Below the pieces are notes generated by a model, which saw nothing but the letters and a program-made list of their open reading frames with translations, had not been told where the DNA came from and did not search any database. The position numbers were made by a program, and so were the translations under genes. Below are positions 1 to 64,000 of a DNA stretch of 64,000 nt, one piece after another. Every line of letters begins with the position of its first letter. The stretch's first letter is position 1. The stretch comes from a virus (Duplodnaviria; Caudoviricetes), in IMG/VR virus record IMGVR_UViG_3300032305_002766, positions 1 through 64,000 of that record. One strand, 5' to 3'.

Positions 1-619
1 AAGATTTAGTTTTTCCAGTACAAGCATTATGTATATTACTTTGTTTCAATCCTAATTCTTTAGCAGCTACTGCACCACTAGACCATTCTTTTATAAAATT
101 CATATTAATATCATATTGTAATAAAGGTATAGATTTAGCTTTTATTATTGCTTTTATATGATAAGTTTTTGGTAAGCCTTTATCTTTTCTTGTTTTTGTT
201 ATTATATTACTTACTCCTTTTTTAGATTTACTTATTTTATTTTTATGGTCTTCACTTAAATTTTTTCCTTTTAACCAATAATTATTTCTTCCTTTATGGC
301 ATTCTCTTTTTTTAATTTTTGTTTCTTCACTATCATAAGATCCAAACCCTCTTCCTAATCTATTATTAAGATGTTTATTGGATAATACATTATAATATTC
401 TCCCCAATATATTTCTTTTTCATCTAATTTATTTTCAGAACATTCTTCTATTATTTCAAAAATATGATTTTCAAAACCATGTTTTAATAAGGAAGCATAT
501 AAACTAGGTTGATCTTTACATGATAGATTTTTATATTTATCCCATCTAGTTTTTATATTAGTGGTTTGACCAATATAAATTCTTTTATTTGGATTTGTTA
601 TTTTATAAATATAAGCCAT
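1..619 (-). CDS. GIY-YIG homing endonuclease with NUMOD-type C-terminal repeats (runs off window edge)
   Basis: Not in the ORF track; hand translation from ATG at 619: MAYIYKITNPNKRIYIGQTTNIKTRW...HKGRNNYWLKGKNLSEDHKNKISKSKKG...LLQYDINNNFIKEWSSGAVAAKELGLKQSNIHNACTGK, open to base 1. Confidence 0.85.
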   Translation of the reverse strand, partial: MAYIYKITNPNKRIYIGQTTNIKTRWDKYKNLSCKDQPSLYASLLKHGFENHIFEIIEECSENKLDEKEIYWGEYYNVLSNKHLNNRLGRGFGSYDSEETKIKKRECHKGRNNYWLKGKNLSEDHKNKISKSKKGVSNIITKTRKDKGLPKTYHIKAIIKAKSIPLLQYDINMNFIKEWSSGAVAAKELGLKQSNIHNACTGKTKS

Positions 620-620
620 A

Positions 621-1808
621 TTATCCTATAAAGATTGTCATTGGTACTTGATTCAATTCATTTACACGAGCATTAGATTCATTACTTCTTCTTTCAAGTA
701 AAGATTGACGTGATGTTTGATCGAAATAATCTCGTAACCTAGTTAATAATGCTTCTTTTTCTGAAGCTGCTGAACTTACTAAACCATCTCCGTTTAGAGT
801 TACTTCGGCTCCTGGAATAGGAATGGATGAATATTTGTTACGAACTAAACCTAATATTTCTTTAGATAAAGCTAATGTGTATTCAAATATCCAGGATCTA
901 CCTACGGAATTAATCTGATTGTAGTTAGGATTACCATAAGGAGCATTTGATGTATTTGTTACTCTATTTATATCGGTACCAAATCCTGAATTTAATCTAT
1001 CTTCTATTTTAATAAAGTCAAATATTAAATATTGACCATATCCTAAATCATCTATTTCATCACCTATTCCTAATAAATCTGTTCCAGGAACAGGGAATAC
1101 TGATAGAATATTATTTACAATATTGAATGTATAATTTGAAAGTGTCACTGTATTCTGCATTTCAATGGCTTGAATGTTTTGAATTGTGAAACTTGTAGGC
1201 ATCATTAGATAATTTGTATAACCATATCCCAGGCCATAAACACCTGCAGCTGGGACTCCTCCTAATCCTCCAGGGCCTGTGCCTAAAAATGGAGAATATA
1301 ATTGATTAATTGCTGGGGGTGGTTGGTAAAATACATTTTTAATTTCAATTCCACCTGTTATACTTTGAGAAATAGCCCATAACGATAAATCGTAATCTTG
1401 AACACCTGGTGTAAGAGGTAATTGGCCTTTAAACCAAGTTACATTACCCCCTGCTCCTGCTTCCTCACCATATTGTTGAGAAATTCTAACAATACCCGCC
1501 ATTGTAGGAGTAACTACTGTATTGTTTAATAAAGAGGCAGTTTGTGTTCCTTCTAAACTTAAATAATTATCTCTAATTTGAAAACCATAAAGTTCATTTC
1601 CATATACCGTTACTGCTTCTTCAAAGGCCGTATAAAAATTTACTGATTGTAATTCTACGTTTTCAATAGGGTATCCTAAACGTAAAGCACAAAATTTTGC
1701 TACTTTATCAGCATCAACTTGAAATTGATATTGGTTATCATAGAACCCAAATGGTGTTTGTCCAGGGAAAAATGATGATGAACCGGGCCAGATTGGAATA
1801 TTTGCCAT
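621..1808 (-). CDS. Neck / head-tail connector protein, T4 gp13-like
   Basis: 395 aa; LRLGYPIENVEL and C-terminal GLVRNKYSSIPIPGAEVTLNG resemble gp13-type neck proteins; structural context. Confidence 0.6.
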   Translation of the reverse strand: MANIPIWPGSSSFFPGQTPFGFYDNQYQFQVDADKVAKFCALRLGYPIENVELQSVNFYTAFEEAVTVYGNELYGFQIRDNYLSLEGTQTASLLNNTVVTPTMAGIVRISQQYGEEAGAGGNVTWFKGQLPLTPGVQDYDLSLWAISQSITGGIEIKNVFYQPPPAINQLYSPFLGTGPGGLGGVPAAGVYGLGYGYTNYLMMPTSFTIQNIQAIEMQNTVTLSNYTFNIVNNILSVFPVPGTDLLGIGDEIDDLGYGQYLIFDFIKIEDRLNSGFGTDINRVTNTSNAPYGNPNYNQINSVGRSWIFEYTLALSKEILGLVRNKYSSIPIPGAEVTLNGDGLVSSAASEKEALLTRLRDYFDQTSRQSLLERRSNESNARVNELNQVPMTIFIG

Positions 1809-1861
1809 ATTTTTTTGATTATAAATATTAGCAAAAATTAAATTGTGTTAGATTAAATATT

Positions 1862-2404
1862 TTAAATCCTTTTATTTTTAATTAAAAAACCTAAAGATAA
1901 TGTAATTCTAGGGCGTTTACCTTTTACTGTTATACTTCCATGTGGTATTTTTCCAGCTTCACACCTCCATACTGTTTTTTCTTTGAATGAATTAACTGAA
2001 TTACCATATATAGAGTCTCCACCTTCCTTAGGCCAGGATAATATTACATTATATCGTACATGAGTATAACCGGGAGCATTTACATCTTTATGAAATTGGA
2101 TGGATCCACCTTCTGAGATGTATCCTATATAATCAAGCCAAAAGGGTTCAGGTATCCATTCTTCTATAGATTCAACATCAATTATTCTCTTCTTGATAGT
2201 TTGTATAAGGGGATATGGATGTTCCTTATGGGTTTTAAATATGTAACGTTTACGATGAGAAGTAAATAATTTAGAAAGATTTTTATCAGAAGGTAATGTA
2301 AAATTTTGTTCATTTTCACGTACCCAATCCATTAATTGAGTATGTTCATCATTTGTTATAAAATCTTCATAACCCCACGTACCTTGAAATTGAATATGTT
2401 TCAT
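1862..2404 (-). CDS. 2OG-Fe(II) oxygenase superfamily protein
   Basis: HxD (FHKD), distal His (IPHG) and RxT/S (RITLS) motifs in a 180-aa ORF. Confidence 0.75.
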   Translation of the reverse strand: MKHIQFQGTWGYEDFITNDEHTQLMDWVRENEQNFTLPSDKNLSKLFTSHRKRYIFKTHKEHPYPLIQTIKKRIIDVESIEEWIPEPFWLDYIGYISEGGSIQFHKDVNAPGYTHVRYNVILSWPKEGGDSIYGNSVNSFKEKTVWRCEAGKIPHGSITVKGKRPRITLSLGFLIKNKRI

Positions 2405-2432
2405 TAATGATAACTATTCAATTAAAGTATTT

Positions 2433-3311
2433 TTAAATCTCTTCAATAATTTGGGTAACGTCAAACATTTCTTCTATACTAAAATATGGACATTCGTGAG
2501 TTATACCTTCAAATGAATAATCAAATAAATAGGAATCTACTAATTTAACTGCATTTGATGGTGGGTTAGCTTCAATATTTTTATGCATTGGGTATCCAAA
2601 GTTTTTAGCTGAGGTTCCAATCCAAAATACATTTGATTGGAGATTTAATGCGGTTGCAGCATGTTGTAAGGATGAATCAATTAATACACGTTTATCGCTT
2701 ACAGCTAATAATGCGAATAAATCCATTGCCTGTAAGGGTTGGTCAATTATTTCAGCCCCTTCAATTTTTAATGAAGATGGTTTACATACTTGAACAATAT
2801 GGTGAGTTTCTCTATATTTGTCTGCAATTTGTTTAGATATCATAAAAGGGATATCTCGTGTCCATGAATATTCTAAAGCGCTGTTTAAAGGTCCACCATT
2901 AGTTTGTATCAAAAGAATAGGTTTCTCTCGTTGCCATTTAATAGAATTTCTTTGTTGTGTAAAGTTAAAGTTTAAAAATGGTGTTTGAAACGTATATTTA
3001 ATATCTAATAACTTACACCAGTTTGCAATTAAGTGTTTATTTTTTAAGATATGTTGTGTCTCAAAATATGGTTCATGTCTAAAAATTAATGTATCTTTAT
3101 CCTTAATATAATCATCATAAAAATATTGAGTAGAACCCATTTTATAAACACGATGAGCATCGGGATGATTTAAAAATACTTCTGGGTAAGAGGCAACTAT
3201 GATGATTTTTCTATCATAATATGTTTCTTGTAAAGAAGTTAATAAAGAGGTAGCGGCAACATTTTTACCTAATCCTCCTTCAATATGCCAAACTATATAT
3301 TTTTCTTCCAT
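2433..3311 (-). CDS. GT-B glycosyltransferase (GT9/heptosyltransferase-like)
   Basis: N-terminal HIEGGLGK and C-terminal LIDSSLQHAATAL resemble GT9 GxDSGxxHxAxA. Confidence 0.7.
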   Translation of the reverse strand: MEEKYIVWHIEGGLGKNVAATSLLTSLQETYYDRKIIIVASYPEVFLNHPDAHRVYKMGSTQYFYDDYIKDKDTLIFRHEPYFETQHILKNKHLIANWCKLLDIKYTFQTPFLNFNFTQQRNSIKWQREKPILLIQTNGGPLNSALEYSWTRDIPFMISKQIADKYRETHHIVQVCKPSSLKIEGAEIIDQPLQAMDLFALLAVSDKRVLIDSSLQHAATALNLQSNVFWIGTSAKNFGYPMHKNIEANPPSNAVKLVDSYLFDYSFEGITHECPYFSIEEMFDVTQIIEEI

Positions 3312-3757
3312 AATTTTTTATTTCCTATTTTGATATATTTGTACCATACTCGTTCGTGAAAAAAGTAGATAACTGGTTTTAATAATAATTCTCCAACACC
3401 TAATAATGAAGATAATTCAAGGGATGCACCTAATGAATAAGCCACAAGTATCGTTGTTAAAGTCCCTAAAATACGATAAGAAAGGGTTTTTAATATGTGA
3501 CGTGTCATGACAGCATCTTCTTTTACTGTAGTAACATATGCTATATTATTTTCAATACATACATATCCTTCACAACTAACGTGCCATTTATATTCTCCAA
3601 TTTCTTCCATCCAATCCATTGTTGTGTAAGTATGTCCATTGATAATGATATCAGATACTAACATTTCACTTCCATTAGTGATTAGTCTCCAACGTTCAGT
3701 ATCATTGGTACTGTTAACATTAAATCGAATTTGGAATTTTTTTATTTCCATTTTCAT
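3293..3757 (-). CDS. DUF2061-like membrane domain fused to an unknown N-terminal domain
   Basis: C-terminal RHILKTLSYRILGT...KPVIYFFHERVW matches the KxxSxR...Y..HERxW pattern with hydrophobic helices. Confidence 0.7.
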   Translation of the reverse strand: MKMEIKKFQIRFNVNSTNDTERWRLITNGSEMLVSDIIINGHTYTTMDWMEEIGEYKWHVSCEGYVCIENNIAYVTTVKEDAVMTRHILKTLSYRILGTLTTILVAYSLGASLELSSLLGVGELLLKPVIYFFHERVWYKYIKIGNKKLWKKNI

Positions 3758-4158
3758 AACTTGCCTTCTTTACGCATTTGTTCTCTAACTTTAGTAGCTG
3801 AAATTTCGGCTACAGATGTGGGAGGAATATGCTCAATAATATCGTAACCAACTCCTCTACCAAACTCAACCGAACATATGTCAGGAATAACACTAACTTT
3901 AACTCGACCTTGTCCACAAAGTTCTTTATATTCGTTCCCAATATTTTCAAGTACTTCTTGGGCATTAAATGGGTTTGATTCTGTTGTTTCAACATCTCTG
4001 ATTGCAATCCAAACATTTTTACCTTCATCTAAAGCTTGTTGGAATAATAATTTGTGCCCATCATGTAGTGGTTGCCAACGACCAATAAACATTGCATATT
4101 GATTCGGTTTAGATTCCAGTGATGACTGTACGTGTACTTTTTTGCTCCAATTTTGCAT
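3754..4158 (-). CDS. HxGH nucleotidyltransferase (cytidylyltransferase-like; candidate minimal ATP sulfurylase)
   Basis: FIGRWQPLHDGH (HxGH) and ISATKVRE (SxTxxR) motifs; adjacent to APS kinase. Confidence 0.75.
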   Translation of the reverse strand: MQNWSKKVHVQSSLESKPNQYAMFIGRWQPLHDGHKLLFQQALDEGKNVWIAIRDVETTESNPFNAQEVLENIGNEYKELCGQGRVKVSVIPDICSVEFGRGVGYDIIEHIPPTSVAEISATKVREQMRKEGKL

Positions 4159-4579
4159 AACTTTTTATTTTATTCAAACATTCTTCAACTGAAATATTAG
4201 TTGTATCTAAAGCAAGATAATTTTCTGTGGGTTGTTGATAGTTTTCAACATGAAAATTTTCTCTACCTCTTATTTCGGTAGTATGAATATAAAACTCTTT
4301 TATGGAATCTCCAAGTTTTGTTTTAAATTCTTCACGTTGATCTTGATAAGGGGAAACTAAAGATACAACTACATTACATCCTTTGTTGTGTAAAAAATGA
4401 GATAATTGTTGAGCTAATTCAATATTTTTACGGCGACCTGCCTCGCTATAATCTTTATTATCGAATATAGCACGCAGGTCATCTCCGTCAACATGAAATG
4501 TATTATCTAATTCTTGCTTTAAAGCAGATGCTAAAACTGTTTTACCGTGTCCAGGTTGACCTGTAAACCAATATATCAT
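4109..4579 (-). CDS. cysC: Adenylylsulfate (APS) kinase
   Basis: WFTGQPGHGKT P-loop, DGDDLR, VVVSLVSPY. Confidence 0.85.
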   Translation of the reverse strand: MIYWFTGQPGHGKTVLASALKQELDNTFHVDGDDLRAIFDNKDYSEAGRRKNIELAQQLSHFLHNKGCNVVVSLVSPYQDQREEFKTKLGDSIKEFYIHTTEIRGRENFHVENYQQPTENYLALDTTNISVEECLNKIKSYAKLEQKSTRTVITGI

Positions 4580-4595
4580 AACTTTTTTAATTGTT

Positions 4596-4838
4596 TTATG
4601 CTACGTAGGCTTTTCCAGCAGTAATACATGCATTAATATCAGTTGCTTGTTGTTCTGTGCATCCTGCTACAAACCAATCTTTTGCAATCATAATTTCAAG
4701 GTGTTCAACGTTGCGTTTTACGGTGTCTTTACGGTTATCAGTTACTTCTTTAGTGATTTCGTTATTAATTAAATTAACTGAATCAAATGCTGCACTAATG
4801 TGTTGTTGAACTTGTTCTGGGGTTTGTGTTTCTTCCAT
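4596..4838 (-). CDS. Hypothetical protein, 80 aa
   Basis: ORF fills the gap; preceded by the TATTTATA motif. Confidence 0.6.
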   Translation of the reverse strand: MEETQTPEQVQQHISAAFDSVNLINNEITKEVTDNRKDTVKRNVEHLEIMIAKDWFVAGCTEQQATDINACITAGKAYVA

Positions 4839-4858
4839 TTTGTTTTTGTTTATAAATA

Positions 4859-5680
4859 TTAAATATAGTTAAAAGCTCTAAAATACCAATCATAATGTTC
4901 GCGTAAACGATTACTATTTTCTTTTCCTAATATCTGAATGTAGTCGTTTTTAACTGGTTTTACTTGAGGTTGAATCGTATGATCTCCAAAAATACCATGA
5001 ATAATATCATTTTCGTGAGTTAATTGCTCAACATTGTTAAAGTCATGTTTAAAATATGGTAATCCTAAATATTGGTAAATTCGTTTAAGTTCGGTTTCAG
5101 GATCTGTTGTTAAATCTTCAAATCGAACAAATAAAATTTCATTTTCTTTACCACGTTGAAATACTTCAGATAACCATTCTAAAGAAGGACCAATAGGAAC
5201 ATTAACTGAGAACCAGTCAATACGAGCATTTGTAGTCATATTTTTTAGTTCAGCACCATTTACAATTCCTGGATCTTTATCTGGATTGTTTCTGAAGTTT
5301 TTTTCCATTGATGAAAATATAGCTCTTAAATCACGAACCATACAAATCATTTTTGGAGTTTCATCAGTAAAAAATTCAATAAATTCAGAATGACCTAACC
5401 ATCCTCTACTTTTTTCCATTACGTAAGGACGATCGGTTATACCGTTATAAAAACCGTGCAATCCAGCTTTACAGAAATGTTTAAAACCGGATTTCATGTT
5501 TTCAGGGTCTTGGGCGCGAAATGCATCTCCAGTTGTATAAATGCTTCTTGCATTTAATAAAAATTCTATAACACCTGATGTAGGAGTTGAATAGATATCT
5601 GGGTTTTGCATTAAAATGTTTTGGATCAAAGTTGATCCTGCTCGAGGCATTGAGGGGTTATAAAAAACTTTTTGTACCAT
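4859..5680 (-). CDS. PAPS-dependent sulfotransferase
   Basis: 5'-PSB loop SMPRAGSTL and 3'-PB motif MVRDLRAIFSS. Confidence 0.85.
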   Translation of the reverse strand: MVQKVFYNPSMPRAGSTLIQNILMQNPDIYSTPTSGVIEFLLNARSIYTTGDAFRAQDPENMKSGFKHFCKAGLHGFYNGITDRPYVMEKSRGWLGHSEFIEFFTDETPKMICMVRDLRAIFSSMEKNFRNNPDKDPGIVNGAELKNMTTNARIDWFSVNVPIGPSLEWLSEVFQRGKENEILFVRFEDLTTDPETELKRIYQYLGLPYFKHDFNNVEQLTHENDIIHGIFGDHTIQPQVKPVKNDYIQILGKENSNRLREHYDWYFRAFNYI

Positions 5681-5698
5681 AGATTTATTTGTTTTGTA

Positions 5699-5730
5699 TT
5701 AATATAATGATTTTTTTTTGATTTTCCAAA
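5699..5730 (-). promoter_or_regulatory. Class A promoter TTTG-N20-TATATTAA upstream of the sulfotransferase
   Basis: Exact 20-nt spacer; resembles Bacteroidota -33 TTTG / -7 TAnnTTTG. Confidence 0.65.
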
Positions 5731-5735
5731 CTATT

Positions 5736-8700
5736 TTAAACAAGTAGGATTTTCTGTGCAACTCCATTAATTACTACAGACCAGGTTTTAGTTGCTGTAC
5801 ACGTTTCTGTTGTTACTGCTCCAGCAATTGTTCCTGAACTACCTACTACAAATTGGTTATTTGCAGTTGCTGTTGCCCCTGTTCCTAAAATAACTGAATT
5901 GGAAAAATTACCTGAAACTGTGTTATTACCTATTGCTATATTATTTGTTCCAGTTATATGATTAAGTAAAGCACTATTACCAATTGCAATATTAAATCCA
6001 GCACCGGCTGTGTTATATAAAGAACGGAAACCCATTGCTATATTATTACAAGCGGTTGTAGCATTACGTAAAGATTCAAAACCTATTGCTACATTTACAT
6101 TTCCGGTTGTATTATAACGTAAAGCATTAGAGCCTACTGCTGCATTACAAGCTCCTGTTGTATTACGATATAAAGGAAATATACCACCTATTGCTGTATT
6201 ATTATCTCCTGTTGTAGTACGTCTTAAAGCAGCACCCCCAATGGCAGTATTGGAATTAGAGGTTGTGTTTTCACGTAAAGCAGCTACACCTATAGCTGTA
6301 TTGAAACATCCGGTTGTATTACGATACATTGTACAACCACCTATTGCTATATTGCAATATCCAGTTGTATTGTAACGTAAAGTTTGGCAACCAATTGCAA
6401 GATTGTGACATCCAGTTGTATTACAATTTGAAGAAAACCACCCTAGTGATATATTATGGTTTCCGGTTGTATTACAACGTAAAGCACTAGAACCTACTGC
6501 TATGTTACAAGCTCCGGTTGTATTAACGAATAAAGCACCACTTCCTAGGGCTATATTGCTACAGGCTGTTGAATTACAACATAAAGCACTTGAACCAAGT
6601 GCTATATTACCAAGACCAGATGTATTACAACGTAAAGCATGTTTACCTATTGCTATATTATAACACCCGGTTGTATTAGCACAGGAAGCATATCTACCTA
6701 TTGCTGCATTATAGCCTCCAGTTGTATTATTACGTAAAGCACCGCTCCCAATTGCTGTATTGTAGGCTCCAGTTGTATTCAAACATAGAGCAACTGAACC
6801 TAATGCTGTATTATGTTGTCCTGTTGTGCTACATAGTAAAGCTTGTCCACCAATTGCTATGTTATGAAAAGCTGTTGTATTCCCATTTAAAGCAAATGAT
6901 CCTATTGCCGTATTATATCCACCACTCGTATTACAATACAAAGCACGATTCCCTATTGCTGTATTGTTATTTCCAGTACTATTACGGCGTAAAGCACCGC
7001 ATCCAATTGCGTTGTTATAGTTTGCAGTTGTACTGCATCCTAAAGCACACGCACCTATTGCGGTATTATGGATTCCAGTTGTATTGAGTCGTAGAGAGCA
7101 ATATCCTATTGCTATATTATTCCCTCCAGTAGCAGAACTACTAAATGCAGTTGAAGTTGAGCCAATTGAAATATTTGTTGAGACACTTCCACCTCCAAGT
7201 CCAATAAATAAACTATTAATTGTGCCATTTGAACCACTTGTTGAAATTGATCCGGTTACTGCTAATGATCCTGTAATTCGTGCTGAACCTGTGAATGGGA
7301 AGGCTGCGCCTCCACCTGAACTAGGTGCCCAAGAAGCTGATACGGCACATGAAGCGGTACCAAATAATGAACCTGTAAATCCACCTGCTGTTAATTGTCC
7401 AAAAATACAAGCACGTGTTGTACTTGAATTACCAATTACAGTTGTATTTGAACCTGATCCTATTGCATTAGCACCAATTACAATTTCATTGGTATCACCG
7501 CTTACTAATGGTTTAGTACAATGACCTAAAAGAACTGAGTTGCATAAAGAGGTTATGTTACTGTCTGTTGAACTATATCGACCAGCATATCGACCTACTG
7601 CTACGTTTTGGGTTCCGGCTGTGATTCTATATAAAGCACGAAAACCTATTGCTGTATTTCTTCCTGCGGTTGTATTACAAAATAAAGCTTGGGAACCAAC
7701 GGCTGTATTAGAGTATCCGCATGTATTACAACGTAAAGCACGATCACCTATTGCTGTGTTAGTATTACCACAGTCATTAGCAGCTAAAGCACATGCACCT
7801 ACTGCGGTATTGTTACATGCGAAGCTAGCTGCATTTAAAGATAAAGCATTAAAACCTACTGCTGTATTGTTACCACCACTATAATTACAAGCTAAGGCAC
7901 ATGATCCTACTGCGGTGTTACTAATTCCAAGAGAATTAGTCATTAAAGCTTTATAACCTATGGCAACAGTGTTACTAACACCAGTGCTTTCAAAAATCCC
8001 ACTTAGTCGTAAAGCCATGTAGCCTATTGCTACATTATTGATTCCGGTTCGATTGAATTGGTTTGCATTGTGGCCTATTGCTGTGTTTCTACACCCAGTG
8101 GTATTACGATATAAAACGTTATAACCTATTGCGGTGTTAAAAATTGCAGTTGTATTTCCCTGTAAAGCGGATTTACCTATTGCTGTATTATTGGTTCCGG
8201 TTGAATTAAAACGTAAAGCATTATATCCAAGGGAAATATTATTACATCCCGTTGTATTAGCATATAATGATCTATATCCTATTGCCGTATTAAAACGACC
8301 AGTTGTATTAGACCGTAAAGAATTATTACCAATTGCTGTATTTCTATATCCTTCGGTATTACTTAATAAAGCATTTATTCCTACTGCTATATTATTTTTA
8401 GAATAATTTGATTTTTGGTTAAAACTAGGCCAGCTGGTTGGGGTAGCAGGACATATACTTCTACCAGAATTATAACCTATAAATATATTACAATCGGTAC
8501 ATGTATATGTGTTATAAAATCTATAATAACCACCATATTCTTCTGAAATGTACTGACAGATGGTTGTTACTTTGGTTCCGAAAGTACATCCTGCATTAGT
8601 TCCGATTGCAATGTTTTGTTGCGTAGTTGTAGCTGCTGATCCAGTTACACCGTATCCTGCTCGATATCCTATAAGAATATTATTACTACTTCCCAATAAT

Positions 8701-10382
8701 CTTGCTCCTGCTCTAAATCCAATAGCAACACTAGTAATGACTGATCCGGTTTGTAATGTTTGATATCCGATTGCTACGTTACCATTAGCTGTAGTATTAC
8801 TACATAAAGCATTTTGACCAATTGCAATATTTCTACTACCTGAAGTAGTTGCTCTTAAAGAATTTTGTCCTAGAGCTATGTTGTTTGATCCACTGTTTAA
8901 ATTTAACATTGAGCCTGAACCAAGAGCAATGTTATTGATTGCGGCCGTATTTAAACTAGAGGAAAATGCTGTTGTTAATCCTATTGAAATATTAGATACA
9001 CCGTTTGTACCATTACCTTTTCCAATAAGTAAACCATTGATTGATCCTGTTACTCCTAATGAACCTGTAATTTGTGCTGAACCTGTGAATGGGAATGAAG
9101 CTCCACCCGGAGCCCAAGAAGCAGATGTAGCACATGATGCCGTACCAAATAATGAACCCGTAAATCCACCCGCTGTTAATTGTCCGAAGATACAAGCTCT
9201 AGTAGTGGATGAATTACCAATTACTGTGGTATTAGATCCTAAACCGATTGCACTGTCTCCAATTACGATTTCATTGATATCACCACTTGAAGATGGTTTT
9301 GTATTTGAACCTATTACGATTGAGCTACTTAGATTGGTTAAATTAGCATTAGCACTATTAAGTAAGGCAGCATTTGGTCCAAATACAATATTAGAACTTC
9401 CGGTTTGATTGTATCGTAATGCACGATAACCAATTGCTGTGTTATTGCTCCCGCCATTATTAGTATATAAAGCACAATAACCTATTGCGGTATTATGGAG
9501 ACCGGCTCTATTGTTATATAAAGTATTAAAACCTATTGCTGTATTATTTACACCGGTTGTATTAAAATATAATGCACCTTTACCTATTGCTGCATTACGT
9601 GCTCCTGTTGAATTTCTACATAGTGCCGTAAATCCAATTGCTGTATTATCACATCCGGTTGTATTTCTACATAAAGTATTATTTCCAATTGCTGTATTAG
9701 AATTTCCTGTTATGTTACCTTGTAAAGCACGCTCACCTATTGCTGTGTTATTACAACCTGTTGAATTATTACATAAACTTAGGCTACCTATTGCTGTGTT
9801 ATGATTTCCGGTTGTATTGCTAGATAAGTTATATGGACCAAGTGCAGTATTACACCCTCCAGATGTATTATCACGTAAAGCACGTGTACCTATTGCAATA
9901 TTACACATTCCTTGAGTATTACTATATAAAGCTGCTTTACCTATTGCTAGGTTATTATTACCATTTTGATTAACGGCTAATGAGCCTGATCCAATTGCTG
10001 TATTATTTAATCCAAAAAAAGTAGCAGGTGGTAGTGTGCTGAATGCTTTTGTAGCTCCAATTGATAAATTAGATACATTGGTTGCATTTCCGATACCTAT
10101 GAATAAGCCGTTGATTGTACCATTTGAACCACTTGTTGAAATTGATCCAGTTACATCTAATGAACCTGTAATTTGAGCTGAACCTGTGAATGGAAATGCA
10201 GGTGTTGATGGAGCAAATGAAGCTGATATGGCAAAAGAAGCGCTAGTAGCAAATGATGCACTAGTTACAGTACCTGATCCACTAAAAGATCCAGTTATAC
10301 CTTCAGTAACTGTAAGTGAGCCTGTTATATTTGAGTTTCCCTGTGAGAAAAACCCGTTTTTTATTAAGAATTCATTTGCCAT
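5736..10382 (-). CDS. Long fibre/adhesin, 1548 aa, three modules of 17-aa NTAIGxxALxxNTTGxx repeats
   Basis: About 55 repeat units by eye in three blocks, each opened by (A/S)FPFTGSA(Q/R)ITGSL; beta-solenoid-type repeats. Confidence 0.75.
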   Translation of the reverse strand: MANEFLIKNGFFSQGNSNITGSLTVTEGITGSFSGSGTVTSASFATSASFAISASFAPSTPAFPFTGSAQITGSLDVTGSISTSGSNGTINGLFIGIGNATNVSNLSIGATKAFSTLPPATFFGLNNTAIGSGSLAVNQNGNNNLAIGKAALYSNTQGMCNIAIGTRALRDNTSGGCNTALGPYNLSSNTTGNHNTAIGSLSLCNNSTGCNNTAIGERALQGNITGNSNTAIGNNTLCRNTTGCDNTAIGFTALCRNSTGARNAAIGKGALYFNTTGVNNTAIGFNTLYNNRAGLHNTAIGYCALYTNNGGSNNTAIGYRALRYNQTGSSNIVFGPNAALLNSANANLTNLSSSIVIGSNTKPSSSGDINEIVIGDSAIGLGSNTTVIGNSSTTRACIFGQLTAGGFTGSLFGTASCATSASWAPGGASFPFTGSAQITGSLGVTGSINGLLIGKGNGTNGVSNISIGLTTAFSSSLNTAAINNIALGSGSMLNLNSGSNNIALGQNSLRATTSGSRNIAIGQNALCSNTTANGNVAIGYQTLQTGSVITSVAIGFRAGARLLGSSNNILIGYRAGYGVTGSAATTTQQNIAIGTNAGCTFGTKVTTICQYISEEYGGYYRFYNTYTCTDCNIFIGYNSGRSICPATPTSWPSFNQKSNYSKNNIAVGINALLSNTEGYRNTAIGNNSLRSNTTGRFNTAIGYRSLYANTTGCNNISLGYNALRFNSTGTNNTAIGKSALQGNTTAIFNTAIGYNVLYRNTTGCRNTAIGHNANQFNRTGINNVAIGYMALRLSGIFESTGVSNTVAIGYKALMTNSLGISNTAVGSCALACNYSGGNNTAVGFNALSLNAASFACNNTAVGACALAANDCGNTNTAIGDRALRCNTCGYSNTAVGSQALFCNTTAGRNTAIGFRALYRITAGTQNVAVGRYAGRYSSTDSNITSLCNSVLLGHCTKPLVSGDTNEIVIGANAIGSGSNTTVIGNSSTTRACIFGQLTAGGFTGSLFGTASCAVSASWAPSSGGGAAFPFTGSARITGSLAVTGSISTSGSNGTINSLFIGLGGGSVSTNISIGSTSTAFSSSATGGNNIAIGYCSLRLNTTGIHNTAIGACALGCSTTANYNNAIGCGALRRNSTGNNNTAIGNRALYCNTSGGYNTAIGSFALNGNTTAFHNIAIGGQALLCSTTGQHNTALGSVALCLNTTGAYNTAIGSGALRNNTTGGYNAAIGRYASCANTTGCYNIAIGKHALRCNTSGLGNIALGSSALCCNSTACSNIALGSGALFVNTTGACNIAVGSSALRCNTTGNHNISLGWFSSNCNTTGCHNLAIGCQTLRYNTTGYCNIAIGGCTMYRNTTGCFNTAIGVAALRENTTSNSNTAIGGAALRRTTTGDNNTAIGGIFPLYRNTTGACNAAVGSNALRYNTTGNVNVAIGFESLRNATTACNNIAMGFRSLYNTAGAGFNIAIGNSALLNHITGTNNIAIGNNTVSGNFSNSVILGTGATATANNQFVVGSSGTIAGAVTTETCTATKTWSVVINGVAQKILLV

Positions 10383-10425
10383 GCCTTTTCCCTGTCCAAG
10401 ATATGTTTATTATAAATATTATGAT

Positions 10426-13400
10426 TTATATCAAATTAACTAATGTTTTAACTGTCCATCCTGAGGATGGTAAAGTACTTGATAAAACAACATTTGGTCC
10501 ACTTAAAGATGCTGTTAAAGCAACGGTGGTTGTGGTACCAATATCTGTTGTAGTAACATCAGTAAATCGGATTGAGGAACTATTCCATACAGTCATTACT
10601 TGACCTGATCTTGCATTCGATCCTGAGGATAAAACATAATTATAGAATGCTGAATTAAAGGATCCTGTAGAGTTTGTAGATATTGTTTGAGTTCCGGATG
10701 CTAAAGAAGCTGTATTTTGGTTAATAAATGCTGATTGAAGTAAACCAAAACTTCCTGATACATCTAAATTATATTGTGGGTTTGGTTGGTTAATACCTAT
10801 AAATCCATTTGTTGATCCTGAAAATACTGCTGATCCTGTATCTGAGAATGAACCAGATCCAAATATTAAACCACCAATGTTAATTCGGTTAGCTGATGAT
10901 TCGGCAACTCCAATATTAGTACCAATTACAATATTGTTTTGGGAACCAGAAATTGCACTATTTGAGTTAAAACCAAATGTAATATTATTGGTTCCAGTTG
11001 TATTATATCTTAATACATACCGACCTATTGCTATATTATTAGCCCCGGTTGTATTGCAACGTAAAGTACTTCTACCTATTGCTATATTGTAATTTGCGGT
11101 TGTATTACTAGCTAAGGCATATTTACCTATTGCTGTATTACCTGTACCATTGGTGTTGTTGCGTAAAGCATCATTTCCTATGGCTGTATTATCGGCTCCA
11201 ACGAAATTAGAACATAAAGCCCTTAGACCTATTGCTGTGTTATAACTTCCTACTAGGCTTGATAGCAATGCATTACATCCTATTGCAGTATTATGATTTC
11301 CGGATGTGTTAGTAAATAAAGTCTTATAACCTATTGCGGTATTGTTAGCTCCAAGTGTATTAGCACATAAAGCATCTCGACCTATTGCGGTATTATAACA
11401 CCCGGTTGTATTGGAATTTAAAGCTAATCGACCTATTGCAGTATTATAGTTTCCGGTTGTATTACAAAATAGAGCCTTATAACCTATTGCGGTGTTATTA
11501 GCTCCATTTGTATTAGCACATAAAGCATCTCGACCTATTGCGGTATTATAACACCCGGTTGTATTGGAATTTAAAGCTAATCGACCTATTGCTGTATTAT
11601 AGTTTCCGGTTGTGTTACCATACAAAGATTTAGCACCTATTGCTGTGTTATAACTTCCGGTTGTATTACAACGTAGAGCCTCATAACCTATTGCTGTATT
11701 ACTCTTACCGGATATGTTGTTTGATAAAGCAAGATAACCTATTGCTGTATTGTATTTTCCGATTGTATTATACTTCAAAGATTGGAAACCTATTGCTGCA
11801 TTGTATTTTCCGGTTGTATTACAATATAAGGATTGGAAACCTATTGCTGTGTTATTAGCTCCGGTTGTATTACAATATAAGGATTGGAAACCTATTGAGG
11901 TATTGTTAGTTCCGGTTGTATTAGAAAATAAAGAATTATAACCTATTGCTGTATTGTTATTTCCGGTTGTATTAAGATTTAAAGATTGAAAACCTATTGC
12001 TGTGTTGTAATTTCCGGTTGTATTAGTAAATAAAGCATTAGGACCAATTGCTGCATTAGTAAATCCTGTTGTATTATTATTTAAAGCAAATGAACCAATT
12101 GCTGTATTATTAAATGCTGTTGTATTAAAAGATAAAGCATTTAGACCTATTGCTGTATTGTATCTTCCGGTTGTATTACAACGTAAAGCGCAAGTACCTA
12201 GTGCTACGTTGTAGCTTCCAGTTGTATTAGAACATAATGAATATAATCCTATGGCAACATTGCGGCATCCGGTTGTATTTGTTTGTAGAGCGCGTGAACC
12301 TAATGCTACGTTGTGGCTTCCAGTAGTATTGCTAAATAAAGAACCAGATCCAATTGCTATATTAAAATTTCCGGTTGTATTATTACATAATGAATATAAT
12401 CCTATTGCAACATTGTGACATCCGGTTGAATTTGTTTTTAGAGCGCGTGTACCTAAAGCTATGTTATGGCAAGCTGTTGTATTAGAAGATAAAGCTGCAT
12501 AACCTATTGCTGTATTACATCGTCCTGTTGTGTTATTGGATAAAGCAGAACTACCTATTGCTATGTTTCGTTCACCGGTTGTATTGGAATATAAAGCAAC
12601 AAAACCTATTGCTGTGTTAAAATTACCTGTGGTGTTACATTTTAAAGCCTCTGAACCTAGTGCAATATTTGCAGCACCCCCTGAATTAACTAATAAAGGA
12701 CGAAAACCTATTGCTATATTAGAACCCCCAGTTTGATTACCAAATAAAGAATTATAACCAATTGCTACGTTTTGACATGCAATTGTATTACTATATAAAG
12801 CTCTTCTACCTATTGCTATATTATCATTTCCGGTTGTGTTGCATCGTAAAGCCTCACGGCCTATTGCTGTACTGTAACATCCAGTTGTATTTTGACGTAA
12901 AGCAAATAAACCAATTGCTATATGATAACAGCCTGATGTGTTAGCACATAATGCCTGGAGTCCAAGTGCTACATTATAACGACCTGAGGTATTAGCTCTG
13001 GAGGCGTTTTGTCCAAGGGCTATATTTTGTGTACCAGTTGTATTAGAACATAATGAACCTGATCCAATTGCTATGTTAGAAGTACCAGTAGTATTAGCTC
13101 GTAAAGCAAATGTACCAATTGCAGTGTTAGAGGTACCTGTTGTGTTGCTAAATAAAGAACCAGATCCAATTGATGTGTTATTAGCACCGGTTGTAAGTCT
13201 AGATAAAGAACCAGAACCAATTGCCACATTGTTAATACCAGTAGCAGAACTACTAAATGCAGTTGTAAGACCAATTGAAACGTTTGAAGAAATGTTTCCG
13301 TTTCCTGTACTAATAAATAAGTTATTAATAGAGCCAGTTACACCTAACGAACCTGTTATTCTATGAGTATCGGTTAAAGCATCGCCTATTGTAACTCCAG

Positions 13401-16400
13401 TTCCTGTTACTACTAATTCAGTTGAACTACCACTTACAACAGTAAATTGTGTTGGTGAAACGGAAGCAGTTACACTACCAGTTGCTATTTGAGATAAATT
13501 TAATCCAATAACTCCTGATGCTGGTACTGTTAATGCAAAAGATGCTGTTGTAGCAGTACTTGCATTTCCGGTAATGGATACATTCATCGAAGATGTATTT
13601 ACCCATTTTGTAATAGAAGCATCATATGCAAAACCTTGTCCTTGTGTTGGTCCTGTAATAGATACATCTGAAAGGCCTGCTAATGTGGTAGAAACTGCTC
13701 CTCCTCCACCAGAACCTCCAACGTTACGGAAAATTCCACCAGGTAAGATTATATAATCTGATGGGGTAGCAAATGTACCATTATATTTTATAACAATAAC
13801 ACCTAAATATATTGCATTTTGTTGTGTATTTGGTGTTTCTTGAAAATTTTCGTATTGTAAATTTGCTTCTGCTTCTGCTAAGGTAGAATATACTTCACTA
13901 CCATAATAAACAACTATACCTTTTGTTACACTATTTGGATAATAGAATACACGTTGATTTGACCAAGGTTTAGAAGATGTAATTGTTGTTAAAACACCAT
14001 TATCGTTATATTTTGAAGGATCAATTGTTGTATATCCTACTCCTCCGTTTGTATCTTGATTATATGTTGAACCCGAAACATAATATCTAAATATTTTAGA
14101 TACATTAGTTCCTGGGTCTGTAATATATGATGGGTTATTTGGATCTGTTTGGTAATTTCTACCATCAGCCCATGCCGTACCACTTCCAACTGTTAAGCCC
14201 ATTGAACTTGAAGTGAAAATTGTATAGCCTGATAATTTTAATGGGCCAAATGCTTTTATAAAGTCATATGATCTTTGTTTCCAACCATAAGCTACATTTG
14301 GGTATGAAATAGTACCATTAATTGAAGCTGTATTTTGGTGAAGTACGGTACCAATTGAAAAAGAGGTATTATATTGTCCTGAAGACCATGGATCTGTTTG
14401 TTGAATAACTGTACCCGCCGAACTTACACCAACAAATGTTTGGATTGATGAAGTTAAATAAGTTAGGGGTTGATTATTTAAATTTCCCCAATTTACATAT
14501 TGTGCCGCCGGGTATGGATCATCATTTAATGAGGCATTTAAATCTACTATAATACCACTACCTGAGCTAATATTAAATGTTGTAGAGGATGCTGTACTGA
14601 TTAATCCACCATGTAGTAATCCAGTATATAAATTACCTTCTAACCAACGTAAACGAGTTGTACTTGTATATCCGTCTCCATTTTGGCTAAAATATAAGTC
14701 ATTTGTAGAACCGGAAACATATATATAAGATGCTGATAATAATGGATCGACATTTGTTGTTACTGGGTCAAATCTATGATATCCTGCTTGTTTAATATCT
14801 CCAAAAATTTGAACAGATGCTGTTGGGGAACCAGGGGTTGAAGATCCTGAAATAATAATACTCCCTGATAGGAGTGTGTTTCCTAATAGAGTATTATTTC
14901 CTATTTGGGTTGTTGAACCCGATACATTAAATGAACCTGTTAATGTATTAGTACCTATTATACCTAATGAACCCGTAATACTAGCAGAACCAGTAATTGC
15001 ATGGGTATCGGTTATTGTATTACCTATTGTAACTCCAGTTCCTGTTACTACTAATTCAGTTGAACTTCCACTTATGACGGAAAATTGTGATAAAGATACA
15101 GAGGCAGTTACGCTACCTGTTGATATTTGAGATAAGTTTAATCCAATAACTCCGGATGCCGATACTGTTGAAGCAAAAGATGCTGTTAGAGCATAACTTG
15201 CTGATAAAGCCGGATTTGCACTGGTAAATATGGAGCCTGTTACATATGATGCCGTTTGAGCAATTTGAATAAAAGATGCTGTTGTAGCAAATGAAGCCGT
15301 ACCAAATAATGAGCCTGTTATATCTTGAGTTACAGTTAATGAGCCTGTTATTATAGTACTTCCGCTTATGTCTAACTTTGTATTAGGATTTGTTTTTCCA
15401 ATCCCAATATTACCTTTTAACGCTGTTGTAGTAATATTATCGTTACCTATTACAACTGTGTTTGAACCTAAACCTAAAGCTTCGTTACCAATTACAATTT
15501 GGTTAGTTTCTCCAATAGCGTTTGCTCTAGAATTAGCACCTATAAAAATTGAAGCACTTGCATTTGTTAAAGCTGAGGTTCCTGTACCAAAATATCTACC
15601 GGCATTTTTACCTAAAGCATTGTTTTCACTTCCTGATATATTACTAAATAAAGCAAAGGTACCCGCAGCAGTATTATCATTACCTACAGTAGTAGAAAGT
15701 AACGAAGAAACACCAAATCCACTGTTATTACTTCCTGAGGTTAGACTAAAAAGAGCACTACTACCAACTGCAGTATTGGTCGAGCCTGAAATATTATTAA
15801 AGAGTGTATTTGTACCTACTCCAGTATTAAAACTTCCTCGGCTAGCACTAATTTGTGAAAAACTACCTATTGCTGTATTATTAGCACCTATAGTATTAAA
15901 CGATAATGTATTATGACCTACTGAAGTATTATTACTTACAGAACTAGAGAATTGGGAATTATTACCTATAGCAATGTTTTGAAAACCAGATATATTATTA
16001 GATAAAGATGCAGATCCAATAGCAATATTACTATTTGAAGTACCATCATCTAATTTACCGGCATCAACTCCAATAAAAATACTATTCACACCATCAGCAA
16101 GTGATAATTTACCTACAACACTAAGTTTTGAGAGAGGTGTAGTAGTTCCAATCCCTACATTTCCAGAACTGGAAATGGACATAAATGTACTTGAGCCTGA
16201 GGTTATAATAAATGATCCTGTACCAAGAGATACAGAAGCAGATATACTACCTGTAGAAATTTGAGATAAATTTAAACCTACAATACTAGATGCGGATACA
16301 TTAGTTAAACCTGAACCATCTCCTTGAAATGACCCACTAAATGAGCCTGAAAATCCATCTGTTCCATTTACGGAGCCACTAAATATAGCAGGCCCAATAT

Positions 16401-16755
16401 TTGTAAATGCTGATGAGCCCGAAACTGTAAGGGAACCAGTTATGATTACATTTTGGTTGAGTGGGTTTACATAAGATGCGGTTGATGAAAATGATGCACT
16501 AGTTGCAAATGAAGCCGTACCTGTTAAATTCCCTATAAATGATCCGGAAAATGAACCTGTGAATGAACCACTTGTAGGACCTATAGGTCCTTGAGGTCCA
16601 GGAGTTGCTACCGAAATTATATTGGTAACAGGTTGTGTTACGTTAATTTCTGTATTAGAGATATTATTAATGATATTTAATTGATTATCATTAGTTTGGA
16701 TCTCAACGTTATTAACAGTAGAGTCTATTACTATTTGATTAGGTACTCCAGCCAT
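10426..16755 (-). CDS. Long fibre/adhesin, 2109 aa, with an uninterrupted run of ~44 17-aa repeats
   Basis: Short collagen-like GPQGPIGP near the N-terminus, ~8-unit proximal repeat block, non-repetitive central domain, ~44-unit distal block, C-terminal S/T-rich domain. Confidence 0.75.
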   Translation of the reverse strand: MAGVPNQIVIDSTVNNVEIQTNDNQLNIINNISNTEINVTQPVTNIISVATPGPQGPIGPTSGSFTGSFSGSFIGNLTGTASFATSASFSSTASYVNPLNQNVIITGSLTVSGSSAFTNIGPAIFSGSVNGTDGFSGSFSGSFQGDGSGLTNVSASSIVGLNLSQISTGSISASVSLGTGSFIITSGSSTFMSISSSGNVGIGTTTPLSKLSVVGKLSLADGVNSIFIGVDAGKLDDGTSNSNIAIGSASLSNNISGFQNIAIGNNSQFSSSVSNNTSVGHNTLSFNTIGANNTAIGSFSQISASRGSFNTGVGTNTLFNNISGSTNTAVGSSALFSLTSGSNNSGFGVSSLLSTTVGNDNTAAGTFALFSNISGSENNALGKNAGRYFGTGTSALTNASASIFIGANSRANAIGETNQIVIGNEALGLGSNTVVIGNDNITTTALKGNIGIGKTNPNTKLDISGSTIITGSLTVTQDITGSLFGTASFATTASFIQIAQTASYVTGSIFTSANPALSASYALTASFASTVSASGVIGLNLSQISTGSVTASVSLSQFSVISGSSTELVVTGTGVTIGNTITDTHAITGSASITGSLGIIGTNTLTGSFNVSGSTTQIGNNTLLGNTLLSGSIIISGSSTPGSPTASVQIFGDIKQAGYHRFDPVTTNVDPLLSASYIYVSGSTNDLYFSQNGDGYTSTTRLRWLEGNLYTGLLHGGLISTASSTTFNISSGSGIIVDLNASLNDDPYPAAQYVNWGNLNNQPLTYLTSSIQTFVGVSSAGTVIQQTDPWSSGQYNTSFSIGTVLHQNTASINGTISYPNVAYGWKQRSYDFIKAFGPLKLSGYTIFTSSSMGLTVGSGTAWADGRNYQTDPNNPSYITDPGTNVSKIFRYYVSGSTYNQDTNGGVGYTTIDPSKYNDNGVLTTITSSKPWSNQRVFYYPNSVTKGIVVYYGSEVYSTLAEAEANLQYENFQETPNTQQNAIYLGVIVIKYNGTFATPSDYIILPGGIFRNVGGSGGGGAVSTTLAGLSDVSITGPTQGQGFAYDASITKWVNTSSMNVSITGNASTATTASFALTVPASGVIGLNLSQIATGSVTASVSPTQFTVVSGSSTELVVTGTGVTIGDALTDTHRITGSLGVTGSINNLFISTGNGNISSNVSIGLTTAFSSSATGINNVAIGSGSLSRLTTGANNTSIGSGSLFSNTTGTSNTAIGTFALRANTTGTSNIAIGSGSLCSNTTGTQNIALGQNASRANTSGRYNVALGLQALCANTSGCYHIAIGLFALRQNTTGCYSTAIGREALRCNTTGNDNIAIGRRALYSNTIACQNVAIGYNSLFGNQTGGSNIAIGFRPLLVNSGGAANIALGSEALKCNTTGNFNTAIGFVALYSNTTGERNIAIGSSALSNNTTGRCNTAIGYAALSSNTTACHNIALGTRALKTNSTGCHNVAIGLYSLCNNTTGNFNIAIGSGSLFSNTTGSHNVALGSRALQTNTTGCRNVAIGLYSLCSNTTGSYNVALGTCALRCNTTGRYNTAIGLNALSFNTTAFNNTAIGSFALNNNTTGFTNAAIGPNALFTNTTGNYNTAIGFQSLNLNTTGNNNTAIGYNSLFSNTTGTNNTSIGFQSLYCNTTGANNTAIGFQSLYCNTTGKYNAAIGFQSLKYNTIGKYNTAIGYLALSNNISGKSNTAIGYEALRCNTTGSYNTAIGAKSLYGNTTGNYNTAIGRLALNSNTTGCYNTAIGRDALCANTNGANNTAIGYKALFCNTTGNYNTAIGRLALNSNTTGCYNTAIGRDALCANTLGANNTAIGYKTLFTNTSGNHNTAIGCNALLSSLVGSYNTAIGLRALCSNFVGADNTAIGNDALRNNTNGTGNTAIGKYALASNTTANYNIAIGRSTLRCNTTGANNIAIGRYVLRYNTTGTNNITFGFNSNSAISGSQNNIVIGTNIGVAESSANRINIGGLIFGSGSFSDTGSAVFSGSTNGFIGINQPNPQYNLDVSGSFGLLQSAFINQNTASLASGTQTISTNSTGSFNSAFYNYVLSSGSNARSGQVMTVWNSSSIRFTDVTTTDIGTTTTVALTASLSGPNVVLSSTLPSSGWTVKTLVNLI
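11356..11613. repeat. Near-exact 153-nt-period internal duplication in the fibre gene
   Basis: 11356-11439 is identical to 11509-11592 (84 nt); after one mismatch 11441-11460 equals 11594-11613. Confidence 0.95.
13385..15066. repeat. Exact 44-nt dispersed repeat (13385-13428 and 15023-15066)
   Basis: cctattgtaactccagttcctgttactactaattcagttgaact at both positions, encoding part of STELVVTGTGVTIG. Confidence 0.95.
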
Positions 16756-16758
16756 CTA

Positions 16759-17178
16759 TTATTGTAGTGTTACTTGAGGATCAAGATTAACTTGACCTTC
16801 TAATATTCTTGTTTTTATACTTCCTGTTGTAATTTCTAAATCATATACAGCTGAATCTGTAAATGTTAAACCTTGGGTTGCTAACCAACCAGCATATATT
16901 CCTATACTTCCTGATGTGGGAGGGGTGGATAGATTACTTCCCGACATACTTAAAAATGAACTTCCTGAGGGGAACCCATTACTATATTGAGAACCTGACA
17001 AGGAGGGAAATGATAAATATGTAACAGAACAGTTACTTCCACTATATCCTGAGCGGATTTGCATGAATGCAGAGTATCCTGTTAAATCTATAGGATTTCC
17101 AACTGCATCTTTATACTGTATTTCAAAGTTTAAGGTAGACCCTTGTTCAATAGTAAAAGAATATTTTCCAGCAGACAT
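16759..17178 (-). CDS. Small virion protein, BppU-like fibre adaptor
   Basis: YSFTIEQGST...IDLTGYSAFMQIR...AVYDLEI...RILEG pattern; directly upstream of the fibre gene. Confidence 0.55.
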   Translation of the reverse strand: MSAGKYSFTIEQGSTLNFEIQYKDAVGNPIDLTGYSAFMQIRSGYSGSNCSVTYLSFPSLSGSQYSNGFPSGSSFLSMSGSNLSTPPTSGSIGIYAGWLATQGLTFTDSAVYDLEITTGSIKTRILEGQVNLDPQVTLQ

Positions 17179-17211
17179 ATTTTTTAGTTATAAATATTGG
17201 AAAAGACCAAA

Positions 17212-17952
17212 TTATTTATTACCTTTTAAACTTCCGCTGTTTCCTGTGGTTCCTAAAATAACTCCATTTTCGGCTGCATCTTCATAATATGCTACTAAAT
17301 CATCTACAATAGAATCTCTATGGTTTTGTTTCAATTTAATAGCAGACATGTTTTTAATTTTACGAGCCGCTATATATAAAAATCTAAATCCTGATTCGCG
17401 TTTTTGTTTTAAATCCACCTGAGCATCATCACCACATATGATCATTTTGGAATGTAATCCTATACGGGTTACAATCATTTCCATTTGTTCATGGGTAACG
17501 TTTTGGGCTTCATCTACAATAATACAAGAATCTAAAAATGTTCTTCCTCGCATAAATGATAAAGGTACAATTTCTATTTTACCATCTTCTATAAGCTTTT
17601 CTACTTTTTCTTTATCATATAAAGCATACATGTTTTGGTAAATTGGCTGTACCCATGGGTCCATTTTTTCGCGTAAATCACCAGGTAAAAAACCTATATC
17701 TTCTTTAGAAACGGTTGGCCGCGTAATGATTATCTTCTCAAAGTGGCGTCGTAATAAACCGTCTAAAGCCACTTGACACGCTAATAATGTTTTACCTGAT
17801 CCTGCGGATCCGGCTAACATTGTTAATGTGTTGTTTAATATTTCATCTTTTGCTAATTTTTGTTCTTCGTTTAAAGGTATTTTGAATTTAATAGGATTTT
17901 TCACTATTCTTTTTTCTCTAAATACCTCATCGGTATGATGGTTTGATGCCAT
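17212..17952 (-). CDS. phoH: PhoH family ATPase
   Basis: GSAGSGKT, IIITRP, GFLPGDL, FMRGRTF, DEAQN, GDDAQVD. Confidence 0.95.
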   Translation of the reverse strand: MASNHHTDEVFREKRIVKNPIKFKIPLNEEQKLAKDEILNNTLTMLAGSAGSGKTLLACQVALDGLLRRHFEKIIITRPTVSKEDIGFLPGDLREKMDPWVQPIYQNMYALYDKEKVEKLIEDGKIEIVPLSFMRGRTFLDSCIIVDEAQNVTHEQMEMIVTRIGLHSKMIICGDDAQVDLKQKRESGFRFLYIAARKIKNMSAIKLKQNHRDSIVDDLVAYYEDAAENGVILGTTGNSGSLKGNK

Positions 17953-18673
17953 GATTTTTAAAATTGATTTTTACTAATTTATCTATTCCTGCATTAACAT
18001 GCATTGCATCGTCTAAGATTAGGTTAAAATCATATCTATCATCCAACGGGAGTACTAGATCGACTTGTGACCCCCATCTAATTAACGAAAATCGTTCATT
18101 TTGAGCAAATGTATCATATTGTTGATTTGTAAACGGAGCAATAACGTTTACATCTTCATCAGCAATTTGTATTAAATAATAAGTATAATCTAAAATAGGA
18201 GAATAAATTCTATTCCACATACGTTCATTATACTTCAAATATTCCATATTGGCTGGGTTGATTTTCTTATTAAGAATATCTTTTTCAACTGCTAACATTG
18301 GTTTGTTAGTTGATTGAATTGCCTCTAATGGTTTGTAAGTTAAAACACCCCCATAAGGTATACGATTAATATGTACATCATAAAATGACATAAAAATTCC
18401 TATAACTAAAGAAGGTTTATTGTAATCTTTATCCCCTACTACATCTTGTAATGTATAATTTAACCCTTTGATTTCAACAATGGGTTCAGTAGGATCTTTA
18501 ATGAATTTTTGATATAAAATAGTACCATCAGCAGGTGAATAAAAATGCTCATGATCTATAAAATTTGGGCGAATTGGATCTCTAAAAAAGAAAGTATTAC
18601 TTAAATCACCTACTGGAAGTTTTTGTAATTGTTTAACTTCACCGTTTAACCATTCTTCTAATGTTTGAGCCAT
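17927..18673 (-). CDS. psd: Phosphatidylserine-decarboxylase-family pyruvoyl proenzyme without a membrane anchor
   Basis: FFRDPIR, SPADG, IFMSFYDVHINRIP and self-cleavage motif RWGS-QVDL; substrate unproven. Confidence 0.8.
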   Translation of the reverse strand: MAQTLEEWLNGEVKQLQKLPVGDLSNTFFFRDPIRPNFIDHEHFYSPADGTILYQKFIKDPTEPIVEIKGLNYTLQDVVGDKDYNKPSLVIGIFMSFYDVHINRIPYGGVLTYKPLEAIQSTNKPMLAVEKDILNKKINPANMEYLKYNERMWNRIYSPILDYTYYLIQIADEDVNVIAPFTNQQYDTFAQNERFSLIRWGSQVDLVLPLDDRYDFNLILDDAMHVNAGIDKLVKINFKNHGIKPSYR

Positions 18674-19587
18674 TATAACAAAATTTTATTGTGATCAACT
18701 CTATTCAAATGCATTATCATACAGCTCAACATAGCTCCTGATTTCATGTATTCTGATAGATTAAATATAACTGGTTCCATACCTGCATTACTGCATATTT
18801 TTTCTAGGGTTTCAAGTTTATGTTTTTCTCCCTCATAATATTCATCTGTTTTTTTCATTTCAGAAATATTTGAAGCACATAAAATCATATTACCTAAACG
18901 TACTGAATTTGTAAGACCACCTAAAGCATCTTCAACATCGATATTAATAATTTCAGTATGTTTTTCTATTTGTTTGATTTCTGACTCATCATATAATTCA
19001 GTACAAATTAATGTTTGTTCAGGATTTAAAGCAAAAATAGAACAATCTAAATGATATAGATATTCATCAACCATAGCTACTTTAATGATATCCATTCCAT
19101 AATTTTCTTCCATCCACTCATATGTTTTTATATTGGAACGGATTCCGTATCCACCTATATAAACATTGTCATATAAATACTTTATATCAGCTTCTCCCTC
19201 CCATTTGTACGGAGATATGGCTGTTTTATAGCCCATTTGTTTAAAAAACGTTTCCCCAACTAATTCTTCACCTACTCGTGGGTGGGAAGTAAAATTAGAT
19301 AATAAAATATGGTTTTCGTCTTTAATGTGGGGTAAATAAAGACCTAAATTAGCTACATAAACTTGATCTTGAAAATTACCTTCTGAAGGTAGAAGATGAA
19401 CTAAAGATCCGCCTGCTATAAAATTATACAGGTCCATAAATTGTTTGTAAGCTTTGGGTCTATTAATTTGGAGTTCTTCATCATTTAATTCCTGCATCCA
19501 AATATTATTGGGGTCTGCTGTAGATAAAGAAAAGGGAAAATTCATTACGTAACTTTGTAATGGTAACTGACTTGGTGTTTCTTTCAT
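18673..19587 (-). CDS. Amidinotransferase / guanidino-modifying (pentein) superfamily enzyme
   Basis: DQVYVAN, EGEAD, YHLDC and C-terminal SGAMLSCM catalytic Cys motif. Confidence 0.8.
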   Translation of the reverse strand: MKETPSQLPLQSYVMNFPFSLSTADPNNIWMQELNDEELQINRPKAYKQFMDLYNFIAGGSLVHLLPSEGNFQDQVYVANLGLYLPHIKDENHILLSNFTSHPRVGEELVGETFFKQMGYKTAISPYKWEGEADIKYLYDNVYIGGYGIRSNIKTYEWMEENYGMDIIKVAMVDEYLYHLDCSIFALNPEQTLICTELYDESEIKQIEKHTEIINIDVEDALGGLTNSVRLGNMILCASNISEMKKTDEYYEGEKHKLETLEKICSNAGMEPVIFNLSEYMKSGAMLSCMIMHLNRVDHNKILL

Positions 19588-19642
19588 GGTAACTACTTTA
19601 TTGTATTTTCCTATACATATTAGGTAGGTCTATACTAGTACA

Positions 19643-20224
19643 CTAAATTTTATCACTTTTTTCTCTATTTTGAGTTTTTTCTAGGGGTTGTGTATTAAGA
19701 TAATGAAAACAAATGTATAAATTTTCTTCAATATTTAAATCAAAAGAAGCTATAGGCTTTATATGATCTATTTCCCAATATTCTCCATAATTATCCCAAT
19801 TAATTTTTGGTGTAAACTGGGATTCAAGGTATTGAGTATATTCTTCCATATTACACCCCAAATATTCTATAGTGCGATCTTTTTTAAGTGTATTGTATAA
19901 TTTTAAAGCTTCTGATATTCTAGCTGCTGTTACGTGTTTGATTCTAAATCCAATATCTGTGTGATACTTGTTTTTATTCCATTCTCTATAAAGTTCCTTT
20001 TTAGTATGATAATGGTTTGTACAATATTGATTAAAATATTTTTTATTTTCTTTTCGGTATTCTTTATAGTAATCTGTTCTAGATTCTTTACTAGTTTTAT
20101 ACCATATATCACTTAGAGGTTTTAAACAAGATCTACAATATATATGTTTACCATCTTTACTATCTTTTTTATTATAAAACTCCGTAATAGGTTGTTCTAT
20201 ATTACATTTTTTACATTTTTTCAT
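19643..20224 (-). CDS. Free-standing HNH / endonuclease VII-like nuclease
   Basis: CxxC...CxxC N-terminus, WEIDHIKP...CFHYLNTQPL...N; track start 20272 lies inside a terminator, so Met at 20224 is preferred. Confidence 0.75.
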   Translation of the reverse strand: MKKCKKCNIEQPITEFYNKKDSKDGKHIYCRSCLKPLSDIWYKTSKESRTDYYKEYRKENKKYFNQYCTNHYHTKKELYREWNKNKYHTDIGFRIKHVTAARISEALKLYNTLKKDRTIEYLGCNMEEYTQYLESQFTPKINWDNYGEYWEIDHIKPIASFDLNIEENLYICFHYLNTQPLEKTQNREKSDKI

Positions 20225-20258
20225 ATTGTCCCGAATATTCGTGTCCATTATACATATG

Positions 20259-20285
20259 AAAAAGAGCCGCATTTTTGCGGCTCTT
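20259..20285 (-). terminator. Intrinsic terminator after the major capsid gene
   Basis: aagagccgca-tttt-tgcggctctt 10-bp inverted repeat with U-tract on the minus strand. Confidence 0.9.
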
Positions 20286-20312
20286 AATCTTTTATTCTAT
20301 TAAATTTTTATA

Positions 20313-22079
20313 TTAGATGGTATTCAATCCACTGATATAAATTTTTCCATAAAACTCAGGGCGCAACATTTTCTTAGCGTAACGAGTCAAGAGACCTTTA
20401 CGTGGTGTAAATGTTTCTGGATCGTACACTAATGGTGTCATGATTAATGGAATGTATGGAGAGAATACAGCTCCTGTTTCAAGGAATTGTGAACCTCTAT
20501 AACCCATTAAGATCAAGTTTTCAGTCATGTAAGGGTTTTTGTAAACTTTGTAACGACCGTTAACTGAACCTACTTTTTGTACACCGAAAGCATATTCCAT
20601 TTGATCAGCTTCACCGTTGCTTGTAGAAGCAAATCCTGGGATTGACTCAAGGATAGTTGCTACTGTAGGAGAAGTTACTAAGAAATTAGCACCTCCACGA
20701 AGAGTTAACTGGTGGATTCTGTTGCTTAATTTTTGGATCTTAGTACCTAATGTTTGGAACCATTGACCTTGTGTATTGTAGAATGCTTGAGTAGTTGTAG
20801 CAGCCGAAAATGTATTTGAAGATGGTTGGAAAACTGTGTTATTAATAGCTGACCAATATTCAGTACCTGCAGCAGCATCTTCAATCAACATATCTAAGAT
20901 TTCCAAATCAATTTCCATTGAAATGTACTCAGACATGATGTTTGTTAATTCAGCTTCAGCATCGATGTTTTGGTAAGCAGCTAAATCTTGTGCAAACTCA
21001 GGAGTCCATACAGCTTTCAATTTCTTGGTTTTAGCTGTAATTGGTTGTGATTGCATTTTAACGTTAATCTCAGGGATAACGATTTGTTGAGTTGAAGCGT
21101 TATTTGGTACTGAGAAAGAACCTGAAGCTTCGAAATCACCACGACCTGAGAATAAACCTGAACCACCGTTGTTACCTGAAGTTACGTTAATACCATCTTG
21201 TGAAGTTGATTTTTGGTATAATACAGTAATTCTAGATCCTGATTGAGGAATTGCAGCAAAGTTTGAAGATCCTGTAAAGAAGAAGCTAATTGTACTGTTA
21301 GTATAGTTGTACGTAGTAAATGCAGGTAGCAATGTAGTTGCTGTAAAGTTTGAACCTGAAGTTAATACAAAACCTCTAACTGCATCCTGATCAAATGATG
21401 GGATAGTAGAGTTAGAAGAAGTGATCGTAAATTTGTAAACTTGACCTGAAGCAACAGATGCTGAGAAGGTAGAGTCAAAGTTTAACTCAGCCCAAGAAGC
21501 AGATATGATTGAACCTGTACCAGCAGCAGTAGTAGTTAAAGCATTTGTTAATGAAGCTGACATCTCTAACAATGAAGAAGAGAATTGGTTGGTTGAATAC
21601 GTAAAGCGTCCTGTTCCGTAAAGACCACCTGTAGTATCTAAAGTTTCAAATGGGAACTGAGAAGCAGTATCTCTAGTACCATAAAGTGATTGACCTGCAG
21701 TAAATGGATTCTTAGTGTTACCATATTGGAAATCTAAGAAGAACACTAGACCTGAAGGCATGTTCATTGGTTGAACTGAAACGAATTCTTTAGCTACGAT
21801 AGTACCGAATACTTTACGTACTAAAGGAAGAGCGATACCAGCCCAGTTCTCACCTTGTCCACCTGAAGTGTAATATGAGTTAGAAGCGATTTCATTTGAT
21901 TCAGTTACTAATTGTTTTGCTTGGTTTTCTAACAAAAGTGACATATTGTTTTTGTCCATTTCTGTTAGTCCTTCCAACAAACCAGTTCTAGCCCATTTTC
22001 CGGCTAATTTGGCAGCATCACTTTGAAGTGATTTCCAAGATCCTGCTGCACTTTCTAAAAGTTGTTGTACTTGTGACAT
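20313..22079 (-). CDS. gp23: Major capsid protein, T4 gp23-like
   Basis: VSVQPMNMPSGLVFFL, AKTKKLKAVWTPEFAQDL, DAEAELTNIMSEYISMEID, PYIPL, TRYA. Confidence 0.95.
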   Translation of the reverse strand: MSQVQQLLESAAGSWKSLQSDAAKLAGKWARTGLLEGLTEMDKNNMSLLLENQAKQLVTESNEIASNSYYTSGGQGENWAGIALPLVRKVFGTIVAKEFVSVQPMNMPSGLVFFLDFQYGNTKNPFTAGQSLYGTRDTASQFPFETLDTTGGLYGTGRFTYSTNQFSSSLLEMSASLTNALTTTAAGTGSIISASWAELNFDSTFSASVASGQVYKFTITSSNSTIPSFDQDAVRGFVLTSGSNFTATTLLPAFTTYNYTNSTISFFFTGSSNFAAIPQSGSRITVLYQKSTSQDGINVTSGNNGGSGLFSGRGDFEASGSFSVPNNASTQQIVIPEINVKMQSQPITAKTKKLKAVWTPEFAQDLAAYQNIDAEAELTNIMSEYISMEIDLEILDMLIEDAAAGTEYWSAINNTVFQPSSNTFSAATTTQAFYNTQGQWFQTLGTKIQKLSNRIHQLTLRGGANFLVTSPTVATILESIPGFASTSNGEADQMEYAFGVQKVGSVNGRYKVYKNPYMTENLILMGYRGSQFLETGAVFSPYIPLIMTPLVYDPETFTPRKGLLTRYAKKMLRPEFYGKIYISGLNTI

Positions 22080-22112
22080 TTTCTTATTTGTTTTTTAATT
22101 GTTTTTAATTAA

Positions 22113-23396
22113 TTACTTAATACCGGCTAACACTTGCCATCTAGCAAATTGGTTATCCACTTCAAGAATTGGTTTCTTAGGAGCAATACCTGCTACTTTA
22201 GAAGCACCACCAATCATTGATTCATTAATGTTAGATCTTTTTTCTTTCAATCCTTCAGATAATGTTTCAAATACTAATTTTGCTTCTTTTGGAGTAGAAG
22301 TTTTGTCAAAAGCTTCCAATACTTTTACTTTTTGAGCTTCAGTTAAGTTTTTAGCTCTAAAGATTTTATTAACGTAAAGAAGTTTAGCGTTTAATAAGTT
22401 AATTTCATTTAACTCAGAACGAAGAGTAGTAATAGTTTTAAGAGCTTCATTTAATTCAGCTTTCATCTTTTTAGCTTCAGCAAATCCAGTATTTACATTT
22501 CCATCACTTTTAAGATTAGTTGGGGTAGCTTTACCACCTACAAGAGCTGCTTTAAGTTGTTTTGTCATAGTACCAGCCTGATTTGCATCATAATAGTCAG
22601 CTAAATACTTATAGATTTTATTAACTTCACCGCTAAGTTTTTGTTTCAAATTTTCATCTGTAAATTTACCAGCGTTAATTTGAGCCATAGCTGCCTTAAC
22701 ATCCGCATCTGACATTTTTAGTGTATCTTTTAAATACTTGTCAATTGATGCACCCTTAAGAGCACTTCCGATTTTTGAAAAAATTCCTTCTTTCATCATT
22801 TCGTCTTCATCTTCGAATTCAACTTCTTCTTCTTCTTCATTTTCACCTTCATGACCTGCTTCTAGTTCCCCAGAAGCTACCATATTAGCGATTACGTCTT
22901 CGATAAATTTTCTAAGATCGTCTTCTGACATGTTTTCGATATCAACTTCTGCATCCTCGTCGTCTTCAATACCATCGGCATCTTCATCTTCATAGTCTTC
23001 GTCTTCGTTGACGTTACCATGAGCTGTGGCTCCTTTAGGATCATTAATTAATTCATCTCCTTCCATGATAGATTCTTCTTCTTCTAATCCATCTAATTCT
23101 CTTAGAAGTTCTTCAAGATCGATTTCGTCCATAGTTTCATCCTCTTCCATCATGTCGTCTTCCTCCATCATGTCATCAGCTTCTTCCATCATTTCATCTT
23201 CTTGCATTCCTTCTACTTCTTCTAGCTCTTCATTTTCTTCCATTTCATCCATTTCAGCTATCTTTGCAGCTAACTTTTCACGAATTAAAGGTCCGAAATT
23301 TTCTTCAAGAGCAGCTTTTGCGTTTGCTATTGCAGTTTCTTTAACAGCTTTAGCATCAGCAATTGCTTCTTTAAGCAAGTCTCTGTTACTTTTCAT
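22113..23396 (-). CDS. Prohead scaffold/core protein with an inserted passenger domain
   Basis: Very acidic, coiled-coil C-terminus, position between protease and MCP. Confidence 0.75.
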   Translation of the reverse strand: MKSNRDLLKEAIADAKAVKETAIANAKAALEENFGPLIREKLAAKIAEMDEMEENEELEEVEGMQEDEMMEEADDMMEEDDMMEEDETMDEIDLEELLRELDGLEEEESIMEGDELINDPKGATAHGNVNEDEDYEDEDADGIEDDEDAEVDIENMSEDDLRKFIEDVIANMVASGELEAGHEGENEEEEEVEFEDEDEMMKEGIFSKIGSALKGASIDKYLKDTLKMSDADVKAAMAQINAGKFTDENLKQKLSGEVNKIYKYLADYYDANQAGTMTKQLKAALVGGKATPTNLKSDGNVNTGFAEAKKMKAELNEALKTITTLRSELNEINLLNAKLLYVNKIFRAKNLTEAQKVKVLEAFDKTSTPKEAKLVFETLSEGLKEKRSNINESMIGGASKVAGIAPKKPILEVDNQFARWQVLAGIK

Positions 23397-23419
23397 TTGT
23401 CCTCAAATATTTTTTTGTT

Positions 23420-23510
23420 GGAAATACGCTTATTGTTGACGATTGTCGAAGCGTAATAATAATTTATTACTTTAATGTGATATAGAGATCACATATTGCA
23501 AATATACATA
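23420..23510 (-). promoter_or_regulatory. TATGTATA motif plus structured 5' leader of the scaffold-MCP transcript
   Basis: Motif at 23503-23510; inverted repeats atgtgat/atcacat (~23475-23494) and tacgctt/aagcgta (23425-23455). Confidence 0.5.
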
Positions 23511-23542
23511 TATGTGGATTTTTCAAAAATCGCCTTTGCAAT

Positions 23543-23570
23543 AAAAAAGCCTGCGGGTTAGGCAGGCTTT
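23543..23570 (-). terminator. Intrinsic terminator upstream of the scaffold gene
   Basis: aaagcctgc-gggttag-gcaggcttt with U-tract on the minus strand. Confidence 0.85.
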
Positions 23571-23591
23571 AATATAAATTTATAAGAATAA

Positions 23592-24749
23592 TTAACGTTC
23601 CATTTCTTGTGCTTGAGTTATATACCAACCTAATGCACGTTGTAATATTCTTTTTTGGCGAGGATTAATACGAGAATCTGATTCTAAGGATGATTTTAAT
23701 TCTGTATGGTCTTGGATTTCTTCGTTGCCAAAAATATCAATCTTTTGAATATATTCTTTATATAATGTTTTAGTTTCATCATCCATGTTATCCATGAATG
23801 AAGCTTCTTTTAATTTAGTTTTTTTTTTTACTTCGTTAGTTTTTTCAGCACCTAACATTTTAGCTATAGCAATTAATGCTCCTGCTACTCCTGCTGTAAT
23901 AGCTAATCCACCACCAAATCCAGTACCTGTTACTTTACCTACAATTAAAGGAATAAGTGGAATGATCATTGATTTCATTAATCCACCACCTACATCACTT
24001 AATGCACCTGCTATTTGTTGTTTAATATCTCCTTCAGCTTCAAATAAAGATTCATCAATTTTAGTAATTACATCTTTAACTTCTGAATTTGCTGTAATGC
24101 CTTTTTTAGCTAATAATGATTTTAATTGGGCTTTTTGTTCATCTGTGAGTTTATCAAGAGCTGTTTCGATTGCAGGGTTTGCTTCAACTGCAGATTCAAC
24201 TTTATCACCTACAGCAGCTGCTTCTTCGGCTTCATTTAGGTATTTTTTTCCAAAGAAATAATCAATTGGATCTTTAACATCTCCTATTATTCCTAAACTT
24301 ATAACACCTCCTATAGATTCATTTAAAGGTTTAGAAATTTTTTCTAATTTTGCTTTATATTCACTTTCAGTAAGAATACCTGCTCTTTTTTGTAATTTAA
24401 GTTGTTCTTTTGTCATTTCGTTTTGTTTAAACATGTTTTGTTCTCTAAGAAATCCACCCCCACTTCTTCTAACTGTGGTTTGGTTTGAAGCTCCAAATTG
24501 TCTATTTGGACTAGTATTTACAGTTCCTCTGGCAGCATCTGCTTTTTCCATATAATCTTTTAATTCACTAGCAAAACCTTTTAAAGGTTCATGTGTATCA
24601 AGTAAAGATTTTAAACTTTCTTTTCCTTCACTGTTAGCCCAAAAATAGGCTGATTGGAATTCATCTTTAAGGTTTTCATCTTTTAAATTAGAATATCGAG
24701 AAAGAAACTTTTCAGCATTCATATCAGATATTTCATTCAATTTACTCAT
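23592..24749 (-). CDS. Modular putative internal head protein with a Gly-rich hydrophobic hairpin
   Basis: 385 aa; LxE-delimited modules; IIPLIPLIVGKVTGTGFGGGLAITAGVAGALIAIA. Confidence 0.5.
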   Translation of the reverse strand: MSKLNEISDMNAEKFLSRYSNLKDENLKDEFQSAYFWANSEGKESLKSLLDTHEPLKGFASELKDYMEKADAARGTVNTSPNRQFGASNQTTVRRSGGGFLREQNMFKQNEMTKEQLKLQKRAGILTESEYKAKLEKISKPLNESIGGVISLGIIGDVKDPIDYFFGKKYLNEAEEAAAVGDKVESAVEANPAIETALDKLTDEQKAQLKSLLAKKGITANSEVKDVITKIDESLFEAEGDIKQQIAGALSDVGGGLMKSMIIPLIPLIVGKVTGTGFGGGLAITAGVAGALIAIAKMLGAEKTNEVKKKTKLKEASFMDNMDDETKTLYKEYIQKIDIFGNEEIQDHTELKSSLESDSRINPRQKRILQRALGWYITQAQEMER

Positions 24750-24760
24750 TGGGTTTTATT

Positions 24761-25369
24761 TTAAAATATAGGACAAGTGCCATTAGCACATAATATGTCA
24801 GTTAATAATGAGTTTACTTTTGAATATGGGTTTTTATTTACTTTATTTTCTTTACCTTCTTTAACCAAATGCATGTATGAACCTGGGTTAGAAGGGGTTG
24901 ATACAAAATCCCAACATAATAATTCAAAATCATCTTGTACCTCTAATGTTTCACCAATTTGTTTTAATGAACCCATTCCACGAGATGATACACCTACTGT
25001 AACATTATTTTCAATAAGTGCTTTTAAAATATTACCGGATACTGTAGGGAGAATTTCTATTTTACCTAATACTTTATCTCCATCCCACCAACAATCTCTA
25101 ATGATGTGAGATACATTTTTAAGATTAATAATAGAAGAATCAGGGTGATCTAATTCACCTGTTGCTCTATTTCCTCTAACAACATCTTGGTATTTGTTAA
25201 TTTCTCGTTCCCATAATTCTTTAGGATAATATCTTCCATTTCCGTTTTTAACTTCAGCTGTGGCTAATATTCCTTCAACTAATGGGTTTCCGGAAGGTGC
25301 TTTCATACCTTCAGTTAGTTGAAGTGGAGATACTGAAAAGGGAATGGTTTCTATTAATACTTGTTTCAT
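24761..25369 (-). CDS. gp21: Prohead core protease, T4 gp21-like
   Basis: NGNGRYYP, GELDHP, VSH, GVSSRGMGS, DFVSTPS. Confidence 0.92.
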   Translation of the reverse strand: MKQVLIETIPFSVSPLQLTEGMKAPSGNPLVEGILATAEVKNGNGRYYPKELWEREINKYQDVVRGNRATGELDHPDSSIINLKNVSHIIRDCWWDGDKVLGKIEILPTVSGNILKALIENNVTVGVSSRGMGSLKQIGETLEVQDDFELLCWDFVSTPSNPGSYMHLVKEGKENKVNKNPYSKVNSLLTDILCANGTCPIF

Positions 25370-25372
25370 AGG

Positions 25373-25987
25373 TTATTTTTTATCTAAATCACCGTATCCA
25401 CTTGATTTGTATTTTCCTTTAGGAGCTTTTGGTTCACCTAATCCAGGTGCTTCAACTTGGTATCCAATTCCTTTAACACCAGCAAAAGCATTTGTATGAT
25501 AATAGTTAATATCTTTAGCCATGTTTTTAGCAACAATAGCTTTTAATTCATCAACAGTTTTTTTAGCATTTTTAGGATCACCCATTTCAGTTAAATAACC
25601 TAATAAAAATGATTGACCATAAAGGTTATCAATATTTTTAGGATCTTTATTATTAAAATTAGCTTTATCTAAAGTATCTTGAACAGCTTTATCGATTTTA
25701 GAGAATTTGTTTTGATCACCATATTCTTCTTTATCTTTAACCCCAACAGCTTCAACTATTTTTTCATTAAAAATTTTAAACCAATTAGGTTGAGATTTAG
25801 ATTGAGTAACTACTCCTCCAACACCTTCACTTAAAAGACTTTTGCTTTTTAAAATAGAGACAGCAGAATTAAAATCATTTCCATGAGCTATATATTCGGG
25901 GAATAAGTTTCTAGCTACTTTAAGAAAATGATCTTTGTTACCTTTTCCTTCTTTTATTAATTGATATTCTTGTTGTAATGTTTTCAT
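25373..25987 (-). CDS. Hypothetical head-region protein
   Basis: 204-aa ORF starting MKTLQQEYQLIKE; between portal and protease. Confidence 0.55.
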   Translation of the reverse strand: MKTLQQEYQLIKEGKGNKDHFLKVARNLFPEYIAHGNDFNSAVSILKSKSLLSEGVGGVVTQSKSQPNWFKIFNEKIVEAVGVKDKEEYGDQNKFSKIDKAVQDTLDKANFNNKDPKNIDNLYGQSFLLGYLTEMGDPKNAKKTVDELKAIVAKNMAKDINYYHTNAFAGVKGIGYQVEAPGLGEPKAPKGKYKSSGYGDLDKK

Positions 25988-25999
25988 TTATTATAAATG

Positions 26000-26272
26000 T
26001 TAATTAAAAAATAATACATTATTACTAGTAGCATCTAATGAAGCACTAGTAACAAAAATAGGATAATATCCCGGAGAGAAAAATAAAGCAGGTGATGAGC
26101 CTGATAGGGCTAGTTCTCTATTACCTCCGTCTTTTAGTCCTCTAAAATGAGCTACGGTTGCTTGGGGATTAACTGATGTATTAGGGCATACAATAAAACC
26201 AGCAAATGAGCCGGTTATAGATTGACCTTGTATTAAAGGTACTGCAGTTGCATTTACAGGTATATTTGCCAT
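26000..26272 (-). CDS. Small beta-rich protein, possible capsid decoration
   Basis: 90 aa, low charge, contains TGS and SGS motifs like outer virion proteins. Confidence 0.45.
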   Translation of the reverse strand: MANIPVNATAVPLIQGQSITGSFAGFIVCPNTSVNPQATVAHFRGLKDGGNRELALSGSSPALFFSPGYYPIFVTSASLDATSNNVLFFN

Positions 26273-26275
26273 TTT

Positions 26276-26827
26276 TTAATCTTTAAAAAGTTCTATTAAA
26301 TCGTCTAAATAATCATTTGCAATGTCGGTACCATATAAAACGTTATAAGATGGTTGGTTTCTATAGTAATCCATTGTTTTGTGTTTTGCTGCTTGAAGTA
26401 AAGGAAGTAATTCGTTTAATTTAGCTTCTAAAGTATCAAATCCTAAAATTCTACCAGCAATAAATTTTCTTAAAGAAGCATCTACATCTATGTCATTTAA
26501 AAATGATTCAACATCTGTATTAGCTTCCCATAATTTTTTAACTTCAATTCCTTTGGCTTTTTTCGCTAGTGCATCTTTATTAACTAATTTATATTTAAAT
26601 TGTTTAACATATACATTATCTTTTACACCTTCAGGACCTGCTTTAGGACCAGGACCCATATTTGCTCCCGGGCCTTCAGCTACTTTTTTATATCCTGCTT
26701 GAGAATATGCTCCATAAGTGCTTTTTCTTGGAGATGGACCATTGTGGTTTTCTCCTTCTCCTCCTGAGGTAAATCCTGAGTTGGAAGCAATTGTAGAGTC
26801 TTCTTTTATTTTATATTTGTACTTCAC
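26276..26827 (-). CDS. Hypothetical head-region protein
   Basis: 183-aa ORF tightly packed in the head operon. Confidence 0.55.
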   Translation of the reverse strand: MKYKYKIKEDSTIASNSGFTSGGEGENHNGPSPRKSTYGAYSQAGYKKVAEGPGANMGPGPKAGPEGVKDNVYVKQFKYKLVNKDALAKKAKGIEVKKLWEANTDVESFLNDIDVDASLRKFIAGRILGFDTLEAKLNELLPLLQAAKHKTMDYYRNQPSYNVLYGTDIANDYLDDLIELFKD

Positions 26828-27680
26828 TACTTGCCTTTTTTAATTCTTCTAAAAGTTCATAGTATTGTAACAAATTAACTAAATCATCATTACCCACTTT
26901 GGAAAGTTTTCCTAGTGGGGTTAATAAATTATTAACTTCTTTTAATTTTATCTGTACTGCTTTATCACTAACATTTTCTGAGATTATAGTGATTTGGGTT
27001 TTAATTTCGGAAACTTTAGTATTATAAAATTCTTTTAATTTTGGAGTTGAATCAACTGAATTAATGAATTCTTTTAATACTTCTTTTTGGTTATCATTCA
27101 ATGTAGCGTACTTACCATTGAATTTTTCTAACATTACTTTATATGTAAGAATACGTAAATCTTTATCATATGATTGGAATTCCTCAATTAAATCATCTTC
27201 TACTTTTTGTTTATTAAATTGTTTAGTAGTTAATGTTTCTAAAAGAGCAATTTTATTTGATATAATTTGATCGGGATTTGATAGATTCTCACTGTTATAA
27301 ATCTCTACTAAAGTATATAAAGCAGCATGTGATTTATAATTTGGAAGTTTTGTTGAAAAAAATTCTTCTAAATCATAATATTTAGAAATTTCGTTAATCA
27401 AATTATATTTTTGTCTTTTAAGAGTACTTCTATTTAAATTTTTAGAAGATTCAATAACTGAAGTGATTACTAATTCAGCTTTACCTTCCGTTAAATTTTT
27501 GTGTTTAGTAAGAGTTTCATATAATTTATATTCTCTTCCTAATTCTGTTTTGACAAAATATTTTTTAAGAACATCTGTAGCTTTAGAATCTTTACCTGAT
27601 AATGTGTCCGATGTTATCTGACGCACAAGCAATTCAAATAAAATTCCCGTATTCTTATACTTAGAATGTTTAATAGTCAT
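26811..27680 (-). CDS. Head morphogenesis protein (prohead-core-like), helical
   Basis: 289 aa directly after the portal; own TATTTATA motif. Confidence 0.55.
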   Translation of the reverse strand: MTIKHSKYKNTGILFELLVRQITSDTLSGKDSKATDVLKKYFVKTELGREYKLYETLTKHKNLTEGKAELVITSVIESSKNLNRSTLKRQKYNLINEISKYYDLEEFFSTKLPNYKSHAALYTLVEIYNSENLSNPDQIISNKIALLETLTTKQFNKQKVEDDLIEEFQSYDKDLRILTYKVMLEKFNGKYATLNDNQKEVLKEFINSVDSTPKLKEFYNTKVSEIKTQITIISENVSDKAVQIKLKEVNNLLTPLGKLSKVGNDDLVNLLQYYELLEELKKASSEVQI

Positions 27681-27714
27681 TCCTATGATTTTTGTTATAA
27701 ATATATAAAGATTC

Positions 27715-29607
27715 TTACTCTCTTATTTGATTTTCATCTAATAATGATTCTTTTGATTTATCCTTACTAATATTTAAACTTTCAATTAAAGTTTTATGTT
27801 TAAGATAAATTTGTTTAGCTTCTAATGCTAATGGAGAGCCACCTTTATATTCAGGTTTAATTGAATTTGATTCATTATCGTCTTTTTTCATACCTCTAGT
27901 ACCTAATCTATCTTTACCAAAATTATCATCTTGTGTATTTCTATTAGTAGATTTTTCTTCAGGACGACCTAATTTTGAATCCTCATCATATCCTGCAGGT
28001 ACATTATCGGGTTCTGAATACATTCTTCCTTTACCATATAATGAAGCTAAATCATGTGGGGTACCATAAGATTTACCAGTTACTTTAGGGTCATTACCTT
28101 CGGCTTCAATTTGAGCGTAACGGAATCTACGTTTCTGGTCTTCAAGGAGTAAATCTCTATATTCATCGTATTCATCTTCACTGAAATGGAAGATATTATC
28201 ATATATCCAATCTGTAGGTAATAATTTAGCTTCCATAATTTTTTGGGCTAAATCTACTTTTTGGGTTAACAATGCAATTTTTTCCTGATCATAAATGATT
28301 GAAGGAGTCGTTAAACGAAGTTCAAAGTTTGTTAATGCTTCGTCTCTATAACCTTGTGAATATAAATGCACTAAAGCAATTTTATATAATTCCGAAACAG
28401 TAATACGTTGGATACGATCAATTGTACGAGCAAAACGAATATCTTCTGCTGCAAGTGTTGCTTTACCTGTTAAATCCTTTTCGTAACCCATAAATGCTTT
28501 AGGAACTTTAAGGGCAGCAAATAATTTATCACGTAAATAGGTAACATCTTGAATACCATCATATTGTAAACCAGGAGCGGTTTCAATTTTAGTTGATGTG
28601 TCATTCCCACGAATAGGAATATAAAAATCTTCAAGTAAGTTTTGTTGATTATATTTTAAATTATACTCACCCGTTTGTCCATCCATTAAAGGAGTACGTT
28701 TCATTGTAGAAATTGTTTTCTGCATGAAGTTTTCTACCTCGTTTGGTGGAATTGAACCTACGTTAATATAAAAAATACGACGATCTGGAGAGCGAGAAAT
28801 TCTATGAACTAACATCGCATCTTCCATTAAAACATATTGTTTGAAAATACGGCGAGCAGGTTCTAGATATGAACGACCATAAGGAAGATAATTAACATCA
28901 GTTAACAATCTAAAATGAGCCATTTCATAATTATCAAAGAAAATTCCTTCTGTTTTATCGTTTTGGACTTGTCCTAATGTTGGTGTACCATAATAACCTG
29001 ACCCACCTGCATAAATACCTTCAGGTGAATATCTAAATCGTACAGCATTTGGATGCTCTTTATCGTAGTTTTCTTGTCTTTCAATATGATATGCAGTATA
29101 TGGGATTACATTATAAACACCATATTTTTCTGCAATTTCCATTTTTAAGAAGAAATCACCGTATTTACACATTTGGCGAATCCAAGACCAAAGGTTAAAT
29201 TCGATATTTAATACATCGTAAAATAAATTGTAAAGAACTTGTTGAATATCTTCGTCGTTTGAACGAATTTGCAATACTTCACCTAAGTCATTTTTTAATG
29301 TAGATTCATCTGAAATAATATCAAGAGCTGAAGCGACAATTGCATCGTAATCCATATTGTCATAGTCTGAATAGACCATGGTTCTCAAGTATTGCCAATT
29401 GACATTTAATTGGGAACCTAATAATGAAGTGGATGTTGGGGAATATAAGCGATTATATCTATCTAAAATTGAATTAGTTGCTACATCGCCCGAACGTTGA
29501 ATTGAATCAACATCTATTACTTTTAATTCATTTCCACCCTGATTACGGATGATTACGTCTGTTGAAAACAAACGTTGCAATCGGGTAAATAAAGTAGTAT
29601 CGGCCAT
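27715..29607 (-). CDS. gp20: Portal protein, T4 gp20-like
   Basis: YGDFF, MEDAMLVHRISRSPDRRIFYINVG, EDFYIPIRG, ALKVP. Confidence 0.95.
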   Translation of the reverse strand: MADTTLFTRLQRLFSTDVIIRNQGGNELKVIDVDSIQRSGDVATNSILDRYNRLYSPTSTSLLGSQLNVNWQYLRTMVYSDYDNMDYDAIVASALDIISDESTLKNDLGEVLQIRSNDEDIQQVLYNLFYDVLNIEFNLWSWIRQMCKYGDFFLKMEIAEKYGVYNVIPYTAYHIERQENYDKEHPNAVRFRYSPEGIYAGGSGYYGTPTLGQVQNDKTEGIFFDNYEMAHFRLLTDVNYLPYGRSYLEPARRIFKQYVLMEDAMLVHRISRSPDRRIFYINVGSIPPNEVENFMQKTISTMKRTPLMDGQTGEYNLKYNQQNLLEDFYIPIRGNDTSTKIETAPGLQYDGIQDVTYLRDKLFAALKVPKAFMGYEKDLTGKATLAAEDIRFARTIDRIQRITVSELYKIALVHLYSQGYRDEALTNFELRLTTPSIIYDQEKIALLTQKVDLAQKIMEAKLLPTDWIYDNIFHFSEDEYDEYRDLLLEDQKRRFRYAQIEAEGNDPKVTGKSYGTPHDLASLYGKGRMYSEPDNVPAGYDEDSKLGRPEEKSTNRNTQDDNFGKDRLGTRGMKKDDNESNSIKPEYKGGSPLALEAKQIYLKHKTLIESLNISKDKSKESLLDENQIRE

Positions 29608-29633
29608 TTTAATTTAAGTTATATGTATAAATA

Positions 29634-31202
29634 TTACAATATCCAGCTAATATCTTCAGATCCATGATCTGTTTTTATATTATAGGGATTTGGAATATTA
29701 TTTCTGTTATAAGCACCAACATACGTACTCTTACTCATGCTTCCAAGCATAGCTCGAGTTAAATCATGGGATTGTTGTTGGAATTTTAGTGATGTATCTC
29801 TTAAAAACATTCCTATACCAAAAGCCATCACTAAGTCATCATTGTAACCAGTTTGTGCTTCAGGTCTACCGTTTTTCCAAACGAATACTTTCATTTCTTC
29901 TAATAATCGTTTCGAACGGATTGTTACTGAATGATCACCAACATACTCTCTAAATTTGTTTATAACAAGAGGTCTTGTTCTTAGGGACATTGTAAAACCA
30001 GGTGTCATTTCCGAACCACCTTCAAATACTCGTAAATAGGATTCAGCTGTTAATTGGTCAGATTTTGGTGAATGGTATAAATTTCTATATCCCCTTTCAA
30101 TAATAGCATCTAATGTAGCCCAACCAATTGAGGCATTTTCAACTACTAGCATTGCATTATTGTATTCGGAAGCTAAACCAACTAAGAAATAACCATATTC
30201 TTTAGGCGGTAATTGACCTCGATATTCAGCAACTTGTGTATTTGTTGCAATATCAATTACATGACATGCCGAAGAGTCTTTTCCATCTCCACGAGCAACG
30301 TCTGCCAATATCATGTATTCACGTGTGTAGTCTGCAGGTTCCCACACCCATAGATTTTGATCGACTCCTCTACGCTCAATTGGGTCTTTAATTGTTGTTT
30401 CTTTTATAAAATCAATCCATTCAGGATAAAATACAACATCCCCTGAGGTACTAAAGTCACAATCACATTCTTGGGCTGCTAATCTAGGATCACCTAATAA
30501 TTCATCTTGTCGTTTCCTCCAGGCTTCATCTCGTTCAGGGTGGACGTACCATGGAAGTTTAATTGGTAAGAAATCGTTTTCTGCATTTTCAGCAGAAACC
30601 CATGTTTTATGAAACCAGTTACCGGTACCGTAAGGGGTTGATAATACTATCGCTCCACCACCTGTTGCTAAGGTTTGTTGTGCTGATGCCCAAATCTCAC
30701 CAATTTGTTCAATAAATGCGGCCTCATCCACTATCAATAAAGATACTGCTTCTGATCGACCTGCATCACTACTTGCTGAAGTAGCTTTGATTTGGGACCC
30801 ATTACTTAATCGTAATGATAATTTATTATTTTCCTCTGCTTGTATTTTTAACCAGGAAGGTAAGTTATCAAACATAAACTTAACCTTTGTAACCATGTTA
30901 CGAGCGGTTTCCTGTTTAGTTGCAATACAAAGTACATTTTTATCTTTATGGAATAACATTAACCACAAGGAATAACCTGCTGCTAATGTTGATATACCTA
31001 ATTGTCTAGATTTTAATACAACTGAATATGGATTGTCTCTAAATAAACGTAATGTTTTTTCCTGGAAGGGATAAAGGTTAAATAAGACTCTACCTCTTTG
31101 AGGATGTTGGATGTGGCAATACTTTTTCATAAAGTGAGCCGGATCTTGGGCACACTTTAAGTATTCCTCACGTATTATTTGTTTTAAATCAGGTTGACTC
31201 AT
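29634..31202 (-). CDS. gp17: Terminase large subunit, T4 gp17-like
   Basis: KSRQLG Walker A, IVDEAAF Walker B, STPYG, DVARG...D, NDDLVMA nuclease motifs. Confidence 0.95.
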   Translation of the reverse strand: MSQPDLKQIIREEYLKCAQDPAHFMKKYCHIQHPQRGRVLFNLYPFQEKTLRLFRDNPYSVVLKSRQLGISTLAAGYSLWLMLFHKDKNVLCIATKQETARNMVTKVKFMFDNLPSWLKIQAEENNKLSLRLSNGSQIKATSASSDAGRSEAVSLLIVDEAAFIEQIGEIWASAQQTLATGGGAIVLSTPYGTGNWFHKTWVSAENAENDFLPIKLPWYVHPERDEAWRKRQDELLGDPRLAAQECDCDFSTSGDVVFYPEWIDFIKETTIKDPIERRGVDQNLWVWEPADYTREYMILADVARGDGKDSSACHVIDIATNTQVAEYRGQLPPKEYGYFLVGLASEYNNAMLVVENASIGWATLDAIIERGYRNLYHSPKSDQLTAESYLRVFEGGSEMTPGFTMSLRTRPLVINKFREYVGDHSVTIRSKRLLEEMKVFVWKNGRPEAQTGYNDDLVMAFGIGMFLRDTSLKFQQQSHDLTRAMLGSMSKSTYVGAYNRNNIPNPYNIKTDHGSEDISWIL

Positions 31203-31203
31203 G

Positions 31204-31632
31204 TTATTTAACTACTACCAATGTAAAAACAGCAAGTAGAGAAGTTACGAATCCTCCACCTAACCATTTAATTCCTTTCTTTAGGTTATTATTTTTATTG
31301 GTAAGGTCAGTTACATCTTTTTCTAGCCCTTTAATTACAGTATCTTGTACCGTAACAATCTTTTCATAGTCTGCTACTTGTTTAAGATAATTTTTTTCTT
31401 TAGCTATATAAATACTGATTGTACTATCTTTGGCGTCAATTTTTTCATTTAACTGCCATACCATTTTATTTATAACTTTTAATTCAGCAATAGCAGAATC
31501 ACCTCGTGTAAGATCAATTGCAATTGATCGTGCTTTATCGTGAGAAAAACAAATTTTATCTGTAACGGTCTGAGAAAAACTGTTCGAGCTCAGTATTAGA
31601 AGCACTAGTAAGATCTTTAATTTTATTGCCAT
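31204..31632 (-). CDS. Signal peptide + coiled coil + C-terminal TM protein (spanin-like partner)
   Basis: KILLVLLILSSNSFS-Q signal; WLGGGFVTSLLAVFTLVVVK tail; overlaps the preceding TM gene. Confidence 0.45.
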   Translation of the reverse strand: MAIKLKILLVLLILSSNSFSQTVTDKICFSHDKARSIAIDLTRGDSAIAELKVINKMVWQLNEKIDAKDSTISIYIAKEKNYLKQVADYEKIVTVQDTVIKGLEKDVTDLTNKNNNLKKGIKWLGGGFVTSLLAVFTLVVVK

Positions 31633-31927
31633 AATATGTGCGTGTTGTTTGTAGCTCTTGTTCTGTGTGTTTAATTTCTATATTTAATGAATCAACAATA
31701 TGATTTTGTTGGTCAAGGTTTTTATTTAAAATTTTTTGACCTTCTTTTAATAAAAAAATATTGTTTTTTAAACGTTCAATTTCTTTTTTTTCTTTAGAGT
31801 ATTTGTCTACTGTAGAAGTTGTAGGTTTAAAATAAGTTAAAAGTATTAAACACAATAAAAGTATCCCACCTATAATAAGACGGGATAACTTTATTTTAAA
31901 TATTTTATCTTTAATCATATTACCCAA
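31556..31927 (-). CDS. N-terminal TM + coiled-coil protein (i-spanin-like)
   Basis: LIIGGILLLCLILLTYF followed by heptad-rich region. Confidence 0.45.
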   Translation of the reverse strand: MGNMIKDKIFKIKLSRLIIGGILLLCLILLTYFKPTTSTVDKYSKEKKEIERLKNNIFLLKEGQKILNKNLDQQNHIVDSLNIEIKHTEQELQTTRTYYGNKIKDLTSASNTELEQFFSDRYR

Positions 31928-32483
31928 TTACACCTGATACTAGTGAATCTAAACTAGCACCTTTAGCTTTAAATAAATCTTTTACTTCTTGCTTGTTAAT
32001 AAGACTTTTTAATACTTTTAAATCATCAGATTTAACTCTTTCTGACTTAGGCATGTCTTTTAACTTATTAACTTTAGCTGTAATGCCTTTTTTTAATTTA
32101 TCGTATCTTTCTTCTTCAGCTGAAGTAAGTTTTTTAGCATGTTTAGAATTTTTACCTAATTCTTTTTCTGCTTTTTTCAAATCAGCAGCTGTTGGTTCTT
32201 TATCATCGTCATCATCTTCTCCTTCAGGAAGTAAATCAGCTGGGATTGGTTGTTTGGATTGGATGGCTTTATTGATTTTGGCTTGTCTAGCTTTAGAAGC
32301 ATTTAAAGATGCAATTGCTGCTTTTTTATTTTCGATATCAGTTGTTTGAGTAACTTTAAGGGTTAAGTCTTTTACTGTATCATCAATTGCTGTTTTAGCT
32401 GCTGTGTTTGCAGCCATATCTTGAGGGGTTAATTCTGCTAGGATAGCTTCGCGAATATATTCTTTTAATTCAGATTTTTTCAT
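31920..32483 (-). CDS. Putative internal head protein with MKKSELKEYIREAILAE leader
   Basis: K/E-rich; leader shared with other ORFs. Confidence 0.5.
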   Translation of the reverse strand: MKKSELKEYIREAILAELTPQDMAANTAAKTAIDDTVKDLTLKVTQTTDIENKKAAIASLNASKARQAKINKAIQSKQPIPADLLPEGEDDDDDKEPTAADLKKAEKELGKNSKHAKKLTSAEEERYDKLKKGITAKVNKLKDMPKSERVKSDDLKVLKSLINKQEVKDLFKAKGASLDSLVSGVIG

Positions 32484-32505
32484 TTTAGAATTTTGATCAT
32501 AAATA

Positions 32506-33036
32506 TTATAAGGAAAGGGTTTCTTTCACTTGTTTCATGCGTTCTTCAGTTGAACCTTTAATTTCAATGAAATTTTTAATTTTATGATTATATTTTCGCA
32601 ACAATGTTTTAATTTCAGTATCAATCTTTTTTCTATATTCTAAATCAGTTGTACGAATACCATTATCTTCTACTTCAACACCTTCAGGAGAAACATAAAA
32701 TAAATAATCATATTCCTGGATAAGGTGGTTTGCAAAATTAGAAAAATCTTCTGCTTGAATGTGACTAATTGATGTAGCTGATAGAGCAAAAGCCATAACA
32801 TCAATTACTGTACGATCAGTAATAATATTTTCCTGCATCAATTCACTAGCACGTTCTGCTAGAAAAATAGTTTGACCTTTAACCGTTGAGTCTGTATTCA
32901 ATGGGATACCTAATTCCATTAAATACTTAGAACGCTCTGTTCTAAATGTATAATTCTTAAATTCAGGTAATTTTTTCAATGCTTTTACAAGCGTTGTTTT
33001 ACCTACTGACATTGTTCCGCAAAAACCTATCTTCAT
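32506..33036 (-). CDS. P-loop NTPase/kinase (AAA_28 / NadR-kinase-like)
   Basis: GFCGTMSVGKTT, ITDRTVID, YDYLFY. Confidence 0.75.
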   Translation of the reverse strand: MKIGFCGTMSVGKTTLVKALKKLPEFKNYTFRTERSKYLMELGIPLNTDSTVKGQTIFLAERASELMQENIITDRTVIDVMAFALSATSISHIQAEDFSNFANHLIQEYDYLFYVSPEGVEVEDNGIRTTDLEYRKKIDTEIKTLLRKYNHKIKNFIEIKGSTEERMKQVKETLSL

Positions 33037-33037
33037 A

Positions 33038-33310
33038 TTAAAATCGTGTTGTTCCTTTCATTGATGAATTCTTATACCAAGGTAATCCTTCTCTACTTTT
33101 AAGAGTTTCTTTATATAATTTCTCAGTATATTTAATCCCATTAAGATAGTATTCTTTTTTCAATTTACAATCTTTATCAACAGGTTCAATTGCTGGACCA
33201 TCCCAATTGTGGAGTTTCCAACTTGATTCTCCAAGTAATTTAATGAAATGATGTTTAGCACCATTCATTTTCATTACTTTTAAGTCATATAGTTTTTCTT
33301 TAGTTTCCAT
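33038..33310 (-). CDS. Hypothetical protein with LHNWDGPA motif
   Basis: 90 aa; KLHNWDGPA...EYYLNG. Confidence 0.55.
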   Translation of the reverse strand: METKEKLYDLKVMKMNGAKHHFIKLLGESSWKLHNWDGPAIEPVDKDCKLKKEYYLNGIKYTEKLYKETLKSREGLPWYKNSSMKGTTRF

Positions 33311-33314
33311 ATTG

Positions 33315-33346
33315 TAAATGTAATAAAAATATTTTAAATATCCTAA
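33315..33346 (-). promoter_or_regulatory. Class A promoter TTAG-N20-TACATTTA, 4 nt before ATG 33310
   Basis: Same 20-nt spacer. Confidence 0.6.
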
Positions 33347-34660
33347 TTATTTTAATAAATCTTCAGCAACATAAATTGCTTGAGCTCCGGATACTGTAAT
33401 ACCACGTGCACTTAAAGCATCACCTACGAAATGTACGTTAGGATAATCGATTAGACTAAGGTTACTATAATCTACTTTTACCTCAGGTGATAGATATTTT
33501 ACTTCAGGAATATACATTCCCCAATCATCACCCAATGTTGGGAATACTTTCTTCATATCCTCGATAAAATCTTCTATGTATTGAAAATATCCTCTAAAAG
33601 CTTCTCTTACCTCAAATAATAAATCAGAATCAACCATATGATATGATGATACTAAAGTTCCTTCAGATGTAGTAGATGGTTTACGTGAAGGGGAGTAATA
33701 TAATCCTGTATTATGGAGTTGACATTTATTGACAACTTCTCTTGACCATTCAAATGGATCTTCAATACCATTAATTTCCATTAAAATACCAAAGTTAGTC
33801 ATATTGTTTCTATATGCTTCATCTTTTTTAGCGTGCCCATTGTAACTGTGATCTCCATATGTTTCCTCTACAGCAACATATGCTGCATTATTGTTTGTAC
33901 AGAACGAACGTAATGAAACACCTTTATCTTCAAACTTTTTATATAACTTAAAGTCATATGAAATATCGATTAATTTTTGGAAGTGTTCTTGTGGTGCTTC
34001 AAATCTAACACCAATTTGTACTGATTTAGGTTCATCTGGAAGTTTATATGATTGGGCTAATTGTTGGGCAAAGTCAATACCTGATTTACCTACAGCAAAG
34101 ATAAGTTCATTATAATCTAATTGGAATCCTAATTCACTATTTAAAATATCACACGATATATGATTATTTTTAAAGTTAATAGATGTTACTTTAGTTTCCC
34201 ATCTAAAGTTTACACCTTTAGATACTAAATAATCATACCAGTTTTTAGCAATTTCAGATAAATAATCTGTACCTACGTGCCATACTGGGAATAATCGTAA
34301 ACCGAAATATGGTTTAATAAATTCAGGTTCCTCAACAGGATTTGAACATTGTACTTCTTCAGGTTTAGGGTGAAAACGTTTAAAGTTGGTAATGACTTGA
34401 TCCATCAATTCCATTGCTTTATCCTCACCTGTGTATTTAGATAATTGACCTCCAATTGCTGTGTGGTAAGTCAATTTCCCATCAGACCAACCTCCAGCAC
34501 CAAGAAAACCTATCATTACCTCTTCAGGTAAACGTTGGTATGGATCTTTACCCATATCAATTATTGTGATGAATTCTCCAGGGTATCCATTATCCACTAA
34601 TTTTGTTGCAGCATTAACACCGGCAACACCCGCTCCTACAATTACAATTTTTTTATCCAT
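33347..34660 (-). CDS. FAD-dependent oxidoreductase
   Basis: VIVGAGVAG Rossmann motif, GAGGWSDGK, HFVGD...RGI. Confidence 0.85.
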   Translation of the reverse strand: MDKKIVIVGAGVAGVNAATKLVDNGYPGEFITIIDMGKDPYQRLPEEVMIGFLGAGGWSDGKLTYHTAIGGQLSKYTGEDKAMELMDQVITNFKRFHPKPEEVQCSNPVEEPEFIKPYFGLRLFPVWHVGTDYLSEIAKNWYDYLVSKGVNFRWETKVTSINFKNNHISCDILNSELGFQLDYNELIFAVGKSGIDFAQQLAQSYKLPDEPKSVQIGVRFEAPQEHFQKLIDISYDFKLYKKFEDKGVSLRSFCTNNNAAYVAVEETYGDHSYNGHAKKDEAYRNNMTNFGILMEINGIEDPFEWSREVVNKCQLHNTGLYYSPSRKPSTTSEGTLVSSYHMVDSDLLFEVREAFRGYFQYIEDFIEDMKKVFPTLGDDWGMYIPEVKYLSPEVKVDYSNLSLIDYPNVHFVGDALSARGITVSGAQAIYVAEDLLK

Positions 34661-34677
34661 ATTTATATTTTAACGTT

Positions 34678-34709
34678 TAAATATACGAAAAAAAAGCTGT
34701 GGCTCCAAA
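34678..34709 (-). promoter_or_regulatory. Class A promoter TTTG-N20-TATATTTA upstream of the FAD oxidoreductase
   Basis: Same 20-nt spacer; overlaps the terminator hairpin. Confidence 0.65.
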
Positions 34710-34725
34710 TTAATGGGCCACAGCT
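34688..34725 (-). terminator. Intrinsic terminator closing the cargo block
   Basis: agctgtggc(t)cca / tgggccacagct stem with U8 tract on the minus strand. Confidence 0.85.
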
Positions 34726-34770
34726 CCTAAAATTTTTTAAAAATCGACAGGCTATGAATCTGTCTGTATG

Positions 34771-35244
34771 TTATAATTTTTTAATATATTGTACTCTATC
34801 TCCACGTCCAAAAAGATAATGATCATCAACTAATCCTAACCAAAAGTCATATGAAGTAGTTTTACCAGAATTATCTTTAACTCCATTTTCAATAGCTTTA
34901 TCTAACATATCTTGGGTAAGATTTACTACATATTCATCACCTCCTGAACCATTATCAATAGTAAATCCTATTTCATATTTTCCAGGGATTATATCTTCAA
35001 TGTATGAATTTCTTAAATCTTGATTTTCATTAAGAGATTGGATTTTTTCTTTAGCTTGGGAATAATTAAGAGTAACTTTTGTTCCTCTTTTTTTAGAAAT
35101 TAATTTAATTACATATCCATTATCTGAGAAAACTCGATGTGGTTCTCCCATATACATTACTTCCTCACCTACTTCAAACATATTTTCAGTTAAAACACGT
35201 TTAATTTCTTCTTTAAGAAGAGCTTTAAATTCAGATTTTTTCAC
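34771..35244 (-). CDS. Two-module putative internal head protein
   Basis: Leader MKKSEFKALLKEEIKRVLTE; SH3-like module; second module after SLNE. Confidence 0.5.
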   Translation of the reverse strand: MKKSEFKALLKEEIKRVLTENMFEVGEEVMYMGEPHRVFSDNGYVIKLISKKRGTKVTLNYSQAKEKIQSLNENQDLRNSYIEDIIPGKYEIGFTIDNGSGGDEYVVNLTQDMLDKAIENGVKDNSGKTTSYDFWLGLVDDHYLFGRGDRVQYIKKL

Positions 35245-35507
35245 GATTTATATATTTTTAATCTTAAGTTTCCTGTTCCTTTAATAACACGATGCCATTC
35301 GTGTCTTGGTATAAATATACGTTCTTTTAAGGAGGTAGGCAAATTATTATCTAATTGAAGTTGCCAATCTGTATCTTCCAAGATTTCAACTATTCTATCC
35401 TCATCATCACGATGCCAAAGTAATTCTATTGGATCTATATTTTCGGTAAATTCACGAATAATATATTTGTCAGTAACTTCTATGTCGTTGTAGGGTTTAC
35501 TCATCAT
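35241..35507 (-). CDS. Small cupin-fold protein
   Basis: WHRD...FIPRHEWHRVIKG; start reassigned to MMSKPY at 35507. Confidence 0.6.
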   Translation of the reverse strand: MMSKPYNDIEVTDKYIIREFTENIDPIELLWHRDDEDRIVEILEDTDWQLQLDNNLPTSLKERIFIPRHEWHRVIKGTGNLRLKIYKS

Positions 35508-36156
35508 AGTTAAATTTAGTAGCATTAGCTGCAGTCCATCTATCTTGATTTTCACATATCCATGTTTTAGTAGAAAATCTAAAATATGGAGTTTTTAAAT
35601 CCGTTGAAGATGTTTGTGATTGATGCTTCCAAAGTATACGATTATTTGGTTGAGCAGCAAATTGTCCATTATCTAATTTAATTATATTAAATGATTTATG
35701 TTCATTTGGTGTCTCAGCCCATGATATATCTAATTCATTTGGTTCTGAAGAGCAGGAGTCTATTGTAAAAAGATAATAACCAGGGGCTTTACTTTTATCT
35801 TTCATGATGACTTCACATCTTGCATTTCTTAATCTTTGTTTTTTAATAACAGTTATATTATATGAAAAACAATCCCATAATTGTAACCAATCTAAAGGAT
35901 ATAGTTTATCTTCATTTATATCTGTTTTCCAAACATATGCATGTAAAGGTAATTTATCATATAAAGCACCATAATCATGAATAAGTGATTCAAAGTATAA
36001 TGCTTGATTTGGTATTGATTTAGTTGATATCCAATGAGCTGATTCAAATTCTCCTTTTCCAAGAAATTTATTATTTTTATCTAACTCAAAGTCATATAAA
36101 AATTCTTTTTTTATAAAAACCTCAATTGGGGGGAGATTAGCTACTAAATAACTCAT
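35497..36156 (-). CDS. Conserved phage hypothetical protein
   Basis: 219-aa ORF, YLVANLPP...GALYDKLPLHA...LDNGQFAAQPNNR. Confidence 0.6.
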   Translation of the reverse strand: MSYLVANLPPIEVFIKKEFLYDFELDKNNKFLGKGEFESAHWISTKSIPNQALYFESLIHDYGALYDKLPLHAYVWKTDINEDKLYPLDWLQLWDCFSYNITVIKKQRLRNARCEVIMKDKSKAPGYYLFTIDSCSSEPNELDISWAETPNEHKSFNIIKLDNGQFAAQPNNRILWKHQSQTSSTDLKTPYFRFSTKTWICENQDRWTAANATKFNYDE

Positions 36157-36488
36157 TTTTTATCTCTAATTAATAATTCACCTAGTACTTCTAAACGACC
36201 CACTTCTCTTTGAAATTCAATTGGTGTCATATTCAAAGATATTTTTTTTAATGTTTTTTCAAATTCTTTTTTAGATGCTTCTTCATCAAATTTACCTTCA
36301 GTAGCTTTTTTATAGTATGGAGCTTTAACTTTAAAATGATGCCAAGTTAAAAGTGCTAAACCGCCTTTTTCTTCAGCGTTTGCTGCTATTTTAGCCGCAC
36401 CTTCACCACGTTTTTTAGCAAATTCTTCAAAAGTTTCTTTTGCTTCTTTTAATAGTTCAAGTAAATTTATCATTTTGTTTTTCCCCAT
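36153..36488 (-). CDS. Putative internal head protein (likely start MINLLELLKE)
   Basis: K/E-rich with LKE leader. Confidence 0.5.
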   Translation of the reverse strand: MGKNKMINLLELLKEAKETFEEFAKKRGEGAAKIAANAEEKGGLALLTWHHFKVKAPYYKKATEGKFDEEASKKEFEKTLKKISLNMTPIEFQREVGRLEVLGELLIRDKK

Positions 36489-36901
36489 TTTTTACCTTTT
36501 CCAGGTGTTTTACATTGTGATGCTGTAGGGCGGCATGAAGGATATTTAGCACGTTTTTCGCCTTTTTGACGACCACAAGATTTATATCCTACTATTTTAC
36601 CATCTTTTCTAATAGGAGAATTACAATCTACCCAACCTCCTGTTTTACCAGGTGCTCCTTGACGTTTGAACCATTTACGTAAAGATTCATCTTCTTTTAT
36701 TATAGTAGAAATGGTTTCTCTTAATTGACTTTCTTTAACGCTTTTCCAAATTTCTCCTTTACGACATCTAACTACAGCTCCTGATTTGTAAGCTGAAGGT
36801 TTGTCAAATTTACGATCAGCAATACGTAAACATCTGTCTCGTTTAACCTTCTTTTCTTGAAGGACCTCACTAATAATTTTTTTCAATTTATCCATCACCA
36901 A
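36470..36901 (-). CDS. Basic Cys-containing two-module protein (SAYKSG module + SLRKWF module)
   Basis: Modules follow LQE and IKE sites. Confidence 0.5.
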   Translation of the reverse strand: MVMDKLKKIISEVLQEKKVKRDRCLRIADRKFDKPSAYKSGAVVRCRKGEIWKSVKESQLRETISTIIKEDESLRKWFKRQGAPGKTGGWVDCNSPIRKDGKIVGYKSCGRQKGEKRAKYPSCRPTASQCKTPGKGKKWGKTK

Positions 36902-37590
36902 AATCCTGAAAATGAAGATTTTAATCCAAGTAATTTAGCATATCTAGGTAATCTACAGCTCCAGTATGAAGCTTTAGTTCTATCTGTTTTTTGAGAACAT
37001 TTATGGCGTTTAGCAAATGCTGCTCTTGCTTTTGGATTATTAATTTTAGCAGACATACCTGCTTGACCAAATGATACTTTTTTAATTCGTTTAGTTTTAG
37101 GATTACGAACATAAACATAAAACTTTTTAGAACCCCCACGCATTGGTTTTCCAATTGGTGGGTTTTTCTTTTTAGGTTTTGATTTAGCTTCGTCTAATTC
37201 CTCTTCAATTTCTTCAAAAATATAATCTAATGGAACTTTTTTATTTTCATAAATAGCAAATTCACCTAAATTAGTTTCAGTTAAAATCTCTAAATCATCA
37301 CCTGTAAAGTTTAAAATACCTCTAGAGTATAATGATCTTGCTTCTGCCCATAAATTAAAATAACTTTGGGATCCAGCACGATAAACATGTTCAGTAAGTG
37401 GTTTTTTATTATCTAAATGATATTTTAATCCTTCAGATAGTATTTCACGTGGAGCTAAACTTTCATTTAAAACAATTGGAGCTTTAGTTTTTCCACATTT
37501 GTCTCCACATCCGCAACCACAATCTGTGGTTTTAGATTCTAATACTTCTCTAATTAATTGGTGTAAGTTTTCCATATTATCTAAGTACAA
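36895..37590 (-). CDS. Modular protein with basic C-terminal KKVSFG...RHxC...YWSC domain (likely start 37575)
   Basis: MENLHQLIREVLE leader; LNE and LDE junctions. Confidence 0.5.
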   Translation of the reverse strand: MYLDNMENLHQLIREVLESKTTDCGCGCGDKCGKTKAPIVLNESLAPREILSEGLKYHLDNKKPLTEHVYRAGSQSYFNLWAEARSLYSRGILNFTGDDLEILTETNLGEFAIYENKKVPLDYIFEEIEEELDEAKSKPKKKNPPIGKPMRGGSKKFYVYVRNPKTKRIKKVSFGQAGMSAKINNPKARAAFAKRHKCSQKTDRTKASYWSCRLPRYAKLLGLKSSFSGFW

Positions 37591-38689
37591 TTTGGGGATT
37601 TGTATTATCCCATTTATATCCTAAAGTAGGTGCTTTAACTACAGTATCAATATACCCTGCATTTACTACTTCAGAAAGTTTATCAACATCTATTAATACA
37701 TAATCACCACTTGATGAATTAAGCATTAAAAAAGAATCTACGTTATTTTTAGAAGCATAAGAAGCAGCATTTAATTCTAGGATTTTTTTCTTCATATCCT
37801 CTAAATTTTGAAAATCTGCAGGACCATTAAAGAATTTACTAGCTAATCCTTGATTAAAATATATTTGATCAAGAATTTTTTGAATATATGAAATTACTTC
37901 TTCGGATTTATACCCGTTTTTAGTTGCTCTTTCATATATATCTTTTAAAGCATAGTTGATATTTCCATTGCTAGGTTCAGAAAGAAATTCTTCTAATTCT
38001 TCTCCATCTAAAAATTTATCTCCTATAATTTCTAAGTAATTAGTAGAACTACCTCTACCACCTTGTTGACCAAATCTACCACCTGTTCCTTTAACCTCAA
38101 GGTTTTTACCATTGAAATTTAAGTCACCACCACCGCTTCTATTATCAACATCTTTAAAAACTAATGCTAAAAATACTTCGGCTTTACCGATAGAAGAACC
38201 ACTTGCATCTAGGCCTGGTTCTATGTTAATAAGATCTTTTACTAGTTGGTCTGAGAGTCCAGTTACTTGAGCTAGATTACCTTTATCACTTGCTCCTTCA
38301 AGGGATTTAGGTTTTTTAAGGTAATCTATAAGTTCTTTAGTTTCGGTATCTGTTAATTTATCTAAGATATATTCTAAAGACGATTCTTTTGTTTTAAAAC
38401 TTTCAGGAGTATATCCTTTTTGATTTAAATATGATTTTAATTCACCTCTAGATCCCGAACCGGAAATGCTTTTAAACAGCTTTTTAAGGGTTTCATCGGG
38501 GATATCGGATGATTTTATTAAATCGATGAGTTTATTTTTTAAATCTTCTTCTTCGGGGTTTTCATCGGCCTCTAATATATTGTTAACCATTTCAAATAAC
38601 ATTTTTTTATCCTCAGGGCTACCCATATCAGGATATCCTTTAGGAAATTTATAAGCTACATTATTTATGATTCTATCAAAAACGTTCAT
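37577..38689 (-). CDS. Protein with C-terminal PD-(D/E)XK-like nuclease motif
   Basis: GKAE...GGGD...NLEVKG arrangement. Confidence 0.45.
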   Translation of the reverse strand: MNVFDRIINNVAYKFPKGYPDMGSPEDKKMLFEMVNNILEADENPEEEDLKNKLIDLIKSSDIPDETLKKLFKSISGSGSRGELKSYLNQKGYTPESFKTKESSLEYILDKLTDTETKELIDYLKKPKSLEGASDKGNLAQVTGLSDQLVKDLINIEPGLDASGSSIGKAEVFLALVFKDVDNRSGGGDLNFNGKNLEVKGTGGRFGQQGGRGSSTNYLEIIGDKFLDGEELEEFLSEPSNGNINYALKDIYERATKNGYKSEEVISYIQKILDQIYFNQGLASKFFNGPADFQNLEDMKKKILELNAASYASKNNVDSFLMLNSSSGDYVLIDVDKLSEVVNAGYIDTVVKAPTLGYKWDNTNPQIVLR

Positions 38690-39168
38690 TATGCTGGGGT
38701 TTCTTCTGCTGGTGTTTCTTCTTCCTCTGGTGGGGTTGTTTCCTCACCTGCTGCTGCTTCTTCACCTTCAACTTTTGGTTCTTCTTGAATACCATATGCT
38801 AATAATCGAGAGATAGCTTCGGCAGCGGATTGTTCTTCACCAAGATTTAATAAATAATATTTTTTACCTTCTACTTGTGCAATCCAACTTCGTTCGGTAT
38901 AAATTAACATAAAATTTTCCATATTGCCTAATACAATACGAAAAGTTGTTGGACGAGGAGCTACCCATTGTATATCAGTCATGAATACCTCATACTGATT
39001 TGTAAGTAGATCAATAATGACTTTTTTAAGTTGTGGAAATTTTCCTAATACAGGAAATTTATCGGCATCAAGAGATATTTCTTCTCCTTTATCAATATCA
39101 ACTTGTTTTTCAGCATATGATTGCTTAACAATTGATTTAATTTTATCTCTTAATTCACTTTTATTCAT
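38689..39168 (-). CDS. Putative internal head protein (MNKSELRDKIKSIVKQSYAE leader)
   Basis: Shared leader motif, acidic tail. Confidence 0.5.
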   Translation of the reverse strand: MNKSELRDKIKSIVKQSYAEKQVDIDKGEEISLDADKFPVLGKFPQLKKVIIDLLTNQYEVFMTDIQWVAPRPTTFRIVLGNMENFMLIYTERSWIAQVEGKKYYLLNLGEEQSAAEAISRLLAYGIQEEPKVEGEEAAAGEETTPPEEEETPAEETPA

Positions 39169-39186
39169 TATTCAGACTTTAACTTT

Positions 39187-41099
39187 TTAGCTAATTTTTT
39201 CAGCAATTGATCCTGTTTTCTTTTTAGCTTGAGAAAATTTTTCAATACTAGCAATATCCATTATTCTACCATCTTCATGTTTAAAAAACTTTTCTTTAGT
39301 TTTTTTATCTATTTGGATGGGATAATCTTTTCCTTTATAAGTATAAGTATCTGTAGTTACTTCGTAATTAGTACTTATAGGATTTAGTGAAGATGTTGAG
39401 GTAGAAGTTTTAGTAGAAGTAAACCTACCTTTTTCATCTCTTGCAGGAGTTGATTTAGGTGTAGATGTAGGTTGAGATGTTGGTTGAGATGTTGGTTGAG
39501 ATGTTGGTTCTTCTTGGGCAAAAACTTTACCTGCTGCGATTGCTGTGTTGGCTTGGCTAGTTTGATTTAATAATCTTTTATAAGCATCAATAGTTTGTTG
39601 AATTTCTTTAGGAGCTTTATTTAATGATGTTTGAGGAAATAATTTATTTATATCGTTTACTACATCAGCAAGTTCTTTTTCTAAGGTTTTAGCTTTTTGT
39701 CCTAATTTAGCCATTCCTGCTTCTAATTTAGGATTTTTTAAATCTTTACCCATAAAAGATCTACCTATATTCCCTAATCCTGTTCCTACAAAAGCACCAG
39801 CACCTTTAGTTTGAGCTTTTAATCTATCTAAAAAACCCTCAGATACTTTATCAACTAATTCTTCTTCTTTTATATGTTTTTTTAATTTTTTAACATATTT
39901 TTCTCTACCTTTTTCTAAACTTTTAGTTAGTTTAGCAGGTTTGTCAGAAGGTTTAGATTGTGGGCGACCATATTTTTGTAAATTGGTAGCTAAAGCGTAC
40001 TTTAATCCTTCTTTATCTTCGGCTTTTTTTTTTCTTCCATCATTGATGGTTTACCTGTTATATCATCGATAAAAGCATCTACTTTAGGTTCTGCTAATTC
40101 AAATTCTAAATAATGTTTAGCACTTGATATCATAGTTTTAGCAGTAGTAATTTTTGATTGCCACCAAGCTGGGAGATCAATTTCACCACCTCTTTCTTCT
40201 AATTCATCCATAATACTATAAAGCATCATAGAATATTTTCCTATTTTATATAGTTCTGATTTGATATGGTGTGGTTCATTATCTTCATGACCTAAGTCGA
40301 TATCCTCTGTGTACATATCTTTTGGGAATTCAATACCTACAGAATAATTTTGAGGCATAAGATCATCAAATTTACCTTCTAATCCTAAAGCTTTTAAAGC
40401 ATCTTTAATATCTTTGTAAGTATAAGGTTCTTTTAAATTAATTTTAACACCTTGTTTTTGAAGTGATCTTACTAAATCTTCGGGAGCTTGAAATTCTCTA
40501 ATTTCACCTTTTGCTTTTTTAATGATGGATTTTTGCAAAGCATCAGGTAATTTTTTCTGTTTACCTTTTAATGCTGGGTTATTGTCGTATTCTTTAGAAA
40601 ATGAAATGGCTTCTTTCATTTTAAGTTTATCGTCAGGAGCATATTGATTGTAAAGTGTTTTAGCATCTTCACCGTATCCTAAATCAACCAATTGTTTTAC
40701 TACACTACCAATTTTTTTATCATATAATGAACCTGCAAGGAATGATCTATTATCATCGGACATATAGTAATACCAATCGAATCCTTTTAAAAGAGATTCT
40801 AATCTATTCATCAAGGCAGATGCTTGAGATAAGTCTTGCTCATCTTCATATCTATCGGCACCAACTTCAACATCCATTTCTTGCATTAGAGATTTTCTAA
40901 CTAATTCTTTGATACGAGTTTTATGAGTATTTTCTTCCATTTCTACTGCTTTTTTAGCTGCGTTTATTGCTTTTCCAATAACAACCCTTTCAGCCTCTTT
41001 CCCATAAGTCTTAACAAGCTTACGCTTGTTTTTCTTAATCATGTTCCTTTTAATTTGAGCACTTTTATTAAGTACTTTAGGGGAAAGTTCGTTTTCCAT
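39187..41099 (-). CDS. Modular cargo protein split by a -1 frame change at an A10 run (0 frame 41099-40002; -1 frame open 40023-39187; fused ~637 aa)
   Basis: Hand translation: the -1 frame after the A run reads AEDKEGLKYAL...VSEGFLDRLKAQ...MGKDL without a stop and joins track ORF 39187-39753. Confidence 0.7.
39470..39505. repeat. 12-nt tandem repeat x3 (PTSQ linker)
   Basis: ggttgagatgtt x3. Confidence 0.9.
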
Positions 41100-41269
41100 T
41101 ATTTTTTATCTTCGGTGATTGATGCTTTTTTATATTCAGCAACCAATTTTTTAATTTCACCTAATACTTTACGAGCACGTCCGTGAGCTGCTTTTGAAGT
41201 TCCAGCATGTTCTGCTTTAAATGATTCGTAAAGTGCTTCAATTTTTTCAAAAATTTCTGTTGTATTCAT
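41099..41269 (-). CDS. Histone H1-like (Hc1-family) small basic protein, 56 aa
   Basis: Not in track; MNTTEIFEKIEALYESFKAEHAGTSKAAHGRARKVLGEIKKLVAEYKKASITEDKK; KAA..RARK motif; TAATG coupling to the next gene. Confidence 0.7.
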   Translation of the reverse strand: MNTTEIFEKIEALYESFKAEHAGTSKAAHGRARKVLGEIKKLVAEYKKASITEDKK

Positions 41270-41288
41270 AATTTTTATTATTTATAGA

Positions 41289-42755
41289 TTATTTATTTAA
41301 TTTAGTCCACATTGGGAACGTAACTTCTTTAATTTTCATAGAAGATTCTTTTTCATCACCTTCAGCTAATCCTGGTTTTTCAACTACGTGGGTACGAGTA
41401 AAGAATGTAATTGTATTACCAATTTGATCCATTAATTTTTTATCACCTAATTGTTCAGCAGCTGCTTGAGCTTGTGTCAAAGCATCTTGTACTGATTTTA
41501 CATTTGGATCAACTTCGGCGGTAGTCATTGTATCTGTTACTTCAACATCTTCTGTACCTTCAGGAGTTTCAATTTCTGCATCTGCTGTTTCAGTATCAGT
41601 TGCTTCAGCGTCTACTTCCTCATCTGCTTCATTTAAATTTCCTAATTTTTTAACAGCTTTTACTAAAAGATCATATGCTTGTTTAACTTCTTTAGAATCG
41701 TATAATTCTGCATGATATTCATCATATAAAAGAAGATCAAGTGCTTTAAGAAATGAAGCAATACGAGCTGGTTTTGCAGTTTCAAATTCATCTGCTTCGT
41801 TCATAAAATCATATAAACTATTTTCTTTTGATGGATTCTCAACATCAAGTTCAACTTCTGCTAAAACCATTTCTTTGATTTTAGCTTTTAATTCTGATAC
41901 TTTCATTTTCTTTTTTTCTATTTCTTCGCCTTTTTTAACACCAGCTCCGTATACATCTTCTTCGCCTTTGTTTTTAGCTACTTTGTTCTTTTTTCCTTTT
42001 GCTACTCGTTGAAATTCAGTGTCACCTTCTTCTAATGTTCTCATATTAGCATATACTTCTTGGGGTGTAACGGAGGCATTTATAATATTTCCCTCTGAAT
42101 CGATGAAGTAACTTCCTCCCTCAGTTGAAAGGATTTCATCTCCTTTTATTATATCTAAATCAAAGGATGATGGTTCAACTGAACCTGGGGTTACGGTAAA
42201 TTTTATATTTTCTTTGTCCGACATGTAGTCAGCAAATCTTTTAGCTACGTTAGCTGTTTCTTGTGTATTTAATGTAGGTTTTTCCATTTTTTCTTGTAGA
42301 TATTCATCATCTCTATCTCCCGTGATATAATCATCATCATCTTCTTCACCAGCATACCATGATTGATTAGGATCATTTGGTGCTTCTTCAGTAAAATCAT
42401 GCATTTTCCAGTTAAAGTTAGGATTAGTAACTAATGCCGGATATAAAATTCCTTTTTTTCCTGAAAATGCTAAACTGATTCCTTCTGATCTATCTGGGTT
42501 AGCCATGCCATTCATTTGGGCTAATAATTCGTAATAATCTTTACCACCAAAATCACCATACCCTTCATAATTTTTTTCTAACCATTTATTACCTTTGTTG
42601 TCAAACATATAAACAGCACGAAGTGTGTTTTCAGGTTCAGAACCAATTTGTTGGTCTGTATCCTGGGTAAACCATGAAAATTGACCTTCGGTCAATGAGG
42701 AATGAAATGTTGCTTTATTTTCTAATATAGCTTTTCTAAGATCGAATTTTTTCAT
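41289..42755 (-). CDS. Modular acidic putative internal head protein
   Basis: 488 aa; junctions LTE, LQE, LEE, MNE, LNE; internal MKVSELKAKIKEMVLAE. Confidence 0.5.
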   Translation of the reverse strand: MKKFDLRKAILENKATFHSSLTEGQFSWFTQDTDQQIGSEPENTLRAVYMFDNKGNKWLEKNYEGYGDFGGKDYYELLAQMNGMANPDRSEGISLAFSGKKGILYPALVTNPNFNWKMHDFTEEAPNDPNQSWYAGEEDDDDYITGDRDDEYLQEKMEKPTLNTQETANVAKRFADYMSDKENIKFTVTPGSVEPSSFDLDIIKGDEILSTEGGSYFIDSEGNIINASVTPQEVYANMRTLEEGDTEFQRVAKGKKNKVAKNKGEEDVYGAGVKKGEEIEKKKMKVSELKAKIKEMVLAEVELDVENPSKENSLYDFMNEADEFETAKPARIASFLKALDLLLYDEYHAELYDSKEVKQAYDLLVKAVKKLGNLNEADEEVDAEATDTETADAEIETPEGTEDVEVTDTMTTAEVDPNVKSVQDALTQAQAAAEQLGDKKLMDQIGNTITFFTRTHVVEKPGLAEGDEKESSMKIKEVTFPMWTKLNK

Positions 42756-42779
42756 TTTTGGGTATATGTTATAAATATG

Positions 42780-44003
42780 TTATTTTTTAAAATTACTTTT
42801 AAGTTTTCGTAATATAGTTTCAGCTAATGTATTTTCGTACCCTGAGTCATAATCATAATCATCATCTTCACCAATATTCCAATCATCAATTTCAATATCT
42901 TGAGAATTTAAATCATAAAAGAAATCATAGATATCTGATGGAGTGTTTGAAGCATATAAAGTATCATCGTATTTTTTAATATCAAAATTATCTCTATATT
43001 CGTCATATGTACCTATTGCTTTACGAGCATCTCTGTTTGATACTTTAACGAAATATTTTTCATCAATTTCACCACCCATACCTTCTTTTATATTGGGGTT
43101 ATCGCCTAACGCAAATTTTTCGTAATTTTGTAAATCGTTATAATATTTAATTTGATGTTTTTTACCATCTGTATCAATACCATAAACTATTGCATCAAAT
43201 TTACCCATTCCATCATCACGTTTACCTGAGAGGAATTGTCTTAGTGATGATTTAGCACGTGCCTTATTAATGAAGGATAATTGTTCTTCTTTAATTTCTT
43301 CAGTAGCACCTACAATTTCTTCGTAATCATCCATTTGTAAGATACCTCTTTCTTTACCTAATTTATTTGCTTTTTCAGTAACGTCATGTAAATCTAAATC
43401 TTGTTCAGCATCTTCTCTAGCATATTCCAACATACGAAGGAATAAAGGAATATCCATTGTAATTGTATCAACGGCATCTTCTTCTTTAGCTTCTAATAAG
43501 TTCTTTTTAAGATAAGAAGCGTCAATGTCAATTTCTAAACTAACATTTCCTTCTTTGGCTTTTTCGTTATGAGGTTTGATAACAAGTTTACCAACATTGT
43601 CTTTTACCTTCATTACTTTCCAATCTTCACCATCCTTAAATTTAAGGATATCACCAACTTTATAATCAGAAATAGATTTAGATTCATATGCTGTTGTCAT
43701 AGCTTCATTTATACCTTGGAAATTAGTTGTTCTAAGAGCTTGCATGATAGCATATACAGCATCTTGTTCTGAGTAATCATAGTGATTGGCAAGGGCTTTA
43801 ATAAATCTATTTACTTTATTAATTACTTCTGGGTTTATACCTTCATTTAGGTTTGAAATTTCATCTCTAACCCATTCTTTTTCATTTGGACCTAATTGAT
43901 CATAATCCATACCAAACTCTTCGTTTGCTATTTCATCATATATATCTCTTTCTTCTTTTAAAGGTTTAGAAAAGAATTCTTTAATTTTTTGTAAATCTTT
44001 CAT
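42780..44003 (-). CDS. Modular acidic putative internal head protein
   Basis: 407 aa; junctions LKE, LNE, INE, LLE, IKE; SH3-like and TMDIPLFLRMLEYARED modules. Confidence 0.5.
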   Translation of the reverse strand: MKDLQKIKEFFSKPLKEERDIYDEIANEEFGMDYDQLGPNEKEWVRDEISNLNEGINPEVINKVNRFIKALANHYDYSEQDAVYAIMQALRTTNFQGINEAMTTAYESKSISDYKVGDILKFKDGEDWKVMKVKDNVGKLVIKPHNEKAKEGNVSLEIDIDASYLKKNLLEAKEEDAVDTITMDIPLFLRMLEYAREDAEQDLDLHDVTEKANKLGKERGILQMDDYEEIVGATEEIKEEQLSFINKARAKSSLRQFLSGKRDDGMGKFDAIVYGIDTDGKKHQIKYYNDLQNYEKFALGDNPNIKEGMGGEIDEKYFVKVSNRDARKAIGTYDEYRDNFDIKKYDDTLYASNTPSDIYDFFYDLNSQDIEIDDWNIGEDDDYDYDSGYENTLAETILRKLKSNFKK

Positions 44004-44626
44004 TTGGTTGATTTTAAATAATCAGTTAGTAGTGAACCAATAGCCCCTACTTTCTGTCTTATAAATATCCATTCTTCTCTGGATAATTTATGTTCTTTAT
44101 CATTAAATGCTATTCCCATTACTCCTATAAAATGTTTATCTAAATCATCTATAGCAATCATGTAAAATGATTTAGTACCATAATCACGAGCAAAAATACT
44201 CAAATCATATGTTTCATCAGTGTTATAATTAACAACAGCTAATTCACCATCTTTATAAAGTTTAGATAATGCTTTAGGGAATAAAGATACAGGGATTTGT
44301 TGAAAAATATGTTGGATAGTTCCAGTATTAGGAGTGATTTTTTCGTAAAAAAGAGAAAATTTCTGAATGGATTTCCCTGTAGGGAAAAAATGACCACCAT
44401 TGTGGAATTGACCTATCCAAATACGATCACATTCTATTTCTTCCATAATCTGATCTAGTTGTTTATCAACTAGTTCATTTAAGTCAATGGCTTCTTTTAC
44501 TGGGGATAGTTTTTCAGTTTTAGATTGTTTTTCTAATTTATTTTTAAACCAAGTTATGATTAAAGGCCCTACTACAGTGGTAATAAGAGCAACAGCAATC
44601 GTTGTAATTGTTGCTAAAATTGTCAT
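44000..44626 (-). CDS. Single N-terminal TM + GAF-like domain protein (holin candidate)
   Basis: TM at aa ~3-26; CDRIWIGQFHNG...IGVMGIAF resembles a GAF fold. Confidence 0.4.
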   Translation of the reverse strand: MTILATITTIAVALITTVVGPLIITWFKNKLEKQSKTEKLSPVKEAIDLNELVDKQLDQIMEEIECDRIWIGQFHNGGHFFPTGKSIQKFSLFYEKITPNTGTIQHIFQQIPVSLFPKALSKLYKDGELAVVNYNTDETYDLSIFARDYGTKSFYMIAIDDLDKHFIGVMGIAFNDKEHKLSREEWIFIRQKVGAIGSLLTDYLKSTK

Positions 44627-45195
44627 TCTTTTCTTTGTTTATGAAGATGTTCTAATGCTTCTTGTTTATATTTCAATAATTGATTTTTTCCAGAACCGCT
44701 CCAATTTTCTATATCACCCGCCTCCGTAACAAAGGTTTCGTTACTGTTGATTAATTCATCTACCCAAATTTCGAAATCTTTAGTAACACCATCTAAATGA
44801 TCATTAATAACTTGTTTTTCTACTTGTTCTAATTTTCCTTGTTTTCTTAATTCGTGTTCACTATCTACCTGGCAATTAAAACAGTGGCTATACATTACAT
44901 ACCATTGTTTATCTAAATGAGGTTTTAATGATTTAGAACAAGAAGGGCAAAATAAAGGTAATACTATACCTTCTTTTGCCTTATCTAATTTTGTAATATT
45001 TTGTTTTATACCATTTTTAATAGTCCATGATCGTCCGTCTTCTTCCCATACATCTCCTTCATCATGGAATTCTTTTGCTTTTGTATAACCAGTTCCCATA
45101 GTAGTTTTTTCTCCATACTTACCTTGGACAAGATTACGGAGACGATTAACGTCACTATGTTTAAACTCTTTTTTTAAAACTGAATCGTTTTTCAT
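44623..45195 (-). CDS. Hypothetical protein with CxxC...CxxC zinc site
   Basis: CPSC...CFNC. Confidence 0.55.
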   Translation of the reverse strand: MKNDSVLKKEFKHSDVNRLRNLVQGKYGEKTTMGTGYTKAKEFHDEGDVWEEDGRSWTIKNGIKQNITKLDKAKEGIVLPLFCPSCSKSLKPHLDKQWYVMYSHCFNCQVDSEHELRKQGKLEQVEKQVINDHLDGVTKDFEIWVDELINSNETFVTEAGDIENWSGSGKNQLLKYKQEALEHLHKQRKE

Positions 45196-45464
45196 TTGTT
45201 TGCTGCTGTTATTGGTTTCTGTAATTTAATTATTGCTTTCATTTTATATTTCCCAGCAATGTTTTTAATTTTTTTAGAAACCGTATCTGCCCCGGATCCA
45301 TTTAAATCTACAACTAAAGTATCTTCTTTAATAGGTGATTTAATCACTCTATGTTCTAATTCACTATAATTTGTTGTAAAAAAACTACTTAGAAAATAAG
45401 TACTAAGATCAACATTGGTTTTCTCTACTTCATTTCCGCTAATAACTACTCTTCTAAAGGCCAT
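45192..45464 (-). CDS. Hypothetical protein, 90 aa
   Basis: Fills the gap with a 4-nt overlap. Confidence 0.5.
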   Translation of the reverse strand: MAFRRVVISGNEVEKTNVDLSTYFLSSFFTTNYSELEHRVIKSPIKEDTLVVDLNGSGADTVSKKIKNIAGKYKMKAIIKLQKPITAANK

Positions 45465-45491
45465 ATTTTATTGTTTTGATTAGGTGTAAAT

Positions 45492-48400
45492 TTAATGACC
45501 CTTTTTGGCTTTTCCAAGTTCTTCCAATGGTAATTTTGGAGAAGTGGTTTTAAAATCTCGTTTACGCATAACAGTTTTAGCAACTAAATCCATTTCATCA
45601 TTTTTAGCATCGTAATTTAATGCAAATGGTAAATTGATACTAGTACGTAAATCGTTTAATACGGCTTCAAAATTGTCAGGGAAATCAGATAATTTCTTTC
45701 CATATTTTTCGGCTGTTTTGATAAATAAATCTTCAAGTTCTTCAGCTGAGATAGGTTTTCCATTACGTGGATCATTTACTCTTTCAAGAAAATGGTAAGT
45801 AAATTCTACATCAATGCCGTAATCCTCAAACCACTCATCTGCTATTTTTTCGATTTGATTTAAATCGCTTCTAGTTATTTCTTCTTTTAATTCTTGAACT
45901 AATTCACGAGCATATTCTTTTAAACCAAATGGGTCTGATTTTGGGGTATTATTGTGCCAGCATTTATGGCAAGTAAATAAATCGTTTCCTCCATCTTTTA
46001 TAGCCCATTTCCAACCACATTTATCACATATAATATCAGTTGCAGTCATTAATTCTTTTACAGGAGCAAACCCTGAACCATAAGGTAAGGCTGTACCTGC
46101 TTGTGGGTCAGATGCTTCTTTCATTTTATTTAAACGTTGTGTCTTCTTTTTAGACATTTCTTTACGTTTTTCAATATAATCTAAAGCACGTTTTAATCTT
46201 GATTTCACTTCAGGATCTTTTGCTTTACCATAAGCTGCTCTTACTCGTTGGTGAATTAAGTTAATTACTTGAGATTGACGAGCGTGTGCTTTAGATTTAA
46301 ATGATTTTTTATTTAAAGTATCAACGATATCTTCTTTGGTTTTAAATTTAACTCTAACTGTATCTGATGGATCTTCATCTGTGTATAATCTACGACCTGA
46401 TCCTTTAGGTTTTTTACCTGTTCCTTTTTTAGGATCATTTTCTGGGATTATTAGTTCGTTTAGGTTTTCTATGTCTGTAGGGTATGATTTGGTTTTAGAA
46501 TAAAATTCTATCATCCATGGTAATTGTTTCCATGAGTCTACTCCGTTAGGTGTTTCAGCATCAAAATATTTACCTTCATATTCAACCCAAACATGTCCTA
46601 ATGTATTATTTCTAGAATCTTCTGTACTCATTATTTTAGAGCCAGGTAAATATTTACTTAAATTTTTAGCAAAAATATCACAGAAACCATTATTACATTC
46701 TTTTCCTCCAAATTTATCCCAATTTTTATATGTTATTTTTAATGCATCTTTTTCTGTTTGGGATAATGCTTTTTGATGTATATTCAATTCTGCTACTATA
46801 GCATTACCTGGGAAGTAGGTTATTATATTCTCGCCTTGTTGTTTAATTTTAGCATCAGGAAATACTTTTAATATAAATGCTTTATATAAATTATCTCTTT
46901 GGTTACTAAAATCTTCTTCGCTTGATTTTTTAGAAGGGGAGTATAAAATTGCTTTAATATCTCCTCTATACTGTCTTAAATAATGTTTAATAATATTCGT
47001 TATTGTAGACATTACTCTATATAGTTCTCCTTTATTGACTACTATTTTTGAAGATGAACCCTCAGCACCTTTAGGTTTTGCTAAAAATTCAATATCCATA
47101 GCTTCCATAGACATATCCTCATCTTCAGGATCGTCAATTTCGATATGTGTTAAATCTACCTCATATTTGGTTTCGGAAGGTGTGGTAAATTCTATAGAAG
47201 TAACTCGACCACTACTATCAACTTCTGTCCACTTATAAGGTTCAAGATTAGCTTCACCTACTTCATTTATTGGGAAGAATTTATCTTTAAATTTAGAAGG
47301 ATATGTTGAAAATTTACCTTTACTTAAAAAATTAGTTAGTGTACCTAATAATGTAGTTCCTGAAATTCCTAAAATGGGAATAGCGCTCATTTTGAATATG
47401 TCTACAACATTACGATGTAACTTTTCTTTTTCTTCAGGAGTTAATTCTTGTTTTTTAATATATTTGGTAAATAATTCTTTAAATCCTTTAAAATCACCTG
47501 TTTGATCTTTATAAGCTGATTTGAAAGTGGAAATTAGGTTTTTAGTTTTATCTAAAATCCCTTCGTCTAATTTAGTTTTACTATCTGACCATTTTCTAAA
47601 TTCAATATTACCATTTAGATAGGCTTCTTTTTCTATAGTTTCTAAATAATCGTCTTCATTTGTATTAGTAGTATTAATATCACCATTACCTATTCTACCT
47701 TCAAGATTTTGTATATGATGGATCATTTCATGAGAAAATGAACGTACAATATCTTTTGGATGACGACCATAAGTGTAAAGTACAATTAATTTATCATTAG
47801 GATTATAATATGCTGTTTTACCAAAAAAGTCTTCAGCATTCTTACTATCATCATGTATAAATTTTACTTTAGGCAAAGGACGAATATTCATACCTTTATC
47901 TAACATGTATTTTGTTAGATCTTGTATTTTTTCTTTATAATCTGTGTTTATTAAATTTTCTTGTAAAGGTAAAGATAAAGCTTTAGCTCTTTGTTTCCAT
48001 AAATCTAAAATATTATTTCTATCTTTTTTATTTAATCTTACTTTATCAAAATAATCATTAATTACATCTTTAAAAGGTGTTTTTGATTTTTTAGCTTTCA
48101 AGTACATACCTTGAAGCATAGCATCTACCTCTTTTTCTAATTTAAAGTATTCTGATTTAGGTAAAACTTTTAAAGCAATTAAATTTCGTAAAATTTCATC
48201 ATCTTCCATTTCTTTAGACGAAATTACATTAGACCCGGCTTGAGTTAAATGTTCAATTTCATGTCTAACAACATCTATTAGATCATTATATATGGTTTCC
48301 CATTTTTGAGGTAAATCTCTAGGATCTACTTGGAATTTAATTTCTAAATATGCTGGGGTTCTTAATGGATCTGCTCCTCCATCTACTCTATAAACTTCTG

Positions 48401-49154
48401 TTTTTGTTTCTTTAACATTTAAAGTAGCATAAAGTTCAAAGTTAATAGATTGACCTTTAGAATTTTCGGATTCATAATCCTCATTATATTCTAAAAGTTC
48501 AGGAGTACCATCATATTGACTTTTCCAATCATTAATTATATCTTTAACAATCATTCTTGTTAATGAATCATAACGACCTTCATTGATGGTTTCTTTTCCT
48601 TCTAATAGATCCTTAAGTTTAATAATAACATTTTGAGGAGTATCTATTAAAATCCCAATCCCACCTGCTTGTTCAAAAGCTCTAATGTTTTCGGGTTTAT
48701 CATCAATTAATACGGAATTTGGTGTAGCCCATAATGCTTTTTCTTTACCATTTTTGGACCAATTCATTGGTAATGAACCTATATTTTTTGTAACCCATTC
48801 TGTTTTACCATCAATGGGAGCATCAAAAAATCTTCTACCAGTTAATTCTTTATTTGCTTTAGATAATTCAGGAACAGCAGAAAGTATTTCAACTTTATTG
48901 AAATTATTTTTAGCAAAATCAACCATTTCTTTAGCTCCTGGAATGATAGGGGCATTAAGCCAATAATCTAGATTTTCAACTGTATCTTGAGGTTTGATTT
49001 TTCTATCTTCACCAGTTTCAGGATCCTTAATAAACGTAGTTGCTAAATTTTGAGTGTAGTTTGATAAAGTATCATCTACATCAAAATAAATAATATAGTC
49101 TCGATTATCTTCTTCTAAAAGATCCTCCAATAAGAATTTGGTAAGCAAATCCAT
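45492..49154 (-). CDS. 1220-aa polyvalent protein: HAD 5'-nucleotidase, two zincin (HExxH) domains, Cys-His-Asp papain/transglutaminase-like domain, Zn ribbon, others
   Basis: YFDVDDT/LIDD, HEIEH, HEMIH, GFC...HVWV...YFDAE, CDKC...CHKC, HFLER motifs. Confidence 0.75.
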   Translation of the reverse strand: MDLLTKFLLEDLLEEDNRDYIIYFDVDDTLSNYTQNLATTFIKDPETGEDRKIKPQDTVENLDYWLNAPIIPGAKEMVDFAKNNFNKVEILSAVPELSKANKELTGRRFFDAPIDGKTEWVTKNIGSLPMNWSKNGKEKALWATPNSVLIDDKPENIRAFEQAGGIGILIDTPQNVIIKLKDLLEGKETINEGRYDSLTRMIVKDIINDWKSQYDGTPELLEYNEDYESENSKGQSINFELYATLNVKETKTEVYRVDGGADPLRTPAYLEIKFQVDPRDLPQKWETIYNDLIDVVRHEIEHLTQAGSNVISSKEMEDDEILRNLIALKVLPKSEYFKLEKEVDAMLQGMYLKAKKSKTPFKDVINDYFDKVRLNKKDRNNILDLWKQRAKALSLPLQENLINTDYKEKIQDLTKYMLDKGMNIRPLPKVKFIHDDSKNAEDFFGKTAYYNPNDKLIVLYTYGRHPKDIVRSFSHEMIHHIQNLEGRIGNGDINTTNTNEDDYLETIEKEAYLNGNIEFRKWSDSKTKLDEGILDKTKNLISTFKSAYKDQTGDFKGFKELFTKYIKKQELTPEEKEKLHRNVVDIFKMSAIPILGISGTTLLGTLTNFLSKGKFSTYPSKFKDKFFPINEVGEANLEPYKWTEVDSSGRVTSIEFTTPSETKYEVDLTHIEIDDPEDEDMSMEAMDIEFLAKPKGAEGSSSKIVVNKGELYRVMSTITNIIKHYLRQYRGDIKAILYSPSKKSSEEDFSNQRDNLYKAFILKVFPDAKIKQQGENIITYFPGNAIVAELNIHQKALSQTEKDALKITYKNWDKFGGKECNNGFCDIFAKNLSKYLPGSKIMSTEDSRNNTLGHVWVEYEGKYFDAETPNGVDSWKQLPWMIEFYSKTKSYPTDIENLNELIIPENDPKKGTGKKPKGSGRRLYTDEDPSDTVRVKFKTKEDIVDTLNKKSFKSKAHARQSQVINLIHQRVRAAYGKAKDPEVKSRLKRALDYIEKRKEMSKKKTQRLNKMKEASDPQAGTALPYGSGFAPVKELMTATDIICDKCGWKWAIKDGGNDLFTCHKCWHNNTPKSDPFGLKEYARELVQELKEEITRSDLNQIEKIADEWFEDYGIDVEFTYHFLERVNDPRNGKPISAEELEDLFIKTAEKYGKKLSDFPDNFEAVLNDLRTSINLPFALNYDAKNDEMDLVAKTVMRKRDFKTTSPKLPLEELGKAKKGH

Positions 49155-49156
49155 TA

Positions 49157-49522
49157 TTATTTAAGCTTTTGGATTTTTTCTTTTGCAGCTGCTTTCTTTT
49201 CTTCAATATCTTTTTTAGCACCACGGAAAGCTTCCATTGCCTCTTCCATTTCTTTAAGCTGCGATTCATATTCCATGAAAGCTTCATTAGCATGACGATT
49301 AGCCTCAGAGCGGTTTTTATAAACACCTTTAGTTTCCTCCATTTTGATTTCGTCAAATACAGTAGCTTCGCAAACCATTCCTTCTTTAGTCATACCTTTA
49401 CCAGGTTTTTTAACTACGAAAAATTTACCAATTTCATCTACTACAGTTGGACTATCCTCTTCTTTAATGGATTTTTTATCTTTTTTTTCTTCTACTTCTT
49501 TAAGTAAGTCTAATAATTTCAT
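49157..49522 (-). CDS. Putative internal head protein (MKLLDLLKE leader)
   Basis: K/E-rich 121 aa. Confidence 0.5.
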   Translation of the reverse strand: MKLLDLLKEVEEKKDKKSIKEEDSPTVVDEIGKFFVVKKPGKGMTKEGMVCEATVFDEIKMEETKGVYKNRSEANRHANEAFMEYESQLKEMEEAMEAFRGAKKDIEEKKAAAKEKIQKLK

Positions 49523-49620
49523 AATTATATAGTTTTGTTCGGATGATAAATACTTAATAATTTTGTTTCTTATCGTTTATTTTTACATTTTTTAATTAAT
49601 TCATATAAATGATATAATAA

Positions 49621-49643
49621 ATGCCACTCAATTTGAATGGCAT
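49621..49643. terminator. Hairpin after the exonuclease gene (weak terminator candidate)
   Basis: atgccactca / tgaatggcat, 9 of 10 pairs; U-tract poor. Confidence 0.35.
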
Positions 49644-49704
49644 TCTATAAAAATGTGATAAATATTTATAAAAACGTTTTGTTTCAATTGTTTCCGCTAT
49701 ATTT

Positions 49705-50475
49705 TTATTGTTCTTTTTTCACTTGTGTTTTGAATTCTGTAAATACAGGTGCTTCGTTTGGATTTTCTAAATCGAATAAACGTTTTACTGTTTTAAAGAT
49801 TTCAATGTTTTCTTCTTGTGTGCGAGATGGTAAAATCATTTCCCATCCTTTACCTTGCATTTTTTCTTTATTAGGTTTACGTTTAGAAGATTTTAACCAT
49901 AAAATACCTACACGATCAGGTTTAACACCAAAGCATTCTTCATAACAATGAGCATAAATTGCTGCTTGTAATTCATATATTGTTTGCATATGATTTGATG
50001 TTTTATGGTCAATAATCCATAAATCATTATTAATTTTACAAACTAAATCTGTTGTTCCTGCTACTTTAAGTTCGTCTGAAAATAAATGAATTTCTTGGTC
50101 TATTAATTCAGGTTGATTAGTTTCCCAAAAATCAACAAAACGTAAGAACATTTGCCAAATATTAGGATCATATTGAGGATTACCCCATTCATTTAAAAAG
50201 TTCATTTCTTTACCTTCTAAATATTCTTCAATCATTTCGTGTACCTTAGTTCCATCTTCTGCTGCTTTACGAACAATGTAATCGGCTGATCGACCCATAT
50301 TTTTAAGCCATTCTTCAAAGTGTTTACCTTTAGGATAACAACTTAAAACATGTGTAATTGATGGATAATATTCTCCGTTTCGTCTGTAGTATCTAGAATC
50401 TGGGAGGGTAATTTGTTTGTGATCCTCCGAAATTTCTAAAATTCGATTGTTAACGGATTTAATAATTTTTTTCAT
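49705..50475 (-). CDS. PD-(D/E)XK exonuclease (lambda-exo/Cas4-like)
   Basis: YPSITHVL, GTKVHEMIE, AGTTDL, IIDHKTS, YELQAAIY. Confidence 0.85.
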   Translation of the reverse strand: MKKIIKSVNNRILEISEDHKQITLPDSRYYRRNGEYYPSITHVLSCYPKGKHFEEWLKNMGRSADYIVRKAAEDGTKVHEMIEEYLEGKEMNFLNEWGNPQYDPNIWQMFLRFVDFWETNQPELIDQEIHLFSDELKVAGTTDLVCKINNDLWIIDHKTSNHMQTIYELQAAIYAHCYEECFGVKPDRVGILWLKSSKRKPNKEKMQGKGWEMILPSRTQEENIEIFKTVKRLFDLENPNEAPVFTEFKTQVKKEQ

Positions 50476-51401
50476 AGAAATAATTTTTTCTCAAGTAAAC
50501 CGGAAAATGTTAAGGGGTAGGTTTCTTGAATTAGTTTAGTGAAATTTTTGAAACCCATTTCACTCGGGTCTTTATCTTGCATATCTACAAGATAAACTTC
50601 TTTTCCTTCTTTCATAAGTTGCTCGCAAAAATTTAAGGCTTGTTTTTGAGCATCTTTATCTAAGGCAATGTATATTTTATCAACTGTTGATTTTACTATT
50701 TTTTTCATTAAATTAGATTGAATGTTTTTTCCAAGTAAAGGAATAACATTACGTTTAATAGCAATAGCATCAAATGGACCCTCACATAATATAAGAGGTA
50801 AATCCCAATTTACAAATAGTTCAAAAGGTATAATATCACGAGAAACTGATGGGTTTCTATATTTTACAGATGGTTCTTTTTCAAATGAACGTCCTGTAAA
50901 GTAATTTATAGTTCCATTTTCATCAAATGAGGGAATTATAACCATATTAGCGTATCTTCCTGTCTCACAATATCCAATCCCATATTTTAAAATATCTTCT
51001 TCGGTAATACCTCGAGATTTGATATACGAAAGAGCATGTCTTCCTATGATGTTGGATTTTTGAATATCTGTTAAAGGTTTAAATTCTTTTGGAAGTTGTA
51101 ATTTATGTTCAATCTGAATATGGGTTTCAGGTCCTACATACTTTACTAAAACTTTTAATTCAGATATTTTATCTTGAGAAACGGATGCTGATTTGAATAA
51201 TTGGTAAAGTTTTTTACCTTTTTTATCACAAACCCAGCAATGCCAAGGATTTTCTCCTTTAGCATTTTCAGTCATATTGATTTCTAGTTTAGGTTTATGG
51301 TGATTACATAAAGGACAATGGTAAGCATAATTACCACGAGCCGTTTGTTTACCAGAACCAAGCACAGAATTAGTCAGTGCTACTAGAGATTGATTTATCA
51401 T
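50472..51401 (-). CDS. DNA primase (Zn-binding + TOPRIM)
   Basis: CPLC...HCWVC; LCEGPFDA; ALDKDA. Confidence 0.85.
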   Translation of the reverse strand: MINQSLVALTNSVLGSGKQTARGNYAYHCPLCNHHKPKLEINMTENAKGENPWHCWVCDKKGKKLYQLFKSASVSQDKISELKVLVKYVGPETHIQIEHKLQLPKEFKPLTDIQKSNIIGRHALSYIKSRGITEEDILKYGIGYCETGRYANMVIIPSFDENGTINYFTGRSFEKEPSVKYRNPSVSRDIIPFELFVNWDLPLILCEGPFDAIAIKRNVIPLLGKNIQSNLMKKIVKSTVDKIYIALDKDAQKQALNFCEQLMKEGKEVYLVDMQDKDPSEMGFKNFTKLIQETYPLTFSGLLEKKLFL

Positions 51402-51405
51402 AATG

Positions 51406-51437
51406 ATAATATACTAATTCTCTTTTGCTACTCCAAA
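51406..51437 (-). promoter_or_regulatory. Class A promoter TTTG-N20-TATATTAT, 4 nt before the primase ATG
   Basis: Same 20-nt spacer; lies over the 3' end of the SegE-like gene. Confidence 0.65.
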
Positions 51438-51875
51438 GTCACGTGCGAAAAATTTTCCTAAAATATTGTCGTTAAAATAAGATTCGGGATATTCTAAAAC
51501 ACCCATCATAAAAAGATACTTACATTCGTAATAAGTCAATAATTTTTTATTATTAACTACTTTAAGAATTTCACGTTTAAATTCGTCTTGTTTGTCTTCC
51601 TTGATGATTTCTAGTACAGGTTTAGCAGAACCAAAATATGTTTTCCAATCGCTTTCTTTTTGAACTACTTTAGTAGTAGGTTTACGACCAGGTCCGGTTT
51701 GTTCAGCTAATTCTTTTTTAGTGAGTTTTTTCTTTATATTATGATATAAAGATTTTTTTCCAATATATGCTTTCCCACTTGGTATATGAGTAGTTACATA
51801 TATAAAACCAAAAGCATCTTGAGGTAAATCCTCTAGGGAATTTACCTCTTTATTTTGATATAACCAATTTTTCAT
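51414..51875 (-). CDS. SegE-like GIY-YIG family protein
   Basis: GFIY...AYIGKK...ESDWKTYFGS. Confidence 0.7.
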   Translation of the reverse strand: MKNWLYQNKEVNSLEDLPQDAFGFIYVTTHIPSGKAYIGKKSLYHNIKKKLTKKELAEQTGPGRKPTTKVVQKESDWKTYFGSAKPVLEIIKEDKQDEFKREILKVVNNKKLLTYYECKYLFMMGVLEYPESYFNDNILGKFFARDFGVAKEN

Positions 51876-51880
51876 AATTT

Positions 51881-52417
51881 TTATACTTTTATATATCCTG
51901 TATAAATTACATTACCCATATATGTAGAAGTATCATCGAAAAATTCTAAATAACCTCCATTAATTGTTGCTTTAATTGGAGGACCTGGATCGTCTACAGA
52001 GTTTGCTGTTACCCAAATATCGGTTCCTAAAGTTGTTGGAGTAGGTGCGGGAGAGAATGAATTTAAAGAAATAGAAGCAGATGTGGTAGAACCTCCCCCA
52101 AAAGTGGCAAATCCTGCAATTAAATACATTAGTCGTGGTGAATCTCCTTGAGGGATAACATTTATGGTACCTAATGTAGAAGAGGCATTTAAAGAAAAAG
52201 AGGCTGTTACAGCACGTGATGAACTTATTGCAAAAGAGGCTGTTACAGCACGTGATGAACTTATTGCAAAAGAGGCTGAGGTTGCTGAACCTGTTAAACT
52301 ACCACTAATGGAAACATCATATCCTCCATTTGATGTTAAGGCTGAATATAGTTGTAGGATATCATTTGGTTGGATTGTATTTCCGTTTACAATGTTGGAA
52401 TTATTTAAAGTTGCCAT
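51881..52417 (-). CDS. Small S/T-rich tail/baseplate protein
   Basis: 178 aa with ASFA motifs shared with the fibres. Confidence 0.5.
   Translation of the reverse strand: MATLNNSNIVNGNTIQPNDILQLYSALTSNGGYDVSISGSLTGSATSASFAISSSRAVTASFAISSSRAVTASFSLNASSTLGTINVIPQGDSPRLMYLIAGFATFGGGSTTSASISLNSFSPAPTPTTLGTDIWVTANSVDDPGPPIKATINGGYLEFFDDTSTYMGNVIYTGYIKV
52196..52278. repeat. Exact 36-nt tandem duplication (ASFAISSSRAVT x2 plus partial)
   Basis: aaaagaggctgttacagcacgtgatgaacttattgc at 52196-52231 and 52232-52267. Confidence 0.95.
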
Positions 52418-52419
52418 GG

Positions 52420-53448
52420 TTATCTATCTAGATTAATTAATATTGTTGTATCGGTTGTAGGGGATAAAGGTAAAGGTTGTGCTAATTTACCTATAGCTAT
52501 TAAATTTTGATTGTCATCATATAACCCTACTGTTGTAATATAAGGATTAAAATACGAAGCAGTTGCAAAACTATATAGATATTGTCCCGGTGTAAAAAAA
52601 GTACCATTTGAGGCACTAATTTGAGTACTTCCTGAGGAGATACTTGGGTTTAGGGTAAAATTGTATTCATTATCTCTAATAGTACATTTATATTGAGTTT
52701 CATATATTGTAAGAGATGAAGAAAATGAACAAGTTACATTTGATGAAGTGACAAAAGCATTAGTAATTTGTACATTTCCACCTCCATATAAACTACTACC
52801 ATATGTTGCGGATCCATAACCATTTAGTCCTGGGTTGCTATCACTAGTAATTACTGCTAAACCGTGAGGATAAAATATTTGACCACAAATTTCTCCTGAT
52901 GATGATAAAATTAAATTTCCATTTGCATCATCATATATTGATCCACTTACAGAACCACTAACCATATTCCATATAAATGAACCGGGTTGGATATAATTTC
53001 CATATAATTTAGATGGAACTGACATTACTCCTATTACTGAACCTGAACCTGTTGGGAAATATTTTTCAAAAGTTAAAGTTGTTTGATTATAATTAAAATA
53101 TCTTCCACTTGAATCACTAGATCCTATATAAACATTTCCTTCAGGATTATTACCGGGGAATAAACTTTGGGTGGTAGCAGGACTACCATAACTAGAACTT
53201 AAATAATTTGAATAATATAATTCTTGAATTGAACTATAAATTAATCTCTGATATTGAGTGGATACTTGTCCTGTTGTAGGATCTGTATTTGGATTAAATA
53301 GAGTTCCTGAAAGGTTTGTTCCTATAAATCTATCAATTCCAACAATAGATCCTGTTAGTTGATTAGCTCCAGTAAAAGTAAAACTCTTATTTACCTCAAA
53401 AGGGGTAACAATTATATCAGATGAAAGAAATTGTTTGTATGCACTCAT
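52420..53448 (-). CDS. Baseplate/tail structural protein
   Basis: C-terminal YITTVGLYDDNQNLIAIGKL, paralogous to the next gene. Confidence 0.6.
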   Translation of the reverse strand: MSAYKQFLSSDIIVTPFEVNKSFTFTGANQLTGSIVGIDRFIGTNLSGTLFNPNTDPTTGQVSTQYQRLIYSSIQELYYSNYLSSSYGSPATTQSLFPGNNPEGNVYIGSSDSSGRYFNYNQTTLTFEKYFPTGSGSVIGVMSVPSKLYGNYIQPGSFIWNMVSGSVSGSIYDDANGNLILSSSGEICGQIFYPHGLAVITSDSNPGLNGYGSATYGSSLYGGGNVQITNAFVTSSNVTCSFSSSLTIYETQYKCTIRDNEYNFTLNPSISSGSTQISASNGTFFTPGQYLYSFATASYFNPYITTVGLYDDNQNLIAIGKLAQPLPLSPTTDTTILINLDR

Positions 53449-53453
53449 TCATT

Positions 53454-54506
53454 TTAGAAATCTAGCTTAACGCGAACTAATGCTTCTTTTGTAAAGTCTT
53501 TAGGTAAAGGTCTTGACAATTTAGCAACCGCTAATAATTGGTTAGTATCGTTGTATAATCCTATAGTTGTGATATAAGTTGTAGGATTATTAATAAAACT
53601 ACTATATAATACCTCACCAGTTGAACCTGAAATAAATGATGGGTTTTCTGAATAATTAAATTCTGATGTTCTTGGTCTTACAAATATATAATCGGAAGTT
53701 ATTGATTCTTGAGAATTAATAAAGAAATCAGCAGATGGAGCTAAATTAGCTAAAGATGAACTTAGAGATACAAATAATGATTGATTTGGACTAACATTAG
53801 GAGCAGCTGAAGCGGTTGCTGATCCACTATATAAAAAACCAATACCTCCACTAATTGCCGGAGCAGCTAATGCCTTAGGGTTTAATAAAATAGTTCCAAT
53901 ATCTGGGAGTAACCATCCATAAGAACCTGAGTTCGCTGAATACCCATCAGCTGTATTTCTTGATGAAATTGTTGCTCTAGTACCTGTTGAACCTGTAATT
54001 AATTGAAATACTCTACCAGCTTCTGTAAATTGAACTGATGTTACATAACTACTATTATCGGTTATAGTAACAGAACCACCTGAACCTGAAAGGGTTAATG
54101 AAAGAGATCCTAAAAATAATGAATCTTTATATCTTGCTCTCTCAAAAGTTAAAGCATAAAATTCAGATGATGTAATAGCACCAAAAGTAAAATTAGTATT
54201 TTCATCACCAATTACTAAATCTTGCCATTGACCATAAATTGTTGATGTTGGTGATTTTCCGTTTACAGCAATATTGTAATTTAAACTACCACTTCCATCT
54301 GAATTTCCATAAGCTATTGCAAATTGGACAGATTGAGTTGTAGCGGTATCATATACATTAGTATAAAAAGCTCCATTAGAGCTATTAACTTGTGCGGATG
54401 ATGAAAAAACGGATGCTAATGATGGAGCATCAGTGGACCACAGAGTTGAAGAAATAGCATCTGTGCTTACTACGAAATCGTCTGTTTCTAATCTTTTAAA
54501 TGACAT
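53454..54506 (-). CDS. Baseplate/tail structural protein
   Basis: C-terminal YITTIGLYNDTNQLLAVAKL. Confidence 0.6.
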   Translation of the reverse strand: MSFKRLETDDFVVSTDAISSTLWSTDAPSLASVFSSSAQVNSSNGAFYTNVYDTATTQSVQFAIAYGNSDGSGSLNYNIAVNGKSPTSTIYGQWQDLVIGDENTNFTFGAITSSEFYALTFERARYKDSLFLGSLSLTLSGSGGSVTITDNSSYVTSVQFTEAGRVFQLITGSTGTRATISSRNTADGYSANSGSYGWLLPDIGTILLNPKALAAPAISGGIGFLYSGSATASAAPNVSPNQSLFVSLSSSLANLAPSADFFINSQESITSDYIFVRPRTSEFNYSENPSFISGSTGEVLYSSFINNPTTYITTIGLYNDTNQLLAVAKLSRPLPKDFTKEALVRVKLDF

Positions 54507-54516
54507 AATCTATATA

Positions 54517-55179
54517 TTAAGATACTTGAGTTACTGTTACAGGGATTGTTAAACGAGCACCTGAATCTCTACCTTCTACAGTTAATGTAGCTTGTAATTG
54601 ATTATTTGAACCAAACAATGTATTCACTGTTGTTGCTCTTAAGTTAATTGTACTACCAACAACTGTTTTAGATACGGATGTACCTAGTGTTTGTGTTTGG
54701 TTTGATAAATTAAGTGCCTGTACAGCTGGTGTGTTAATACCAATACCTTCAAATGTACTAAATAAACGAACATCTGAGATTGTTGCTGTATAACCTGCTG
54801 TTTCATAAGTATTCCCACCTAAATAATTTAATGTTTGAGGTGTGATTGCTAATGAAGCACCTTGTTTAATTATAATTGCACTGTAACCTAAATCAAGGAT
54901 AGGCATTTTAGCAGTTCCACGAGGTAAAGTAACTAATTTATATTTCATTACTTGTGTTGCTTGCGGAAATGCTTCTAATAAAGGCATGTTTTGGATAGCT
55001 TCACCATAATATGCAGAACCTGAGGGATGATTTGGATTATAAAGTGTATAATCTATTTCATCATCAGCTAAAGCAAATTGAGTGATTCTAAATTGACCAT
55101 CATTTTGTGCTAGTAACTGGCGTCCTGTATCTGTAAGGATTGCATCTATTGTTACTACGCTGTTATTTAAATATCCCAT
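54517..55179 (-). CDS. Baseplate/tail structural protein
   Basis: IDAILTDTGRQLLA...FALADDEIDY; structural context. Confidence 0.55.
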   Translation of the reverse strand: MGYLNNSVVTIDAILTDTGRQLLAQNDGQFRITQFALADDEIDYTLYNPNHPSGSAYYGEAIQNMPLLEAFPQATQVMKYKLVTLPRGTAKMPILDLGYSAIIIKQGASLAITPQTLNYLGGNTYETAGYTATISDVRLFSTFEGIGINTPAVQALNLSNQTQTLGTSVSKTVVGSTINLRATTVNTLFGSNNQLQATLTVEGRDSGARLTIPVTVTQVS

Positions 55180-55227
55180 TTGTTTTTATTGTTATATGTT
55201 ATAAATATATAATTTTATTATTTTTTA

Positions 55228-58200
55228 TTAAATATTTGAAAAGAATCCAACAGATTGTGCTATTCCTAATAAACTACCTGTATATTGTGGGTTAAAATTT
55301 CCTGGGACTAGTAATCCATTAATGTTTCCAGTAGGTGTTATAAAAGACCCAGTAGCTAAAAGAACTAGATTTTCATTTGGTTTTCCAAATACATTTTGAA
55401 ATGTATAAGAACCAGTAGCGTTTAGATCAGGAGCTACACCGGTTGAAAATACTTGATAATTTTGAAAACTTCCTGAAAATACATTAACATTGCTTCCTGA
55501 AAAAGAATATTGGCGGATTGATACTGGAGTATCCATGGATGAAGTACCCATTGGGGTACCTAAATATCCTGAGAATATATTTGAGGGAAATATTGAATTT
55601 AATATAGGAATGTTACTTGTTAAAGGATTTACTTTATTATCTAAAGCCCCAGTTAAACTCGATGATGGAATAATATTATTTGTTGAACTTAAATCAATTC
55701 TATTACCATCTATACTAATTAATGAAGTAATACGAACTACAGAAACACCAGTAAAGGATTGGATTTGTGAACCACCAATGAATATTTTATAAGCTACAAG
55801 TGAAGGACTTATATTATCAAAATACGCAAACCAATTACAATAATCTTCAACATTTGCTACTGCTCCTATTGAACTTCCGGAAATCATAGGTTGATTAACA
55901 TATAATTGAGATATAGATCCTGTTGGAGATGTTGTTGTACTTCCATTATATCTTGGATTAGCACTTCTAGCTATAGTATAATTTGAAGCCGGGACTGTTG
56001 CTGGTGTTGCACTACCTGATCCTCTAGATGCTGAAATAATTGTATTAAAATTTACTGCAGTAATAGCATTTGATGAAAAATCTACATCAAAAAATTCTTC
56101 ATTTGGACGAGATATAATAATATTATTTACTAATGGGTTGAATGATGAATAATTATATCCATTTGCCTCATTTAAAAATGGATCTAAAGTTACAGCTGTA
56201 TCTGAGGTAATGGAATTATACGCATAAGGATCACCAAAGTTATAAGGGGAAAAAATTGTAGTTGTTGATACTGTTCCTCCAACAAATTGAATTTTATAAA
56301 CTGTTTGAGATTCGGGAGAAATGGAAGCAATAGTCCCTGTTACTGTTACGGTATATGGAGTCGCATTTACACTAAAGGCTACTGGAAGAGTAATTTTATC
56401 CCCAGCCCTTAAATTAGATAAAGCTGCTTCTATATTTAATGCATTTTCATCAATTTCATTTATATATAAAGTACTTACATATAAATAATAATTAGAACCA
56501 TTATATCCAATACTTATTTGCCAAAAAATTTGACCAGCACCTGGGGTTGTTAAGGAAGATCCGAAAATAGTATATTCTGATAATTGAGTGGGGGCCATTT
56601 TATATGGATTATCCTCATTTAATTCCCCATTTTCTACCTCTAAAATAGATCCACTTAATTCACCATCGAAAAATTCAATTTGACTTGATTGAGTAAAAGC
56701 AACTGAACCTGAAAGTGAAGGGGTAGTACCACTCCAACTTTGAGTAATATTAACTACGTTATTTCCTGTATATTGAGATGAAGTTAATCCAAATAAATTA
56801 GGCATTGTACCTCCAGTTCCTCCATTAATTTCATACATTTGAATTGGTGAGCCTGTGATTTCTAGGTTTTGAAATACAAAAGGAGAATTCCATGTAGGAG
56901 GAGGTGTACTACCACTTCCATAATATGAAGTAGTTGTATAAGTATCTACTTGTGGAACAGGATATTTGTTTCTCTCAAGTAAATGTTGTTTAATTACAAT
57001 ACCCGTAGCTAATGATGTTCTAGCAGGTACATAATCTTTAATCATTTTAAATAAGGCATTATCATAATATTGAATTATTCTAATGTAATCCCAAATATTG
57101 TAATTTGATGTATATTTTTTAAAATATTCTTCACTTAAAATATCCAGTTCAGGATATGTTTGAGCTGAGGTGGAAACTAATCTTGGATCACCAATATAGT
57201 TACCAATATTAAAATATCCTATTTGTGAATTTATATCCTCGTTTATTTCATTTTGAGGGGATAAAGCTACTTCTGTATAGTTAATATCATTAGTATAACT
57301 TTGACTTATAGGATAATTTTGTTGTATTGAAATAAATGGAGAAAGGACTTTATTTGTAGGTAAATTTACTTCTTCACTTCCACTATAAGGTAATACTCCA
57401 TTAATTTGAGTAATTTTTTCAGTAACAATATTTTTTATTCCTACTGGTACTTGATCAAAGTAAATATATTCGTAATTATTTACAAAACTTGATGTATTAC
57501 TTATATAAAAATTACTATCATTAGAAATAAAGGATGAAGCTGTTATCCAGGATCCCGTTACTTTAGGGTGGATTGATTTAGAACCTGTATATAATTCTCC
57601 ACCTAAGGGGGCTCTAAATGCTAATTCATTTGGGGATGAATTTATTCCCCCTGCTCCTTCGGTTGAATAAGGATTCATAATATAATCCTTAAATACACTA
57701 GAGTTTAGTATAGTATCATAATATCTAATTTCTTGGTAAGAACCACTAAACATCTTACCTAAAGAGGAATTTGCAGTAGCCGGAAAATAACTATATACAC
57801 TATCTGTCCAAGCAGCTTCATTTGCCGTTACCGATGAACTAGCTAAAAAGTTATATTCATTATAATTCCCCCCAGGAGTTACTTTATCTCCAGCGTATAA
57901 TATAAAATCTCCAGAATTAACATCAGCTGTAACCATTACACTCCACCAATTACCATTAAAAAAAGGTAAGTAAACACTTGCTGATGTTGAAATAGCACTT
58001 GTATCTGGGATTAGATCTAAAAGAGCATATTGGTAGGAAGAACTTGGAATTGAACCTGAATAGGAACCACTTGTATAGCCTGAACCTGTATATCTTAGAC
58101 GAATAGCTGAGCTTATATTATTTGTCCATAAACTTTGAGAATAATATCCACCATTAGTAGGAACCCCGTTAGTTTTAAATCTAAATTGTATACTTGCGGG

Positions 58201-60042
58201 GGTTAATGTATCCCAATTAGGTCCAAGTTCCCAAGAAGAAGATATAAAATAAGATCCTGAAGTATTGTAGGCTAAGTTATATTCATTTTGCCATTGATCC
58301 CATGTATTTGGGTTTTTATCTTTACCTCCAAATTCATTAATACGAATAATAGTATCAGGAATACCAAATACATTAATTAAAGTTCTAACACCATCAACTG
58401 TACCTTTTTTCTTTAAAAGATAAGGTAAATTATGGTATATTTTTTTATAAGATAATTTTACAAAATCTTCAATAGTTGGTAAAGAAGAAGCTGAAACTGA
58501 TGCTGTTACATAAGATGTAATTAATTCACTTCCTGTTGGAACCAATGTACTACCACTTGGTGATAAACCGATAATAGCATTATATATGTTTTCCAGGGTA
58601 TATGAACTATCATATATTTTAGTTCCTAAAGATGTTAATACATCTGCAACTAAATCTTTTGAAACACCCTCATATAAATTTGAATTTGCATTTAATTTAG
58701 AAGTAATACCTTTTGTATATAACCAAATATAGTCAAAGAATTGACCCACCATATTTACAAATAGTATGTAATTAGTGTTATCATTGTCACTTCGAATAAA
58801 TTCAGGTACTACATAAATTAAATTATTTTGATTATTCTGATCATATATTGATGCTGAAATACTTTGAGTAGTATACCAGTTAAGAGCTTGAGATGATCCT
58901 GTTGGATATAAAGTATACGGAGGGATAGAATTTGATTTAGGCCAAGTATATGAACTTGAATCATAGTATAAAAAATATTCATACCCATCAAAACTTACTA
59001 TTTCATCTTGGATTTTTTTCTCTAAAATTGCTTTACTTGAAGAAACAGCAAATGATTGAGATGTTGAACCGGTAATGGTAGAATATATAGCATTAATTTG
59101 ATTTTGATAATTCTCTATATTTGATACTTTTTGTTCAAAATTATACAATCGTTGATTTGCTGATGAAAAGAAAACAAAGTTTTCATAATCTTCATAATCT
59201 ACTGAAAGATCAAAATTAGGACCATCTAAATTAGTTAATAACTGAGATAAAGAGCCTGATAATGGAGTAGAGGTAATACTAGTATAGGATTGATAACTTG
59301 TAAGAGGTCCAGTTTCATTTTTAATAGGAATATTAAAATTAGCTGTTTTTAATTGTAAAACATTATCAATATTTAATACTATATCTTCAAATTCAATTTG
59401 GTAAGCCGTTGATTCAGCCGTTTTAACCACAACATATGTTTGAGTTTTTAATGGTATATTTGCCGGTAAAGGTTCGTATAATTTAATTAAAACTGAATAT
59501 GTTGGGGTTGTAATGTCTAATAAAATATTAACAGCTAATACATAAAAATTATCTTCAAAATTTAAGTAAAATTCATCGAAATAATTTAAATCATCTAATT
59601 GAGCCTTAAATTCATTATAAGCAATAGCTATTTCCTCGTTAGATAAAAAATTAGAATTTAATCTAATTTCAGTTCTATTTGAAGAAATTTCGCTTATATA
59701 ATATTGTTGTTCAAAAGAAGAACTTAATTTAGGAGCAATATAATTGTATACCGTTTTTACTATACCTGTATTAAAGCCTGCGGCAATAGCATCTTCTTCA
59801 GGATTAATAGTAATAGAGGTAATTTCCTCGGCACTGGTTAAGTATTGAGGTTTCCACCCTGCAAAATTATAATTACTCTGTAATAAATTATTATTAAAAT
59901 CATATACAAAATACTCAATCGTATCCTTATTATCATTAAAAGAGCTTGATAATGTAAAGTTAGGGATTACATTAAAGTCTTGTGTATTAAAAGACTGATT
60001 AGGTGTTAATGTATTAGGATTTATTTGAGTTATACTATTCAT
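55228..60042 (-). CDS. Large baseplate wedge-like protein, 1604 aa
   Basis: LPYLLKKKGT...RTLINVFG and IKDYVPART motifs typical of wedge proteins. Confidence 0.6.
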   Translation of the reverse strand: MNSITQINPNTLTPNQSFNTQDFNVIPNFTLSSSFNDNKDTIEYFVYDFNNNLLQSNYNFAGWKPQYLTSAEEITSITINPEEDAIAAGFNTGIVKTVYNYIAPKLSSSFEQQYYISEISSNRTEIRLNSNFLSNEEIAIAYNEFKAQLDDLNYFDEFYLNFEDNFYVLAVNILLDITTPTYSVLIKLYEPLPANIPLKTQTYVVVKTAESTAYQIEFEDIVLNIDNVLQLKTANFNIPIKNETGPLTSYQSYTSITSTPLSGSLSQLLTNLDGPNFDLSVDYEDYENFVFFSSANQRLYNFEQKVSNIENYQNQINAIYSTITGSTSQSFAVSSSKAILEKKIQDEIVSFDGYEYFLYYDSSSYTWPKSNSIPPYTLYPTGSSQALNWYTTQSISASIYDQNNQNNLIYVVPEFIRSDNDNTNYILFVNMVGQFFDYIWLYTKGITSKLNANSNLYEGVSKDLVADVLTSLGTKIYDSSYTLENIYNAIIGLSPSGSTLVPTGSELITSYVTASVSASSLPTIEDFVKLSYKKIYHNLPYLLKKKGTVDGVRTLINVFGIPDTIIRINEFGGKDKNPNTWDQWQNEYNLAYNTSGSYFISSSWELGPNWDTLTPASIQFRFKTNGVPTNGGYYSQSLWTNNISSAIRLRYTGSGYTSGSYSGSIPSSSYQYALLDLIPDTSAISTSASVYLPFFNGNWWSVMVTADVNSGDFILYAGDKVTPGGNYNEYNFLASSSVTANEAAWTDSVYSYFPATANSSLGKMFSGSYQEIRYYDTILNSSVFKDYIMNPYSTEGAGGINSSPNELAFRAPLGGELYTGSKSIHPKVTGSWITASSFISNDSNFYISNTSSFVNNYEYIYFDQVPVGIKNIVTEKITQINGVLPYSGSEEVNLPTNKVLSPFISIQQNYPISQSYTNDINYTEVALSPQNEINEDINSQIGYFNIGNYIGDPRLVSTSAQTYPELDILSEEYFKKYTSNYNIWDYIRIIQYYDNALFKMIKDYVPARTSLATGIVIKQHLLERNKYPVPQVDTYTTTSYYGSGSTPPPTWNSPFVFQNLEITGSPIQMYEINGGTGGTMPNLFGLTSSQYTGNNVVNITQSWSGTTPSLSGSVAFTQSSQIEFFDGELSGSILEVENGELNEDNPYKMAPTQLSEYTIFGSSLTTPGAGQIFWQISIGYNGSNYYLYVSTLYINEIDENALNIEAALSNLRAGDKITLPVAFSVNATPYTVTVTGTIASISPESQTVYKIQFVGGTVSTTTIFSPYNFGDPYAYNSITSDTAVTLDPFLNEANGYNYSSFNPLVNNIIISRPNEEFFDVDFSSNAITAVNFNTIISASRGSGSATPATVPASNYTIARSANPRYNGSTTTSPTGSISQLYVNQPMISGSSIGAVANVEDYCNWFAYFDNISPSLVAYKIFIGGSQIQSFTGVSVVRITSLISIDGNRIDLSSTNNIIPSSSLTGALDNKVNPLTSNIPILNSIFPSNIFSGYLGTPMGTSSMDTPVSIRQYSFSGSNVNVFSGSFQNYQVFSTGVAPDLNATGSYTFQNVFGKPNENLVLLATGSFITPTGNINGLLVPGNFNPQYTGSLLGIAQSVGFFSNI

Positions 60043-60051
60043 ATATTGTAA

Positions 60052-60399
60052 TTATCCGGTAGGTAATTGGATGGTACTAATCTGTTGTTGTAATTCCAAA
60101 TTATCTTGTCTAAGTTGTGTAAGTTCGTCAATAAGTGCTTGAACTACTTCATCTTGGGGAGCCGTTGTTCCAATATAAGCACCACTAGTTTTAACTAAAT
60201 ATTCGTGAGAATTAATTTCTCCAAATTTAGGTATGTCAAAAAATAATTGTTGATATTCTTGGAAAAATTGTTCAATTGTAACACTTGGGGTTACAGCTAA
60301 AGAAGAAGTAGGTTGGACTAATTGAGTAAAAGAAGTATCAATAGTATTATTAAAACTATCTCTATCAAATACCTGTTTACTAAAATTTATATTTTCCAT
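60052..60399 (-). CDS. Hypothetical tail-region protein
   Basis: 115 aa in the baseplate operon. Confidence 0.5.
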   Translation of the reverse strand: MENINFSKQVFDRDSFNNTIDTSFTQLVQPTSSLAVTPSVTIEQFFQEYQQLFFDIPKFGEINSHEYLVKTSGAYIGTTAPQDEVVQALIDELTQLRQDNLELQQQISTIQLPTG

Positions 60400-61856
60400 T
60401 ATCCATTAACTACTTTAAAATAATATTGATCTTCATATACAATCGTTGAACTACCAATTGTAGTTTGTACAAGAATTTGATAATATCTTTCAGGTTCTAA
60501 TCCATTCATATATAAATCGAAATAACTTCCTGAAGGATCTACACTGAGTTGGGTATATGTTGGATCAAAATCAATTACATATTCATTAGTCTCTAAATCC
60601 TTAATAGCATAATAAGATGCTGTAGGTAAATAATAATTGTAAGTATAAACAGATGATGTTACCCATAATTGAGGTGGATATTCAGGGCGAGAATTTACTC
60701 TAAATCTATTTATACTTTCACTAAAGAATATACCGGGGTTGTTGTTAACTAGTATAGATGCTGGTAGGGTGGTTAATTCAAATTGACCTTTAGTTAAAGT
60801 AATTTTTAAATCAGTCCCACCTGAAGCTATTGATCCTAATGATTGGGAAGGGATTGTAATTACTTGTCCGGGAGCATATCCAGATCCTGTGCTAGTTACA
60901 GTAATATTAGATATTGAGGCAGTTGTAGCTCCTAATGTAATTGAAAATATTGCTGTTGAGCAAAGTGTTGGAGTTGATCCACTTACACCTGTAAAGGTTG
61001 TATTTGGAGTAGAACCAGTTGCATTTACATTTTGCGTAATTGAAGCTGAAAGAGCATTAGATGTTGTTCTTAAAATACCTAAGGGGTCTAAACTTCCAAT
61101 ATTATATGAATAATCATTCCATTTAAACTCTAATTGAGGAGGATAAATAGTATGGGTGTCTCTTGAAAAATAAGCTAAATTTACTTGTTGATATATACTG
61201 TTTACAAATTCTAAAGATGGATCTTGTCTAACAATAAATCCATCATTTGGTCTTCCATTTGCTGGGTTAGCAATACTTGCTGTCCAATACTCAACAAAGG
61301 ATTTAACGTTAAAGGTTAAATCTAAAGGTGAATAATATGTAAATGTTTGATTTGTTTGAGGAGTTATATACCAAGTACCACCTCCGGCTGATGGTGGATT
61401 AGTAGAGGTATTAAAAGATCCTGTACTACCTGCTGTATATGAAGATGTTTTCCAAGCATTACTTCCTGAATAGGATCTCCAATTCCAAGAACATCCATTT
61501 TGGGTCTCAGGAGAGTTTAGATAACGACCTGTTCCCATATTCCAAGATTGGGATACCATGTTTACTAATACAGTAGTATCACTACTTAAACCAGTATCAT
61601 TAGCAACAAATAATTTTAAATTTGCTGTCCAATTTGAAGTTCTTATTAAACTTTGAGAAACAAAAGCTATATCTGAATCATCAAATTGAATTAAAAAGCG
61701 AGATGTTTGAGGATAAAGACCGTTTTGGATAGATCCTAATGAACCCGTTTTAAAATTTGTACTAGCTTCAATGATTTCATCTAATCCGGTATTCATATTA
61801 GAATAGGATGAGTATAAGGTTGAATCTTTGGTAGGAAATATCTTATATACTGCCAT
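60399..61856 (-). CDS. Tail/baseplate structural protein
   Basis: 485 aa, beta-rich, S/T-rich insert. Confidence 0.55.
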   Translation of the reverse strand: MAVYKIFPTKDSTLYSSYSNMNTGLDEIIEASTNFKTGSLGSIQNGLYPQTSRFLIQFDDSDIAFVSQSLIRTSNWTANLKLFVANDTGLSSDTTVLVNMVSQSWNMGTGRYLNSPETQNGCSWNWRSYSGSNAWKTSSYTAGSTGSFNTSTNPPSAGGGTWYITPQTNQTFTYYSPLDLTFNVKSFVEYWTASIANPANGRPNDGFIVRQDPSLEFVNSIYQQVNLAYFSRDTHTIYPPQLEFKWNDYSYNIGSLDPLGILRTTSNALSASITQNVNATGSTPNTTFTGVSGSTPTLCSTAIFSITLGATTASISNITVTSTGSGYAPGQVITIPSQSLGSIASGGTDLKITLTKGQFELTTLPASILVNNNPGIFFSESINRFRVNSRPEYPPQLWVTSSVYTYNYYLPTASYYAIKDLETNEYVIDFDPTYTQLSVDPSGSYFDLYMNGLEPERYYQILVQTTIGSSTIVYEDQYYFKVVNG

Positions 61857-61866
61857 TAATTATATA

Positions 61867-63726
61867 TTAAAATGGTACTACTTTTGCTTGAATATCTGTG
61901 TTAGGGTACTTAACTTCAAAAATCATTGGATCTAATGAAGGATATATTACATTGTTATCTGTAGCTGCACTAATATCATAAGAAAAATCAGAATATCCAT
62001 TAGATACTCCTACTTTATTAATAATTGATACATTTTTAACGGTTTGTACACCTTCAATTCTATCTAGTATAACATTTATATCACGTAAAATAATTGGTTG
62101 GTTAATCTGCCAGTTTTCAATATTAAAATAATCTCTCATTGCTGTTATACATTTTAAGAGTACTTCATCATTGTTATAATTAGGTAAAGTAATAATATCT
62201 ATATTAACTCCTATATTAATAACATAAGCATCTTTAATATTAATATTATCGTTTATAATTTTATATTCAGATAAATAAACTGCTAAATTTTGCTTTAAAG
62301 CGGATGAAGCTTGAATTACCTGTTGATTTACATTATACGCTAAAACATAAAGATCTAATACACTTGGAATATCACCAGTTGCTATATCAGATGCTTTTTG
62401 TTGGGTTGCAAATATTTTAGCTATATTACCATAATCTGAAGGTAAACTTAAAGCACGTACTACATAATCATCAAATGTTACTGTACGTAATTGGTTTTGG
62501 AAATTACCTAATGAATTTTGTCTAATTTCATTTATATTATCTCCATCAGATCCACCATCAGCAGCTACAGGATTTGTAACTAATAAAGAAGTAAATATTT
62601 GATTTGCTAATGATGAATTAGTTATACTTGAATTTAAAAACTTAACGTTTGTAGTATCTATAAGAGTTAGTGAATTTGCTTGAGCATTTGCTGAAACACC
62701 CCCACCAACTAGATAACGTGTTGTTAAAGTAGTATTAGCAGGTGCAATACCATAAGTATTTGTGAATATAAAGTTTGTAGGAGAGTAAGCTGTTGTTAGT
62801 TTACTTTTTTTAGTTGGTAATCCAATACCTACATTATTTGGGTTTGGAATAATTACTTCAGTAGTATCTGTTGGACTTCCAGCTCCAAATTGTACCTGAA
62901 GGGTGGTCTTATTTAAGAAACGAGTTGCAAATCTTCTAGCAACTTGCTTTACTTGAAGTAAATTAGCTACATTAGTATCTGAAGAAAAATTAGGATTATT
63001 AATATTAGTATTTTTAATACTTTCAAAAATTGAATCCTGAGCTAAATTATCTACTTCATACCATATGTTATTATTAGAGTCTGTAATACTTAAGATTCCA
63101 ATGATGTTGGTATCACTTATATTAAATGAATTAAACGCTACAGGGACCGTAAATGAATTGGTTTGGGTATTTACAGTAGCTGATATGGCTTGTCTTTGTT
63201 TCTTTAGTAAATAATAAGTAGGAGCGTTGTTTGCGGTAGAATATACTGTAACTTCCGTAGGATCTAATGAACTACTAACAGTAAAATTAACATTATCTTG
63301 GATTAAAAATTTTAATGAACTTGTTAAATTAGAAGTTACTGTTGTATTTTCAGGTATTTGTAAGGCGTATGTGTAATCAGGTATTGCAACACTTGCGCTT
63401 ATAGTGGCTGGTACTTGTTGGTATATATCAAATACAACTGTTGCTGCTGATGTTACTCGAGGTTTATACCCAAGTAAATATGCTAATTCATATAAATTTT
63501 GGGTTTGACGAGCATATTGAATAAATGTTTCCTGGACTTGATTATCAACATAAAAAGATAAAACATCACCTACATAAGCTGCCATTTCCATAAACATCAT
63601 ACCAGGTGATGATGGAGTAAAATCACTATAAGTGTTAGGGAAATAGGTTTTTGCATAACTGATAAGACTATCTTTCAGTGATGGGAAATCTCTATTTATA
63701 TATTTTATATCTTTTTTTGAAGCCAT
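61867..63726 (-). CDS. Baseplate wedge subunit, T4 gp6 / baseplate-J-like
   Basis: RDFPSLK...MEMAAYVGDVLSFY, GGSDGD...RTVTFDDY. Confidence 0.85.
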   Translation of the reverse strand: MASKKDIKYINRDFPSLKDSLISYAKTYFPNTYSDFTPSSPGMMFMEMAAYVGDVLSFYVDNQVQETFIQYARQTQNLYELAYLLGYKPRVTSAATVVFDIYQQVPATISASVAIPDYTYALQIPENTTVTSNLTSSLKFLIQDNVNFTVSSSLDPTEVTVYSTANNAPTYYLLKKQRQAISATVNTQTNSFTVPVAFNSFNISDTNIIGILSITDSNNNIWYEVDNLAQDSIFESIKNTNINNPNFSSDTNVANLLQVKQVARRFATRFLNKTTLQVQFGAGSPTDTTEVIIPNPNNVGIGLPTKKSKLTTAYSPTNFIFTNTYGIAPANTTLTTRYLVGGGVSANAQANSLTLIDTTNVKFLNSSITNSSLANQIFTSLLVTNPVAADGGSDGDNINEIRQNSLGNFQNQLRTVTFDDYVVRALSLPSDYGNIAKIFATQQKASDIATGDIPSVLDLYVLAYNVNQQVIQASSALKQNLAVYLSEYKIINDNINIKDAYVINIGVNIDIITLPNYNNDEVLLKCITAMRDYFNIENWQINQPIILRDINVILDRIEGVQTVKNVSIINKVGVSNGYSDFSYDISAATDNNVIYPSLDPMIFEVKYPNTDIQAKVVPF

Positions 63727-63727
63727 G

Positions 63728-64000
63728 TTATACTACTACGTTAATACTGTCTGTTATACCAAAATTTGTTACACTATAATATATTTTTATTATAATAGTA
63801 TTTTCGTCAGCATTTGGTTGAATTAAAACATTGTTAAGAGTTACAAATGGAAAGAAAGCATTTATTTCATTTTGGATAAGTTGTCTAACTATACCATCTG
63901 TTAATCCATTAATATTTTCATATACAAATCGTTGAAGACCACTTCCAAAAAATGGGTTGAATACACGTTCTCCTTGATTTGTTGAGAAAAAATTAATTAA
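63728..64000 (-). CDS. gp25/GPW-like baseplate protein (5' end outside the window)
   Basis: Hand translation LINFFSTNQGERVFNPFFGSGLQRFVYE... Confidence 0.8.
   Translation of the reverse strand, partial: LINFFSTNQGERVFNPFFGSGLQRFVYENINGLTDGIVRQLIQNEINAFFPFVTLNNVLIQPNADENTIIIKIYYSVTNFGITDSINVVV

Follow-up and report, generated by a model that had tools for sequence, protein, structure and literature searches.

The capsid-targeting sequence (CTS) of phage T4 reads MKTYQEFIAE (PMC8442874). Its processing residues are 8 and 10, and T4 gp21 cleaves on the C-terminal side of Glu when P3 is hydrophobic (PMC9026906). In the giant phages phiKZ, 201phi2-1, and SPN3US, gp21-related proteases (gp245 in SPN3US) use the motif A/S/G-x-E and make several post-Glu cuts in packaged, ejected proteins. 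All substrate cuts identified in SPN3US remove N-terminal propeptides, save for self-cleavage of the protease, and the propeptides are multiply cut and largely cleared (PMC10052503). A second described system is that of the polyvalent proteins, in which a single phage or plasmid polypeptide carries two to fifteen domains of disparate activity around a zincin-like metallopeptidase (MPTase) hub; these include GNAT, BECR-type RNase, and nucleotide-acting domains, mosaicism is extensive, and delivery with DNA is predicted (Iyer et al. 2017, PMC5512222).

The window, the whole 64,000-nucleotide stretch of phage DNA analyzed here, encodes a 1220-aa ORF on the minus strand, confirmed by ORF and translation checks as originally predicted. 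We think it reasonably probable, from the sequence features described below, that this polyprotein is polyvalent cargo, targeted to the capsid and cleaved there by the prohead protease. Comparison with homologues resolves it into nine independently shuffling modules behind a short leader, each with a terminal hydrophobic-x-Glu motif. Its parts are the following.

45492..49154, minus strand: polyprotein gene P0001, 1220-aa ORF with >2300 homologues of 671–2135 aa and >2600 shorter ones
49110..49154, minus strand: CTS-like leader MDLLTKFLLE/DLLE/E, aa 1–15, hydrophobic residue 8 and Glu 10
48579..49109, minus strand: module 1, HAD-superfamily 5'-nucleotidase (NT5C type), aa 16–192, ending INE192/G
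47958..48578, minus strand: module 2, HExxH (HEIEH) zincin-like domain, aa 193–399, ending LQE399/N
47562..47957, minus strand: module 3, small zincin (HEMIHH) of the Wss1/SprT/ArdC type, aa 400–531, ending LDE531/G
47262..47561, minus strand: module 4, single hydrophobic helix, aa 532–631, ending INE631/V, with a second site at VGE634/A
46788..47261, minus strand: module 5, DUF6934, GNAT-like fold, aa 632–789, ending VAE789/L
46455..46787, minus strand: module 6, YunG-like domain (candidate Cys-His-Asp), aa 790–900, ending LNE900/L, LIIPE905/N
46116..46454, minus strand: module 7, basic domain (DPKKGTGKKPKGSGRRLYTDE...), aa 901–1013, ending MKE1013/A
46053..46115, minus strand: 21-aa spacer (ASDPQAGT...SGFAPVKE/L), aa 1014–1034, with a site at each end
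45882..46052, minus strand: module 8, CxxC...CxxC zinc ribbon, aa 1035–1091, with a helical, leader-like tail (LKEYARELVQELKE/E)
45495..45881, minus strand: module 9, phrog_23027/14518 domain, candidate BECR (RegB-like) RNase, aa 1092–1220

The original prediction of a HAD nucleotidase in module 1 is borne out by a match to PHROG 2643 (phrog_2643, 5e-21), by NT5C matches at E <= 0.01 in 41 relatives, and by invariance of D25 and D27 of HAD motif I (DxDxT) in 27/27 sequences; on the polyprotein itself, Pfam NT5C scores 17.7–20.2 bits, under its gathering score of 24.8 bits. Both predicted HExxH zincins also hold, the motif being invariant in 64/64 aligned relatives for module 2 and, as HExxHH, in 114/114 for module 3, and the second is borne out by its fold as well. 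AF2 models most of module 2 at pLDDT >90, and a 241-aa viral protein resembles this module in stand-alone form; comparison of the module 2 half with solved folds gave no match. Module 3 is the most widespread module among the homologues. VIA-align places it with Wss1 (Z 7.9, rmsd 3.0, 99 aligned), SprT/Spartan (Z 7.0), and ArdC (Z 6.7), and its relatives have Peptidase_M91/DUF6782 matches. Module 4, for which family and atlas searches gave no match, moves as one unit in the shuffling. Module 5 (aa 632–789), to which the original prediction had given no function, has a DUF6934 match in 42 relatives, is frequently duplicated in relatives, and has a GNAT-like fold. Its AF2 model (pLDDT 81) matches the GNAT-like domain of ICL2 in Foldseek (1.6e-4, prob 1.0), and 50/50 of its best VIA rows are GNAT-fold proteins with middling Z scores (6.6–8.6), so on modeled structure we assign module 5 to the GNAT fold at the level of fold only. 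At the loop equivalent to acetyl-CoA motif A (Q/R-x-x-G-x-G/A), module 5 has an invariant N-K-G-E; the full motif is not evident there.

Matches of module 6 to PF24591 (Phage_YunG-like) are weak, and a PDB sequence search gave none. Its candidate Cys-His-Asp residues are conserved in 64–81% of aligned relatives (C825 27/36, H854 27/42, D865 34/42). The close homologues P0003 and P0004 lack module 6 through exact deletions of aa 790–901 or 791–1009. Family searches with module 7 gave no known family; together with the zinc ribbon, this module also occurs in stand-alone relatives of 181–234 aa. The spacer that follows is bounded by homology breakpoints at 1013 and 1034, and its end, SGFAPV[NK]E, recurs before other modules in relatives. 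The zinc ribbon itself stands as predicted: all four Cys residues are matched in 89–90 of ~100 aligned relatives, the remainder being mostly gaps, and Zn-ribbon Pfam matches are found in relatives. For module 9, the suggestion of an RNase-type HFLER domain is upheld in part, with RegB_T4 or DUF4258 matches in 9/18 relatives (REGB_T4 5/18, DUF4258 4/18, best 1.3e-4), all of them below cut-off. This module matches phrog_23027 at 5e-19, gave no match in a PDB sequence search, and is found alone in Melnitz and phiM12-type phages. Among 18 aligned relatives, its candidate catalytic residues are invariant (H1121) or conserved in at least 90% (R1125). Its C terminus reads PKLPLEE1212 followed by an 8-aa tail.

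The joints between these modules carry the main argument. The eight junctions first proposed each prove to be the Glu codon of the motif given for them (INE192/G, LQE399/N, LDE531/G, INE631/V, VAE789/L, LNE900/L, MKE1013/A, and LKE1091/E). Two amendments are needed: the last, proposed as LKEE/I, is a site, but the conserved cut lies after E1091 and not after the second Glu, and the list had overlooked VKE1034/L, the joint that bounds the 21-aa spacer. Among the >2300 metagenomic homologues, the modules are shuffled into many different orders (M3-M2-M1, M9-M2-M5-M7, and M7-M8-M9-M3-M2-M1, for example), and the module borders defined independently from this shuffling coincide with hydrophobic-x-Glu sites, as the original prediction would have it. 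On the polyprotein, 51% of 823 breakpoints fall within 3 aa of a site compared with 10% of random positions and 0.4–10% for eight control motifs, and family-wide, 49% of 62,818 breakpoints do so against 10.8% expected, control motifs reaching 0.5–1.7x the expected proximity, although these statistics count related sequences many times over. The total of [LIVM]-x-E sites in the polyprotein is not enriched (22 compared with 22.3 ± 3.9 in shuffles). Within module interiors, however, there are 7 sites where 20.4 are expected, an ~3-fold depletion (Poisson P = 6e-4); the other ORFs of the phage have such sites at an O/E of 1.24.

The P1 Glu is present in 41/41 aligned relatives at joint 192, 53/59 at 399, 50/51 at 531, 81/81 at 631, and 99/115 at 1013, and at these five joints P3 is almost always L/I/V/M. 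At the best-aligned joints, Glu is 93–100% conserved irrespective of the adjoining modules, and at spacer site 1034, the full motif is kept in 95% of aligned relatives and the P1 Glu in all. The motif persists although P8–P4 and the next module vary; TPSSFVNE/, SSPKLVFE/, TDIETLNE/, and YPWESLNE/ are each found directly before VGEANLKP, and the P1' residue is free to differ (G, N, V, L, A, E). The alignments thus indicate that the hydrophobic-x-Glu motif ending each module is selectively maintained. The structure models folded two of the nine modules and contain joints 192, 399, 531, 631, and 789. The ends are flexible in both AlphaFold models, and E399 lies in a low-confidence coil (pLDDT ~61) between two domains modeled at pLDDT >90, in keeping with the prediction that the Glu sites lie outside folded domains.

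The leader behaves as a unit separable from what it precedes. A leader of 10–15 aa with the form MxxLTKxLL(E), with a site at positions 8–14, begins 114/119 long homologues, and the first modules behind it belong to two unrelated folds (149 HxGH nucleotidyltransferase, 19 HAD). In the polyprotein itself (MDLLTKFLLE), hydrophobic residues occupy positions 4, 7, and 8 and Glu occupies position 10. A second leader type, MIKLIDILNE/ILSE/ND, precedes the stand-alone M7+M8 proteins, and its type is seen on the ORF at 49157–49522 as well; it corresponds to the internal joint ENLNE/LIIPE/ND (aa 896–907) of the polyprotein. Both leaders share the layout of the T4 CTS in their 10-aa length and in processing residues at positions 8 and 10. 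ORFs with a site at positions 8–14 make up 9/22 in the surrounding 31.9–49.6 kb block compared with 7/61 elsewhere, and 4 of those 7 are head genes. The homologue in a cultured relative, gp088 of Flavobacterium phage Immuto, is without the N-terminal leader.

The rest of the window supplies a candidate processing enzyme and a mixed neighborhood.

24761..25369, minus strand: T4 gp21-type prohead protease (Peptidase_S77; PF03420, phrog_207), the proposed processing enzyme
49157..49522, minus strand: 121-aa ORF whose end is 2 nt upstream of the polyprotein start, with a leader-like N terminus MKLLDLLKE/V
49545..49552, minus strand: promoter-like motif TATTTATC, a one-mismatch copy of aaTATTTATAa, 30 nt before ORF 49157–49522

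The gp21 homologue that the original prediction called for is thus present. It matches PF03420 at 5.3e-31, over the cut-off, and phrog_207 at 4e-57, with invariant catalytic His/Ser (H75 and S128/S129). It has invariant sites of its own at L18-x-E20 and E171, the former paralleling the LIE site near the N terminus of T4 gp21 (PMC9026906). An S77 prohead protease is encoded in 10/10 long related contigs, a co-occurrence with the homologues that is not independent evidence because all carriers may be one phage lineage. The ORF in scaffold position (22113–23396) has 32 hydrophobic-x-Glu sites compared with 17 expected. The polyprotein gene shares its strand with the virion genes and is flanked by baseplate/tail genes on one side and by the terminase-portal-head module on the other; it is probably co-transcribed with the 121-aa ORF. 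The motif aaTATTTATAa stands before virion genes, and TATTTATC upstream of the operon is a putative promoter. Directly upstream are primase and exonuclease genes. These neighbors, the mismatch in the promoter-like motif, and the leaderless Immuto gp088 count against the cargo reading, as does the fact that several modules (the nucleotidase and, in relatives, an NMNAT-type transferase) are metabolic enzymes ordinarily found in the cytoplasm.

Taken together, unrelated modules, a leader resembling a capsid address, and a head-protease motif at every joint suggest that this T4-like aquatic phage probably packages the polyprotein in its head, where it would be cut before entering the host along with the DNA. 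We predict that the gene would be expressed together with the virion genes and that the 10-aa leader would dock the precursor onto the scaffolding core of the prohead in the fashion of the T4 CTS. Once activated, the S77 (gp21-type) protease would remove the leader and cut after Glu at each exposed joint, yielding roughly equimolar proteins of 6–24 kDa and a 2-kDa spacer peptide. The released modules would be kept in the head, exit via the tail with the DNA, and act at the very start of infection. Recombination at the joints could add cargo or remove it, and at least one of them (aa 896–907) may be a leader embedded from a cargo gene that once stood alone. At the level of sequence, the original reading of a packaged, cut polyprotein is supported, all computational tests run having given the predicted direction. 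The more specific suggestion of a nucleotidase directed at nucleotide signals found no support in these analyses, and anti-defense roles for single modules would be conjecture.

Self-processing is the main alternative, though an unlikely one. In it, the polyprotein's own zincin module or modules would cut the joints, where the prohead protease would have no role; the cutting could precede packaging, take place in the head, or follow injection. Almost all homologues contain a catalytically intact zincin with an invariant HExxH, often at the end of the chain; the fold of module 3 is of the Wss1/SprT/ArdC type proposed to be the hub for processing polyvalent proteins, and P1 DdrB is cited as a processed, zincin-bearing head protein (PMC5512222). 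However, stand-alone cargo proteins without a zincin bear the same leader and site, as do other ORFs of the phage, and sites occur in the protease and scaffold themselves. Zincins usually read P1', which counts against their cutting at joints where this position is free, and Wss1/SprT proteases are not known to cut sequence-specifically, which counts against it as well. A conserved P1 Glu with a hydrophobic P3 and a free P1' instead follows the logic of a gp21-type serine protease (PMC9026906).

We consider it quite improbable that the polyprotein is a cytoplasmic multi-enzyme fusion, neither packaged nor cut. As an auxiliary protein of nucleotide/NAD metabolism and host takeover, it would have linkers that merely share a favored sequence and an N-terminal helix conserved for some other reason, for example oligomerization or the translation start. 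Consistent with such a role, a gene labeled NAD synthetase lies just upstream along with the primase and exonuclease, the Immuto homologue is annotated as an NMN adenylyltransferase with the nucleotidase as a separate gene, phages commonly encode HAD nucleotidases and NMNATs as non-virion proteins, and the overall number of sites is what chance predicts. Left unexplained are the retention of P1 Glu and hydrophobic P3 across unrelated linkers, the 3-fold depletion of the motif inside modules, the free module order, the same 10-aa leader on unrelated first modules and stand-alone proteins, and its position-for-position match to the T4 CTS. Very improbable is a packaged protein that acts mainly in the scaffold or core and is then broken down and expelled, its fragments neither retained nor injected and its enzyme folds incidental or decayed. 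In T4, gp22, gp67, and gp68 of the core are cleaved to many pieces that leave the head (PMC9026906), and the polyprotein has many sites, as does the scaffold-position ORF. However, the catalytic motifs of the polyprotein (DxD, two HExxH, CxxC pairs) are invariant across distant relatives and its interior sites are depleted, the opposite of the scaffold-like ORF, which argues for release of intact, active modules.

To a broader proposal we give about an even chance. T4-like aquatic phages could share a plug-and-play cargo grammar, by which any enzyme given a 10-aa address leader and hydrophobic-x-Glu joints would be released by the head protease. Cargo genes and polyproteins would interconvert by in-frame fusion and fission at the joints, with aa 896–907 as a fossil leader. 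Were this so, thousands of phages would assemble ever-changing, equimolar cocktails of injected enzymes, and the polyprotein strategy would extend to dsDNA phages.

How does this locus compare with the systems described? The polyprotein has the domain diversity and zincin hub of polyvalent proteins, with nine modules, a zincin in module 3, and a phage context. For those proteins, processing by zincins or by a fused assemblin-like peptidase has been proposed; a word search of that paper for linkers found no mention, and the junction motif, a CTS leader, and a gp21-type protease acting in trans were not found in it (PMC5512222). Here, in contrast, the joints follow the cutting rule of gp21, and leader and modules can be separated from each other. 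T4 IPI, IPII, IPIII, and Alt likewise have a 10-residue leader with key hydrophobics and a hydrophobic-x-Glu cut at 8–10. As here, their leader is kept on cargo proteins that are otherwise unrelated, and both genomes encode a protease of the gp21 family. One of the T4 proteins, Alt, is a cargo enzyme injected with the DNA. The T4 cargo proteins are single-domain genes with one cut (both ends in Alt), whereas here there are up to nine modules with a site per joint; the polyprotein has no sequence homology to the T4 IPs, and packaging, shown experimentally for T4, is predicted here from sequence. Unlike in SPN3US, each stretch from one site to the next forms a folded module that is conserved, and all products would thus be kept. 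The polyproteins of RNA viruses and retroviruses are also single products with conserved interdomain sites from which a viral protease releases equimolar proteins, but their proteases are different and without homology, and they serve one-ORF expression, whereas the arrangement here would let several cargo proteins enter a dsDNA phage head together. Overall, the polyprotein combines two known kinds, the polyvalent proteins and the T4 CTS/gp21 system, as a variant of them.

Translation of the minus strand at 45492–49154 yields the predicted 1220-aa ORF (P0001), and all eight junction motifs named in the original prediction are found at the coordinates it gave. The polyprotein divides as follows.

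Modules of the polyprotein (ORF 45492–49154, minus strand; residue numbers)
aa 1–15: leader, before M1
aa 16–192: M1, HAD NT5C-type 5'-nucleotidase (phrog_2643, 5e-21; DxD invariant)
aa 193–399: M2, HExxH domain (motif invariant in 64/64; confident model)
aa 400–531: M3, small zincin (HExxHH invariant; nearest folds Wss1, Z 7.9, SprT, 7.0, and ArdC, 6.7)
aa 532–631: M4, one hydrophobic helix
aa 632–789: M5, DUF6934 with GNAT-like fold (duplicated in many relatives)
aa 790–900: M6, weak YunG-like matches
aa 901–1013: M7, basic domain, followed by a 21-aa spacer (aa 1014–1034)
aa 1035–1091: M8, zinc ribbon
aa 1092–1220: M9, candidate RegB/BECR-like RNase (profile matches sub-threshold; one His invariant, one Arg nearly so)

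A search of 5.8 billion proteins returned more than 2300 homologues of 671–2135 aa and more than 2600 shorter ones, which carry pieces of the polyprotein in many different orders. No module occurs more widely than M3, which often stands at the C-terminal end. BLAST segment ends cluster at aa 186–192, 397–407, 522–531, 629–631, 789–792, 901–903, 1013, 1034, and 1072–1093; the proposal that module borders coincide with hydrophobic-x-Glu sites ([LIVM]-x-E) is thus upheld at all eight predicted junctions and extended by one at 1034. Close relatives lack exactly aa 790–901, or 791–1009. Within 3 aa of a site lie 51% of the 823 breakpoints in the polyprotein, compared with 10% of random positions and 0.4–10% for eight control motifs. 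When 120 family members were compared all against all, the share was 49% of 62,818 breakpoints versus 10.8% (controls, 0.5–1.7-fold); these family-wide counts are inflated by relatedness, but the contrast with control motifs is nonetheless large. Modules absent here occur in the homologues P0007, P0075, and P0014, namely an Fe/Mn superoxide dismutase (PF00081/PF02777), a Pol-beta-type nucleotidyltransferase (PF14792), and a sheath-like match (PF04984). An HxGH nucleotidyltransferase is a further module in relatives.

The joint Glu (P1) is conserved in 41/41, 53/59, 50/51, 81/81, and 99/115 aligned relatives at joints 192, 399, 531, 631, and 1013, respectively, and P3 is almost always Leu, Ile, Val, or Met, whereas residues farther upstream and the next module vary. 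Lower Glu conservation at joints 789 and 900 (57–70%) reflects, at least in part, alignment slippage at module ends. Sites away from junctions keep the full motif in only 5–59% of relatives, with the exception of site 1080 (80%), which lies in a leader-like tail of M8. The total number of sites was rejected as evidence, as it matches the composition expectation (22 versus 22.3 ± 3.9); the argument rests instead on placement, conservation, and depletion of the motif from module interiors (7 sites versus 20.4 expected, P = 6e-4). Other ORFs of the phage carry the motif at 1.24 times expectation. At the level of sequence, these comparisons establish that the polyprotein is modular and that its joint motif is under selection.

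Fold models cover M2+M3 and M5, and with them joints 192, 399, 531, 631, and 789. In the AlphaFold model of aa 186–531 (pLDDT 89.6), E399 is found in a low-confidence coil separating two domains that are well folded, and the model is floppy at either end. The ends of the M5 model are likewise flexible. At the modelled joints, then, the motif is predicted to sit in linkers. A Foldseek comparison of the two-zincin model with the PDB gave nothing at E ≤ 0.001, and its weak rows are zincins (anthrax lethal factor catalytic domain, IrrE, and selecase). M2 had no solved-fold match by Foldseek against the PDB, and a VIA-wide alignment covered M3 alone. Sequence and profile searches of the PDB with M6, M9, and M2+M3 gave no meaningful match. 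By features, the ESM Atlas returned only unnamed viral clusters for M7 (0.83–0.84) and nothing for M4.

The leader, MDLLTKFLLE/DLLE/E (slashes mark predicted cuts), stands before the HAD fold, and the PHROG profile alignment begins only at residue 16. Of 119 long homologues, 114 begin with this leader. Among 239 retrieved leader-bearing homologues, the next module is the HxGH transferase in 149 and HAD in 19, two unrelated folds, and by this distribution the leader is a portable element. Stand-alone M7+M8 proteins (~210 aa) are headed by a second leader, MIKLIDILNE/ILSE/ND. Because they start in this way where the polyprotein reads ENLNE/LIIPE/ND, this joint looks like an embedded leader. In the Flavobacterium phage Immuto (locus L001, NC_055915), the nucleotidase has a gene to itself, gp087, which begins with the leader-like MKKVMGNLADLLLEE. 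Immuto gp088 (907 aa; NC_055915 6285–9609) is a homologue of the polyprotein whose first module, a Pol-beta-type transferase, is without leader; an internal leader-like stretch, TLAE/ALDDG, precedes its NMNAT module.

Immuto, a 160-kb myophage, resembles the window phage in gene order and in several proteins. The window belongs to a 79-kb fragment, roughly half the genome, from an uncultured phage of ~30% G+C, for which a near-identity DNA search of phage records gave no match. Nearly all genes of the window are on the minus strand. Along transcription, baseplate and tail genes are followed by a small primase-exonuclease island, by a block at 31.9–49.6 kb that includes the polyprotein and whose genes are mostly unknown, by terminase, portal, S77 protease, and major capsid protein genes, and then by fibre genes. 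Directly after the exonuclease gene, a hairpin, AATGCCA(n11)TGGCATT, and after it a T-rich run (49620–49650, minus strand) look like an intrinsic terminator parting the island from the polyprotein operon. The T4 late promoter TATAAATA is not enriched in the window (23 versus 20 expected). A motif distinct from it, TATTTATA, stands before virion genes.

Occurrences of (a)aTATTTATAa, each 13–36 nt before the start codon
Window, upstream of 621–1808, 4596–4838, 5736–10382, and 16759–17178
Window, upstream of 26811–27680, 27715–29607, 41289–42755, and 54517–55179
Genome, upstream of 64132–64476

This sequence is ~9-fold enriched in upstream regions and stands before many virion genes; it is a candidate for a late promoter unlike that of T4.

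A site at positions 8–14 is carried by 9 of the 22 ORFs in the 31.9–49.6 kb block versus 7 of 61 elsewhere, and 4 of those 7 are head-module genes. The 22 ORFs (31920–49522, minus strand) are mostly without family match, and 9–10 of them begin with an amphipathic leader that has hydrophobic-x-Glu at 8–14; such starts include MKKSELKEYIRE/A, MKKFDLRKAILE/N, MDKLKKIISE/V, MENLHQLIRE/V, and MKLLDLLKE/V. The block is possibly a capsid-cargo gene array adjoining the terminase-portal-head module. Adjacent to the protease gene, a 204-aa ORF (25373–25987, minus strand) starts MKTLQQEYQLIKE/G, which bears a striking resemblance to the T4 capsid-targeting sequence MKTYQEFIAE; its product may be a core or internal protein.

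The protease itself (24761–25369, minus strand) is a Peptidase_S77 (T4 gp21-type) homologue (5.3e-31; phrog_207, 4e-57), and an S77 protease is present in 10/10 long related contigs tested. The catalytic His and Ser, as well as its own L-x-E20 and E171 (VKE/G), are kept in nine aligned proteases (that of the window phage and eight from related contigs). L-x-E20, near the N-terminus, is reminiscent of the LIE site that T4 gp21 carries close to its own N-terminus. Both L-x-E20 and E171, near the C-terminus, probably serve autoprocessing, which has been discussed for T4 gp21 too. One related contig has an in-frame TAG in its S77 frame (G004:C1:50206–50733), which may reflect stop-codon reassignment, a pseudogene, or an error in sequencing. 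The ORF at 22113–23396 (minus strand), which occupies the scaffold (gp22) position, has 32 [LIVM]-x-E sites versus 17 expected, as would suit a chopped-up core protein. It is highly acidic (Glu, 17%) and contains MMEE/DDMMEE repeats; the MMEE repeats supply part of the site excess.

The original prediction, that the polyprotein is packaged, cut by the prohead protease, and injected, is the reading best supported by these data. We infer packaging, cutting, the identity of the cutting enzyme, and injection. Nothing in these data lends support to the further suggestion that the nucleotidase acts against nucleotide signals. The polyprotein would be expressed late, and its leader would dock the precursor to the prohead core. 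In T4, an E10D change in the leader leaves targeting intact but prevents cutting. The S77 protease would then cut after each exposed junction Glu, and the small products would be retained in the head and ejected with the DNA. The chief alternative, self-processing by zincins, has been proposed for polyvalent proteins (PMC5512222). The conservation pattern makes it less likely here: P1 and P3 are fixed while P1' is free, and stand-alone proteins with no zincin bear the same leader-plus-site. A purely cytoplasmic, uncut fusion would leave motif conservation, interior depletion, and the leader unexplained.

If cutting by the head protease is true, the T4 capsid-targeting paradigm would extend beyond small, single internal proteins to large polyproteins that recombine freely. 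How polyvalent proteins get processed was left open by Iyer et al. 2017 (PMC5512222), and cleavage of coded joints in trans by the head protease would be a testable answer. Leader and hydrophobic-x-Glu joints would form a simple sequence grammar that could guide searches of uncultured phages for injected effectors and for anti-defence enzymes and could serve the loading of designed cargo into capsids. More than 2000 natural proteins are available for examining how domains shuffle when constrained by protease sites.

Overall, the polyprotein falls within the definition of polyvalent proteins and follows the logic of T4 capsid-targeted cargo. The T4 targeting sequence has 10 residues, of which 4 and 7 serve targeting and 8 and 10 serve processing (PMC9026906, PMC8442874), and both leader types described here share its layout. 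Prohead proteases of the phiKZ/SPN3US type prefer A/S/G-x-E. In giant phages, the identified prohead-protease substrate cleavages all remove N-terminal propeptides, with protease self-cleavage as the sole exception (PMC10052503). Our literature search, of incomplete coverage, found no description of junction-coded prohead-protease sites in polyvalent proteins. As read from sequence, what is new is the combination: a multi-module precursor, the motif of a trans-acting head protease at every joint, and a leader resembling a capsid address in front.
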